Below are positions 1 to 37,116 of a stretch of 37,116 bases of DNA, piece by piece. Source of the stretch: a virus (Duplodnaviria > Caudoviricetes); IMG/VR virus record IMGVR_UViG_3300008255_000071, positions 1 to 37,116 of that record; one strand, written 5' to 3'. Under the pieces are notes generated by a model, which worked only from the letters and a program-made list of their open reading frames with translations, was not told where the DNA came from and searched no databases. Numbering within the stretch: position 1 is the first letter of the stretch; each line of letters starts with the position of its first letter. Position numbers and translations under genes: made by a program.

Positions 1-123
1 AACGCTATGCTTGTCGCTAACCCGGGTTCATACGTCCGAGATGACTCGTGGAGCTGGAATACAGGGGCAATACTTTACGCTTCGGAAACGTTGGGAGCTA
101 TCAGTGAATCTGTGCCAACCTCT
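1..123. repeat. Terminal direct repeat / circular assembly overlap, left copy
   Basis: 1-123 is identical to 36994-37116. Confidence 0.97.
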
Positions 124-213
124 ACGGACTCCGTTGTGCGTGTGGTCGGTTTCGCATACACCACAACGACAATTTACTTCCAGCCGGAGAGCGGGTATAT
201 CACGATTGAATAA
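1..213 (+). CDS. C-terminal end of the 634-aa tail fibre/appendage protein that starts at 35302 and crosses the circular junction
   Basis: ATG at 7 corresponds to 37000, in frame with the open frame from 35302; ends TAA 211-213. Confidence 0.88.
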   Translation, partial: NAMLVANPGSYVRDDSWSWNTGAILYASETLGAISESVPTSTDSVVRVVGFAYTTTTIYFQPESGYITIE

Positions 214-1109
214 TGAAAAAGCTACTGCTCAAAATCTTTCTAGGTGCGTTACTGCTGGCTTTGCCATTGTCGGGTTTGGCGGCAGTACAGTTTGAAGTAG
301 ACACAGGTGGAACGCTTACAACCGGATTAGTCGGTTACTGGAAAATGGACGGGGATTCCACGGACTTTTTTGCCAGTGCTGACGGTACAGACAGTAGCGT
401 TACCTATAGCTCAACAACTCCGAAAATTGGCGAGTACGGGGTTTATAATGCCGGGGCTACTACTTACACGAACATCACCATACCTACAAGCACTGACGCT
501 TTTTCCGTATCCTTTTGGGCAAAGTTTGATGCGTTTTCATCTATAGGGGGCGTCGTAACAGCTCAAGTTAGCGGCTCACCTAACGCCGGTGGTTGGATTG
601 CTATTTACACTAACGCAAGTGGTGAGCTTACCACCTTTGCTCGTAGCGGTTCTAGCGACTTTGTAAACGAAGCGACAGGGGACACCCTGAGTACAGGGAC
701 GTGGTATCACGTCGTCCAAACGTGGGATTCCGCTGGGGACGGTAAGGTAAGAGTCTATATTGACGGTGCTTCACCGTTTGTTTCCACTGGTAGCTCAACC
801 ACCTCTATGGCAGGTATTCCCCCGATGGGATTTGGTGGCTTACAGTGGGCGAATGGAAGTTATGACTCATGGGTAAATGACGGCAACCAAACATCAGATG
901 TCAATGTAGATGAAGTTGGATATTGGTCTAAAGCTTTATCCTCAACTGAAGTAGCAGACCTCTACAACAGCGGAAGCGGTCAGACTATGGTAGAGGCTCC
1001 CTCCGGCCCCGCCAACCTCAAAACCTACAACGCCATCACCAAGGCCAACTGGAAAACAAAGCAAGGTATTTCTAAGTCCAATATAAAAACTAAAAACACC
1101 ATTGAATGA
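213..1109 (+). CDS. LamG/concanavalin-A-like domain protein with N-terminal signal peptide (putative receptor-binding or surface protein)
   Basis: GLVGYWKMD, FSVSFWAK, TWYHVVQTWD, VYIDG, VDEVGYWSKALSSTEVADLYNSG are LamG-3 motifs; MKKLLLKIFLGALLLALPLSGLAA is signal-peptide-like. Confidence 0.85.
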   Translation: MKKLLLKIFLGALLLALPLSGLAAVQFEVDTGGTLTTGLVGYWKMDGDSTDFFASADGTDSSVTYSSTTPKIGEYGVYNAGATTYTNITIPTSTDAFSVSFWAKFDAFSSIGGVVTAQVSGSPNAGGWIAIYTNASGELTTFARSGSSDFVNEATGDTLSTGTWYHVVQTWDSAGDGKVRVYIDGASPFVSTGSSTTSMAGIPPMGFGGLQWANGSYDSWVNDGNQTSDVNVDEVGYWSKALSSTEVADLYNSGSGQTMVEAPSGPANLKTYNAITKANWKTKQGISKSNIKTKNTIE

Positions 1110-1113
1110 TAAT

Positions 1114-1362
1114 ATGTCGGAAGTCCCGTACAACAACCGCGAACTGGATGAGAAACTCAAAGCTGTCCACTTAAAGCTGGATGAGATTATTGTTCAGACG
1201 AAAAAGACTAATGGGAGGGTGCAGAAACTGGAGGTGTGGAGGGGCTATCTTACTGGAGCTGTGGCTGTGGTCTTAATTATCGGGATTCCGCTCATCGTCT
1301 ACTCCTACAACCTCGGTCGTGAGGTGGACAAAACTACCAGAGCAATATCATTAAGTGATTAA
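1114..1362 (+). CDS. Small coiled-coil + single-TM membrane protein (holin-like)
   Basis: TNGRVQKLEVWR followed by hydrophobic YLTGAVAVVLIIGIPLIVY; ATG 1114 preferred over the track start 1102. Confidence 0.55.
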   Translation: MSEVPYNNRELDEKLKAVHLKLDEIIVQTKKTNGRVQKLEVWRGYLTGAVAVVLIIGIPLIVYSYNLGREVDKTTRAISLSD

Positions 1363-1366
1363 AAAT

Positions 1367-2287
1367 ATGAGCTCAAAATCACTGGAAAAACAGAATATCA
1401 AGATCTTTGGTGGCGCGCAGGAAACGCCTTTTGATTCGCGTGACGCCAAGTTCGGGAAGCTTTTTGGTTTGACAGTGGTCGAGGAGTTGCCGGAGGAGTT
1501 TCAGGTGCCAATGATGTCAATTAAGGATCAGGGGAATAGCGACTTCTGTACCGGGTACGCCGTAACAGCCGCCAGTGAGATCCAGGAAGGCGTGGAGCTT
1601 TGCCCGGAGTTTCAGTACGCAATGACTAAACAGCTCAGCGGAGAATCAATCGAAGCCTGGGGCGCGAACATCCGGGACGCACTCAAGTCAGCCATCAACT
1701 ACGGATCTTTAGCGCAGGCTCTAGTTCCGGAGAATTTGCGGTATAACGGCCGCAACCGTGATTTAGTAGCCAATCCCCTCAGTTGGAACGAAGGACTCTC
1801 TGCTGAGGCAGATAAGCACCGAAAAAAGGCATTTGCGCAAGCAGATGGGCCGTACGATATGTACGACAACATCCGAACCACGCTTTGGGAGGCAAACAAG
1901 GAGTACTTGGAGTCTGGCGACGTGAGTAAGCGCCGGGTTATTGTCACCGGTAGCATGTGGCGCAACCAGTGGACCCGAGCAGAGGGCGGCGAGATCCCTG
2001 AAGAGTTTATCGCCGGAGGATTCGGGCACGCTTTTGTAATCAAAGGCTGGCGCAAAGATGGCAAGCTGGTCGCGCACTTGTCCAACGGCACGAATATTGG
2101 CAAAGATGGCGACTTCTTTTTTTCACCGGTGACAGTCAATCGTGAATTTCATTTTGGTGGTGCCTTCACTCTAATCGACGAAGACAAGGAAACCATCAAG
2201 CAGCTCACTCAGATGAATCTTTCAATCAAGTGGAAATGGCTGGCCCGGATTATAGTCGCGATCCGTAATTTATTCCGTAGAAAATAA
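1367..2287 (+). CDS. Papain-like (C1-type) cysteine peptidase
   Basis: IKDQGNSDFCTGYA (oxyanion Gln and catalytic Cys), GHAFVIKGW (His), LSNGTNIGKDGDFF in place of NSWG..WG..GYF; basic amphipathic C-terminus; ATG at 1367. Confidence 0.8.
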   Translation: MSSKSLEKQNIKIFGGAQETPFDSRDAKFGKLFGLTVVEELPEEFQVPMMSIKDQGNSDFCTGYAVTAASEIQEGVELCPEFQYAMTKQLSGESIEAWGANIRDALKSAINYGSLAQALVPENLRYNGRNRDLVANPLSWNEGLSAEADKHRKKAFAQADGPYDMYDNIRTTLWEANKEYLESGDVSKRRVIVTGSMWRNQWTRAEGGEIPEEFIAGGFGHAFVIKGWRKDGKLVAHLSNGTNIGKDGDFFFSPVTVNREFHFGGAFTLIDEDKETIKQLTQMNLSIKWKWLARIIVAIRNLFRRK

Positions 2288-2291
2288 CCAT

Positions 2292-2945
2292 ATGGCAGAT
2301 TTAACCGGAGCAGAATTAAAGGTGGCCTTCGAGGATATCGTCGACGACTCCATGCCGTCGGACATTTTGTTGTATCAGATGTTTAACTTGGAAAAGAACT
2401 TGATTGAAACCGAGAGGCTCTGGGAGATCTTACTAGAGCTTGATGAAAGCCAGTCAATCAGCTCGAGCCACACTTTTCAAACTGCCATTTCTTTGCCAAG
2501 CCGCTGGCTTTATACCGACCGACTGTATGTTGGCGATTTACGCAGCCCGCTCCGACAGATATCTTTTGCCGAGTCACTCCGTTATCAAGACGCGGCACAG
2601 CGGTACTACATCAAGCCAAAGGACAGCACTTTCTTTGTGTGTGGTAAACCGGAATCCGGCTCAGTCATTCACCACTTCTACATGACCGAGAGCGCAGACA
2701 TTGACGCTAATACGGCATGGGCCTTTCCGGGTTGGGCTCACCTTCTGATCGCCATCCGAACGGCAAAGAAGTTTTACGCCGTGGACAGAGGATCTAAGAA
2801 TAACGCTTGGGATGATCGCTGGACGGTGGCTGAGCGAGAAATCGTTGACCGGCTGGTCCATTGGAATAACAAACTAATCAAAGAGGCTGCGCGCAATGGC
2901 GATCGGCCGATTGACTATAGCAGCTATCCTAACGTCGTCGCTTAA
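2292..2945 (+). CDS. Putative head-tail adaptor (P22 gp4 / T7 gp11-like position and size)
   Basis: 217 aa directly upstream of the nozzle gene; mixed helix/beta pattern (ISLPSRW, RYYI, FPGWAHLLIA); call is largely positional. Confidence 0.55.
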   Translation: MADLTGAELKVAFEDIVDDSMPSDILLYQMFNLEKNLIETERLWEILLELDESQSISSSHTFQTAISLPSRWLYTDRLYVGDLRSPLRQISFAESLRYQDAAQRYYIKPKDSTFFVCGKPESGSVIHHFYMTESADIDANTAWAFPGWAHLLIAIRTAKKFYAVDRGSKNNAWDDRWTVAEREIVDRLVHWNNKLIKEAARNGDRPIDYSSYPNVVA

Positions 2946-2950
2946 ACATT

Positions 2951-4855
2951 ATGGCTGACTACCGCGTCGAAAACTTCAAATACGGTGTAGTGAACACCCT
3001 GGAGCCTAAGAGCATTCCGACTGGGTCGGCTTCGCGTTCTTTGAATTGGCTGACGCTTGGCGATAAGATCGAGCTTCGGCGCGGTTACCGACGCATAGGT
3101 GCAAATGATGGGGTTGGCAAGGCGAGCAGTGTGCACGTGGCCCCGAATGACCTTGGCGTAGAAACTCTTTTTAAGACCTATGCACGCAAAATCAAATACC
3201 TAGACACGGCCGTTGACCCGGACGCTTGGGTGGAGATGGGATCCGACTCTATTCCGCTAGCCGCCAGTGGCGAAGACGTTTGGTGGGATAACATCAAGAC
3301 TCTGGCCGGCGCGCAATCTTGGCTCTGCTCAGTCAACGGGATTTTTTTCAAGGTGATGATAAATAAGGGCACCTCCGCTATTCCTCCGACTCTGGCTGAT
3401 CAGACCAATGCTAGCAAAAACTTCACCGGCCGCATAAAAATCAAGCGCAACCGGATCTATTTGTTTGGCCGCCTGACGGACCGCTCCGGCTTAAATGGCA
3501 GCCACATTGACGCGCGCGCTTACACCACTGAAACAGCGGAGGTTATCGGTACCGGTGATGGAGCTACTCAGACTTTTGCCAACACGCTCGCCTTCAAAGC
3601 TAGTGGTAGCCGGAGGACCTGCTTTGCAATCAGTGTCACTGACGGCGTGGAAACCTTTAGCGACAATCGGGATGGCACTCTTACCGGCGACGCCGGAGGC
3701 ACGGGCACGATAAACTACGCCACAGGAGCTATAAGCGTGACCTTTAACGCTAACGTCGGCAACAGCACTAACGTCACATGCACATACCAGTGGGAAGACT
3801 CCAGCAACACTGGTCTGGCTGATTTTAGTGAGAGCGGCACGCGCGTCGCCGGCGAAGGATTTTATCAGCCCCAAGGTGAGGGTGGGGATCTGCAAGCTGT
3901 GGAAACATACCGCTCGTTGTCTTACTGCTTACACCAAAAGACCATCTATGAGTTTGAGGAAACCATTGACGACACCAACGCCACCAATGAAGTCTTTCGC
4001 AAGCGAACCGGCTTGCCGGCTCCGCGCGCGAGCGTGGCCACCGGCGAGGGCATTTACTATGTGGACACCCGGGACCAATCCGGTACGCAAATTCGCCTAC
4101 TGAGCTTGGATTCTCAAATAGCCGAGGTAATCCCACAAGAGATCTCTTTGAACATTGATCTGACGGAGTACGCGTTTGACGCGGCCGTGGTCGCGGAGTG
4201 GGAAGACTACATCTTGGTTGCTTGCCGCACCTTGGACTCCGTAGACTCTGATTCTAAGCCGGTCAACAACCGCGTCTTGTTATACAATCGCGTCTGGAAA
4301 AGCTGGGACGTGGTTGATTATGCAGCCACCGACTTCGCAATTTACAACGGCGCGCTTATCGCCGGATCCAGCTACGCCAACAACGCGCACGAGCTATTCA
4401 GCGGCTTTGACGACGACGAAGCGCTTTATGACAACTACTGGGAAAGCAATCTGGATGAAAATGAGATTCGGGAGCTAAAGAAAAGCCGAGAGCTTTGGAT
4501 TGAGGGTGACATTGACACAGACCAAGTCATTGGCGTTCACCTATCCATTGACAACGGCGACTTTGTGTTGCTAGGTACAATTGAAGGTGATGGCGATTAT
4601 GTGGACGCCGGTGCGGGTGTAGCCGTAGGCCAAACCACCATTGGCAAAAAGGTCGTCGGCGGTTCCAATGACAATGATGTCGTGACCGCTCACCACTACT
4701 TGCGCAAGTTGTCAGTGCGCCAGTTAATCGGAAAGTACCAGCGCGCTAAGGTTAAATTCGTGGCCCAGAATATCGGTTACGCCTCAGTGTCCAGCTATGA
4801 GTTCAAAGACATTGAGCGCTACGGCAACCGCATTCCGGCAAAATATAATGTTTAA
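2951..4855 (+). CDS. Putative tail nozzle/stabilisation protein (P22 gp10 / T7 gp12-like) with an inserted beta domain
   Basis: Start (NFKYGVVN, IELRRGY), beta-propeller-like strands, NNRVLLYNRVWKSW, 634 aa, follows the adaptor. Confidence 0.65.
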   Translation: MADYRVENFKYGVVNTLEPKSIPTGSASRSLNWLTLGDKIELRRGYRRIGANDGVGKASSVHVAPNDLGVETLFKTYARKIKYLDTAVDPDAWVEMGSDSIPLAASGEDVWWDNIKTLAGAQSWLCSVNGIFFKVMINKGTSAIPPTLADQTNASKNFTGRIKIKRNRIYLFGRLTDRSGLNGSHIDARAYTTETAEVIGTGDGATQTFANTLAFKASGSRRTCFAISVTDGVETFSDNRDGTLTGDAGGTGTINYATGAISVTFNANVGNSTNVTCTYQWEDSSNTGLADFSESGTRVAGEGFYQPQGEGGDLQAVETYRSLSYCLHQKTIYEFEETIDDTNATNEVFRKRTGLPAPRASVATGEGIYYVDTRDQSGTQIRLLSLDSQIAEVIPQEISLNIDLTEYAFDAAVVAEWEDYILVACRTLDSVDSDSKPVNNRVLLYNRVWKSWDVVDYAATDFAIYNGALIAGSSYANNAHELFSGFDDDEALYDNYWESNLDENEIRELKKSRELWIEGDIDTDQVIGVHLSIDNGDFVLLGTIEGDGDYVDAGAGVAVGQTTIGKKVVGGSNDNDVVTAHHYLRKLSVRQLIGKYQRAKVKFVAQNIGYASVSSYEFKDIERYGNRIPAKYNV

Positions 4856-4860
4856 GGTCG

Positions 4861-4899
4861 ATATCCACAATACTCATCTAAGCTAATCAGTGCTAAAAT
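4861..4899 (+). promoter_or_regulatory. Extended -10 promoter (TGcTAAAAT) with upstream DnaA-box-like ATATCCACA
   Basis: Box 4861-4869, TG 4891-4892, TAAAAT 4894-4899, ATG 9 nt later (near-leaderless). Confidence 0.55.
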
Positions 4900-4908
4900 A
4901 ATAAAGAT

Positions 4909-6540
4909 ATGTTTTCGTCAATTTTTCTAAAACTCGCAGCCGGGCTCACAGCTCTGGCAACCTCCTTCGGCTTAATCGCCGGACCGGTAGCTATACAGCC
5001 TCCGATTGAGCCGGCACCAACTCTTGAGCAGCAAGAAGCGGCTCGCGATTTTTATCGCAGTGTATACGAGCGGATCGATGAGATCCAAGCGCAACTTGAC
5101 AGCGTGACTGCCAACTTCGGGGCTTCAATACCGGTTGTAGTCACTTCTTTTGAAACATCGCTCGCCTCCGGTATCACCGCGGCCGCGACCAGTATGACTT
5201 TGGTCAAAGGGACAGACGACGCCGGCAATACTCTTTCCGGCTATATGTGCTTCACCGTAGACGTGAACACAACCAAGCAAGAGTTCGTGTGTGGCACAGC
5301 CAGCTCCACGGCTATCACCGGAATGATCCGAGGCATTGATCCGCAAGACGGGGACTTGGAAGTGACGGCTCTCAAACAGATCCACCGCGTCGGGGCTAAG
5401 GTCGCGCAGACAGACGCGCCAATTCTAAACATCCTCAGCCGGATTCTTAATGGCGATGAAACCCTGCCCAATACACTGACCTACGCCAACACGGCTACAA
5501 GTACAATAGTGAACGCAGGGGATTTGGTGAGTAAAGCTTATGCGGACGCTCTAGCTTTTGGAGCCATACCCGAAGCTAGCCTGACCGCTGGCGGGTTTAG
5601 TGAACTGGCTACGCAAGCAGAACTCGCCTCCAGTACCGAGGACGGCTCAGAGGCCGTGCTAGTTGCCCCGGCCCGGTGGTTTAGCTCATTGTTTTCATCT
5701 ACGACCACTGTCCCAGTTACCAACACAGTCGGGAAGCTGGCGCAAGGGTTTTTGGATTTGACGGAAAGTTTTACTTTTAGCGGAGCCGTACAAACAACCG
5801 ACAATTCTTCGTTTGCCATTACAGGTACGTCCGGCGAAACTATCAACGGGGCCACGCTCCCGGTCCCAGTTTATGCCTCCAGCACCAACTCACGATACTA
5901 CGCAGTGGACGGCAATGATACTGACAGGCTAAAATACGTGGGTTTTGCGGTGACCAATGGTACGGCCTCCAGCTCGATAGACGTAAAGACTAGCGGGATT
6001 GTAAATGGGTTCACTAGTCTAAGCGTCGGGTCTGCTTATTATGTTCAGGACACAGTCGGTACAATCGCTACTAGCACAGGTACATATCCAGTATTGGTTG
6101 GCACAGCTATCAGCTCTACCGAGATAGAGATTCAGAAAGGCGGTAGACACAGAATAGGGAGCATTACTCTTTCCGACCAGGGTGCTGACGAAAACACTAC
6201 AACACAAACAGTGACTCTCGGATTTAGGCCAGAGAAAATACGAGCGCGTACTTCGCAGGTCACCAGCTCGGGGAGCGCTGACTCTACAAGCGTATCCGAG
6301 GCAGACGGTACTTGGATTAACGGTTCTTACCAAACCTTGCTTGTTCAGTGGACACAATCTAATGCTCAAACCCAACACGAGACCGACAAGGTACTCCATG
6401 TATATAACACGTCCGCTTCAGAACAGTACGTGGTAACTATTACGAGTGTGACTGATGTTGGTTTCACATTCTCAATCCTTCAAAAACAAACAAGCACCGA
6501 TTCCTTCACGGTCTCGTGGGAAGCCGAAGGTGATTTCTAA
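4909..6540 (+). CDS. Putative tail fibre/spike protein with N-terminal hydrophobic leader
   Basis: S/T/G-rich beta sequence, DLVSKAYAD and FSELATQAE fibre-type motifs, internal VGFA...SGIV...LVGTAIS domain; leader MFSSIFLKLAAGLTALATSFGLIAG. Confidence 0.6.
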   Translation: MFSSIFLKLAAGLTALATSFGLIAGPVAIQPPIEPAPTLEQQEAARDFYRSVYERIDEIQAQLDSVTANFGASIPVVVTSFETSLASGITAAATSMTLVKGTDDAGNTLSGYMCFTVDVNTTKQEFVCGTASSTAITGMIRGIDPQDGDLEVTALKQIHRVGAKVAQTDAPILNILSRILNGDETLPNTLTYANTATSTIVNAGDLVSKAYADALAFGAIPEASLTAGGFSELATQAELASSTEDGSEAVLVAPARWFSSLFSSTTTVPVTNTVGKLAQGFLDLTESFTFSGAVQTTDNSSFAITGTSGETINGATLPVPVYASSTNSRYYAVDGNDTDRLKYVGFAVTNGTASSSIDVKTSGIVNGFTSLSVGSAYYVQDTVGTIATSTGTYPVLVGTAISSTEIEIQKGGRHRIGSITLSDQGADENTTTQTVTLGFRPEKIRARTSQVTSSGSADSTSVSEADGTWINGSYQTLLVQWTQSNAQTQHETDKVLHVYNTSASEQYVVTITSVTDVGFTFSILQKQTSTDSFTVSWEAEGDF

Positions 6541-6545
6541 AATAT

Positions 6546-6692
6546 ATGAAATACGAATCTTACGGATACAAAACCGGCGAAGTAATCCTCACCTTCAAAT
6601 TTGCCAAAGATGAAAACCTAGGAAAAAATAAGGCCGATTTCCTGGCGCTCTTAAAAGAAGCCGTCGCTGATTTGGACGGCGAGGCGCAATAG
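6546..6692 (+). CDS. Small hypothetical protein, 48 aa (MKYESYGYKTGEVILTFKFAKDENLGKNKADFLALLKEAVADLDGEAQ)
   Basis: Fills the gap between 6540 and 6697 almost exactly; tATG start context; below the ORF-track cutoff. Confidence 0.65.
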   Translation: MKYESYGYKTGEVILTFKFAKDENLGKNKADFLALLKEAVADLDGEAQ

Positions 6693-6696
6693 CAAT

Positions 6697-7992
6697 ATGG
6701 CACCAATAAGCACAACAGAAAGACAAAGAATTTCCGGCGAGTTGGACCGGATCACACAGGAGGCTTTGCGTATTCAAAGCCAAATTCCGAACGCTACAGA
6801 ATCTCCATCTCCAACTCCATCAGCAGATACTACCAACCAAGAGTTTACGCCGCGCTATCCTACCACCAAGCCGACTACCGGGGCGGTTGCAAGGCCGAAG
6901 ACTGAGCTGGACCGTGCTCAAGAAAGTTTGTTTGGTACGGCTCAGGAGCGCGCGGGTTTGACTGACGAAGATAAGGACGCGGTCCGGCAACGGATTCGTG
7001 GTCAGTTTGACGAACAGATCGCCGCCATCAATGCCTATTCCAATACACTAAGTCAGCAAGCAACGCAGCGCGGTGTCGGCCGCCTCGGCCAAGACCGTGC
7101 CATTCAGAATGTCCGCGGTACGACCGGTGGCAGTTTTGGCGCGCAACAGACTGAAGGCGTGCGCGGCGTAAATGCGCAAGAGCAACAGGTTATTGAACAG
7201 GAAAGGCAGCTTTTACTCGCCGAGCTATATACTAAGATTGACCAACGTGCCCTAAACGAGCTTCAGGCTAAGAAAGAAGAGGCGTCCGGCAAGGCGAGCG
7301 CGTACGTGGATTACCTGAAAGCCTCGGCGACTGAGGCCAGGAATGATATCAAGGCTTTAGCAGCAGGAGGCGTACCACTGGAGCAAATCCCAGAGGAAGA
7401 GTTTGCGGCGCTTCTGAAAGACTCCGGCTACACGCCAAGCGTATTCAAAGCGATTTATGCTTCCAATGCAAAATCGGGCGCGGGGATAGAGGGCTTCTCC
7501 ACTAAGATAGATGGCAATCAGATCGTCACCTCGTGGTTTAATAAGGCGACCGGAAAAGCGGAGTTCGATATTCGGCCCCTTTCAGAAGGCGACTCCAACA
7601 ACTTCCAGCACAGTCAGTTCAACTCGGAAACCGGGGACATTGTGTTGTGGAGTGACGCCGGTGAGTCTAAGGTGATCAAGGCGACAGCTGGCAAGCCGAA
7701 AAGCCAGCCAGCTAGCTATCAGGAATGGGTGCTGGCCGGACAGCCTGGCGACTACGCCAGTTGGTTGAAGAAAAAAGAAGGTAGCACTTTCAAGCCAACC
7801 GCGGACGAGCGCAGCGCCGCCAACCGGTACATTCAGCAACTCCCCGGATATACTCCGGCTGACAGTGAGAAGCTAGAAAGTGATCCGGCTTTCTTCTACG
7901 CTATCCTTCAAAAAGCGATCGAGGGATCTGAGGGTGGCACCGGCTTCCCGATTCAACCGTTCAAGTACCCGTACTTTGGACCGAGCAACTAG
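6697..7992 (+). CDS. Putative DNA ejection / internal virion protein
   Basis: Q/A/E-rich helical sequence with RGTTGGSFGAQQ glycine patch; lies between tail genes and the giant LPD38 protein. Confidence 0.55.
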   Translation: MAPISTTERQRISGELDRITQEALRIQSQIPNATESPSPTPSADTTNQEFTPRYPTTKPTTGAVARPKTELDRAQESLFGTAQERAGLTDEDKDAVRQRIRGQFDEQIAAINAYSNTLSQQATQRGVGRLGQDRAIQNVRGTTGGSFGAQQTEGVRGVNAQEQQVIEQERQLLLAELYTKIDQRALNELQAKKEEASGKASAYVDYLKASATEARNDIKALAAGGVPLEQIPEEEFAALLKDSGYTPSVFKAIYASNAKSGAGIEGFSTKIDGNQIVTSWFNKATGKAEFDIRPLSEGDSNNFQHSQFNSETGDIVLWSDAGESKVIKATAGKPKSQPASYQEWVLAGQPGDYASWLKKKEGSTFKPTADERSAANRYIQQLPGYTPADSEKLESDPAFFYAILQKAIEGSEGGTGFPIQPFKYPYFGPSN

Positions 7993-7998
7993 ATCACT

Positions 7999-10900
7999 AT
8001 GGGAATATACGACGACTTCCAAAAACAAAAGGGGTCGTTCGCGGCACCGAAACCCACACCACCAGCTCCGGCTCCGGTAGCTGAAACGCCTTGGTATCGG
8101 AAGCTGTCTGAAAAACTAGGCATTTCTGAGCCCACACCAGCCGCTCAGCCACAGCCAACCCCGCGAACGACTCAAGAGCCCGCTCAGCCTAAGCAGTCCG
8201 TCTACGAGCGATTTCAGGCCAACCAGGGCAGTCTTGACGCACCTGCTCCCGTAGCTAGACCGGCATTCGCCAGAGAAGGGCAGATTCAAGACACGACTGC
8301 TTCGCCAACATCTACCGCCAAAACTGCTCCCCCGCCTCCCCTTTCCGTTTACGAGCAGTTTGAAACTGAGCAGGAGCTTCGTGAGGCGCAATCCGCAGAA
8401 GCTACGCTCCAACAAAAACAGAAAGCGAGGCAGCGGATTCAGGACCTATTCACATATGATCCAGTACGTTTGCTCCGTCCGGGCGCAACACCAGAAAAAA
8501 AGACGAAGCTCAGCGAGGTCCCGGGTATTGCCGCACGCACTGGTGTTGCTGTAGTGTCTACTTTCCCCAAGTTATTCACAGATCCGGAGGTGGCTGATCA
8601 GTTTAACAAAGGCCTCGTCACTGGAATCGAGGCGCTCAAAGGCGCTGTCAAACGAGCTGTGGCCGCCGGTACTCGCAACCTTCCTTTTGGAACTGAAGGG
8701 GACAAGCGCGTCGCGGCTAAACTAGATCTGTCCGCAGAAAAAAACGACGAGTTGGTGCGCGTGATGAGCGAGTATGGAGGCCTTGAGATTAGTAAGCCGG
8801 GCCGGTTTGCAGATAAGATTCAGGACCCGGAGTGGATCGCCTCGGGCTTGGGAATGAACTTACCGAACTTGGCCGCCAGTATGGGTATTGGTTTAACTAC
8901 GGCCGGCTTAGGCGCGCCGGCAGTAGTAGTGGGCGGCTCGCTTTTCACTGTCACCGGCTTGATTGAGGCTGGCAGTTTTTTGAGCGAAGCAGAGAACCTA
9001 GGCCTAGACAAAGAAAAGGCAGAGAAGGCGGCTTTGTTTGTAGGAGTGGCCAACGGCGTGCTGGAGAGCTTGCCAATTATGAGGCTACTTGGGAGCAATC
9101 CAATAGCAGACAAAATCAAGGGGAAGATTCTAGGAGTGGTCGCCAAAGAGATCTTATTGCAGGCGGCTTCTGAAGGTGTGACAGAAAGTATACAAGAGAT
9201 CACAGTTAATGCGGCAATGATGGTTTTAGGCGAGGAGCGCGAATTGTTGGAAGGGACACCCGAGGCCGCCTTCTTTGGCTCGATTTTTGGCTTCCTGTCC
9301 GGCAGTGGCAATGTGATCGTTCGCACGCCAGGCGCGCCGGGCGGCGTGACTGAGCAGCAAAAAGAGGAACCGCAGCCAGAGCCGCTAGGCCCGGACGTGC
9401 CTCCTCCCGGGGAGCAACCGCCACTTGGACCAGAGCCGCAGTCTGAGGAAGGCGATGCAACAGCGCTAAAGACCACGCCGCCGCAAAGCACACAAGAGGT
9501 AGTGGATCGGTATCGCGAACAGATCATTGAGCCGGCGACCAAGGAAGGCCAGGCCGTGATCATAGACCCTGACAAGGGCAAGCCGCTTTTTGGCGGTGAC
9601 TTTGCGCCGGAGAACCACAAGTTTTATTCGCAAGCCGCGGTGCAGCTTTTTGAAGAGTCACTCAAAACAGTAGAAAATCCAGTGGTCCGCTTTATCGCCG
9701 GCGGTCCGGGTAGCGGCAAAACCAACTTCCTGTTGCCACGAGCCACTCAGGAAGGCTTCGATGGAATCGTTTTTGATACCACTTTTGCCGACTACAAATT
9801 CGCCAAAAAAATGTTTGACTTGGCCGAGGCGGCCGGTAAGCAGGTGGAAATGACCGCAATCATCCCAGATCTAAAGACTGCCCGCTTTTACTCACTTAAG
9901 CGTGCGGCTGAAGGCACTGAAAAAGGACGCAGTCTGACTGACGACTTTTTCGCGGAGCGACACTCTCAGGCCCCGGACGCTTTTCTAAGGCTAATTCAAG
10001 AAGGGAAGGATCTAGGGATAGTAGATATTCGAAGAGCCAAAGGGGCAACTGAACTAACTCGCCAGTTGCAAAATCCAGTCGCCACTGACCAGGCCATTGC
10101 AATTCTTAAAGAAGTGTTGTATACTAAGGATGAAATCATTGAAATTATAAAAGATGTCACCTATGAACAATCAACCACTGACACTCGAAACACTGAAGGC
10201 GGCGTACCTATTCCTGGTGGAAGCGGGCCAGATTCAGCAGGAGGTCCCGGACGAGGAACTCGACCAGTTTCTACAGAAGACGCTGGACCAGAGCCAAGCC
10301 AAATAATCGCGACCAACACCAAAAACCTTCGCCAGATTTACGCGAAGGCTGATGGTGCGCAGGCAGCGCTAGACGACCTACGCTTAGAGTTGGAGCTTTC
10401 TGAGCCAGGGGAGCGGACATTCGCGATTAACCCGGACTACACCACCACGCCGCTCCGCAGTCCATCTACTTTCCCGAAATGGGTTAGCCCGGAGAACCGG
10501 TCCAAAGATCTTTTTTTGAAAGTATTTGATAAGCTGGCTTCAGTTGAAGCTATCGCCTTCCCCACTGGTGCACGAACCCGACAGCGTAATTTTTACAACG
10601 AGCTCCTACAAAAAATGGACGAGCGCCTGGGGGTAGACACCACCTCTGAGCGTCGTGCTATACTGGAAGCATATGGCGATGAAACCACAAGAGAAAGCGC
10701 GACTACAGCGACTGGCGAACGCGTCGCTGACCGAGGAGCGACTGCTCCAACAGAAGGAGAAGCAGCCCTCGAAGAGTTCGGATTCGACCTCTCGGCAGAA
10801 CCCGAATACAAAGCTTTAGCCTTCCAATCTTCGCGCGCGCCGGAGTCTAACATCCCGGCTAAGAAAGGCCTTGAATACGACAAGGTGATTAAGCGGAACA

Positions 10901-13900
10901 AGATCGCCAAGGATCTTTCCCGCCGTTTTGTGGTACCGATTCGCCGTGGTAGATTCCGCCGGCCCGGAGCGGCTGCCATATTCTACTCCGACACTAAGAT
11001 TATCCGCTACAAGAGCGGCGGCTTGCCGACTATCTTCCACGAGATGGGCCACTTCCTAGACGACAAGATGGAGTTTTTCAAGTACTTTATGGGCCGTGGT
11101 AAAAACATTACCGAGCGGGACGCGCTGATGGTAGAGTATGGCAACGGCGAGATGTATAAAAATCAGCCCAAGACGCGCTCCAAAGAAGCAACAGCGGAGT
11201 TTATACGCTGGTACTATTCCGGCGAAAGGACCAAGGCGCTGAAAGCCGCGCCAGGATTTTACGCTGTATGGGAAAAGAGAATGGAAGAGTTGCCGGAGAT
11301 CCGGGACGTATTGGATCAGGCCGCGGCTGACTACGCACGCTGGCTTGATATGCCTTCAGTGGCTAAAGTGCAATCACAGATCTCTACGGAAAGCGACGAC
11401 GAGTTGCAAACTTTTGGCGAGCGCGTCACTGAGAAGTGGCACCGTCTTTTTGAAATGAGCGTAGACGACCTGCACCCGATTGAAGAGTTTACCAAGCAAG
11501 CTAAAAAGCGTGGCGTCACTTTTAATTCTGAAGAGGATCCTTATGTGTTGGCTAGGCTGACTCGCGGTTGGCAAGGCAAGGCTGAAGCATTTTTGGAGAA
11601 GGGGACTTTCGGCCGCGTCTTTTGGAAAACTACAGATGGCAAGACCGTGCTCAACACCAACGGCAAATCACTCAGGGAGATCCTAAAGCCGCTGGAAGAC
11701 AAGGGCGCCCTTGGCAATTTTTCTATCTACCTAGTAGCTCGCCGGGCCAACGAACTGAGCGCACGCGAGAAGCCGATTCAAAGTGGAATCAATAAGGCCG
11801 ACGCGAATATGGCGGTCAGCGAACTGGAAACAAAATACAAAGACTTCCCGGCTAAGGCTGAGGAGCTGTATGCGTACCAAGACAGGCTACTGGACTATGG
11901 CAAAGACAGCGGTTTGTACGAAGACGACCTTCTAAAAAAGATCCGACAGATGAACCGCTCATACGTCCCCTTCTTCCGTGTGTTTGAAGAGCTGGAGAGC
12001 CGCGGCTATATGGGCCGAGGGTTTGGCAACGTCCGCAACAACCTAAAGAAAATCAAGGGCAGTGATCGGGAGATCGTCAATCCGCTAGAGTCAATCGTAA
12101 AGAATACCTACGCCATCATCAACGCCGCAGAGCGCAACAATGTGATGTTGGCGATGGCGCGCCTGGCGCAACAAGACTCAGAGCTTGGCCGACTGTTCAC
12201 TAAAATTGATCGGCCGCAACAAGCGACCGCTGTCAATGTTAAAGAAGTGCTGGATGCCGCGCTTGGCGGCAAAGGAATCCGGGAGTTTTTGACGCCAGAT
12301 ACTCAAGAAACTCTCGACTCCCTAGACGAGCGAATTGTGAACATCTTTCGTCCTTCTTTTATTGCTCGAGGTGATACCATCACTGTCCTAGTGAAAGGCA
12401 AGCCCCAGTTTTTTGAAGTGCAAAAGGATCTACTCCGGGCCGTGCAAGCGCTGGATATTGAAAGCGCCGGCATTTTGGTCAAAATGCTTTCTTATCCGGC
12501 GAAGTTTTTGCGCGCTGGTGCCACTTTATCCCCGGACTTTATCGTACGCAACCCTGCTCGCGACCAACTGACGGCGGCCATCTTTTCGAAATACAACTAC
12601 ATTCCGGGTGTAGACCTGGCTCGTGGTATGTTTGGCTTGGTCACTCAAGACAGTGACTACTGGTTGTGGCGCATGGGTGGCGGGGAGCACGCGGCGATGG
12701 TATCGCTCGACCGTGAGTATTTACAAAAGAGCATAGAGCAGGTGATCTCTAAGCGTGGCAATGAAGCTATCAAAGACGCGCCACTTCGGACTTTACTCAA
12801 GGCGGGCAAGAATCCCCTTAGAGCGCTTCAGATTATGTCTGAGTTTGGTGAAGCCGGTACACGTATCGGTGAGATGAAGAAGGCGCTCAAAGCTCAAAAA
12901 TCGCCTATTGAGGCGGCATTCGCAGCTAGGGAAGTGACCTTGGACTTTGCACGCATAGGATCAAAGACCCGGGCTTGGAATCTGCTGGTGGCTTTTTGGA
13001 ACGCCAACGTCCAAGGAAACGAAAAAATGATCAGGGAGTTTAAGCGCAACCCCAAGGCGACCACTGTCAAAGCCCTCATTTATTTAACCATCCCCTCGAT
13101 CCTGCTGTACATGGCCAACCGCGACGACCCTCGATGGAAGGAAATACCACAGTGGCAAAAGGATCTCTTTTGGATTGTCTTGACAGATGAAAACATCTAT
13201 CGTATTCCAAAACCGTTTGTGATCGGCCAGATCTTCGCCTCGATGCCAGAGCGCATTTTAGAGTACATAGACAATGACAACCCCCAGATCTTTGAATCGC
13301 TTTGGGAAAACATTGTCAACGGAGTTAGCCCTGGCGTGATTCCGACTTTTGCCTTGCCATATATCGAAGACGTAACCAACCACTCTTTTTTCTTGGATCG
13401 TCAGATCGTACCAGAAAGCCGTGAGGACTTGCCGGCAGAAGCGCAGTACGGAACTTACACTAGTGAGTTTTCTAAAGAAGTCGGGCAGATCATCAAGTAC
13501 TCGCCGGCCAAGATTGATAACTACATCAAGGGGTATTTCGCAGCGCTCGGTAGCTACACCGTGGACGTGATTGACAAGATCCTAATTGGCACCGGAATCA
13601 CCAACCCCGTGCCCCGGCCACAGCGTAAATTTGAAGATCTACCAGTGATCAAATCATTTATGATCTCGGAGCCAATCGGCAGCCGGTCCCAATCTCTGAA
13701 TGAGTTTTATGAGGAGGCCAACCGCGCCCAGGCCGCCTCTAACTACTACAACGAACTGCTGAAAAAAGGCGAGGGTAAGAAGGCGATGGAATTTCGCAGT
13801 AAGAATCCGATCGTGGACGTGGGTACGTATTTCGCAGCTGTGCGGGAGCAGTTATCAACCATCTCCTCTCTAAAGCGTGTTATAATGGAGCATAGGACTC

Positions 13901-13995
13901 TCAGCCCGGCTGAGAAGAGCCGGAGGATAGACGCGCTGGATCGGCAAATGACGCATATTTCGGAGCGCGCCCTCCGGATTCGTTTTAAGCAATAG
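7999..13995 (+). CDS. Large polyvalent (ejection) protein: hydrophobic helices, zeta-toxin-like P-loop kinase, zincin HExxH domain, C-terminal LPD38-like domain
   Basis: FIAGGPGSGKT + IVFDTT + KRAAEG..GRSL (zeta-like); IFHEMGHFLD...EATAEF (metallopeptidase); WKEIPQWQKDLFW...YRIPKPF...PERILE (LPD38). Confidence 0.8.
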   Translation: MGIYDDFQKQKGSFAAPKPTPPAPAPVAETPWYRKLSEKLGISEPTPAAQPQPTPRTTQEPAQPKQSVYERFQANQGSLDAPAPVARPAFAREGQIQDTTASPTSTAKTAPPPPLSVYEQFETEQELREAQSAEATLQQKQKARQRIQDLFTYDPVRLLRPGATPEKKTKLSEVPGIAARTGVAVVSTFPKLFTDPEVADQFNKGLVTGIEALKGAVKRAVAAGTRNLPFGTEGDKRVAAKLDLSAEKNDELVRVMSEYGGLEISKPGRFADKIQDPEWIASGLGMNLPNLAASMGIGLTTAGLGAPAVVVGGSLFTVTGLIEAGSFLSEAENLGLDKEKAEKAALFVGVANGVLESLPIMRLLGSNPIADKIKGKILGVVAKEILLQAASEGVTESIQEITVNAAMMVLGEERELLEGTPEAAFFGSIFGFLSGSGNVIVRTPGAPGGVTEQQKEEPQPEPLGPDVPPPGEQPPLGPEPQSEEGDATALKTTPPQSTQEVVDRYREQIIEPATKEGQAVIIDPDKGKPLFGGDFAPENHKFYSQAAVQLFEESLKTVENPVVRFIAGGPGSGKTNFLLPRATQEGFDGIVFDTTFADYKFAKKMFDLAEAAGKQVEMTAIIPDLKTARFYSLKRAAEGTEKGRSLTDDFFAERHSQAPDAFLRLIQEGKDLGIVDIRRAKGATELTRQLQNPVATDQAIAILKEVLYTKDEIIEIIKDVTYEQSTTDTRNTEGGVPIPGGSGPDSAGGPGRGTRPVSTEDAGPEPSQIIATNTKNLRQIYAKADGAQAALDDLRLELELSEPGERTFAINPDYTTTPLRSPSTFPKWVSPENRSKDLFLKVFDKLASVEAIAFPTGARTRQRNFYNELLQKMDERLGVDTTSERRAILEAYGDETTRESATTATGERVADRGATAPTEGEAALEEFGFDLSAEPEYKALAFQSSRAPESNIPAKKGLEYDKVIKRNKIAKDLSRRFVVPIRRGRFRRPGAAAIFYSDTKIIRYKSGGLPTIFHEMGHFLDDKMEFFKYFMGRGKNITERDALMVEYGNGEMYKNQPKTRSKEATAEFIRWYYSGERTKALKAAPGFYAVWEKRMEELPEIRDVLDQAAADYARWLDMPSVAKVQSQISTESDDELQTFGERVTEKWHRLFEMSVDDLHPIEEFTKQAKKRGVTFNSEEDPYVLARLTRGWQGKAEAFLEKGTFGRVFWKTTDGKTVLNTNGKSLREILKPLEDKGALGNFSIYLVARRANELSAREKPIQSGINKADANMAVSELETKYKDFPAKAEELYAYQDRLLDYGKDSGLYEDDLLKKIRQMNRSYVPFFRVFEELESRGYMGRGFGNVRNNLKKIKGSDREIVNPLESIVKNTYAIINAAERNNVMLAMARLAQQDSELGRLFTKIDRPQQATAVNVKEVLDAALGGKGIREFLTPDTQETLDSLDERIVNIFRPSFIARGDTITVLVKGKPQFFEVQKDLLRAVQALDIESAGILVKMLSYPAKFLRAGATLSPDFIVRNPARDQLTAAIFSKYNYIPGVDLARGMFGLVTQDSDYWLWRMGGGEHAAMVSLDREYLQKSIEQVISKRGNEAIKDAPLRTLLKAGKNPLRALQIMSEFGEAGTRIGEMKKALKAQKSPIEAAFAAREVTLDFARIGSKTRAWNLLVAFWNANVQGNEKMIREFKRNPKATTVKALIYLTIPSILLYMANRDDPRWKEIPQWQKDLFWIVLTDENIYRIPKPFVIGQIFASMPERILEYIDNDNPQIFESLWENIVNGVSPGVIPTFALPYIEDVTNHSFFLDRQIVPESREDLPAEAQYGTYTSEFSKEVGQIIKYSPAKIDNYIKGYFAALGSYTVDVIDKILIGTGITNPVPRPQRKFEDLPVIKSFMISEPIGSRSQSLNEFYEEANRAQAASNYYNELLKKGEGKKAMEFRSKNPIVDVGTYFAAVREQLSTISSLKRVIMEHRTLSPAEKSRRIDALDRQMTHISERALRIRFKQ
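10097..10125 (+). promoter_or_regulatory. Intragenic sigma70-type promoter TTGCAA-17bp-TATACT
   Basis: -35 at 10097-10102, -10 at 10120-10125, exact 17-bp spacer, upstream of nested ORF 10163. Confidence 0.65.
10163..10306 (+). CDS. Nested +1-frame 47-aa ORF, candidate antitoxin (MNNQPLTLETLKAAYLFLVEAGQIQQEVPDEELDQFLQKTLDQSQAK)
   Basis: cctATG start like many genes here; own promoter; amphipathic acidic helices while the main frame reads as a G/P linker; alternative in-frame ATG at 10154. Confidence 0.6.
   Translation: MNNQPLTLETLKAAYLFLVEAGQIQQEVPDEELDQFLQKTLDQSQAK
10656..10664 (+). promoter_or_regulatory. Intragenic extended -10 promoter TGcTATACT
   Basis: TG 10656-10657, TATACT 10659-10664, TAGACA at 10634-10639 (19-bp spacer), ATG 8 nt downstream. 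Confidence 0.5.
10673..10819 (+). CDS. Nested +1-frame 48-aa ORF (MAMKPQEKARLQRLANASLTEERLLQQKEKQPSKSSDSTSRQNPNTKL)
   Basis: ATG at the expected +1 of the extended -10; overlaps an inter-domain linker of the main frame. Confidence 0.4.
   Translation: MAMKPQEKARLQRLANASLTEERLLQQKEKQPSKSSDSTSRQNPNTKL
13852..13886 (+). promoter_or_regulatory. Consensus extended -10 (TGtTATAAT) inside the 3' end of the polyvalent gene, probably driving the lysis/RusA block
   Basis: TG 13878-13879, TATAAT 13881-13886; weak box-like TTATCAACC 13852-13860. Confidence 0.5.
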
Positions 13996-14000
13996 AGCAT

Positions 14001-14204
14001 ATGGCTTACTACCAATCACTGAACAAGCAGGAAAAATACTTTGGGTATTTTATGGTGGCGCTTCTTCTCGGTATTCAGTTTTTCGCTATTGGATCACTGG
14101 CTCTCCGTGCAATCCGGGAAAGAAGTTTGGACTCTGTCCGCTTCCTTGTCGGTGTCGCCGGTCGAGGGGAGGCATTGACTGAGTTTGATCATTTAGACTA
14201 CTAA
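14001..14204 (+). CDS. Small single-TM membrane protein
   Basis: YFGYFMVALLLGIQFFAIGSLAL hydrophobic helix; tightly packed between neighbours. Confidence 0.6.
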   Translation: MAYYQSLNKQEKYFGYFMVALLLGIQFFAIGSLALRAIRERSLDSVRFLVGVAGRGEALTEFDHLDY

Positions 14205-14209
14205 ATCTT

Positions 14210-14494
14210 ATGGGAACAAAAACATCAAATCTGCCGACTTGGTTGCAGTCTTCAACCGGTGAAGGTCTTCCACTTCGGGTCAAGAGTTTTTTGGTCGGCG
14301 TCTTGCCGGCCGTGCTGGCTATCTCGCACTTAACCGGTAACCCGATTTTGGAAGTGGACGCGAACATGTGGGTTGAATCGCTGGTGGTAATCGTGGAAAG
14401 CGCCGTAGCATTGATCGCCGCTGTCTATCACTTCGCTGGCTGGGTCCGTGCCCGTTACTACAAAGAGAATAATCTTGGCAAATTCTCCGCTTAA
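14210..14494 (+). CDS. Putative holin (two TM segments)
   Basis: SFLVGVLPAVLAISHL and LVVIVESAVALIAAVYHFAGWVR, basic tail, upstream of the amidase. Confidence 0.6.
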   Translation: MGTKTSNLPTWLQSSTGEGLPLRVKSFLVGVLPAVLAISHLTGNPILEVDANMWVESLVVIVESAVALIAAVYHFAGWVRARYYKENNLGKFSA

Positions 14495-14498
14495 AAAA

Positions 14499-14843
14499 AT
14501 GAAATTCTTCAACACCCTACGAAAAAAGCTGCCGTTTGACGACTGGTTGCCCGGCGAGCCGGAGCAAGACCCCAAGAAAAAGCCCAAGGCTTTGTATATT
14601 GTGGCGGTCACCGGTGACACTGGGCAACTGGTCCGACTAGCAACCAAGTCTTTCGATCACTTGAGAGCAAATCTCCGGCGCTTTCACGACAACAGAGTCA
14701 ACTATATCGCTAGAAGGTGGGGTCGTGGGATGAAAGAAATAGACGCCTTCGCTGTGTATAGCGAAAAAGCACAGGAGCAGATCCGGACCAAAGACCAGGC
14801 ATTTGCAATGTTGTCGGCCAAAGTAATGTCTGACCCGAAATGA
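14499..14843 (+). CDS. Hypothetical protein
   Basis: ATG 14499 right after the previous stop; stop overlaps the rusA start (ATGA). Confidence 0.6.
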   Translation: MKFFNTLRKKLPFDDWLPGEPEQDPKKKPKALYIVAVTGDTGQLVRLATKSFDHLRANLRRFHDNRVNYIARRWGRGMKEIDAFAVYSEKAQEQIRTKDQAFAMLSAKVMSDPK

Positions 14844-15172
14844 TAATTCTGATAAAAGAAAAGCCTCTTTCTGTCAATGACGCGTGGCAAGGCAGGCGAT
14901 TCAAGACACCGGAGTATAAGACCTACGAAAAGCTGCTCCTACTGAACTTGCCGAAGCACAAAATGGTCAAGGGCAAGGTCGCGATAACGTACCGCTTTCA
15001 CCTCAAAAACCACTCCCGGACGGACAGCGACAACCTACTCAAGTGCCTTAATGATATACTGGTGAAGAAAGGGTACATCGAAGACGATCGGAAAATCTAC
15101 GAGTCCCACGTGTTCAAAATACCGGCAAAGGACGACTCGATGGAAATCAACATTCAACCTATCGACATATGA
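14840..15172 (+). CDS. rusA: RusA-family Holliday junction resolvase
   Basis: KPLSVN, DSDNLLKCLNDIL, IEDDRKI catalytic aspartate pattern. Confidence 0.88.
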   Translation: MIILIKEKPLSVNDAWQGRRFKTPEYKTYEKLLLLNLPKHKMVKGKVAITYRFHLKNHSRTDSDNLLKCLNDILVKKGYIEDDRKIYESHVFKIPAKDDSMEINIQPIDI

Positions 15173-15819
15173 ATATAATCTACGCACCGAATTATAAAAA
15201 AGGATCTACTGTCTACCACGCGATCCACAACGCCGGGGGAATGGGAAATGATCCCTTTGCCTCTTCGATTAACCTCACCGCAGCGCAGGTCAACGAGGCA
15301 CACCGCCAACGCTGGAACTTCCCGGACTCTATAGTGAAAATGCCGGACGGCTCACCGAGCTACATTGGCTACAATTTTATGATCGATAGAGATGGTAAGA
15401 TAACGCAAGGTCGGGCAATCGGAAATGAAACCGCAGCGCAGCGCGGCTATAACTTCAATGGCGTGGCCATTTCTATAATGCTCTGCGGAAACGGCGAAAA
15501 AAGCCCCGTCACGGGCAAAGCGGTGGATCAGCTTACTATGGAGCAACTAAAGGCGCTACGGGCTCTCCACGCCGTGTTACCGCCTGTCTGGTACCCGAAC
15601 ATTGTCCCACACCGTCGCCTACAGCCTACGACTAGCTGCTATGGCTCCGCTCGCAATGAAGTCTGGGGCAGGAATCTAATCGTGGCCGGGATTTTGGATC
15701 AGATCGCAGCGGAGCTAATGGACTTGCTTGCGAAAATAAAGGCTATGCCAAAAACTTTTGGGAAGGCTTTGTATCTTTCGGACCAGTTGCAATGTAATGA
15801 ATTAGACGTACGCGGTTAG
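15169..15819 (+). CDS. N-acetylmuramoyl-L-alanine amidase (Amidase_2 / T7 lysozyme-like endolysin)
   Basis: IHNA, IGYNFMIDRDGKITQGR, ISIMLCGN, IVPHR, TSCYG (His/His/Cys Zn ligands). Confidence 0.82.
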   Translation: MNIIYAPNYKKGSTVYHAIHNAGGMGNDPFASSINLTAAQVNEAHRQRWNFPDSIVKMPDGSPSYIGYNFMIDRDGKITQGRAIGNETAAQRGYNFNGVAISIMLCGNGEKSPVTGKAVDQLTMEQLKALRALHAVLPPVWYPNIVPHRRLQPTTSCYGSARNEVWGRNLIVAGILDQIAAELMDLLAKIKAMPKTFGKALYLSDQLQCNELDVRG

Positions 15820-15820
15820 T

Positions 15821-16063
15821 ATGAGTCAGAAATTCGAAAAGAAATTGCGCAAAGAAGCGCGCGCTAAACTGAGCCACGAGTTTGAGTTGCTCAAACAGAT
15901 GATGGTTCCGGCGCCTAAAAATCCCCTGCTCAAGCATTTGTGGCATTGGGGCTTGCGCTTTTACTTCAAGGCCGAGATAGATTATCGGCCCGACAAACGA
16001 CACGCTGTCACCCTGCCCGGGGTCGTAGCCGGGCCGGACACAAAAGAAATCCCCGGCCAATGA
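15821..16063 (+). CDS. Hypothetical basic protein
   Basis: Starts 1 nt after the amidase stop; ends in a terminator hairpin. Confidence 0.6.
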   Translation: MSQKFEKKLRKEARAKLSHEFELLKQMMVPAPKNPLLKHLWHWGLRFYFKAEIDYRPDKRHAVTLPGVVAGPDTKEIPGQ

Positions 16064-16074
16064 CCGGGGGTTTT
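16047..16074 (+). terminator. Intrinsic terminator of the lysis block
   Basis: CCCCGG-ccaatga-CCGGGG followed by GTTTT. Confidence 0.65.
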
Positions 16075-16120
16075 AATTAAGCTGTAGATCCGCAAGCTTG
16101 CGGATCTACAGCTTAATTAA
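16073..16120. repeat. Perfect 48-bp palindrome with no spacer
   Basis: TTAATTAAGCTGTAGATCCGCAAG|CTTGCGGATCTACAGCTTAATTAA. Confidence 0.97.
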
Positions 16121-16121
16121 C

Positions 16122-16149
16122 TTGCGGAAATTTGTCAATATCTTATACT
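16122..16149 (+). promoter_or_regulatory. Putative sigma70 promoter TTGCGG-16bp-TATACT
   Basis: Abuts the palindrome; upstream of SD-led ORF 16191. Confidence 0.45.
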
Positions 16150-16190
16150 GAAAATACACTCTACGGATCACCAACAAAAGGAGGCTACCC

Positions 16191-16343
16191 GTGACGCATT
16201 ATTGCTGCACTTGCAAGCGGACAACGGGCTTCCACTGGGAAGGCCTCCGCACGGTCTGGTTCTTCCGGACATACCACATTTACATCTGCGACGACTGCCG
16301 GACTGGCGAGGTGCTGGTCTACGCGGGAATCGCTCTGAACTAG
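16191..16343 (+). CDS. 50-aa zinc-ribbon-like protein (MTHYCCTCKRTTGFHWEGLRTVWFFRTYHIYICDDCRTGEVLVYAGIALN)
   Basis: AAGGAGG SD then GTG; CxxC...CxxC; not in the ORF track. Confidence 0.7.
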   Translation: MTHYCCTCKRTTGFHWEGLRTVWFFRTYHIYICDDCRTGEVLVYAGIALN

Positions 16344-16352
16344 GAGGGGAGC

Positions 16353-16571
16353 ATGAGAACAGGCGACAACCTGGACCACGAGGAGTTTCACAGGGTCTAC
16401 TGCTCTGAGTGTCAGCTCTCCCTAGGACGTCGTGAACACCGAGTCGTCTTCAGCGACAAGGTCTTCCACGAAAGGTGTTGGGACACCGCAAGGAGGCGCG
16501 GCCGTCTGGCTGCGTCCTTTCCTGGCGAGGCGACACCGCCGGAGGGTGTGGGGAAAACTGAAAGGGGGTGA
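16353..16571 (+). CDS. 72-aa Zn-finger protein (CxxC...HxxC, LIM-like half site)
   Basis: AGGAGG SD overlapping the previous stop; CSEC and FHERC. Confidence 0.7.
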   Translation: MRTGDNLDHEEFHRVYCSECQLSLGRREHRVVFSDKVFHERCWDTARRRGRLAASFPGEATPPEGVGKTERG

Positions 16572-16702
16572 TCAACATCTCGTAGTCCTACCCGGACTAT
16601 AGTGAATCTCTCTACCGCGAGGCTTCCGTCATTACTCGCGGCCGCACGCTTCCCCTTGGGTAAGGGAGGCAAACCAAGGCCCCCGGAGCAATCTGGGGGC
16701 CT
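16560..16702 (+). ncRNA. Candidate structured RNA / 3' trailer: long SD-like tract followed by four hairpins
   Basis: GAAAGGGGGTGATC; stems TAGTCC/GGACTA, CCGCGAG/CTCGCGG, GCTTCCC/GGGAGGC, AGGCCCCCGGA-GCAA-TCTGGGGGCCT. Confidence 0.4.
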
Positions 16703-16714
16703 ACAAAATTACAT

Positions 16715-16723
16715 TGTGGATAA
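16715..16723 (-). promoter_or_regulatory. Perfect DnaA box (TGTGGATAA on +)
   Basis: Reverse complement of TTATCCACA, upstream of the early promoter. Confidence 0.65.
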
Positions 16724-16728
16724 CTCTT

Positions 16729-16755
16729 AAAACCCTCATTCAATGAGGGTTTTTT
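16729..16755 (+). terminator. Bidirectional-type hairpin terminator
   Basis: AAAACCCTCATT-c-AATGAGGGTTTTTT. Confidence 0.65.
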
Positions 16756-16760
16756 GAGTG

Positions 16761-16790
16761 TTGACTATGGGGAAAACTTTGAGTTATACT
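16761..16790 (+). promoter_or_regulatory. Early promoter TTGACT-18bp-TATACT with box-like TGGGGAAAA in the spacer
   Basis: -35 16761-16766, -10 16785-16790, upstream of the recT operon. Confidence 0.7.
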
Positions 16791-16824
16791 GAAGGAAAGG
16801 TCGCTTATCAATTAACCAACATCA

Positions 16825-17040
16825 ATGATTAAATACGAGAATCAAGGACTGTTCATCCGGGCGATACGTGACATCACGTTTCATCCGAACGGACGGACCA
16901 TCGAGAGCTGGCGAGAGTATCGGCCGTGGGTTCGCTTTGTCTGGCGCACCGCGTTGCCGGGGATCTTGCTGGGAGCTTTGATCAGTTTTTGCATTTGGCT
17001 TTCTATGGTCGTGCAAATCGCTGGCATCGAGCTTCAGTAA
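16825..17040 (+). CDS. Small protein with C-terminal TM helix
   Basis: ALPGILLGALISFCIWLSMVVQIAGI; first gene after the early promoter. Confidence 0.6.
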   Translation: MIKYENQGLFIRAIRDITFHPNGRTIESWREYRPWVRFVWRTALPGILLGALISFCIWLSMVVQIAGIELQ

Positions 17041-17071
17041 AATACAAACGTAATTTCAGACACCCTACGAT

Positions 17072-17935
17072 ATGACTGAAAAAGAAAAGTCGGTAGTGAC
17101 CCACGCTGTCACCACCCCCAACAAGCAGCCTCCAACACCGCTAACAGTATTCAAGGCGGCGTTGGCTAACGATTATCAAAAGCAGGTCGTCAACTATTTC
17201 AATGGCGACAAGACCGCGGGTATGCGGTTTTTAACCTCGGCCGCAGACTATGTGCGACGCGTGCCAAAACTCCTAGAGTGCGATCCGCATTCGCTGATCA
17301 ATGCCTTAATGACAATCGCCTCTTTCCGGTTTATGCCCTCGAGCGTGGCCGGCGAAGCGTATATCATCCCGTATGGCGGTCAAGCTCAATTCCAGCCAGG
17401 TTACAAAGGTTATGTGACTCTGTTCTACCGGGCCGGAGTGAAGAAGATTGAGGGCGAGATTATTCGCGAGAACGACGAGTTTTCAATGACCAATGGCGAG
17501 CTGATTCACAAAATAGATCTTCGCAAAACTATGCGCGAGCGCGGTGCGCCGGTTGGCGCATATGTGCGCGTGACTCTGCCGTCCGGAGAAGAAGCGGTTA
17601 AGTATATGAACGGCGGTGATATCATCGCTCACGGCAAGAAGTTCTCTAAGGCATTTAGTAAGGCGGACAGCCCGTGGAACGCGGACAAGGACCCGGAGCT
17701 TTGGATGTGGAAGAAGACTGTGCTGTTGCAAGCGGCCAAGTTTTTACCGAAAAACGACGAGCTAGTTCGAGCTATGGAAGAGGACTTTAAGGACTCCACG
17801 GTGAGCGTGGGCGGTATGCTGGACGCTGAAGGCCCGGCAGTGGGAGCGGCTGACCATACGCCACAAGTGATGCCAGCTGAACCAGTTCCGGATGAGGAAA
17901 ACAACGATGAGGAAATTAAGACAATCAATTTATGA
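17072..17935 (+). CDS. recT: RecT-family ssDNA annealing protein
   Basis: PKLLECDPHSLINAL, GEAYIIPYGGQAQFQPGYKGY, SPW, MWKKTVL, KFLP; acidic C-tail. Confidence 0.93.
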   Translation: MTEKEKSVVTHAVTTPNKQPPTPLTVFKAALANDYQKQVVNYFNGDKTAGMRFLTSAADYVRRVPKLLECDPHSLINALMTIASFRFMPSSVAGEAYIIPYGGQAQFQPGYKGYVTLFYRAGVKKIEGEIIRENDEFSMTNGELIHKIDLRKTMRERGAPVGAYVRVTLPSGEEAVKYMNGGDIIAHGKKFSKAFSKADSPWNADKDPELWMWKKTVLLQAAKFLPKNDELVRAMEEDFKDSTVSVGGMLDAEGPAVGAADHTPQVMPAEPVPDEENNDEEIKTINL

Positions 17936-19866
17936 GCAACACCATTCAGTTACCGATCAGCTCGTTGTCTTACTCCGCACTCACACAACTGCTTCGCAAT
18001 CCGTTGATCTTTAAGCTCAAGTACGTTTTTGGTGTGTACGACGGAAAGATGAGCGTGAGCGGAATGATCGGCCGGGCCGGGCACGAAGCGCTCAAGGCCT
18101 ACTACGGAGGCCACCAAGACTATCCGCTACGAGCGGACCAGTGGCAGGCGCGCGACCTTGGCCTGGCCTATCTCGACACTTTTGACGACAGCGCCATCAA
18201 CTACGGCAAGAACGGTAGCCGCGAATCTATGCTCAAGGGTTATGCGCAGGCAATGGACTTTTACTTTACCGAAGAGCCGCAGTATCACGAGATTCTGATG
18301 TGCGAAGAAAAGATGGACGCCGAGATCAAGACATTGGAAGGCGACATGCTACCGCTACCGGCCGTGGGCGTGCCCGACTTGGTCCACAAGCGCGCTGATG
18401 GCAACGTGGAGATCATTGATACCAAATTTGTGTCTAGCTTCACCAGCTACGAAACAGAGGACTATATCAAGATCGTTCAGGCGCAATTCCTATTTCACTT
18501 GCTGCTTGCTACCAAAGGAATCAAGGCAGACCGCATGTTGTTTCGTGAGATTAAGCGTACGGCCAACAAAGACGGCGGTAATCAGATCCGCGACTATGCC
18601 ATCCCGTTCGAGCACAACCAGTACCGGACTATCTTCTACAACATATTCAAAGATGTGGTCAAATTCCTTTCCACCCCCAACCAGATCTTTTTGCCAAACC
18701 TAGGGGATCTGTTCGATGGCGAGCAAGCCGGACTGTTGTACGCACAAGGCCTGATCAATGCGGATATGAGCGACGTGGAGGTAATGCACAAGGTCAAGGA
18801 CGTGGCTTTTGCCAGCAAGAAGTTCGTCAGCTCACGTTTGGACCGCGTAGAGAATCAGTACCTGAACCCGGAAGAGCGAATCAAGTTGCGTCTAGCTGAG
18901 TTCGGCATCCCGGTGGAGCCTGTGGACGTGAAGACCGGCGCGACGATCACGCAGTATCGCTTTAAGGTGTCGGCCGGCATCCGGATGAGCACGATCGTCA
19001 AGCACAAGGACGATATTGTTCGAGCCTTGGAAAGCACCGGAGAAGTGCGCATATTAGCCCCTATTCCCGGTACAAGCTATGTCGGTATAGAAGTTGAGAA
19101 CAAAACGCGCCAGACGGCCAAAATGGGCCGGCAACACCTAGCTCCAGGCACGCTGTCCCTGCCTATTGGCGTAGATGTGCACGGCGAGGCTATCGGACTA
19201 GACTTAGCCGAGGCACCGCACCTGTTAATCGCCGGCGCAACCGGCTCCGGTAAGAGCGTGTTGCTGCACACTTTGATCACCGCGCTGACTAAGCAAATGG
19301 GGCCGGAGGAGCTGAGAATGATCTTAATTGACCCAAAGCGCGTGGAGCTATCTGCCTTTGATGAAAGCCGTCACCTGCTTGGGCCGATTGTGTACGAGCA
19401 AGAGGACGCCTTCCGCTATCTGACTGAGCTGACTGAGGAGATGGAGCGTCGGTACAAGATCCTGAAAAAAGCCGGCAAGCGCAACATAGCGGAGTTCAAC
19501 GAGAGCAAGCGCAAAGAAAGCTTGAAGATGCCTTATATCGTGCTGGTCATCGATGAGTTCGCTGACTTTATGCTTAGGCGTAAAACTGGCGCGCTGATGG
19601 AGAGCTTAATCGTACGGTTGGCGCAGATGGCCCGAGCCGCAGGAATCCACCTGATCATTGCCACGCAGAGGCCATCAACGGACGTGATTAGCGGACTTAT
19701 AAAAGCTAACTTCCCAACTAGAATCGCTCTAACTACTGCTTCGCCGGTCGATAGCGAAGTCATCCTAGGCAAGCGCGGCGCTGAAAAGCTGGCTGGCAAG
19801 GGAGATTTACTCCTACTCAGCCCTGCCCTCCGCGGACTTAAGCGACTACAAGCATTTTCCCTATGA
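17932..19866 (+). CDS. PD-(D/E)XK nuclease fused to an FtsK/SpoIIIE alpha-beta DNA translocase motor
   Basis: N-half LSYSAL, GRAGHEAL, GVPDLV, IIDTKF, Q; C-half RILAPIPG..YVGIEVEN, HLLIAGATGSGKS, IDPKRVEL, VIDEFAD, RAAGIHLIIATQRPS, ANFPTRI. Confidence 0.9.
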   Translation: MSNTIQLPISSLSYSALTQLLRNPLIFKLKYVFGVYDGKMSVSGMIGRAGHEALKAYYGGHQDYPLRADQWQARDLGLAYLDTFDDSAINYGKNGSRESMLKGYAQAMDFYFTEEPQYHEILMCEEKMDAEIKTLEGDMLPLPAVGVPDLVHKRADGNVEIIDTKFVSSFTSYETEDYIKIVQAQFLFHLLLATKGIKADRMLFREIKRTANKDGGNQIRDYAIPFEHNQYRTIFYNIFKDVVKFLSTPNQIFLPNLGDLFDGEQAGLLYAQGLINADMSDVEVMHKVKDVAFASKKFVSSRLDRVENQYLNPEERIKLRLAEFGIPVEPVDVKTGATITQYRFKVSAGIRMSTIVKHKDDIVRALESTGEVRILAPIPGTSYVGIEVENKTRQTAKMGRQHLAPGTLSLPIGVDVHGEAIGLDLAEAPHLLIAGATGSGKSVLLHTLITALTKQMGPEELRMILIDPKRVELSAFDESRHLLGPIVYEQEDAFRYLTELTEEMERRYKILKKAGKRNIAEFNESKRKESLKMPYIVLVIDEFADFMLRRKTGALMESLIVRLAQMARAAGIHLIIATQRPSTDVISGLIKANFPTRIALTTASPVDSEVILGKRGAEKLAGKGDLLLLSPALRGLKRLQAFSL

Positions 19867-20231
19867 CAGAAGACTACTTACTAATGTTGGTGGCTAAGAA
19901 ATACAAGCTCACTAAGCAGGAAATCCTTTCCAAGACGCGTCGAGCAGATGTGGTCCGGGCCAGGTCGCTATACTGGCACCTGCTCCGGCACGTGGCCGAT
20001 TGGTCTTACCCCAGAATCGGCCGGATCACGGGCCACGATCACACGACAGTGTCCTATGGCGTGGCTAAATTTGACGCAGAAAGCCCGACGAGCAAGCAGG
20101 AGTATAAGAAGATCCATCTTGATATGGTGAAGTATATACACGAGCGCTTGATGGCGAAGAGAGATAAGAAAAAGGCAGCAAAGACGGTCATTTTGAAGCC
20201 TGACGGGACGTGGGAGGAGAAAGGTGAATAA
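19863..20231 (+). CDS. Stand-alone DnaA C-terminal (domain IV) HTH DNA-binding protein
   Basis: EILSKTRRADVVRAR...SYPRIGRITGHDHTTVSYG matches the DnaA R..R...RQ / SL..IG..FG.RDHTTV signature. Confidence 0.85.
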   Translation: MTEDYLLMLVAKKYKLTKQEILSKTRRADVVRARSLYWHLLRHVADWSYPRIGRITGHDHTTVSYGVAKFDAESPTSKQEYKKIHLDMVKYIHERLMAKRDKKKAAKTVILKPDGTWEEKGE

Positions 20232-20377
20232 ACTGTGAATAAGTCGGCCATCGGAGTTAATAACATCTTAATCATTTGGGGAAAACTAAAAGAGGGCTTC
20301 AAAATGAACCAAAGATATTAACAGCTTACGAATGGCTCATCCACAGTTTTGGAATACTTATTCACAGTTTATACACT
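20223..20377. promoter_or_regulatory. DnaA-box cluster, putative replication origin
   Basis: TGTGAATAA 20234-20242 and TTATTCACA 20358-20366 (consensus TTATNCACA); GGTGAATAA 20223, TCATCCACA 20337, TTATACACT 20369 (1 mismatch); weaker TGGGGAAAA 20277 and ATATTAACA 20315; AT-rich intergenic. Confidence 0.7.
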
Positions 20378-20495
20378 CCAATTTAGCCTTGAAAATGGAC
20401 CCTGACCCGCATAAAACCTAGGGCGCGGGAAAGAGCTCTACTAGCGGCGAATTGTTTTTATCATTAAAAACCAGTAACAGTAATCGAGAAACTAT

Positions 20496-20855
20496 ATGGA
20501 CAAGAATGCGATAAAAGGTCAAGTGGACCACTGCCTGCGCAACTACCCTGAAACTAGGAATAGCGACGTGCGGCTGATGATCTATATCTGGCGGCTATTC
20601 CACTCCGTCGGGTCCACGATCTCCGTAGAACAACTGTACGACTTACCCCGTGAAGACAGTGTGAAACGATTCCGGGCGATGCTCAACGCCGAAGGCAAGT
20701 ACTATCCCACCGACTGGAAGATAGCTAAGCGCCGGGGTATGGAAGAAAACAAGTGGCGGGAGGCTCTAGGATATCCAACCAAAGAAAGTACTCAAAACCC
20801 AACAAAGGTCGAATCATACATGGACCCGCAAAAACCAACCTTATTCAGGCCATAA
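20496..20855 (+). CDS. Hypothetical protein (possible small DNA-binding helical domain)
   Basis: tATG start; YPETRNSDVRL...PREDSVKRFRAMLN...YYPTD. Confidence 0.7.
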   Translation: MDKNAIKGQVDHCLRNYPETRNSDVRLMIYIWRLFHSVGSTISVEQLYDLPREDSVKRFRAMLNAEGKYYPTDWKIAKRRGMEENKWREALGYPTKESTQNPTKVESYMDPQKPTLFRP

Positions 20856-20859
20856 TTCT

Positions 20860-21087
20860 ATGGGGCACAACTGCACCGAGAAGCGTCAGTATCGGAAGAA
20901 AGAAGCCATGCAAACACGCAATCACGCAGAGAAGAACGGCAGACAGCTTCGAGTGTACCAATGCAACCACTGTGACTTCTGGCATTTAACAAAATACGAT
21001 CGCAACGGATTCAAAATCAAAAAGAAAATCAGAAAAAACGGCAAACAGCGAAAGTCTACATGGAATCCTTCCAAGCTTGACAATTAG
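20860..21087 (+). CDS. Small basic Zn-binding phage protein
   Basis: CTEKRQY...RVYQCNHCDFWHLT motif. Confidence 0.7.
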   Translation: MGHNCTEKRQYRKKEAMQTRNHAEKNGRQLRVYQCNHCDFWHLTKYDRNGFKIKKKIRKNGKQRKSTWNPSKLDN

Positions 21088-21110
21088 AAAATCTAAAGAC
21101 AAAAACTATT

Positions 21111-21356
21111 ATGAGTGAAAATAAATTGTGGCAGGGGTATCTGTCCGAACTTCGGGCCACGCTGATCAAGCAGGGGTTTGATCTAGTAAATACTGAGGGC
21201 AAACTGGTGATTGACAGCGAAGGGATCTGGTATGTGGGAGTGAACGCATTGACCAGGGACGGCGAGCGAAAAGAGATCACGCCATTTTTCAAGGTCGGGG
21301 AAGACAAAGAAACCGCCGACAATTTACTGCTGGAGCTAGAGAGCGAGCTCATATAA
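21111..21356 (+). CDS. Hypothetical protein
   Basis: Co-oriented, tATG start, globular-looking 81 aa. Confidence 0.65.
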   Translation: MSENKLWQGYLSELRATLIKQGFDLVNTEGKLVIDSEGIWYVGVNALTRDGERKEITPFFKVGEDKETADNLLLELESELI

Positions 21357-21459
21357 GCAAAACCCGCGGCCTCTTAAGGATCCCCGCGGGTGTGCTGGCT
21401 GGGGATCGAACCCAGCTGCACAACATATAACGAAACAAAAAAGAAAATAATACAAGTCT

Positions 21460-21648
21460 ATGAAAGCTATTATTTGTGACAAATGCAAGAAGCAGACACC
21501 AAGAGAAGGAATAATCGATAGAGCCGTGAGCGTAAAATACCGGAAACGCGAAAGTCTATGGGAGGAGTTTTCGCGCCCAGACACGGTAGTTGATCTTTGC
21601 TGGAGCTGTTTTGATGAATTTAGGGTATGGATTAAGATGATGGGGTAG
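21460..21648 (+). CDS. Small zinc-finger protein
   Basis: ICDKCK...DLCWSCF. Confidence 0.7.
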   Translation: MKAIICDKCKKQTPREGIIDRAVSVKYRKRESLWEEFSRPDTVVDLCWSCFDEFRVWIKMMG

Positions 21649-21663
21649 AACATAATTAACCCC

Positions 21664-21820
21664 CAGAGAAGTTGCGGGCTGGAGTGGCGGACAGTGAGCC
21701 GTAAGGGAATGAGCTGCCGGAACAGGCCGAAAGGTACTTCCGAAACCTACCCGGCCCAAGCAGTAAAGGGTGACATGGTCTGCAAAGTCAAACCTTTGCC
21801 TCCAGCCCCCAGCTTCTCTG
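21664..21820 (+). ncRNA. Candidate 157-nt structured RNA
   Basis: Ends pair over 21 nt (CAGAGAAGTTGCGGGCTGGAG / CTCCAGCCCCCAGCTTCTCTG, one wobble and one mismatch); internal GTAA and GAAA tetraloop hairpins; GC-rich between AT-rich flanks. Confidence 0.6.
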
Positions 21821-21847
21821 ATTAAGAATAATTAAGTAAATAAAAAA

Positions 21848-22036
21848 ATGGAAATAAAAAAAGGACTTGAGCATTCAACATCTGACCCGTGGTATGACTT
21901 GTCTGCTGGCGGTTATCTGAGGCCGGAAGAGATCTGTGAAAATCCCGAAGACGCCAAGAAGGTGAGCGAGGCAGTAGAAACTATAGAAGACTTCCTTAAT
22001 TCGTGCGAAGAACAGATTGACGGATTTTTGCAATAA
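21848..22036 (+). CDS. Small acidic hypothetical protein
   Basis: A-rich leader; stop overlaps the next start. Confidence 0.65.
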   Translation: MEIKKGLEHSTSDPWYDLSAGGYLRPEEICENPEDAKKVSEAVETIEDFLNSCEEQIDGFLQ

Positions 22037-22449
22037 TGACCCCCACCCCAAACAAAAAACTGAATAGCGAGTGTTGTGAGTGGAAAGGTACAAAAACTAG
22101 CAAGGGGTATGGAGTTATGACTCTTAATGGCAAGCAGTATCGTGTTCAACGCATCGCAGTTTTATTAAGCGGTAGGAAGATACCTAAGGGAATGGTAACA
22201 GACCATTTATGTAGGAATCGTGCTTGCATAAACCCAGAGCATTTAGAGGTTGTTACTAATACAGAGAACGTAATGAGAGGAGAAAGTTTTTCTGTAAACA
22301 ATCTAAGAAAGGATAGGTGTGATAATGGTCATTTATATTCGGAACACGGAAAGTTTAGTAAACGCAAGACGGGGAAAGTATGGAGAAGCTGTAGGGTTTG
22401 TATAAATGAACAAAGGAAAAGGCGAAGAGCAAATGGTAGTGAAGAATAA
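22036..22449 (+). CDS. HNH endonuclease (His-Me finger, homing type)
   Basis: CCEWKG..SKGYG, DHLCRNRACINPEHLEVVTNTEN, C-terminal CDNGH...CRVC. Confidence 0.9.
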   Translation: MTPTPNKKLNSECCEWKGTKTSKGYGVMTLNGKQYRVQRIAVLLSGRKIPKGMVTDHLCRNRACINPEHLEVVTNTENVMRGESFSVNNLRKDRCDNGHLYSEHGKFSKRKTGKVWRSCRVCINEQRKRRRANGSEE

Positions 22450-22457
22450 AAAATACT

Positions 22458-22844
22458 ATGAATAAAGAAAAAAACTGTCACACCCCCTCCCAAGAGAGCG
22501 AGTGGGAGGAGGAGTTTGAGGAGAAGTTTGAGAATGTCCACTATGTAGTTTCGTGGGGAGAGCAGAAATGTGATTGCCGTGATGACGGCACCGAAAAAGG
22601 GAGCGAGGTATGTAAGACTAATATCAAATCCTACATCCATTCCCTCCTCACCCGCCAAGAAACTCAACTCCGAGAGCGGATAGGGGAGAAAGTGAAAGTG
22701 CTAGACAATCTTAATGTCCTTGAGGCTCACTATCACGAGATAACACACGCAGATGAAAAATTAAAAAACATTCAGGCTAGAAGTATGCAGATCGGATTTT
22801 CTAAAGCAACCACCGCCGTCCTCAAGATAATTAAAGGAGAGTAA
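22458..22844 (+). CDS. Hypothetical protein
   Basis: Co-oriented in a tight array; WEEEFEEKF...IKSYIHSLL. Confidence 0.65.
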   Translation: MNKEKNCHTPSQESEWEEEFEEKFENVHYVVSWGEQKCDCRDDGTEKGSEVCKTNIKSYIHSLLTRQETQLRERIGEKVKVLDNLNVLEAHYHEITHADEKLKNIQARSMQIGFSKATTAVLKIIKGE

Positions 22845-22849
22845 CCCCT

Positions 22850-22972
22850 ATGGAAACACAAAAAATCCCCAATGAACTCCGAAAACTCATCGCCTGGGCC
22901 AAAGCCGAAATCAAAGAGTACGAGAAGTTTATAGAAATGTTGGAGAAGAAAATTAACCCAAGGAGGAAATAA
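22850..22972 (+). CDS. 40-aa helical protein (METQKIPNELRKLIAWAKAEIKEYEKFIEMLEKKINPRRK)
   Basis: cctATG start, tiles the gap; not in the track. Confidence 0.6.
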   Translation: METQKIPNELRKLIAWAKAEIKEYEKFIEMLEKKINPRRK

Positions 22973-22975
22973 CCT

Positions 22976-23128
22976 ATGACCTCAAAAGTAAACATAAGAA
23001 AATCCGGCAACGGCTACCTGATTGAGATTGATGATGGCATAACCAACCCCGTGTACGCCATCAGCAAAGACGAGCTGGAGCAAATAGTGCTTATCGGGAG
23101 AGTTATTGTTAACGAGGAAAACCTATGA
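22976..23128 (+). CDS. 50-aa protein (MTSKVNIRKSGNGYLIEIDDGITNPVYAISKDELEQIVLIGRVIVNEENL)
   Basis: cctATG start with AGGAGG upstream; tiles the gap; not in the track. Confidence 0.6.
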   Translation: MTSKVNIRKSGNGYLIEIDDGITNPVYAISKDELEQIVLIGRVIVNEENL

Positions 23129-23146
23129 CCTCCCACCAAAAAAAGT

Positions 23147-23482
23147 ATGACTAACTGGATCAAGCGCATTTTCAGAATCCGTAAAGTTGTCCCGACTGCC
23201 CCGCCGATTTTGCTGTTGCCTGCCCCAGACCCGGAGCGGTGGATTGATCAACGCTTTTTTACAAACCTAATTTTAGAGAATATCCGACGCCGCATGCAGC
23301 AGATCTTGTCTGAATTCCCGACCACAAGCAAAAGTATTTATGAGATGGCGGTGGAGGTAGCCATGCTGGAGGAGGTATTCGCTAAAAATTACGATAAGAT
23401 CCACGGACAGGGCGCATTTCCTCGTGGTGGTTTTAAGTTCGCCGCAAAAAACAAACCACGCCCATTTGAAGAGAGCCTATGA
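23147..23482 (+). CDS. Hypothetical protein
   Basis: ATGA overlap with the next gene. Confidence 0.6.
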   Translation: MTNWIKRIFRIRKVVPTAPPILLLPAPDPERWIDQRFFTNLILENIRRRMQQILSEFPTTSKSIYEMAVEVAMLEEVFAKNYDKIHGQGAFPRGGFKFAAKNKPRPFEESL

Positions 23483-23880
23483 ACATCAAACAACCCGGCA
23501 AAGGCTATATCATTAAAAAGCCGATTGTCTACGCGCCGATCAAAGACATCATCTACGGCAACACTAGAACGAAGGAAAGCTATGTGCGCTGGCTGGCTAA
23601 GCACCTGGACTCACGCGAAGTGGTCGCCTTCCCGGCCTATTGGAACGGCCAAGGATATGTGCTGACAGATGGCAATCACCGAACCAAGGCCGCGGCGCTG
23701 GCCGGGTACGAGTACGTGCCCGTGGTCCTGTTGACGAAGCAGGAGTATGACTTTGTGAAGTACAGCACCCGGCATATCAACATCTCCGCTTTCTATCCCA
23801 AAAGGCCTATCAAGTTACCAACTCCCCCCGTCGGGGTGGATGCCGGGATCATTAACAAAATTGTACACTTCACGACTTAA
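23479..23880 (+). CDS. ParB/Srx N-terminal-domain-like protein
   Basis: YVLTDGNHRTKAAALAGYEYVPVVL. Confidence 0.75.
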   Translation: MNIKQPGKGYIIKKPIVYAPIKDIIYGNTRTKESYVRWLAKHLDSREVVAFPAYWNGQGYVLTDGNHRTKAAALAGYEYVPVVLLTKQEYDFVKYSTRHINISAFYPKRPIKLPTPPVGVDAGIINKIVHFTT

Positions 23881-23887
23881 TCTGAAG

Positions 23888-23924
23888 TAATCCACAAGCA
23901 AATTCGCTCTTGACGTGGTATGAT
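23888..23924 (+). promoter_or_regulatory. Extended -10 promoter (TGgTATGAT) with upstream DnaA-box-like TAATCCACA; packaging operon
   Basis: Box 23888-23896, TG 23916-23917, TATGAT 23919-23924. Confidence 0.6.
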
Positions 23925-24107
23925 TATCTTGGTAGCAGTGATCATTCACTGTCTGCTGGTAAAACCTTTTTTGAGTGTAGCGTGTCGCAAGGAGTTATTC
24001 GCTCCTTGCGAAGCTGAGCATAGCTGAGATGAGCCTCCTCCCCAGGAGCTGATCAACGCGCGGCCGTAAAGGCGAAACTGCTTGGCTTCGTAAGTAGCGA
24101 ATACACA

Positions 24108-24215
24108 ATGGCTAATATACCGATCAAATGGCAGCACTACCGCACCCGGAAGTATAAGGTGAAGTTTTGGCTCGCGTTTCTTGGCTTGAAACTCCGTAAT
24201 TTAATCGGCCGCTAA
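24108..24215 (+). CDS. 35-aa basic peptide (MANIPIKWQHYRTRKYKVKFWLAFLGLKLRNLIGR)
   Basis: Stop lies 1 nt before the terminase small subunit ATG. Confidence 0.45.
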   Translation: MANIPIKWQHYRTRKYKVKFWLAFLGLKLRNLIGR

Positions 24216-24216
24216 T

Positions 24217-24900
24217 ATGAAGAAAATCCCTACGAAAAAAAAACGAGTCGTGCTTCGTTCACGAGGCCCATTTAAGCTTGGCGAAGAAACCACTAAAACT
24301 CCAATCACCAGAATCCCGCGCAGATATCCAAAGCCTACGGAAAAGAAAAAGAACGCCGCAACCAAGAAGAAGGAAAGACTACAGAGCTTAGAGAAGGAAG
24401 AGATACAGAAGGGAAGCGCGGCCGCGGGAGCGGAGAACCAGGAGCTTACGAAGTCTGGAAGGGTCCCTGGATCTATCCTGAAGAATGCGAAGCACGAATT
24501 GTTTTGTCAGTTGTGGGCGTCGCACGAAGAGTTTTTTGGCAACGGAGTGAGGAGTTATGCGCAGGTGTATGATTTATATCTTGGCGATCCGGCTGAATAT
24601 GCGACAGCGAAATCGAACGCGGCGCGCTTGCTAACAAACGCTGTCGTCCTTGAGCGCATAGAAGAGCTAATGGATATCCTTGTGAACGACGCCGTTGTCG
24701 ACAAAGAGCTAGGGACTGTAATCAAGCAGAATGCTGACTTTTCTAGCAAGGTGTCGGCAATCCGAGAATACAACCGAGTCAAAGGGCGAATCACGAATAA
24801 GGTGAAGCATTCCGGCTCAGTCGCAACTGAAGTGAGCGACGATCAGTTCGGGCGGATTGTGGAGCAGGCGTCTAAACAAATTAACAAAGAAAAGAAATGA
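24217..24900 (+). CDS. terS: Terminase small subunit with basic N-terminal extension
   Basis: KHELFCQLW...GNGVRSYAQVY...AKSNAARLLTNAVVLERIEEL; upstream of terL. Confidence 0.8.
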   Translation: MKKIPTKKKRVVLRSRGPFKLGEETTKTPITRIPRRYPKPTEKKKNAATKKKERLQSLEKEEIQKGSAAAGAENQELTKSGRVPGSILKNAKHELFCQLWASHEEFFGNGVRSYAQVYDLYLGDPAEYATAKSNAARLLTNAVVLERIEELMDILVNDAVVDKELGTVIKQNADFSSKVSAIREYNRVKGRITNKVKHSGSVATEVSDDQFGRIVEQASKQINKEKK

Positions 24901-25118
24901 GTATGCCCCCCTTCAATCCCCTCCAGTCATTCAAGCTTGGGGACCAAGTAAAGTTTCGAGTCGGCGAACAGGAGTTTGAGGGCATCGTGACTGAGCTACA
25001 GCCAACATGGTTTTTGATTGGCCATATCGAGGACGCCGAGAATCCTTTACGCCGGAATATATTCTATAAAGCCAAAGACTACGGCAAGATCTCTCACGTT
25101 GTGATTGTTAAAAAATAA
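24897..25118 (+). CDS. Small beta-barrel (SH3/KOW-like) hypothetical protein
   Basis: FKLGDQVKF...FEGIVTEL; ATGA overlap. Confidence 0.6.
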   Translation: MSMPPFNPLQSFKLGDQVKFRVGEQEFEGIVTELQPTWFLIGHIEDAENPLRRNIFYKAKDYGKISHVVIVKK

Positions 25119-25129
25119 CAACAACGCTA

Positions 25130-25525
25130 ATGATCATCAAGAACGAATACCCGCCGAACATTGAGGACATTAAGAGTCGCTTTGAGATTGCGCCAACTGT
25201 GGTCTTTACCTATGGCGACGTGATCTATAATCCATCCGGAAAAGAATTGCCCCAACACTTGATTGAGCACGAGAGCACGCACAGAGTGCAACAACTGGCT
25301 TATCCGGGCGGCCCGGACGCTTGGTGGGCCGAGTATTTAATCAATCAAAGCTTCCGGTTGCAAGAAGAGGTCGAGGCGTATCGCGTGCAGTGGGATTTTA
25401 TCTTGGCGTTTTGTAACCGCCGGGACCGCCGGGCATTGTACGCGCAGATCACTAAGGATCTAAGCAGTAAAATCTATGGCAGTATGTGCTCAGCCAAAGA
25501 AGCGCAAGACTTAATATGCCCCTAA
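25130..25525 (+). CDS. Small zincin-like HExxH metallopeptidase
   Basis: FTYGDVIYNP, LIEHESTHRVQQ, EEVEAYRVQ. Confidence 0.7.
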   Translation: MIIKNEYPPNIEDIKSRFEIAPTVVFTYGDVIYNPSGKELPQHLIEHESTHRVQQLAYPGGPDAWWAEYLINQSFRLQEEVEAYRVQWDFILAFCNRRDRRALYAQITKDLSSKIYGSMCSAKEAQDLICP

Positions 25526-27003
25526 CCGAAGAACAAAGAGTCGTTGTCAATGGCGCCGCGCAGCGGTACCTGGACTCTTTTTGTTTGGCTGTGGACCAGA
25601 AGTATCGAGTCAACTGGCACCACGAGATTATCGCAAGAGCCTTAGAACGCGCCTTGAAACGAGCTGTCGCGAACCAGAAGACTAGAATCATCATCGAAAT
25701 GCCGCCACGACACGGCAAGAGCGAGCTGGCTAGTATCAAGTGGCCGGCATGGGCTTTGGGCCAATACCCGGACTTACCAATCATCACCTGCTCTTACAGT
25801 GCTGATCTAGCTGTTAAATTTGGCCTCTCAACACGCGATACTATGCTGGAGGAGAACTATCAAGACATCTTCCCGCAAACGCGCCTGAGGGCTGACCAGA
25901 GGGCAAAGGGACGGTGGCTGACTGACAAGGGCGGTAGTTATATCGCCGCCGGTGTGGGTGGTGGTATCACCGGACGAGGCTTTAAGCTTGGAATCATCGA
26001 CGATCCTTTCAAGAACCGAGAAGAGGCGAACAGCTCTACCATCCGCGAGAAGGTGTGGGACTGGTACACTTCCACGTTTTACACCCGGCAAGAAGGCTAT
26101 GGAGCGATTGTGGTAATTATGACACGGTGGCACAAGGACGATTTGGTCGGCCGACTGTTGGCCAAAGAAGAAGAGGATCGAGCGGCCGGCGCAGAAGAGT
26201 TCGACGAGTGGGAGGTGATTCGTTTTCCTGCCATTGCTGAAGAAGACGAAGAGCTTCGCAAGTTAGGCGAAGCATTGTGGCCGGAGCGACTGAGCTTGCC
26301 CATGCTTAAGAACACGCGCCAAGCTCTTGGGATCTTTGAGTGGTCCGCGCTGTATCAGCAGTCACCAATCACTAGTGAGATCCAAGAGTTTCAAGAAGAG
26401 TGGTTTAAGACTTACGACCCTGGAATTCTGCTGACGCTCCCGCAGTTACAATACTTCACGCTGGTGGACTTAGGTCATAAAGACCGCAAGGAGAAGAAGG
26501 ACAAGAAGGAGCCGGACAAGACCGTGGTGCGTACCATAGCCAAACCAAGGGGATTGCCTCACTGGTATATGATCGATGAGTCGGCCGGGATCTGGGACCC
26601 GGGCCAGACTCTAGACGCTATCTTCACTCACCAGAAGCTTTACAATTCTCAGGTGTGGGTTGAAGGTGTTGGCTATCAGCGCGCCTTGGAGTACTTCGCT
26701 AGAGAGAAGATGGCTCGCGATGGGCAGATATTCATCATCAACCTACTCAAGCGCAACAACACCACAGCCAAGAGCGAGCGCGTCCGGGGGCTGATACCCC
26801 TGGCCAAGAACGGATTCCTGCTGGTCCGTGCTGACGGCAGTGACAAGCCAATGATCCGGGAGGCGATAGACTTCCCGCAAGGCACGTTTGACGACCGCAT
26901 TGACTGTTTGGCTAACGGTCTGGAAGCGATTGCCACGACCGCTCCGCCAAAGAAAGCATCCGGCAATAAGAACCGTGCGCCGATGAGCGAGTACGGGGGT
27001 TAG
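25516..27003 (+). CDS. terL: Terminase large subunit
   Basis: MPPRHGKS (Walker A), ITGRGF..GIIDDPFK (Walker B), MTRWH.DDL, ALYQQSP, nuclease VDLG...DDRID; ATG 25516 preferred. Confidence 0.95.
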   Translation: MPLTEEQRVVVNGAAQRYLDSFCLAVDQKYRVNWHHEIIARALERALKRAVANQKTRIIIEMPPRHGKSELASIKWPAWALGQYPDLPIITCSYSADLAVKFGLSTRDTMLEENYQDIFPQTRLRADQRAKGRWLTDKGGSYIAAGVGGGITGRGFKLGIIDDPFKNREEANSSTIREKVWDWYTSTFYTRQEGYGAIVVIMTRWHKDDLVGRLLAKEEEDRAAGAEEFDEWEVIRFPAIAEEDEELRKLGEALWPERLSLPMLKNTRQALGIFEWSALYQQSPITSEIQEFQEEWFKTYDPGILLTLPQLQYFTLVDLGHKDRKEKKDKKEPDKTVVRTIAKPRGLPHWYMIDESAGIWDPGQTLDAIFTHQKLYNSQVWVEGVGYQRALEYFAREKMARDGQIFIINLLKRNNTTAKSERVRGLIPLAKNGFLLVRADGSDKPMIREAIDFPQGTFDDRIDCLANGLEAIATTAPPKKASGNKNRAPMSEYGG

Positions 27004-27018
27004 TATTTAATTAACAGG

Positions 27019-27067
27019 TTATCCACAGCCATTTTAACCAGACGGGCGGAATGGTTTGTGGTATAGT
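27019..27067 (+). promoter_or_regulatory. Perfect DnaA box plus extended -10 (TGgTATAGT), leaderless-type promoter of the portal operon
   Basis: TTATCCACA 27019-27027, TG 27059-27060, TATAGT 27062-27067, ATG at 27075. Confidence 0.6.
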
Positions 27068-27074
27068 AAAGCCA

Positions 27075-27242
27075 ATGAAGTGGATTCTACTCTTCGTACT
27101 ACCACTGCTTTTTCTTATCTACGCTCTATTTGCTATCTTCATCAGTCCACCATCCACGCCGGAGCCTTTTGCTGAAGAGCCGAGCGACATCGAAATAAAC
27201 ATCCAACCGGCTACTTATACTTCGCTAGAAGGTAAAGGGTAA
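27075..27242 (+). CDS. Small N-terminally anchored membrane protein
   Basis: MKWILLFVLPLLFLIYALFAIFI; ATG 27075 fits the promoter. Confidence 0.55.
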   Translation: MKWILLFVLPLLFLIYALFAIFISPPSTPEPFAEEPSDIEINIQPATYTSLEGKG

Positions 27243-27256
27243 ACTCAACATCGAGA

Positions 27257-29287
27257 ATGTACTCTAAAGAAATAGCAGACAAAAAGGCTTTACTGGCGGT
27301 GAAGCAAATCCAGGTAGCTGTTAAGGATCCAAAACGCCTGACGCGTCTTAAGAACACGGCCAAGAATGCCTTGGCTTATGAGAATGACACTACTCCGGCG
27401 CCGGCTGGCGAGTTTAGCTTCCCCGGCCTGGTGTATTCCGGGTTTGAAGACACGCTGGTGTCAAAGCTCAACGATCCAATCCGGATCATATTTGCAAAAC
27501 AAGAAGAGGCTGACTTGAAGAAGGCTAAGAAGGTCACGGGTGCGGCTGAGTTCTACAGTCAACCAGTCCGCGGCGCTTGGGAGATGAAAGACATTATGGG
27601 TAAGAAGGCCGCCGCGCGCGGTGGTTTTGCTATTTTTGAAAAGCACTCAGAGCAACGAGAGATCAATGGCAAGGATGTGTTTGTGGATGTGCTCCGTAAC
27701 GTGAAGGCAGAAGACTTCTACTGTCAAAGGGGCAAGGGCTGGGACCTAGAAACGCACGATTTCTTGGGAGAGTTTAATATCACACGGACCAAGAGCGAGC
27801 TGGAAAACGGCGTGAAGGCCGGGCTTTATGACGCAGGGCAGGTGGATCAGCTGATCGCCGCTTATGGTAAAGACAGCGGTCATAAATTCAATGAGTTCTT
27901 GCTTAACTCTAGTGGTAAGGATCCAATGCGCTACTTGGACGCAAGCGACGCTGACAACCAGACTGGCGAGCCAACCTATTCGCTTGTCGGTCACTTAATG
28001 CAATCAGAGGGTGAGCGTTCTTATTTGTTGCTTGACTACCGCTCCGGCATTTGGGTCCGGGCGGAGAACCTAGAAGAGATCTTAGAAAAACCGGCTGACG
28101 CGGTCGTACCGCTTTGGAATTACAAAGCTTGGCACACACACCCGGAAGCAGACAACTTTTGGACCAAGGCGCCTGGCGACGACGTCCGGCCGGTGCACGA
28201 GATGGTCAAGGTGCTGGTGAACCTGTCTATGCTCAACCTGAAGAAGCGAATCAAGGCGAAGCGAGCCATTGATCCAAACTTCTTCCCGGACGCGCGCGAG
28301 ATTGCTGACTCTGTCACTGAGGTGGTGGAGGCTAACTCTATTCCGGGTCGCTCGATGGGCGAAGGCGTGTATGAGTTTAAGACCGACGACAACACGTCGA
28401 TAATGGTGAACCTTGTCAACTTCGTGAATAACTTCTTAGGCGAGAAGACAGGCATTACACCGGGCGCTCAAGGTGCGGCAAGAGAGTCTACCGCCACGGT
28501 TTACGTCGGCAATATCGAGCAGGTGGCCAACCGGATGAATCTTTACAGTAAGTTCTATCAGCATTGCTGGGCGCAAATAGGCTTGCTTTTCTTCCTTGGA
28601 CTTAAGAAATCAATGACTGAGGAAATGTACGTGCGCGTGATGGGGACCAATGGCTATGAGTGGGATGAGCTCAAAGAGGCTGACGTCAATCCGATGCGCG
28701 ATTATGATATCCGTATTCAGGGCGGTGCTGAAGACGCGCAGAACACAGCCGTCACCAAGAAGGCCAAGAGTGAAGCGCTTGAAGCCGTGGCCGCCAAGTT
28801 TCCGCAGGTGGTCAACCCCCGCGAGTACGCAGAGCAACGTTTGCGCGCCGGTGATTGGGATGACGAAGAGATCAAGCTTATCCTTGACACTGACGTCTAT
28901 GGAAGCCGGGAGATCTTAGCTGAGGCCGCGCAAGCTATTCAGGATATTTGCGCCGGAGCAGAACCGAAAATAAACCGAAAGGCCAATGAAGCTTTTGTGA
29001 TGAAGATCATTGACTACGCTGACGACACCGAAGACCTAGAGCCGAATAAGCAGGAGCTCTTGTATGCCTATGCTTCGCTCCATATGGACGTTGTAGCCAA
29101 GAACGCAGCTCGCAGGGCCATTATGATGGCTTCGATGGCCGGACAGATCCCTGGGGCTCCTGTGGGCGCCTTGCCGCAACAACCCGCAGCCCCACAGACC
29201 GCCTTTCCATCCGGGGTCAACCCGCAGCAGAATCCTGGATTAGCAGCTAATGCGGCTACCTTGCCGCCAGCCCCAACCGGGCGCTAA
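27257..29287 (+). CDS. Portal protein (P22-like podovirus type)
   Basis: 676 aa after terL; EKTGITPGAQG...TAT...ANR, YDIRIQ, P/Q/A-rich tail. Confidence 0.8.
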   Translation: MYSKEIADKKALLAVKQIQVAVKDPKRLTRLKNTAKNALAYENDTTPAPAGEFSFPGLVYSGFEDTLVSKLNDPIRIIFAKQEEADLKKAKKVTGAAEFYSQPVRGAWEMKDIMGKKAAARGGFAIFEKHSEQREINGKDVFVDVLRNVKAEDFYCQRGKGWDLETHDFLGEFNITRTKSELENGVKAGLYDAGQVDQLIAAYGKDSGHKFNEFLLNSSGKDPMRYLDASDADNQTGEPTYSLVGHLMQSEGERSYLLLDYRSGIWVRAENLEEILEKPADAVVPLWNYKAWHTHPEADNFWTKAPGDDVRPVHEMVKVLVNLSMLNLKKRIKAKRAIDPNFFPDAREIADSVTEVVEANSIPGRSMGEGVYEFKTDDNTSIMVNLVNFVNNFLGEKTGITPGAQGAARESTATVYVGNIEQVANRMNLYSKFYQHCWAQIGLLFFLGLKKSMTEEMYVRVMGTNGYEWDELKEADVNPMRDYDIRIQGGAEDAQNTAVTKKAKSEALEAVAAKFPQVVNPREYAEQRLRAGDWDDEEIKLILDTDVYGSREILAEAAQAIQDICAGAEPKINRKANEAFVMKIIDYADDTEDLEPNKQELLYAYASLHMDVVAKNAARRAIMMASMAGQIPGAPVGALPQQPAAPQTAFPSGVNPQQNPGLAANAATLPPAPTGR

Positions 29288-29291
29288 CTAT

Positions 29292-29645
29292 ATGGCAGAT
29301 TTTGAAAAAATCAAAGACTACTTCGCCGACAGCGATCCGGATATCCGCAGCCAGATTATTGGTTTGGAAACTAAAATAAAGACGGCCAAGCTATACAACA
29401 ACCTGAAAGGGCACGACGCCGTGAAGATGATCTTGACTCAATGTGACGCTGCTCTCCACTACTACAACCTCTGGTTGCAAGAACAGGTGGTCAACACCGA
29501 AGCGGACAAGATTCAGCGCGCTCGCTTTATGGCCTATCGGGATTCGTTCGCTTGGATTCGCAAGCTCTTCACAGTAGAAAATAAACTAGCCAAAGACGAA
29601 GAAGCAGCCGCGGCGCTAGAGGCGCAAGCAGCCGCCGGCGAATAA
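29292..29645 (+). CDS. Helical hypothetical protein following the portal
   Basis: tATG 29292 after the portal stop. Confidence 0.7.
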   Translation: MADFEKIKDYFADSDPDIRSQIIGLETKIKTAKLYNNLKGHDAVKMILTQCDAALHYYNLWLQEQVVNTEADKIQRARFMAYRDSFAWIRKLFTVENKLAKDEEAAAALEAQAAAGE

Positions 29646-29650
29646 AAGAT

Positions 29651-30034
29651 ATGGGAAAAATACGCAAAAAACTTAAAGACGTTCTCGGCTTTGATACTCG
29701 TCAGGATATCCGGGAGCAGACCGAAGACACCAAGAAAAAAATCAGCACCTTTTTAGCTGATAACCCCAACCTAGTCGTGGCTGTGCTCGATCCGGTAACC
29801 GATGTGGTCGTGGTGGGCTTTCAAGACTTGCTGACCGCTAACCGAGTGGTAGCGAAATCCACAGGCAAGGCGAGTGGGATGATCGCTGATGTGCTACAAT
29901 ATAACAAAGAAGATGCGTCAACCGTAGACTCGATGAACCAACTTCTGCTGATCCTAGACGGATCCATTCACACAATCGCCAAACAGCTTGCCGAGAAAAC
30001 AAAGGTCGCTTATTCAATTAAAAAAGAAGACTAG
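29651..30034 (+). CDS. Hypothetical protein
   Basis: Tightly packed and co-oriented. Confidence 0.7.
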   Translation: MGKIRKKLKDVLGFDTRQDIREQTEDTKKKISTFLADNPNLVVAVLDPVTDVVVVGFQDLLTANRVVAKSTGKASGMIADVLQYNKEDASTVDSMNQLLLILDGSIHTIAKQLAEKTKVAYSIKKED

Positions 30035-30038
30035 ATTT

Positions 30039-30497
30039 ATGGGAACCAAAAAGAATAAAATCGTCGACGTAATGACGATTGACGAGCACGGCCGCGAGAA
30101 GATCTTGCGAACCTACAACAGCGCAGAGCTGAAGGCATCCGACGCTCCGATTCAGGACGCAGAAGAAGCAGCCAAGTCTTTCTGCACTGGCAACAAGGAG
30201 CACTTGACCTACGTGGTCCGGGGCAAGGGATCTGATGAGCCGGAGGACGAGGAGGAGGAAACCGACGAAGAAGAGGAAGATGAAGACAGCGACGAAGCCG
30301 AAGAAGACGAGGAGGAGGAGGAAACCGACGAGGTGGAGTCTTACGACGAGCTCTCCCAAAAGGAGTTGCGCGCCGAAGGTACTGCACGGGGCCTTACTCT
30401 ACCGAAGCCGGGATCTAAGGCTGACACCAAGAAGAACTTGATCAAACTCCTGGAAGACAGCGACACCGCTAGTGAAGCTGAAGAAGACGAAGCCTAA
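30039..30497 (+). CDS. Very acidic protein with C-terminal SAP/HeH/Rho-N-like bihelical motif
   Basis: Poly-E/D tract; YDELSQKELRAEGTARGL...KKNLIKLLEDSD; ATG 30039. Confidence 0.65.
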   Translation: MGTKKNKIVDVMTIDEHGREKILRTYNSAELKASDAPIQDAEEAAKSFCTGNKEHLTYVVRGKGSDEPEDEEEETDEEEEDEDSDEAEEDEEEEETDEVESYDELSQKELRAEGTARGLTLPKPGSKADTKKNLIKLLEDSDTASEAEEDEA

Positions 30498-30521
30498 CCT
30501 GTAAAGATCTTTTACAACTGA

Positions 30522-30664
30522 ACACAAACACCCTACGACGCGTTTGTGCTCGCAGTATCACTCAAGCCCCCTCGGCTTGCTGCAAGCGCCTATTCACATT
30601 CCTCGTAGGGTGTTGTGTCTAGGGGCTTGAGCGATATTGCGAGAACAATATCGCTTTTTGTTTT
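30522..30664 (+). promoter_or_regulatory. Structured leader with interleaved long stems and an overlapping intrinsic terminator (attenuator-like)
   Basis: 30522-30538 pairs 30603-30618; 30544-30570 pairs 30622-30648; terminator AGCGATATTG-cgagaa-CAATATCGCT-TTTTGTTTT. Confidence 0.65.
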
Positions 30665-30800
30665 GCCGGATCGCAATGCGCCACGCGCTAAAAGATTCGG
30701 CCGGAGGGTCGGATAAAACCTTCGTCACCAAAACGATTTTTCGAGTGGTTACTCGAGATTAAATACAAACGAACCCGGGCAAAAAAGCTCGATAGCAAAT

Positions 30801-31907
30801 ATGAATAGACCAATTAGACGATCGGAGCGGGAGCCACACGTGACCGATGCCGATATCGAAGTAGCGCTGAAGATGGAAGAGAAGGGCAGTGAGGTGCCAG
30901 ATTCTCTGAAGCCGGCGCTAGAGAAGTATAAAAAGGATAACCCAGACAAATTTCCAGCCGGCGATGAGCCGGACGGAGATGATCCAGCTACCCCGGAGGA
31001 TCCCTCGAAAGATTCCCCGGAATCAAAGCCGGAAGCGAAGCCAGACGAATCGAAGCCAACAGATCCCGGGACGGATTCTGATGAGGACGACGACGCTGGT
31101 GACGACGAAGGCGATGAGGAAGACGACGACGACGCTGGTGAGGATCCTGTCGGGTCCAAGAAAAAGCGACGTCCCGTCAGGTATATCCCAATTAAGGAGT
31201 ACAAGGACCAAAAGAAGAATTGGGCTACCCGGGAAGGTACGCTCGTTACGGAAGTTGATGGCCTGAAGAAAAAGATTGAGGAGTTGTCGGGATCTAAAGC
31301 CGACGACGATAAAAAAACTTTTGAAGAAAACCTGGAGCAAGTCGCCAACGAAACGGGATTTGCCAAAGGTGATTTGCAGAAGATCCTAGATCTTATCGAG
31401 AAGAAGGTGGCCTTGCCTGCGGATCTAGTCGAAAGACTAAAGAAACAGAGCGAGTCACCTGCCCCAGAGTCTACCCCCGCCGCGCCGGCCAAGAGCCAGG
31501 CAGAGCAAGAGAAGGAGATGATCGAGGCACAGGTCACAGAGTTCGAAAATGAGTTTACTACTGCGCTTGCAGAGCCGGGGGCAGATCCTGAAATGGCGAA
31601 GCACAAAAAGGCAATCCAACGCCTGGCCTTCACCAAGGGATTCACTACAAAATCTGTTTGGGAATTGTACACCCGCTTCGTGAAACCAAAGGCTGACAAA
31701 GCCAAGAAGGGGATTGACACTCCAGGATCTCAACCGGGATCAGGGAGCGGTGAGTCCGCTGACTTCGCTTCTTTGGCCGCTGATCCAGTCAAGCAACGAG
31801 AGTTCTTGCGCTCAGCGTCAATGGACGAGAAGGAGAAGTTCACGGAGTATATGGGACGCCAAAACGCGGGCAATCGTGTCCGTCGTGCCGGCAAGCCTAT
31901 CAATTAG
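30801..31907 (+). CDS. Capsid scaffolding protein
   Basis: Acidic disordered N-half, YIPIKEY + coiled coil, immediately upstream of the capsid gene. Confidence 0.75.
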   Translation: MNRPIRRSEREPHVTDADIEVALKMEEKGSEVPDSLKPALEKYKKDNPDKFPAGDEPDGDDPATPEDPSKDSPESKPEAKPDESKPTDPGTDSDEDDDAGDDEGDEEDDDDAGEDPVGSKKKRRPVRYIPIKEYKDQKKNWATREGTLVTEVDGLKKKIEELSGSKADDDKKTFEENLEQVANETGFAKGDLQKILDLIEKKVALPADLVERLKKQSESPAPESTPAAPAKSQAEQEKEMIEAQVTEFENEFTTALAEPGADPEMAKHKKAIQRLAFTKGFTTKSVWELYTRFVKPKADKAKKGIDTPGSQPGSGSGESADFASLAADPVKQREFLRSASMDEKEKFTEYMGRQNAGNRVRRAGKPIN

Positions 31908-31928
31908 AAATCCCAACGTAACACTTTC

Positions 31929-33248
31929 GTGGCTAACAACCTAGACAATTCTACATTCAAGGAGTATTACAGCTCCAGAATGCAGGTTACCCATCACAAA
32001 GTGGACGTGTTTCGTGCTATTTCCAACTTCGAGGAGCAGTCAAACCTCAAGGAAGGAGATACCGTAAACCGCCCGTACCGAAGTAAGATGGTCGGTCAGA
32101 CCTACACTCGGGGTACGGCGTTCACTGTTCGTGATATCTCGAAGACGAACGAGCAACTTGTCGTGCAAACGGCCAAGGTGGCTCCGTTCTACGTCGATGA
32201 TCTCGACGCCTTGCAGTCCCAGCATAACGATATGAATGACTTCGCGGACGATTCGGTTATCGTGTTGTCAAACATTATCGACGGCGATGTTCTCGGTGAG
32301 TACGATCAAGCTACTTCCACCGTCACGCCGGCTGATATCACCTCTGGTGGTAACAGCACTCACGGCATCACGATCACCACGAGCAACATTCAGCAGATCT
32401 TCTCCAAGGCGAAGATGAAGTTGACTCGCTTGAACGTGATCAACCCAGCTCGCGCGCCTAAAGTTCCGGAAGGAGCGATGCGCGGCAAGCAACAGCTTTT
32501 CGCGGTTATCTCCCCGGATGTTGAGGCTACTCTAACCGAGTACCTGGCCGGCAAAGAAAGCGCGATGGGCGACAGCACCAGTCTTTCCGGTCACATTGGT
32601 AAGTACTACAACTTCGATTTGTACGTTTCCAATGCCCTTGGCTGGAGTGGTGTGCTTGCGCTCGCTACCCAACCGACTGATGGCGACACCGTTACCATCA
32701 CTCGTGAAGGTGCGACCGTGACTTACACCTTTAAGGCCACCTTGGGCGCCACCGCTGGCAACATTCACATTGCCAGCACGGTTGACATCACTCGAGCAAA
32801 CTTCGCCGAGGCGATCAACAACCCGAGCGTGACTGAAACTGAGGACACTGACACTGGCTACGTGGCCCTTTCCGGCACCGTGGACAGCGAAGGATGGAGC
32901 AATCAAGACCGCTTGCGCGGAATTGTTGCCACCAACGACAACAGTGCCGACACCTTGACCATCAAGGCTGAGGGCGTTGGCTTCCTGATCGTGGGTGAAA
33001 CCTTGACTGACGCCACTGACGGCTGGACCGCGGCGCTGCAAAGTCAGCACTGCTTGTTCGGAGTCAAGGGCGCGATTGAGGTCGTGATCCAGAAGGAGCC
33101 GAGCGTGGAGGTCAAAGACGTACCGGACAAGATCGGCAAAAACATTGTCCCTTGGACCCTGTACGGCCTGAAGACTTTCAACGAAGGCAAAAAAATGCTG
33201 GTCGACGTTAAGGTCCGCACGGACGCGTACGCTGCCCCTAACTACTAA
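31929..33248 (+). CDS. Major capsid protein (HK97 fold, P22-coat-like) with inserted beta domain
   Basis: MANNL, EGDTVNRP, FYVDDLDALQS, AVISP, IGKYYNFDLYVSN, TLYGLK; GTG start. Confidence 0.85.
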   Translation: MANNLDNSTFKEYYSSRMQVTHHKVDVFRAISNFEEQSNLKEGDTVNRPYRSKMVGQTYTRGTAFTVRDISKTNEQLVVQTAKVAPFYVDDLDALQSQHNDMNDFADDSVIVLSNIIDGDVLGEYDQATSTVTPADITSGGNSTHGITITTSNIQQIFSKAKMKLTRLNVINPARAPKVPEGAMRGKQQLFAVISPDVEATLTEYLAGKESAMGDSTSLSGHIGKYYNFDLYVSNALGWSGVLALATQPTDGDTVTITREGATVTYTFKATLGATAGNIHIASTVDITRANFAEAINNPSVTETEDTDTGYVALSGTVDSEGWSNQDRLRGIVATNDNSADTLTIKAEGVGFLIVGETLTDATDGWTAALQSQHCLFGVKGAIEVVIQKEPSVEVKDVPDKIGKNIVPWTLYGLKTFNEGKKMLVDVKVRTDAYAAPNY

Positions 33249-33254
33249 CCGATA

Positions 33255-33287
33255 GCCTGGTGGGGCTCATAAAGGGCCTCACCGGGC
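33255..33287 (+). other. Hairpin directly after the capsid gene (stabiliser or weak terminator, no U-tract)
   Basis: GCCTGGTGGGGCTC-ataaa-GGGCCTCACCGGGC. Confidence 0.55.
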
Positions 33288-33301
33288 AGGTTCACAAACC
33301 T

Positions 33302-33925
33302 ATGACCAACAACATCAAAATCGGTTCAGTACTAGGAGTGGCTATCACTCTAGCCGTGATCATAGGACTTGTCGTCGGAGTCAGCATTTCTCCGGACGCG
33401 GCAAATCCTCGATCCGGTGGCGTATCGTTCGAAGACGAAGTTATCAAGGGGGACGTTACTCTTGAGAAGACTCTTACGGTTGACGGAGCCTCGACTCTAA
33501 CCGGAGATGTAACCGCAAGTGGAGCATTTGCACCATCGGCGCTAACTTTTCCAGTGACAACCGTTACTGCTACCACAACTCTCACTAGCGCAAACTTTGG
33601 AGAAGTAGTTTTCTTCGACAATGCGTCTGGAACGCTAGTGACTTTGCCAGCTGCAACCGCAGGTGCGCAAATAACGTTCGTGGTCGGAGCTGTCTTTGCT
33701 GACGTCAACGCGATAGTTGACTCAGCTGAGGGCGACAACATTGAAGGTTCATTGATCGTCGCTGGAGCAGTGGTAGATTGTGACGCAGAAGACCAAATCA
33801 ACTTTGTGGCTGATGGGGAAAACATCGGCGACTACGTTCAACTGACTTCTGACGGCACAAGCTGGCACATTACAGGTAGCAATGCACTTACAAGCGCAAA
33901 GCTGACCTGTACTGATCCTAGCTAG
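33302..33925 (+). CDS. Putative head fibre/decoration protein with N-terminal TM leader
   Basis: Follows capsid; VTLPAATAG..ITFVV, GDYVQLTSDGTSWHITG beta-sandwich motif; leader VLGVAITLAVIIGLVVGV; ATG 33302. Confidence 0.6.
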   Translation: MTNNIKIGSVLGVAITLAVIIGLVVGVSISPDAANPRSGGVSFEDEVIKGDVTLEKTLTVDGASTLTGDVTASGAFAPSALTFPVTTVTATTTLTSANFGEVVFFDNASGTLVTLPAATAGAQITFVVGAVFADVNAIVDSAEGDNIEGSLIVAGAVVDCDAEDQINFVADGENIGDYVQLTSDGTSWHITGSNALTSAKLTCTDPS

Positions 33926-33931
33926 TCTTGC

Positions 33932-33970
33932 TCGCCTACTCAGCGCTTTTATGAGCGCTGGGCTAGGCGA
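33932..33970 (+). terminator. Long hairpin after the decoration gene (terminator or processing stem)
   Basis: TCGCCTACTCAGCGCT-tttatg-AGCGCTGGGCTAGGCGA; no + strand U-tract. Confidence 0.45.
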
Positions 33971-34008
33971 ACAAAAATCGGTCGAGTACTAAAAAAATAA
34001 TCAAAACA

Positions 34009-34446
34009 ATGACTAAAAACTCTTCAATCCTCCCGTGGAGCTTACTGGTGATCGGCATGGTCGCACTTCTCTTTTGGGGCCCGACGCGTGTTATTGAGAT
34101 TGAGCAGCCACAGCAATCAGCCGGATCATTCGACAGCGCCGTGGTGTGGGAAACCGCAGCCAGTTCTTCTTCAGTGCCGGTTGCCGTGACCAAGGTCTTG
34201 ACCGCTAACCCCGGCCGACTCGGATTCGCTATGGAAAACACAGGATCCTTTCAGATCTTCTGCACTCTCAATGCCACCTCGACCACAGCCAATCTTGATG
34301 GCGCGGGAATAGCGCTGAACACCTCCAGCACCACAAGCCGCCCTTACGACAGCCGTGAGCGCCGAATCGAATACACCGGCGACGTCTACTGCTCAGCACC
34401 GAATGGCACCTCGTCCGTGTCCATTGCTGAATACCTACCCAACTAG
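34009..34446 (+). CDS. Small beta-sandwich virion-module protein with N-terminal TM leader
   Basis: VLTANPGRLGFAMENTG...GIALN...YTGDVY; leader ILPWSLLVIGMVALLFWG. Confidence 0.6.
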   Translation: MTKNSSILPWSLLVIGMVALLFWGPTRVIEIEQPQQSAGSFDSAVVWETAASSSSVPVAVTKVLTANPGRLGFAMENTGSFQIFCTLNATSTTANLDGAGIALNTSSTTSRPYDSRERRIEYTGDVYCSAPNGTSSVSIAEYLPN

Positions 34447-34456
34447 TTAGTAGCCT

Positions 34457-35305
34457 ATGAACCAACTCACGCCCGGCGAAACATACCCGTTGCATAAAGT
34501 ACTTGCGGATCCTTTAGGTACGGAAACGCGGTACGTTCAAGCGACGGTCCGGAACGGGACCGACAACACAACGATTGCAACGCTCAACCTGAGTGATCTT
34601 GGCAATCGGCGTTTTCGGGTTATCTGGGACGTGCCGAACGTGAAGTACGTGGTCATAGACTTTAAGGTTTACACTGACTCCGGGTACACCAACTTAGATC
34701 CGAACGAAGCCATTGAAAGCCGGGACTACATTGTGGAAACTCGATGGAGCCAGGCGCTAGGATCCGGGGCTGGCGGTTATAGCATGCGTCCTAGCGAAGT
34801 TCGCGAGGTTCTCCGTGAAGAGCTGGACAAAACCAAGCACTGGGAAATGCTACACCGCGAGATAGCTGAGTGTATGGGAGTGATGAGTCAACTGAAGATG
34901 ATGATCGGGCAGATCGAAATGCCAAAGCTATCTACGAAACGGCTTGAAAACGGCCTTAAAGAGCTTGAAGCGGCAATCACTAGCCTAGACCAGAAAGACT
35001 CACTACGGGCTATTTCTGAAGGGCTAAAATCGATATTGGAAGCTACTCAAGGTGTTGGTGCAGCCGTGGCAAGCTTGCCGGAGCCATTCGAGCCGGAGCC
35101 AGTCAACCTTTCGCCGGTTATCGAAGCGATCAATGCCTTGGATGAAAAGCTACCGGGTATGTTTGAAGAAGTGAAAAAATCGCAACCGCGGACTGCTTCG
35201 CTGAGTTTGAATCTTGGCGATCAGGGACCGGAGGCGCCATCGCCACGCCGGGTTAAAAACGAAGATCCTCGCCAGCGAGCTAGGAATCGATCAATCGGCC
35301 TATGA
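34457..35305 (+). CDS. Hypothetical structural protein (Ig-like N-terminus + coiled coil)
   Basis: YVQATVRN..TLNLSDLGNRRF..KVYTDSGYT then heptad helices; ATGA overlap with the next gene. Confidence 0.6.
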   Translation: MNQLTPGETYPLHKVLADPLGTETRYVQATVRNGTDNTTIATLNLSDLGNRRFRVIWDVPNVKYVVIDFKVYTDSGYTNLDPNEAIESRDYIVETRWSQALGSGAGGYSMRPSEVREVLREELDKTKHWEMLHREIAECMGVMSQLKMMIGQIEMPKLSTKRLENGLKELEAAITSLDQKDSLRAISEGLKSILEATQGVGAAVASLPEPFEPEPVNLSPVIEAINALDEKLPGMFEEVKKSQPRTASLSLNLGDQGPEAPSPRRVKNEDPRQRARNRSIGL

Positions 35306-37116
35306 TCAGCACCTTTTTTGAAAAAATAGCAATCGCAGTCGTTACTCTAGCCACATCCCTTGGATTTGTTTCCGCGCCTCCCCCGCCGCCGGCAGAAATC
35401 ATCGTCGCCGGAGGGCCAGTGTCGTTTGCAACTCTTTCCCCGTTTCGTTTTAACGGCTCCGGGGATCTTGTCGTGCAACGCTCCACCTCTACTCCAGTGA
35501 TTCTGGGCGCGGGCGCGAGCACCACTGCTTCACATTTGGAAACTCCTTCCCTGACCATCACCAACCTCACCTCCGAAGACTGTATTGGCACGGACGCTAA
35601 CGGCGTGGTGCAATCAGGAACGTGTACGGGAGCAGGAGGGGATGGTTCAATCTCCACTTCCACAGCCGTTACCGCAGGGTACTTCCCTAAATGGGACACC
35701 GCCAGCACAGTTTCCGGTACGTCTACCATATTCAGCGACTCAGGGAATATCGGTATCAACACCATATCTCCGAGTACCTCTTTGCACGTTATCGGCACGG
35801 GGCGGTTTAGCAACAACCTAACCCTAGATTCTGGGCTGATCATCTCCGGCGACACCATCAACGACTTCAACGGAACGGGGCTAACAGTTTCCGGCAACAC
35901 TCTCAATGTGTCTGGCCTGACCACCAGCGAGTTTGCCACCACCTCAATATCACAATGGAATAATGACGCAGGATATACTACTTCCTCGCACGCCGCCGTT
36001 ACTCTAGCTGGCGAAGACTACCTATCCCTAGCCACGCAAGAGATAACCGCTATCGCAATCAACCCTGACAACCTAGCCAGCGCAGACTTTGGGGACTTCA
36101 CTTGCAACGGTACGACCTGTACCTTAGACGCAACCTATCTGACCGCCGCAGTGGAGTCAGCCAACTCCATCACCGGAGCCGTCACCTTTGCCGGTACAGC
36201 TAACCGCATAACCGTTTCCTCCAGCTCACAGACCATCACTTTCACCGCTCCCCAGGATTTACACACTTCATCTGCTTTCACAGTGGCTACGCTTGATACG
36301 GGCCAAGGTGCGAACGAGCTGTACGATATGGACCAGAATGTTCTCACCACCTCGGACCCGACATTCAACTCTTTAACCCTAACAACCGCCCTTAGCGAAA
36401 CCAATGGCGGTACCGGATTTAGCACATACGCAACAGGAGACCTAATTTACGCCAGCGCGGCGAATACATTGTCTAAGCTGGCTAACCCAGGAGGTGGCAC
36501 AAAGTTCTTATTTATAAACGCCGGTACTGTAAACTGGAGTGCCCTAGCTACCACCGATATTGCCTCCGGCGTGTTTACTGTTGCCCGTGGCGGAACCGGC
36601 ACTTCAACCTTACCCGATAACGGAGTTTTGGTCGGTTCAGGTACTGGAGCCATCACTTCCTTAGGTGTAGGTACGAATGGGCAACTCCTAATAGGTTCAT
36701 CTGGAGCTGACCCTGTATTTGCTACTCTTAACTGTAACGCCAACTTAACCTGCACCACGGGGGCTGGCACGCTGGAGATTAACTTAGACAACGAACTCCG
36801 CACTGACTCTATCCCAGACACTGACCACACCGCCAACGGCCCGACGACTAACTCCAAAAACGCCGGATACTCTTCGGCTATCGGGGATTTGGTTTTCTTA
36901 GGCACGAACGGAAAGTGGCTAGAAGCTGACGCAAGCACTAGCACCTTAGCCAGTGGTATGCTGTCTATCGCTTTAGAAGCCACAACAGATGGCAACGCTA
37001 TGCTTGTCGCTAACCCGGGTTCATACGTCCGAGATGACTCGTGGAGCTGGAATACAGGGGCAATACTTTACGCTTCGGAAACGTTGGGAGCTATCAGTGA
37101 ATCTGTGCCAACCTCT
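35302..37116 (+). CDS. Tail fibre/appendage protein, 634 aa across the circular junction (35302-36993 + 1-213), with hydrophobic leader
   Basis: Read codon by codon with no stop from ATG 35302 to the window end; GNIGINTISPSTSLHVIG, NGGTG and RGGTG fibre repeats; missing from the ORF track because it wraps. Confidence 0.85.
   Translation, partial: MISTFFEKIAIAVVTLATSLGFVSAPPPPPAEIIVAGGPVSFATLSPFRFNGSGDLVVQRSTSTPVILGAGASTTASHLETPSLTITNLTSEDCIGTDANGVVQSGTCTGAGGDGSISTSTAVTAGYFPKWDTASTVSGTSTIFSDSGNIGINTISPSTSLHVIGTGRFSNNLTLDSGLIISGDTINDFNGTGLTVSGNTLNVSGLTTSEFATTSISQWNNDAGYTTSSHAAVTLAGEDYLSLATQEITAIAINPDNLASADFGDFTCNGTTCTLDATYLTAAVESANSITGAVTFAGTANRITVSSSSQTITFTAPQDLHTSSAFTVATLDTGQGANELYDMDQNVLTTSDPTFNSLTLTTALSETNGGTGFSTYATGDLIYASAANTLSKLANPGGGTKFLFINAGTVNWSALATTDIASGVFTVARGGTGTSTLPDNGVLVGSGTGAITSLGVGTNGQLLIGSSGADPVFATLNCNANLTCTTGAGTLEINLDNELRTDSIPDTDHTANGPTTNSKNAGYSSAIGDLVFLGTNGKWLEADASTSTLASGMLSIALEATTDGNAMLVANPGSYVRDDSWSWNTGAILYASETLGAISESVPTS
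36994..37116. repeat. Terminal direct repeat / circular assembly overlap, right copy
   Basis: Identical to 1-123. Confidence 0.97.

Follow-up and report, generated by a model that had tools for sequence, protein, structure and literature searches.

The window, the whole stretch of 37,116 nucleotides that we analysed, is a phage record, complete at 37 kb and bounded by direct terminal repeats, and its gene set includes terminase, major head, amidase, RecT, FtsK and RusA genes (the FtsK-like gene lies at 17932-19866). Comparison of its ORFs of at least 100 aa with PHROGs revealed no integrase, the terminase matches (at most 38% identity) named no host, and the contigs showed no sequence variants. 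The phage genes have no Shine-Dalgarno (SD) sites and mostly start in the form xxT-ATG-A, with T at -1 in 18 of 24 starts. Together with the aquifer run, these SD-less genes suggest a Patescibacteria-like host.

At the locus under study, a gene for a 1998-aa protein encloses a kinase domain and, in the +1 frame, a small ORF (Table 1). The large protein matched the Pfam families LPD38 (E 3e-41) and Zeta_toxin (E 4e-11), and so combines an LPD domain with an effector domain in one large multidomain chain, as phage polyvalent proteins do. A published paper and the gene context suggest that it would be packaged in the virion and ejected. The promoter-like site TTGCAA-17-TATACT falls in the helices predicted at the end of the kinase domain, with the hexamers, spacing and placement that the earlier note had given, and is followed by cctATG and a 47-aa ORF, over which the main frame reads as a G/P/S linker, again as described there. 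GC content drops to 41-43% over 10000-10224. A six-codon +1 mini-ORF with its ATG at 10130 (window ~10130-10150, +) is situated at the predicted transcript start and ends just before the nested gene.

We scored start contexts with a matrix trained on 24 SD-less genes of the phage, and compared 153 out-of-frame ATGs from 15 long genes. ATG 10163 ranked first of the 153 and above 21 of the 24 real starts, and a second in-frame ATG at 10154 ranked 16th and is the less likely start. Synonymous recoding of the host frame gave P=0.32 for the start and open +1 frame and P=0.13 for the promoter score, both for the window alone. A promoter scan of 4 kb found 2 sites against 1.6 expected, and sites of the same grade number nine on the plus strand and nine on the minus strand genome-wide. 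In the window alone, apart from the ATG context, the promoter and ORF do not exceed chance, and the evidence from it is weak. The best plus-strand promoter match of the genome (16761-16790, +; TTGACT-18-TATACT) is upstream of the RecT/FtsK genes, and its -10 is the same hexamer as that of the nested promoter.

Table 1. Positions in the window of the host gene, the kinase domain and the nested gene with its signals.
Feature	Position	Strand	Basis or remark
Host gene, polyvalent protein, 1998 aa	7999..13995	+	LPD38 at aa 1710-1883
Rewired zeta-type P-loop kinase domain, ng-zeta1 class	9478..10188	+	Structure model, profile, residues
Kinase Asp, D32 of domain	9571	+	Aligned with ng-zeta1 D56
Kinase Lys, K35 of domain	9580	+	Aligned with ng-zeta1 K59
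Walker A; Lys 9718, K81 of domain	9700-9723	+	Lys aligned with ng-zeta1 K115
Kinase Arg, R142 of domain	9901	+	Aligned with ng-zeta1 R175
Kinase Arg, R151 of domain	9928	+	Aligned with ng-zeta1 R181
-35-like hexamer TTGCAA	10097..10102	+	Across codons I-A-I
Dyad TTCTT-A-AAGAA, possible operator	10103..10113	.	Promoter spacer, window sequence
-10-like hexamer TATACT	10120..10125	+	Codons Y-T
Nested +1 gene, 47 aa	10163..10306	+	ATG 10163 (cctATG) to TAA 10306
Conserved amphipathic helix, peptide residues 31-43	10253..10291	+	+1-frame selection

Class of the kinase domain

In the kinase domain the segment carrying the catalytic Asp (domain residue 32) precedes the P-loop (Walker A, residues 75-82), and the match of the Pfam zeta profile jumps from 11-32 to 90-192. 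An AlphaFold model (AF2, 17-sequence alignment) reached pLDDT 93, and a single-sequence fold was poor (pLDDT 47). The best match of the model was 6EPG (E 3e-9; TM 0.68 over 230 columns), collinear over the full length, compared with TM 0.41-0.45 for streptococcal zeta/PezT. A kinase-family profile built from 13 loci also matched ng-zeta1 (E 2e-28). Five of the six named ng-zeta1 active-site residues have equivalents in the window kinase. The position of ng-zeta1 N75 is Ala in the window and Asn in the consensus of the window's closest subfamily; in ng-zeta1 this residue contacts the lactoyl group of UDP-MurNAc, according to the available text of PMC5923241. Judged by alignment and structure model, the window kinase belongs to the topologically rewired ng-zeta1 class, and not to the streptococcal epsilon/zeta type.

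The available text of the same paper reports that ng-zeta1 phosphorylates UDP-sugars at C4' and lyses E. coli, and that an extended antitoxin of 61 aa, ng-epsilon1, blocks it; this only characterised member of the rewired kinase class is thus lytic and requires a small antitoxin (PMC5923241). By analogy with ng-zeta1, the window kinase would phosphorylate UDP-MurNAc, UDP-GlcNAc and UDP-glucose at C4', and would be toxic.

The small gene and its promoter in homologues

A profile search with the kinase (E<=0.001) returned 1978 clusters, the 150 best-scoring being mostly large proteins, and an ESM Atlas search with the domain returned zeta clusters. Word-indexed protein searches with the kinase domain recovered the window's own protein only, and single-sequence locus scans yielded nothing new. 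Searches for the domain in 26 LPD38 virus records, 2 MAGs, 301 genomes of one phylum, GTDB (pattern search) and PLSDB did not find it. Kinase loci with DNA came to at least 17 distinct ones, a small sample. Duplicates (L031, L043; L035, L040, L044; L036, L039) were excluded. The counts also leave out L034/L038, L047, L048 and L059, which are non-rewired or unrelated P-loops, and a second kinase-domain copy of L055, where two rewired zeta domains lie ~1.2 kb apart and the C-terminal helices are shortened. Short +1 ORFs of L033 and L055 without motif or promoter were excluded from the gene counts.

The earlier note had proposed looking across homologues for a conserved promoter and an open +1 frame. 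Among the matches listed, 12 of the 17 loci have a +1 ORF that is 40-69 codons long and begins in the last kinase helices, the homologue starts having been picked by eye. Seven of these ORFs are wholly nested; the other five extend 26-51 codons beyond the host stop, and in them the conserved helix lies beyond that stop. Several homologues show clear SD sites, though taken one by one these reach significance at just 2-3 of 12 loci. In L033 the place of the overlapping ORF is taken by a free-standing candidate gene of 63 aa, convergent to the kinase gene, with an SD site and a weak motif score (P=0.08); counting this candidate, the small gene is linked to the kinase at 13 of the 17 loci among the matches listed. 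L045, L046, L051 and L055 (4/17 kinase loci) have no motif-bearing small gene; L045 appears intact, and L046 stops at a contig edge. Kinases only 20-26% identical to that of the window still adjoin the small gene. That standard gene callers would miss such a gene, as had been predicted, is illustrated by GenBank record MW202577.1, in which an unannotated +1 gene (L058:3180-3302) overlaps the stop of a 'thymidylate kinase' CDS that encodes a rewired zeta domain protein.

An amphipathic helix motif of 13 residues is common to the 13 peptides, with a fit of 114 against 79±7 for shuffles (maximum 91 of 20). The earlier note had described acidic amphipathic helices: the helix is conserved, and the window peptide is indeed acidic (net charge -5), but acidity is not a family trait, 11 of the 13 members being net positive. 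In 23 LPD38 genes that lack the kinase, a single one of the 90 +1 ORFs starting with ATG reached the motif score. This ORF, L016:6133-6387 (+), belongs to a GNAT-bearing LPD38 gene and has a non-kinase domain upstream, TGTATACT just before an internal ATG, and a helix resembling the motif, which shows that the motif can also occur away from the kinase. The figure of 1/90 indicates that the small gene goes with the kinase domain, as the claim that the two travel together required, and that similar nested helices are possible after other domains.

We then compared the two reading frames over the same bases. In the seven nested loci, mean pairwise BLOSUM for the helix was 0.71 in the +1 frame against 0.10 in the host frame. 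The window peptide is divergent within this family (leave-one-out P=0.012 against recoding and 0.075 against shuffles). A +1 motif from the other clade fitted 58 of 73 distant protein-only linkers better than shuffles (p=1e-8; control stretch 30/72), and misfitted the window's 55 closest protein homologues (24/55). In these 55, the linker follows its own motif, [VLI][SP]x[EKQ][DN][RG][ASTP][ND][KQE], whose residue classes agree at the second base of the codon and differ at the first, which is the signature of +1-frame selection. Accordingly, codon position 2 was conserved (IC 8.96 vs 5.52) and position 1 was not (5.19 vs 5.27), and a control stretch was flat. Residues 31-40 of the window peptide were +1-compatible in 45 of the 55 (p=2e-7, the best of 8 blocks tested), compared with only 27 of 55 for the matching host-frame block; the two frames fit similarly well at residues 13-22. 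A dipeptide compatible with a +1 ATG occurred in 46/56 and 75/79 proteins, against 38 and 57 after shuffling. These results bear out the earlier proposal that the alternate frame is under selection.

The promoter was also traced in homologues. In 150 homologous proteins, the -10 column holds Tyr in 91%, with N/T/D as the next residue, and eight codons earlier most sequences have [LIFV][DA]; the conserved residue pairs are able to spell TTGACA and TATAAT/TATACT/TATGAT. Among the matches listed, 8 of the 17 loci have a promoter-like site that scores 9/12 or better, with a 17-nt spacer and in one shared codon register; none of 34 control windows taken from the same kinase domains has one. Much of this match is explained by the protein sequence itself, and a helix N-cap is another possible reading of Y-[N/T/D]. 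An unanchored promoter recoding test gave a Fisher P of 0.066, and a Tyr-anchored test of synonymous choice favoured the consensus (112 vs 98.1, P=0.00025; 14 of 17 loci, three being gapped). At the matching place ng-zeta1 scores at most 7/12. The separate promoter suggested by the earlier note thus recurs in homologues, and the promoter tests and ATG context together indicate that the nested gene has conserved transcription and translation signals of its own. Sequence comparison therefore leads us to hold, with high confidence, that the nested +1 gene is real, on the strength of its homologues and not of the window alone.

Role of the nested peptide and competing explanations

The linkage to the kinase suggests that the nested peptide is its antitoxin, the reading that we favour with moderate confidence. 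Two linked protein-coding genes stay together here, at 13 of 17 kinase loci against 1/90 in kinase-less relatives, as in type II toxin-antitoxin pairs, and the kinase with its overprinted partner forms a recurring module, likely a new layout of such a pair. By sequence the peptide is not an epsilon antitoxin. It showed no likeness to ng-epsilon1 (motif P=0.65; hhalign probability 0.1%), and none of 12 peptides matched an epsilon family in Pfam or the PDB. No informative Pfam or PHROG family was matched, and the window peptide gave no match in word-indexed protein searches and no usable match in the ESM Atlas; a match to DarA (E 0.11) was taken as chance. Since it is no epsilon by sequence, the peptide may act like ng-epsilon1 from outside that family.

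In the antitoxin reading, the kinase, if it behaves as ng-zeta1 does, would drain cell-wall synthesis through phosphorylation of UDP-sugars at C4'. The gene context suggests that the small gene could be transcribed by host sigma70 RNA polymerase without depending on the late giant gene. The peptide would probably act in the manner of ng-epsilon1, as a short and partly unfolded chain docking its helix on the kinase, and would shield the infected cell while kinase-bearing protein is produced in many copies for packaging; it could also switch off kinase delivered by the virion. Since the domain itself or the sequence directly after it holds promoter, start and antidote, the unit could shuffle into mid-protein positions without losing immunity. 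A broader and somewhat doubtful proposal is that this is a widespread self-immunising virion cargo module that also serves as a timer, the virion kinase stalling envelope synthesis until the early peptide acts. If so, the module would be insertable mid-way into any giant ejected protein.

The nested gene could instead be real and encode an early phage protein unrelated to the kinase, which hitchhikes on a linker tolerant of overprinting. The L016 ORF, with an extended -10 and a motif-scoring helix after a different domain, would fit this, as would a second promoter-plus-ORF candidate behind the next domain of the same window gene (see below), the small gene's absence at 4/17 kinase loci, and the wide variation of the peptides in charge and length. 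We regard this explanation as unlikely, because a hitchhiker would not be expected to adjoin the kinase in three layouts (nested, stop-overlapping and free convergent), to be kept beside kinases so distant from that of the window, and to be nearly absent from kinase-less relatives.

A true kinase partner that does not neutralise a toxin, such as a folding or packaging chaperone or the tuner of a non-lethal enzyme, would yield the same linkage data as an antitoxin. The toxicity of the window kinase is putative and its substrate-contact position N75 is Ala, which would suit such a partner; however, the one characterised rewired kinase is lytic and needs a small antitoxin (available text of PMC5923241), and a separate sigma70-like promoter would suit pre-loading of an inhibitor more than co-expression with a late protein. 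We consider a partner of this kind improbable. It is just as improbable that the window ORF and promoter are a relic in decay or arose by chance from a helix N-cap and a linker low in Leu/Ile/Val/Met: the recoding values, the 18 equal-grade genome sites, the lack of a database match for the window peptide and an ATG-started open +1 stretch over the same helices of ng-zeta1 itself (without a good promoter) would allow this, but the top rank of the ATG context, the conservation of residues 31-40 in the +1 and not the host frame among the 55 closest homologues, and the motif at five loci where the host frame has ended all argue against it.

Relation to known systems

We compared the proposed antitoxin module with described systems. 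Lambda Rz/Rz1 embedded spanins are an example of a +1-frame gene lying wholly inside another phage gene, with a product that partners the host protein. Rz and Rz1 are lysis proteins, with neither a toxin nor a promoter-in-domain module.

The closest counterpart is ng-epsilon1/ng-zeta1 of N. gonorrhoeae conjugative plasmids (PMC5923241; 6EPG/6EPH/6EPI), for which the available text gives the same rewired topology and the residues D56/K59/K115/R175/R181 that the window kinase keeps. Partner size is similar (61 aa for ng-epsilon1, 40-69 aa for the nested peptides). However, ng-epsilon1 is encoded by a separate gene upstream of the toxin in a bicistron (pEP5289), whereas the nested partner is overprinted downstream; and ng-zeta1 has a C-terminal OB fold, whereas the window kinase lies in the interior of a phage polyvalent protein. 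Streptococcal epsilon/zeta and PezAT likewise pair a zeta-superfamily P-loop kinase with a small helical partner, as far as the available texts describe them (PMC10532202; PMC5923241), but there epsilon is a three-helix bundle of ~90 aa from an upstream gene, compared with 47 aa and a downstream position in the window.

Internal promoters and starts of comparable kind have been reported. In mqsRA the toxin likewise comes first, and sigma70 promoters inside the toxin ORF drive the antitoxin alone; as presented in the available text, MqsA is an ordinary downstream gene without overprinting, and the toxin is a protein in its own right (PMC6918082). Rpn genes-within-genes also yield a small antitoxin from an intragenic promoter and start, but Rpn-S, in the accessible portion of the preprint, is the in-frame C-terminal domain, whereas the window product is read in a different frame and differs in sequence (bioRxiv 10.1101/2023.05.02.539157). 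Transcripts from rhs internal promoters give in-frame toxin and a downstream immunity gene, and the available text mentions no nested partner (PMC7043789). Zeta-like kinase is known as cargo of polyvalent and MuF proteins, and a nested partner gene for the polyvalent cargo is not mentioned in the accessible part of that source (PMC5512222); the term 'promoter' is absent from the available text of the MuF paper (PMC5576092). In the literature outside subscription papers, we found no description of a partner gene nested out of frame downstream of a zeta domain. Intragenic antitoxin promoters, in-frame internal antitoxins and zeta cargo are known, and the overprinted out-of-frame partner behind a zeta kinase is likely to be new.

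Toxic domains placed mid-frame in polyvalent proteins leave no room for an adjacent ordinary immunity gene, which makes the survival of the producer cell a puzzle. A promoter and antidote inside the domain and linker would answer this, and would explain linkers of G/P/S/R that look like junk. The domain may be present in as many as about 2000 protein clusters, and other effector domains of polyvalent proteins may follow the same principle. The peptides form a new family missed by annotation, and conservation of codon position 2 in linkers offers a way to seek, with nothing more than protein sequences, the partners of other cargo domains.

A second nested candidate was observed in the same window gene, at 10656-10819 (+), with an extended -10 TGcTATACT (10656-10664) and an ATG at 10673 eight bases on. 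The ORF starting there is in the +1 frame, encodes 48 aa, follows the domain at aa 770-892 and has a start context ranked 75 of 153. The domain preceding it (window 10306-10680, +) has no significant Pfam match and recurs, at 31-45% identity, in five other kinase-bearing proteins, where it either precedes or follows the kinase. Four of five homologues of the aa 770-892 domain end in Y[GEA], which is able to hold a +1 ATG.

Follow-up and report, generated by a model that had tools for sequence, protein, structure and literature searches.

Leader-bearing spike- and fibre-like proteins and a papain-fold peptidase in one module of an uncultured short-tailed phage: a possible route of virion completion outside the cytoplasm

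The window, that is the whole stretch of DNA analysed (37,116 nt), contains the complete circular genome (36,993 bp) of a podovirus-like phage, uncultured and short-tailed, whose probable host belongs to the Patescibacteria. A 123-nt terminal repeat closes the circle. Therefore, gene 35302 (genes are named by their first nucleotide) reads through into position 213, and the five late genes whose products start with a hydrophobic leader (33302, 34009, 35302, 213, and 4909) form a single module with the peptidase gene, which agrees with the clustering on the circle asserted in the preliminary description (Table 1). The small gene 1114 had no match in Pfam, PHROG or NCBIfam. Since an amidase endolysin is encoded at 15169, the C1-like peptidase (C1) is an extra enzyme beside a standard lysin.

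Table 1. Coordinates of the features discussed, with the basis of each assignment
Position	Strand	Feature	Basis
31929..33248	+	Major capsid protein (MCP), no leader	phrog_267 major head protein, E 1e-16; N-terminal hydrophobicity -0.02
33302..33925	+	Capsid-spike-like precursor: TM helix, spacer, predicted RSG|GV, C-terminal knob	AF2 model, homologues
33410..33424	+	Predicted processing site of 33302, R-S-G|G-V; predicted cut after nt 33418	
34009..34446	+	Small beta-rich virion-module precursor with TM, spacer, and a predicted SAG|SF site (34117-34131)	
34457..35305	+	Protein without a leader, encoded ahead of the fibre gene	homologue match list
35302..37116	+	Fibre-like precursor, 634 aa, running through the terminal repeat to 213	
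124..213	+	3' end of fibre gene 35302, past the 123-nt terminal repeat	
213..1109	+	LamG (concanavalin-A-like) protein with signal peptide	PF13385, E 8.8e-15
1114..1362	+	Small gene immediately preceding the peptidase gene, with a single TM at the C-terminus; holin-like by position only	
1367..2287	+	Papain-fold (C1-like) cysteine peptidase, no signal peptide	fold and profile match
2292..2945	+	Probable head-tail adaptor, no leader	position, conserved synteny; no family match
2951..4855	+	Probable tail nozzle/hub, no leader	size, position, synteny; no named family match
4909..6540	+	Tail fibre/spike-slot precursor: leader, 45-residue spacer, predicted NFG|AS (5113-5127)	
14210..14494	+	Two-TM holin-like gene in a separate lysis block	hydrophobicity; label inferred, no family match
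15169..15819	+	Amidase endolysin	PF01510, E 9e-10

Proteins 4909 and 33302 had no match in 50,697 GenBank phage records. No spacer-like perfect match stood out in the CRISPR comparison of positions 17000-36990 with 401 genomes, and the nozzle profile matched 1 of 401 genomes and the 4909 profile 1 of 301, both hits being leaderless modules. Shine-Dalgarno starts are scarce (30/458 at leader-bearing loci vs 54/676 at leaderless ones) and do not separate the two kinds of loci. The RNA holder listing for positions 31900-36900 was empty, and the promoter and terminator scan gave nothing above shuffles.

The leader score was the best 17-residue Kyte-Doolittle mean within the first 45 aa, and 44 ORF readings were scored. 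The values obtained for 33302 (2.82), 34009 (2.26), 35302 (2.11), 213 (2.26), and 4909 (1.76) bear out the five leader-bearing ORFs named in the preliminary description. The only other readings above 1.7 were the short membrane genes 14001, 14210, and 27051, together with 33302 read from an alternative start further upstream, and the N-terminal score was at most 0.84 for MCP, portal, adaptor, nozzle, and ejection-type genes. The leaders are kept in 116 of 120 homologues of 33302 (threshold 1.8; best 120 of 477 matches) and in 116 of 120 homologues of 4909 (threshold 1.6; best 120 of 208 matches), both lists including the window's own protein. The possibility that the leaders are mis-called start codons was rejected on the basis of this conservation.

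Hydropathy and charge counts reveal a positive n-region followed by a hydrophobic h-region in the leaders. An A-x-A site shortly after the h-region was recognised by eye in 213 (GLA|A) and in a minority of homologues. Judged from their sequences, most leaders are better read as signal anchors than as signal peptides, because the conserved site of the 4909 family lies beyond a spacer of 4-64 residues past the h-region (110 proteins in which it was measurable). In the preliminary description each leader ended near a small-residue motif, which holds for 33302, 34009, and 4909. Protein 213, however, carries an ordinary-looking signal peptidase I peptide (GLA|AV at 273-287, with a possible second site, DTG|GT, at 300-314) rather than a long-spacer anchor, and 35302, with a leader similar to that of 4909, has an ambiguous site, either VAG|GP (35404-35418) or SFA-TL (35422-35436).

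The spike- and fibre-like proteins are very probably exported, which is supported by the charge bias around the leaders, LysM domains inside the spacers and leader-linked Cys pairs. In two sets of proteins, 101 of 116 and 77 of 107 have more positive charge on the N-side than on the C-side. In L010, L069, and L182, an AxA-type signal peptide is followed by a LysM domain (E 6e-18, 3e-7, and 2e-8), which in turn precedes the motif described below; a second recurring spacer module corresponds to no Pfam family. At least two core Cys residues are present in 35/35 leader-bearing vs 1/33 leaderless spikes, and in 65/72 leader-bearing vs 3/18 leaderless 4909 proteins, the last three being one short-leader, one truncated, and one mis-scored protein. 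In 4909 the Cys pair lies within the first domain. The opposite topology, in which the anchors face inward and hold assembly intermediates at the cytoplasmic side of the membrane to be trimmed by cytoplasmic C1, would suit an enzyme that has a basic, hydrophobic C-terminal helix and no signal peptide. It is, however, very improbable, as the charge bias, the LysM spacers, the AxA variants, and the Cys pairs all indicate an outside C-terminus.

In relatives, a spacer and then a conserved Phi-G|small motif (Phi, hydrophobic residue) come after the leader, and family alignments place the conserved site after Gly. Among the 114 scored members of the 4909 family, P2 is V/L/F/M/I in 108, P1 is Gly in 106 (Ala in seven and Ser in one of the others), and P1' is Ala in 108, in line with the conserved xG|x motif that the preliminary description had envisaged. 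The motifs that it listed (RSGG-V, SAG-S, SFA-T, and NFG-A) are found at nt 33410, 34117, 35422, and 5113, but the conserved site lies after Gly, and in 4909 the cut is predicted after nt 5121. Compared with shuffles, the motif is enriched in the 33302 family (97/116 observed vs 59.6 expected) and in a second leader-bearing set (90/107 vs 37.3); elsewhere the enrichment is modest (pooled fibres, 33/51 vs 21.6; small proteins, 25/46 vs 17.7). In the 34009 family the Gly column is aligned in 15/15 leader-bearing rows of alignment A8. Three of the four anchored window proteins have a small residue at P2 (S, A, A or S), which speaks against a Gly-cleavage model; the Ser of 33302 is atypical for its family.

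Orthologues without leaders give a second view of the same site. The leaderless 4909 orthologues of L176 and L244 start with M-A-T-L-P, which aligns to G|A-T-I-P, and those of L004, L015, L016, L019, L020, and L028 start at most 5 residues from the motif. Two leaderless positional orthologues of 34009 start just past the Gly site, with a weak pairwise match (E 5e-4). The spike gene of L176 has a leader, and a leader is present in L205. The nozzle tree was built by a quick method and has long branches; in it, L024 is labelled leaderless though its small gene has a leader. Homologues of 34457..35305 belong to leader-bearing loci only, within the match list; the gene is missing from leader-bearing L001 and is therefore not obligatory.

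These alignments make cleavage at Gly quite probable. The leaders might instead be kept, with particles taking up the anchored proteins together with host membrane (lipid or vesicle virions, or docking at exit) and Gly acting as a hinge. Most leaders are indeed strong TM helices with no AxA site nearby, and the ends of linkers are often marked by Gly. We regard this as improbable, because the residues flanking Gly are fixed despite very different spacers, leaderless orthologues begin at or near Gly, the anchor looks cleavable in the LysM-bearing versions, and the phage has an ordinary amidase lysin.

If the proteins are cut, the enzyme could belong to the host, either signal peptidase I or a different protease of the envelope, with C1 serving as a second lysin. 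The V/L/F-G-A sites are compatible with the -3/-1 rule of signal peptidase I, AxA variants occur, and the signal peptide of 213 is ordinary; moreover, AxA-type sites without Gly in some homologues mean that host signal peptidase can suffice. However, spacers reaching 64 residues, and the presence of LysM domains between the AxA and Gly sites, exceed signal peptidase I geometry. Nor is the motif in use among the host proteins sampled, since it was not enriched in 179 single-TM proteins from 11 Patescibacteria genomes, which were partial genomes (74 vs 74.8 expected). On this sample a host-wide TM...VLG signal was also rejected (VLG 6 vs 4.1). A host enzyme with C1 as second lysin is a rather unlikely explanation.

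The best fold and profile match of C1 is xylellain (3ois; Foldseek E 1.6e-12; model pLDDT 93.8). The two enzymes, like the papain family in general, have in common the fold, the catalytic Cys and His, the oxyanion Gln, and an N-terminal G...D-x-R-D-F; Cys61 and His221 are invariant in 26 rows of the alignment and Q55 in 16 close rows. Unlike xylellain, C1 is encoded by a phage next to holin-like genes, has Phi-Gly after R-D-F, and, in place of the third-triad Asn (N-S-W-G), reads L-S-N-G with Leu in that column; a few homologues keep Q-N-S. The PF00112 profile found 5 of the 26 alignment members and not the window C1, and it missed known C1 genes in L001, L158, L182, L077, and L014, being too insensitive for counting. 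Phi-G-small occurs in the N-terminal segment of 53/65 C1 proteins vs 9.4 expected and is not found in xylellain at the equivalent place. In the window C1 the F-G pairs at 29-30 and 33-34 read F-G-K and F-G-L, outside the counted pattern, and the F/L-G of C1, located in a predicted short helix, could have a structural role.

C1 is present in 21/22 leader-bearing records of at least 33 kb, found without a C1 query, vs 1/8 leaderless records, as expected from the preliminary description, but these counts are not independent, since the leaderless records fall in few clades and the sequences behind the C1 profile came from leader-bearing phages. The leader-bearing record without C1 (G410) has no head genes, and most apparent exceptions are fragments. 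This kind of C1 was found in only 2/201 Paceibacteria genomes. Papain-family enzymes typically prefer a hydrophobic P2. A complex prediction for the C1 catalytic domain and the 4909 site segment scored 0.09, with controls not folded, and counts neither for nor against this pairing.

The surroundings of C1 also suit a lysis gene. It follows holins (the preceding gene is Phage_holin_4_1 in L171 and G416), some phages have it in fusion with amidase domains or with weakly matched lysozyme/CHAP domains, and in leaderless L016 it occupies the place where L017 has an amidase. A plain envelope hydrolase could just as well lie next to holins and be fused to lysins, which is a point against a processing role, and C1 may be a lysin only. 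A second lysin, on the other hand, would stand beside an amidase already encoded in the window, and the motif recurs in the N-terminus of C1. Provided that cleavage takes place, C1 is reasonably likely to be the responsible enzyme. The earlier proposal of tethered precursors released by proteolysis, with C1 as candidate, is partly supported: it gains from the motif, the leaderless starts, the co-occurrence, and C1's own motif, while the lysis-gene-like character of C1 weighs against it.

The nature of the anchored proteins is clearest for 33302, whose AF2 model (pLDDT 87) comprises a TM helix (residues 9-26) and a knob with Cys160/Cys203. The knob superimposes on the Pa223 capsid spike (Z 10.6, rmsd 2.2 A, 98 aligned), with which four other phage spike or baseplate chains tie (Z 10.3-11.0), so that tailspike and baseplate domains score as high. 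Pa223 gp52 (PDB 9ny6) has the C-terminal knob fold in common with 33302, at 12% identity, but is modelled from residue 2 and lacks a removable leader, whereas 33302 combines a TM leader with a Gly site and a pair of Cys residues. The gp52 spike is reported to be anchored to the capsid via N-terminal residues 2-41 (10.1101/2025.06.11.659172). By its knob fold 33302 is capsid-spike-like; it may also be a trimer attached to the capsid by its N-terminal segment, for which only the gene position after MCP speaks. The Atlas look-alikes of 34009 are viral proteins of 98-116 aa, and the Atlas neighbours of 4909, which are leads only, are mostly viral and fibre-like.

Virion-derived proteins of this kind might have left the particle and be displayed on the infected cell, blocking superinfection or altering the attachment of an episymbiotic host, as the preliminary description also suggested. 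The spike-family domain occurs on host-gene contigs of five Paceibacteria genomes, in one visibly with a signal peptide, and the 35302 repeat recurs in a giant protein of the Patescibacteria genome G058. Nevertheless, the conserved post-capsid and post-nozzle slots hold the same domains, leaderless, in relatives, and 33302 folds as a spike knob. Every recognisable fibre or spike gene of the window has a leader, hence display alone would leave the particle without receptor-binding parts. Such a role is less likely than was suggested, and indeed quite improbable.

In the mechanism we propose, the anchor or signal peptide would export the spike- and fibre-like proteins and keep them attached to the outside of the host membrane. 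Lysis would let C1 out and give it access to the anchored proteins, which it would cut at the Gly of the Phi-G|small motif; the freed parts would then join cytoplasm-built capsids and tails via their new N-termini. We infer the timing at lysis and the incorporation into virions. Taken as a whole, this sequence-based scheme of export, cleavage by C1 at lysis, and joining of particles has about an even chance of being correct. More tentatively, and with somewhat less than even confidence, a large and diverse group of tailed phages may complete its particles outside the cytoplasm, using exported, disulphide-bonded parts tethered to the membrane or the wall and a self-activating C1 that escapes through the holin and cuts a single common Gly motif, so that lysis itself would set off the final assembly step and particles become infectious only on exit. 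Tailed phages are taught as assembling wholly in the cytoplasm, and we found no description of such a route for them in the literature. If true, it would constitute a two-compartment assembly pathway with maturation tied to lysis, phage papain-type peptidases would gain a defined substrate, and the annotation of signal-peptide genes in the virion modules of uncultured phages would change. As site, enzyme, and catalytic residue are named, the central step is testable in a laboratory host without a phage culture.

Known phage virion-protein maturation acts, to our knowledge, in the cytoplasm or prohead. The virion protein gp84 of phi24B is proteolytically matured, and the available text of its report mentions no export leader, with no occurrence of 'signal peptide' or 'periplasm' (10.64898/2026.04.10.717836). 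In this system, as with prohead proteases and Gly-directed viral proteases, virion parts are trimmed before or during assembly, as proposed here. Double-glycine leaders also end at a Gly that precedes a small residue and are cut by a papain-like enzyme, but they have no TM helix, unlike the TM-like window leaders, and they require a C39 peptidase-ABC exporter; no ABC transporter or C39 match was found among the 43 window proteins. Inoviruses likewise stage virion proteins with export leaders (procoat) in the membrane, where the host signal peptidase acts and particles are extruded without lysis. The window phage, in contrast, is tailed and terminase-packaged, has holin-like and amidase genes, and, instead of a membrane-inserted major coat, encodes a terminase and an HK97-type head protein that is leaderless, as are the portal and the tail core. 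A similar outline is that of SAR endolysins, late phage proteins exported by Sec with an N-terminal anchor and freed once the holin acts. There, however, the cargo is a peptidoglycan hydrolase, a lysozyme released uncut, whereas the window cargoes are structural (LamG, spike-fold, and fibre-like proteins) and are predicted to be freed by proteolysis at a conserved site.

The hydrophobic N-terminal leaders (transmembrane or signal-peptide stretches) reported in the preliminary description on five genes of the window, named by their starts at 33302, 34009, 35302, 213 and 4909, were all confirmed, and the core structural genes of the window are without a leader. The feature is real and family-wide. 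Leaders were present in 116 of 120 homologues of 33302, a capsid-spike-like protein (best 120 of 477 matches), and in 116 of 120 homologues of 4909, a tail fibre or spike-slot protein (best 120 of 208), both lists being biased to close relatives; by eye, the misses are truncated, mis-started or fused proteins. The objection that homologues lack leaders or start downstream therefore does not apply to most listed homologues, although leaderless orthologues, recovered by contig searches, do exist (33 of 68 distinct spike cores and 18 of 90 distinct 4909 cores were scored leaderless) and occupy the same gene slots in related phages. Leaders are present also in phages whose capsid proteins visibly differ, so the trait is not limited to one narrow lineage. 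A quick nozzle tree with 58 rows places the 12 that carry a leaderless label in two clades; no order of events is claimed from it, because the label of locus L024 is wrong and two branches are long. Tandem duplication of a leader-bearing spike or 4909-type gene, with a leader on each copy, was seen in L034, L045, L083 and L239/L240.

The window genome is complete and circular (36,993 bp, closed via a 123-nt terminal repeat), and its source record is classed under direct terminal repeats. Family searches revealed terminase, major head protein, RecT, FtsK, RusA, amidase and an LPD38 protein. The gene order is suggestive of a podovirus: capsid and accessory genes are followed by a probable adaptor, a probable nozzle, 4909 and a pair of ejection-type genes. 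Portal, adaptor, nozzle and ejection genes were named by position and synteny rather than from family hits.

Coordinates of features in the window and in related records
Sequence	Positions	Feature
Window	1367-2287	C1 (papain-fold) cysteine peptidase
Window	7999-13995	Probable ejection protein, 1998 aa; LPD38 domain and zeta-toxin-like kinase domain (Pfam E 4e-11)
Window	16073-16120	48-nt perfect palindrome where late genes end
Window	17932-19866	FtsK motor domain fused with PD-(D/E)XK nuclease, immediately following RecT
Window	20224-20376	Intergenic long inverted repeat, 21-nt arms
Window	21664-21820	Intergenic long inverted repeat, 21-nt arms
Window	30544-30648	Intergenic long inverted repeat, 27-nt arms
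Window	34457-35305	Leaderless protein, possibly a cytoplasmic partner of the leader system; homologues matched solely in leader-bearing loci, mostly right before the fibre gene
L114	2515-3447	Capsid-spike knob domain beside secreted proteins, Paceibacteria contig (likewise L115, L276, L277, L278)
L010	2899-3735	Stretch holding a recurring spacer module (module about 45 aa)
G204:C1	718552-729913	Shrunken leaderless prophage remnant in a 1.2-Mb Patescibacteria chromosome; capsid, adaptor- and nozzle-like genes

The small-residue site proposed to follow each leader was enriched in the 4909 and spike families, but only modestly in pooled fibres and small proteins, as compared with shuffles. Within 50 residues past the helix, 97 of 116 spike homologues have the hydrophobic-Gly-small (Phi-G-small) motif against an expected 59.6, and 90 of 107 4909 homologues against an expected 37.3. 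In the 4909 family, the three residues before a conserved T-I-P are V/L/F/M/I in 108, Gly in 106 and Ala in 108 of the 114 proteins scored, the remaining 6 of 120 being unmatched by the pattern. The helix-to-site stretch spans 4 to 64 residues, and four negative values arose because the hydrophobic window was misplaced. The leaderless 4909 proteins of L176 and L244 start with M-A-T-L-P, matching G-A-T-I-P (candidate cut after G) of leader-bearing orthologues, and six further leaderless orthologues start within five residues of the Gly site. For 34009, every one of the 15 leader-bearing rows has the Gly column, and two leaderless orthologues identified by position begin directly downstream. The conserved motif, along with leaderless starts at it, predicts a cut after Gly, and cleavage there is probable. 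Within the window, 4909 alone has the canonical hydrophobic P2; it is Ser in 33302 and Ala in 34009, the site in 35302 is ambiguous, and 213 resembles an ordinary signal peptide. A second recurring spacer module, Y-x-G-T-x-x-Q-N-like, was observed between signal peptide and Gly site in L010, L047, L211, L241, P0160 and P0179; it matches no Pfam family and could represent a wall-binding domain not yet named.

Positive charge is biased to the N-terminal side of the helix, which exceeds the C-terminal side in 101 of 116 and 77 of 107 proteins. In L010, L069 and L182, a LysM domain separates an AxA-type signal peptide from the Gly site, for which a spacer outside the membrane is the sole sensible placement. 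At least two cysteines were found in 35 of 35 leader-bearing spike cores versus 1 of 33 leaderless ones, and in 65 of 72 versus 3 of 18 4909 cores, counts that are inflated by relatedness; the three leaderless 4909 exceptions are a short leader (L041), a truncation (L237) and a leader overlooked by the script (L247). Given this relatedness, L176 is a useful internal case, as its 4909 protein has neither leader nor Cys pair while its spike gene has a leader. From these patterns we infer disulphides in the leader-bearing cores, and export of these proteins is likely.

The enzyme suggested for release from the membrane was the C1 peptidase. The 1367 product has a papain fold, nearest to xylellain, with invariant Cys61 (catalytic) and His221 and with Leu at the usual catalytic-Asn column. 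The expected co-occurrence with leaders was borne out: C1 is carried by 21 of 22 leader-bearing records (L001, L010, L011, L036, L051, L055, L077, L157, L158, L159, L172, L175, L176, L179, L182, L183, L184, L210, L228, L251, L254) versus 1 of 8 leaderless ones, among records of at least 33 kb that were recovered by queries other than C1 (capsid, nozzle, spike or 4909), with a C1 profile built from leader-bearing phages. The sole leader-bearing record without C1, L167, is also without head genes. The leaderless carrier is L016; the others are L017, L021, L043, L058, L090, L095 and L187, of which L043, L187 and the L058/L090/L095 group were called leaderless on one gene. C1 was also not found in three further leaderless records of 30-33 kb (L022, L084, L088). 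Moreover, across 179 single-helix proteins, drawn from incomplete sequences of 11 Patescibacteria genomes, the motif showed no enrichment, and C1 of this type was detected in 2 of 201 Paceibacteria genomes; each result favours a phage enzyme.

C1 has no signal peptide, and in L171 and provirus G416 it directly follows a Phage_holin_4_1 gene. Holin-dependent exit would explain access to exported substrates and would time release: C1 would leave via the holin, meet the exported proteins and free them at lysis. The same context equally allows C1 to be a second lysin; it is fused with Amidase_2 in L195, weakly matches lysozyme and CHAP domains in G416 and L205, and is present in leaderless L016. 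A separate amidase is encoded in the window. Release by C1, timed to lysis, is the favoured single explanation, and the odds that it is right are about even.

The host of the window phage is probably a member of Patescibacteria. In favour of this, a Shine-Dalgarno-like word precedes 1 of 35 starts in the window. In the leaderless kin L021-L029, TGA serves as a sense codon and translation is clean with table 25, described as the code of Gracilibacteria and Absconditabacteria (PMC10746230); coding cover rises from 0.22-0.28 to 0.55-0.81 in L021, L022, L023, L027 and L029, relatives with an unchanged nozzle and capsid type. In table 25, L021 has neither leaders nor a post-capsid spike gene. The spike domain is also encoded by five Paceibacteria genomes, on contigs of host genes, where a visible N-terminus with signal peptide was found solely in L114; one secreted neighbour of the knob gene has a PG_binding_1 domain, and phage spikes and host surface proteins possibly exchange domains. 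Genome G058 has a fibre repeat common to 35302. On the other side, no CRISPR spacer match stood out for window positions 17000-36990 against 401 genomes. Nozzle and 4909 profiles picked out two phage modules in Patescibacteria samples, both without leaders, and short leader-bearing contigs were binned with Peribacteria, Desulfobacteraceae and Gammaproteobacteria (one bin each). A provirus class was given to two of the leader-bearing records, G410 (L167; L259-L261) and G416 (L183; L262-L264), with leader-type modules and few Shine-Dalgarno sites amid integrase, TraG-D_C and Replic_Relax matches. The G410 integrase is nearest to those of Aminobacter (54.5%) and Xanthobacter (52.9%), a hint that the family may also enter non-Patescibacteria chromosomes.

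In the literature searched, where coverage of subscription sources was limited, no description was found of tailed-phage virion proteins that bear export leaders or a Gly motif cut by C1; annotation tables of Patescibacteria phages could already mention such leaders. Among known systems, xylellain has no Phi-G-small in the stretch that lies 20-40 residues ahead of the catalytic Cys, where 53 of 65 distinct phage C1 proteins carry it against 9.4 expected from the same proteins' catalytic domains. Its presence there would fit self-activation at the motif of the substrates, but the window C1 has F-G-K and F-G-L instead, outside the counted pattern, and the stretch may be structural. The 33302 model matches the Pa223 capsid-spike knob and tailspike/baseplate domains (Z 10.3-11.0). 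As residues 2-41 are described as the sole capsid anchor of the Pa223 spike (10.1101/2025.06.11.659172), an N-terminus freed from its leader could likewise serve for attachment.
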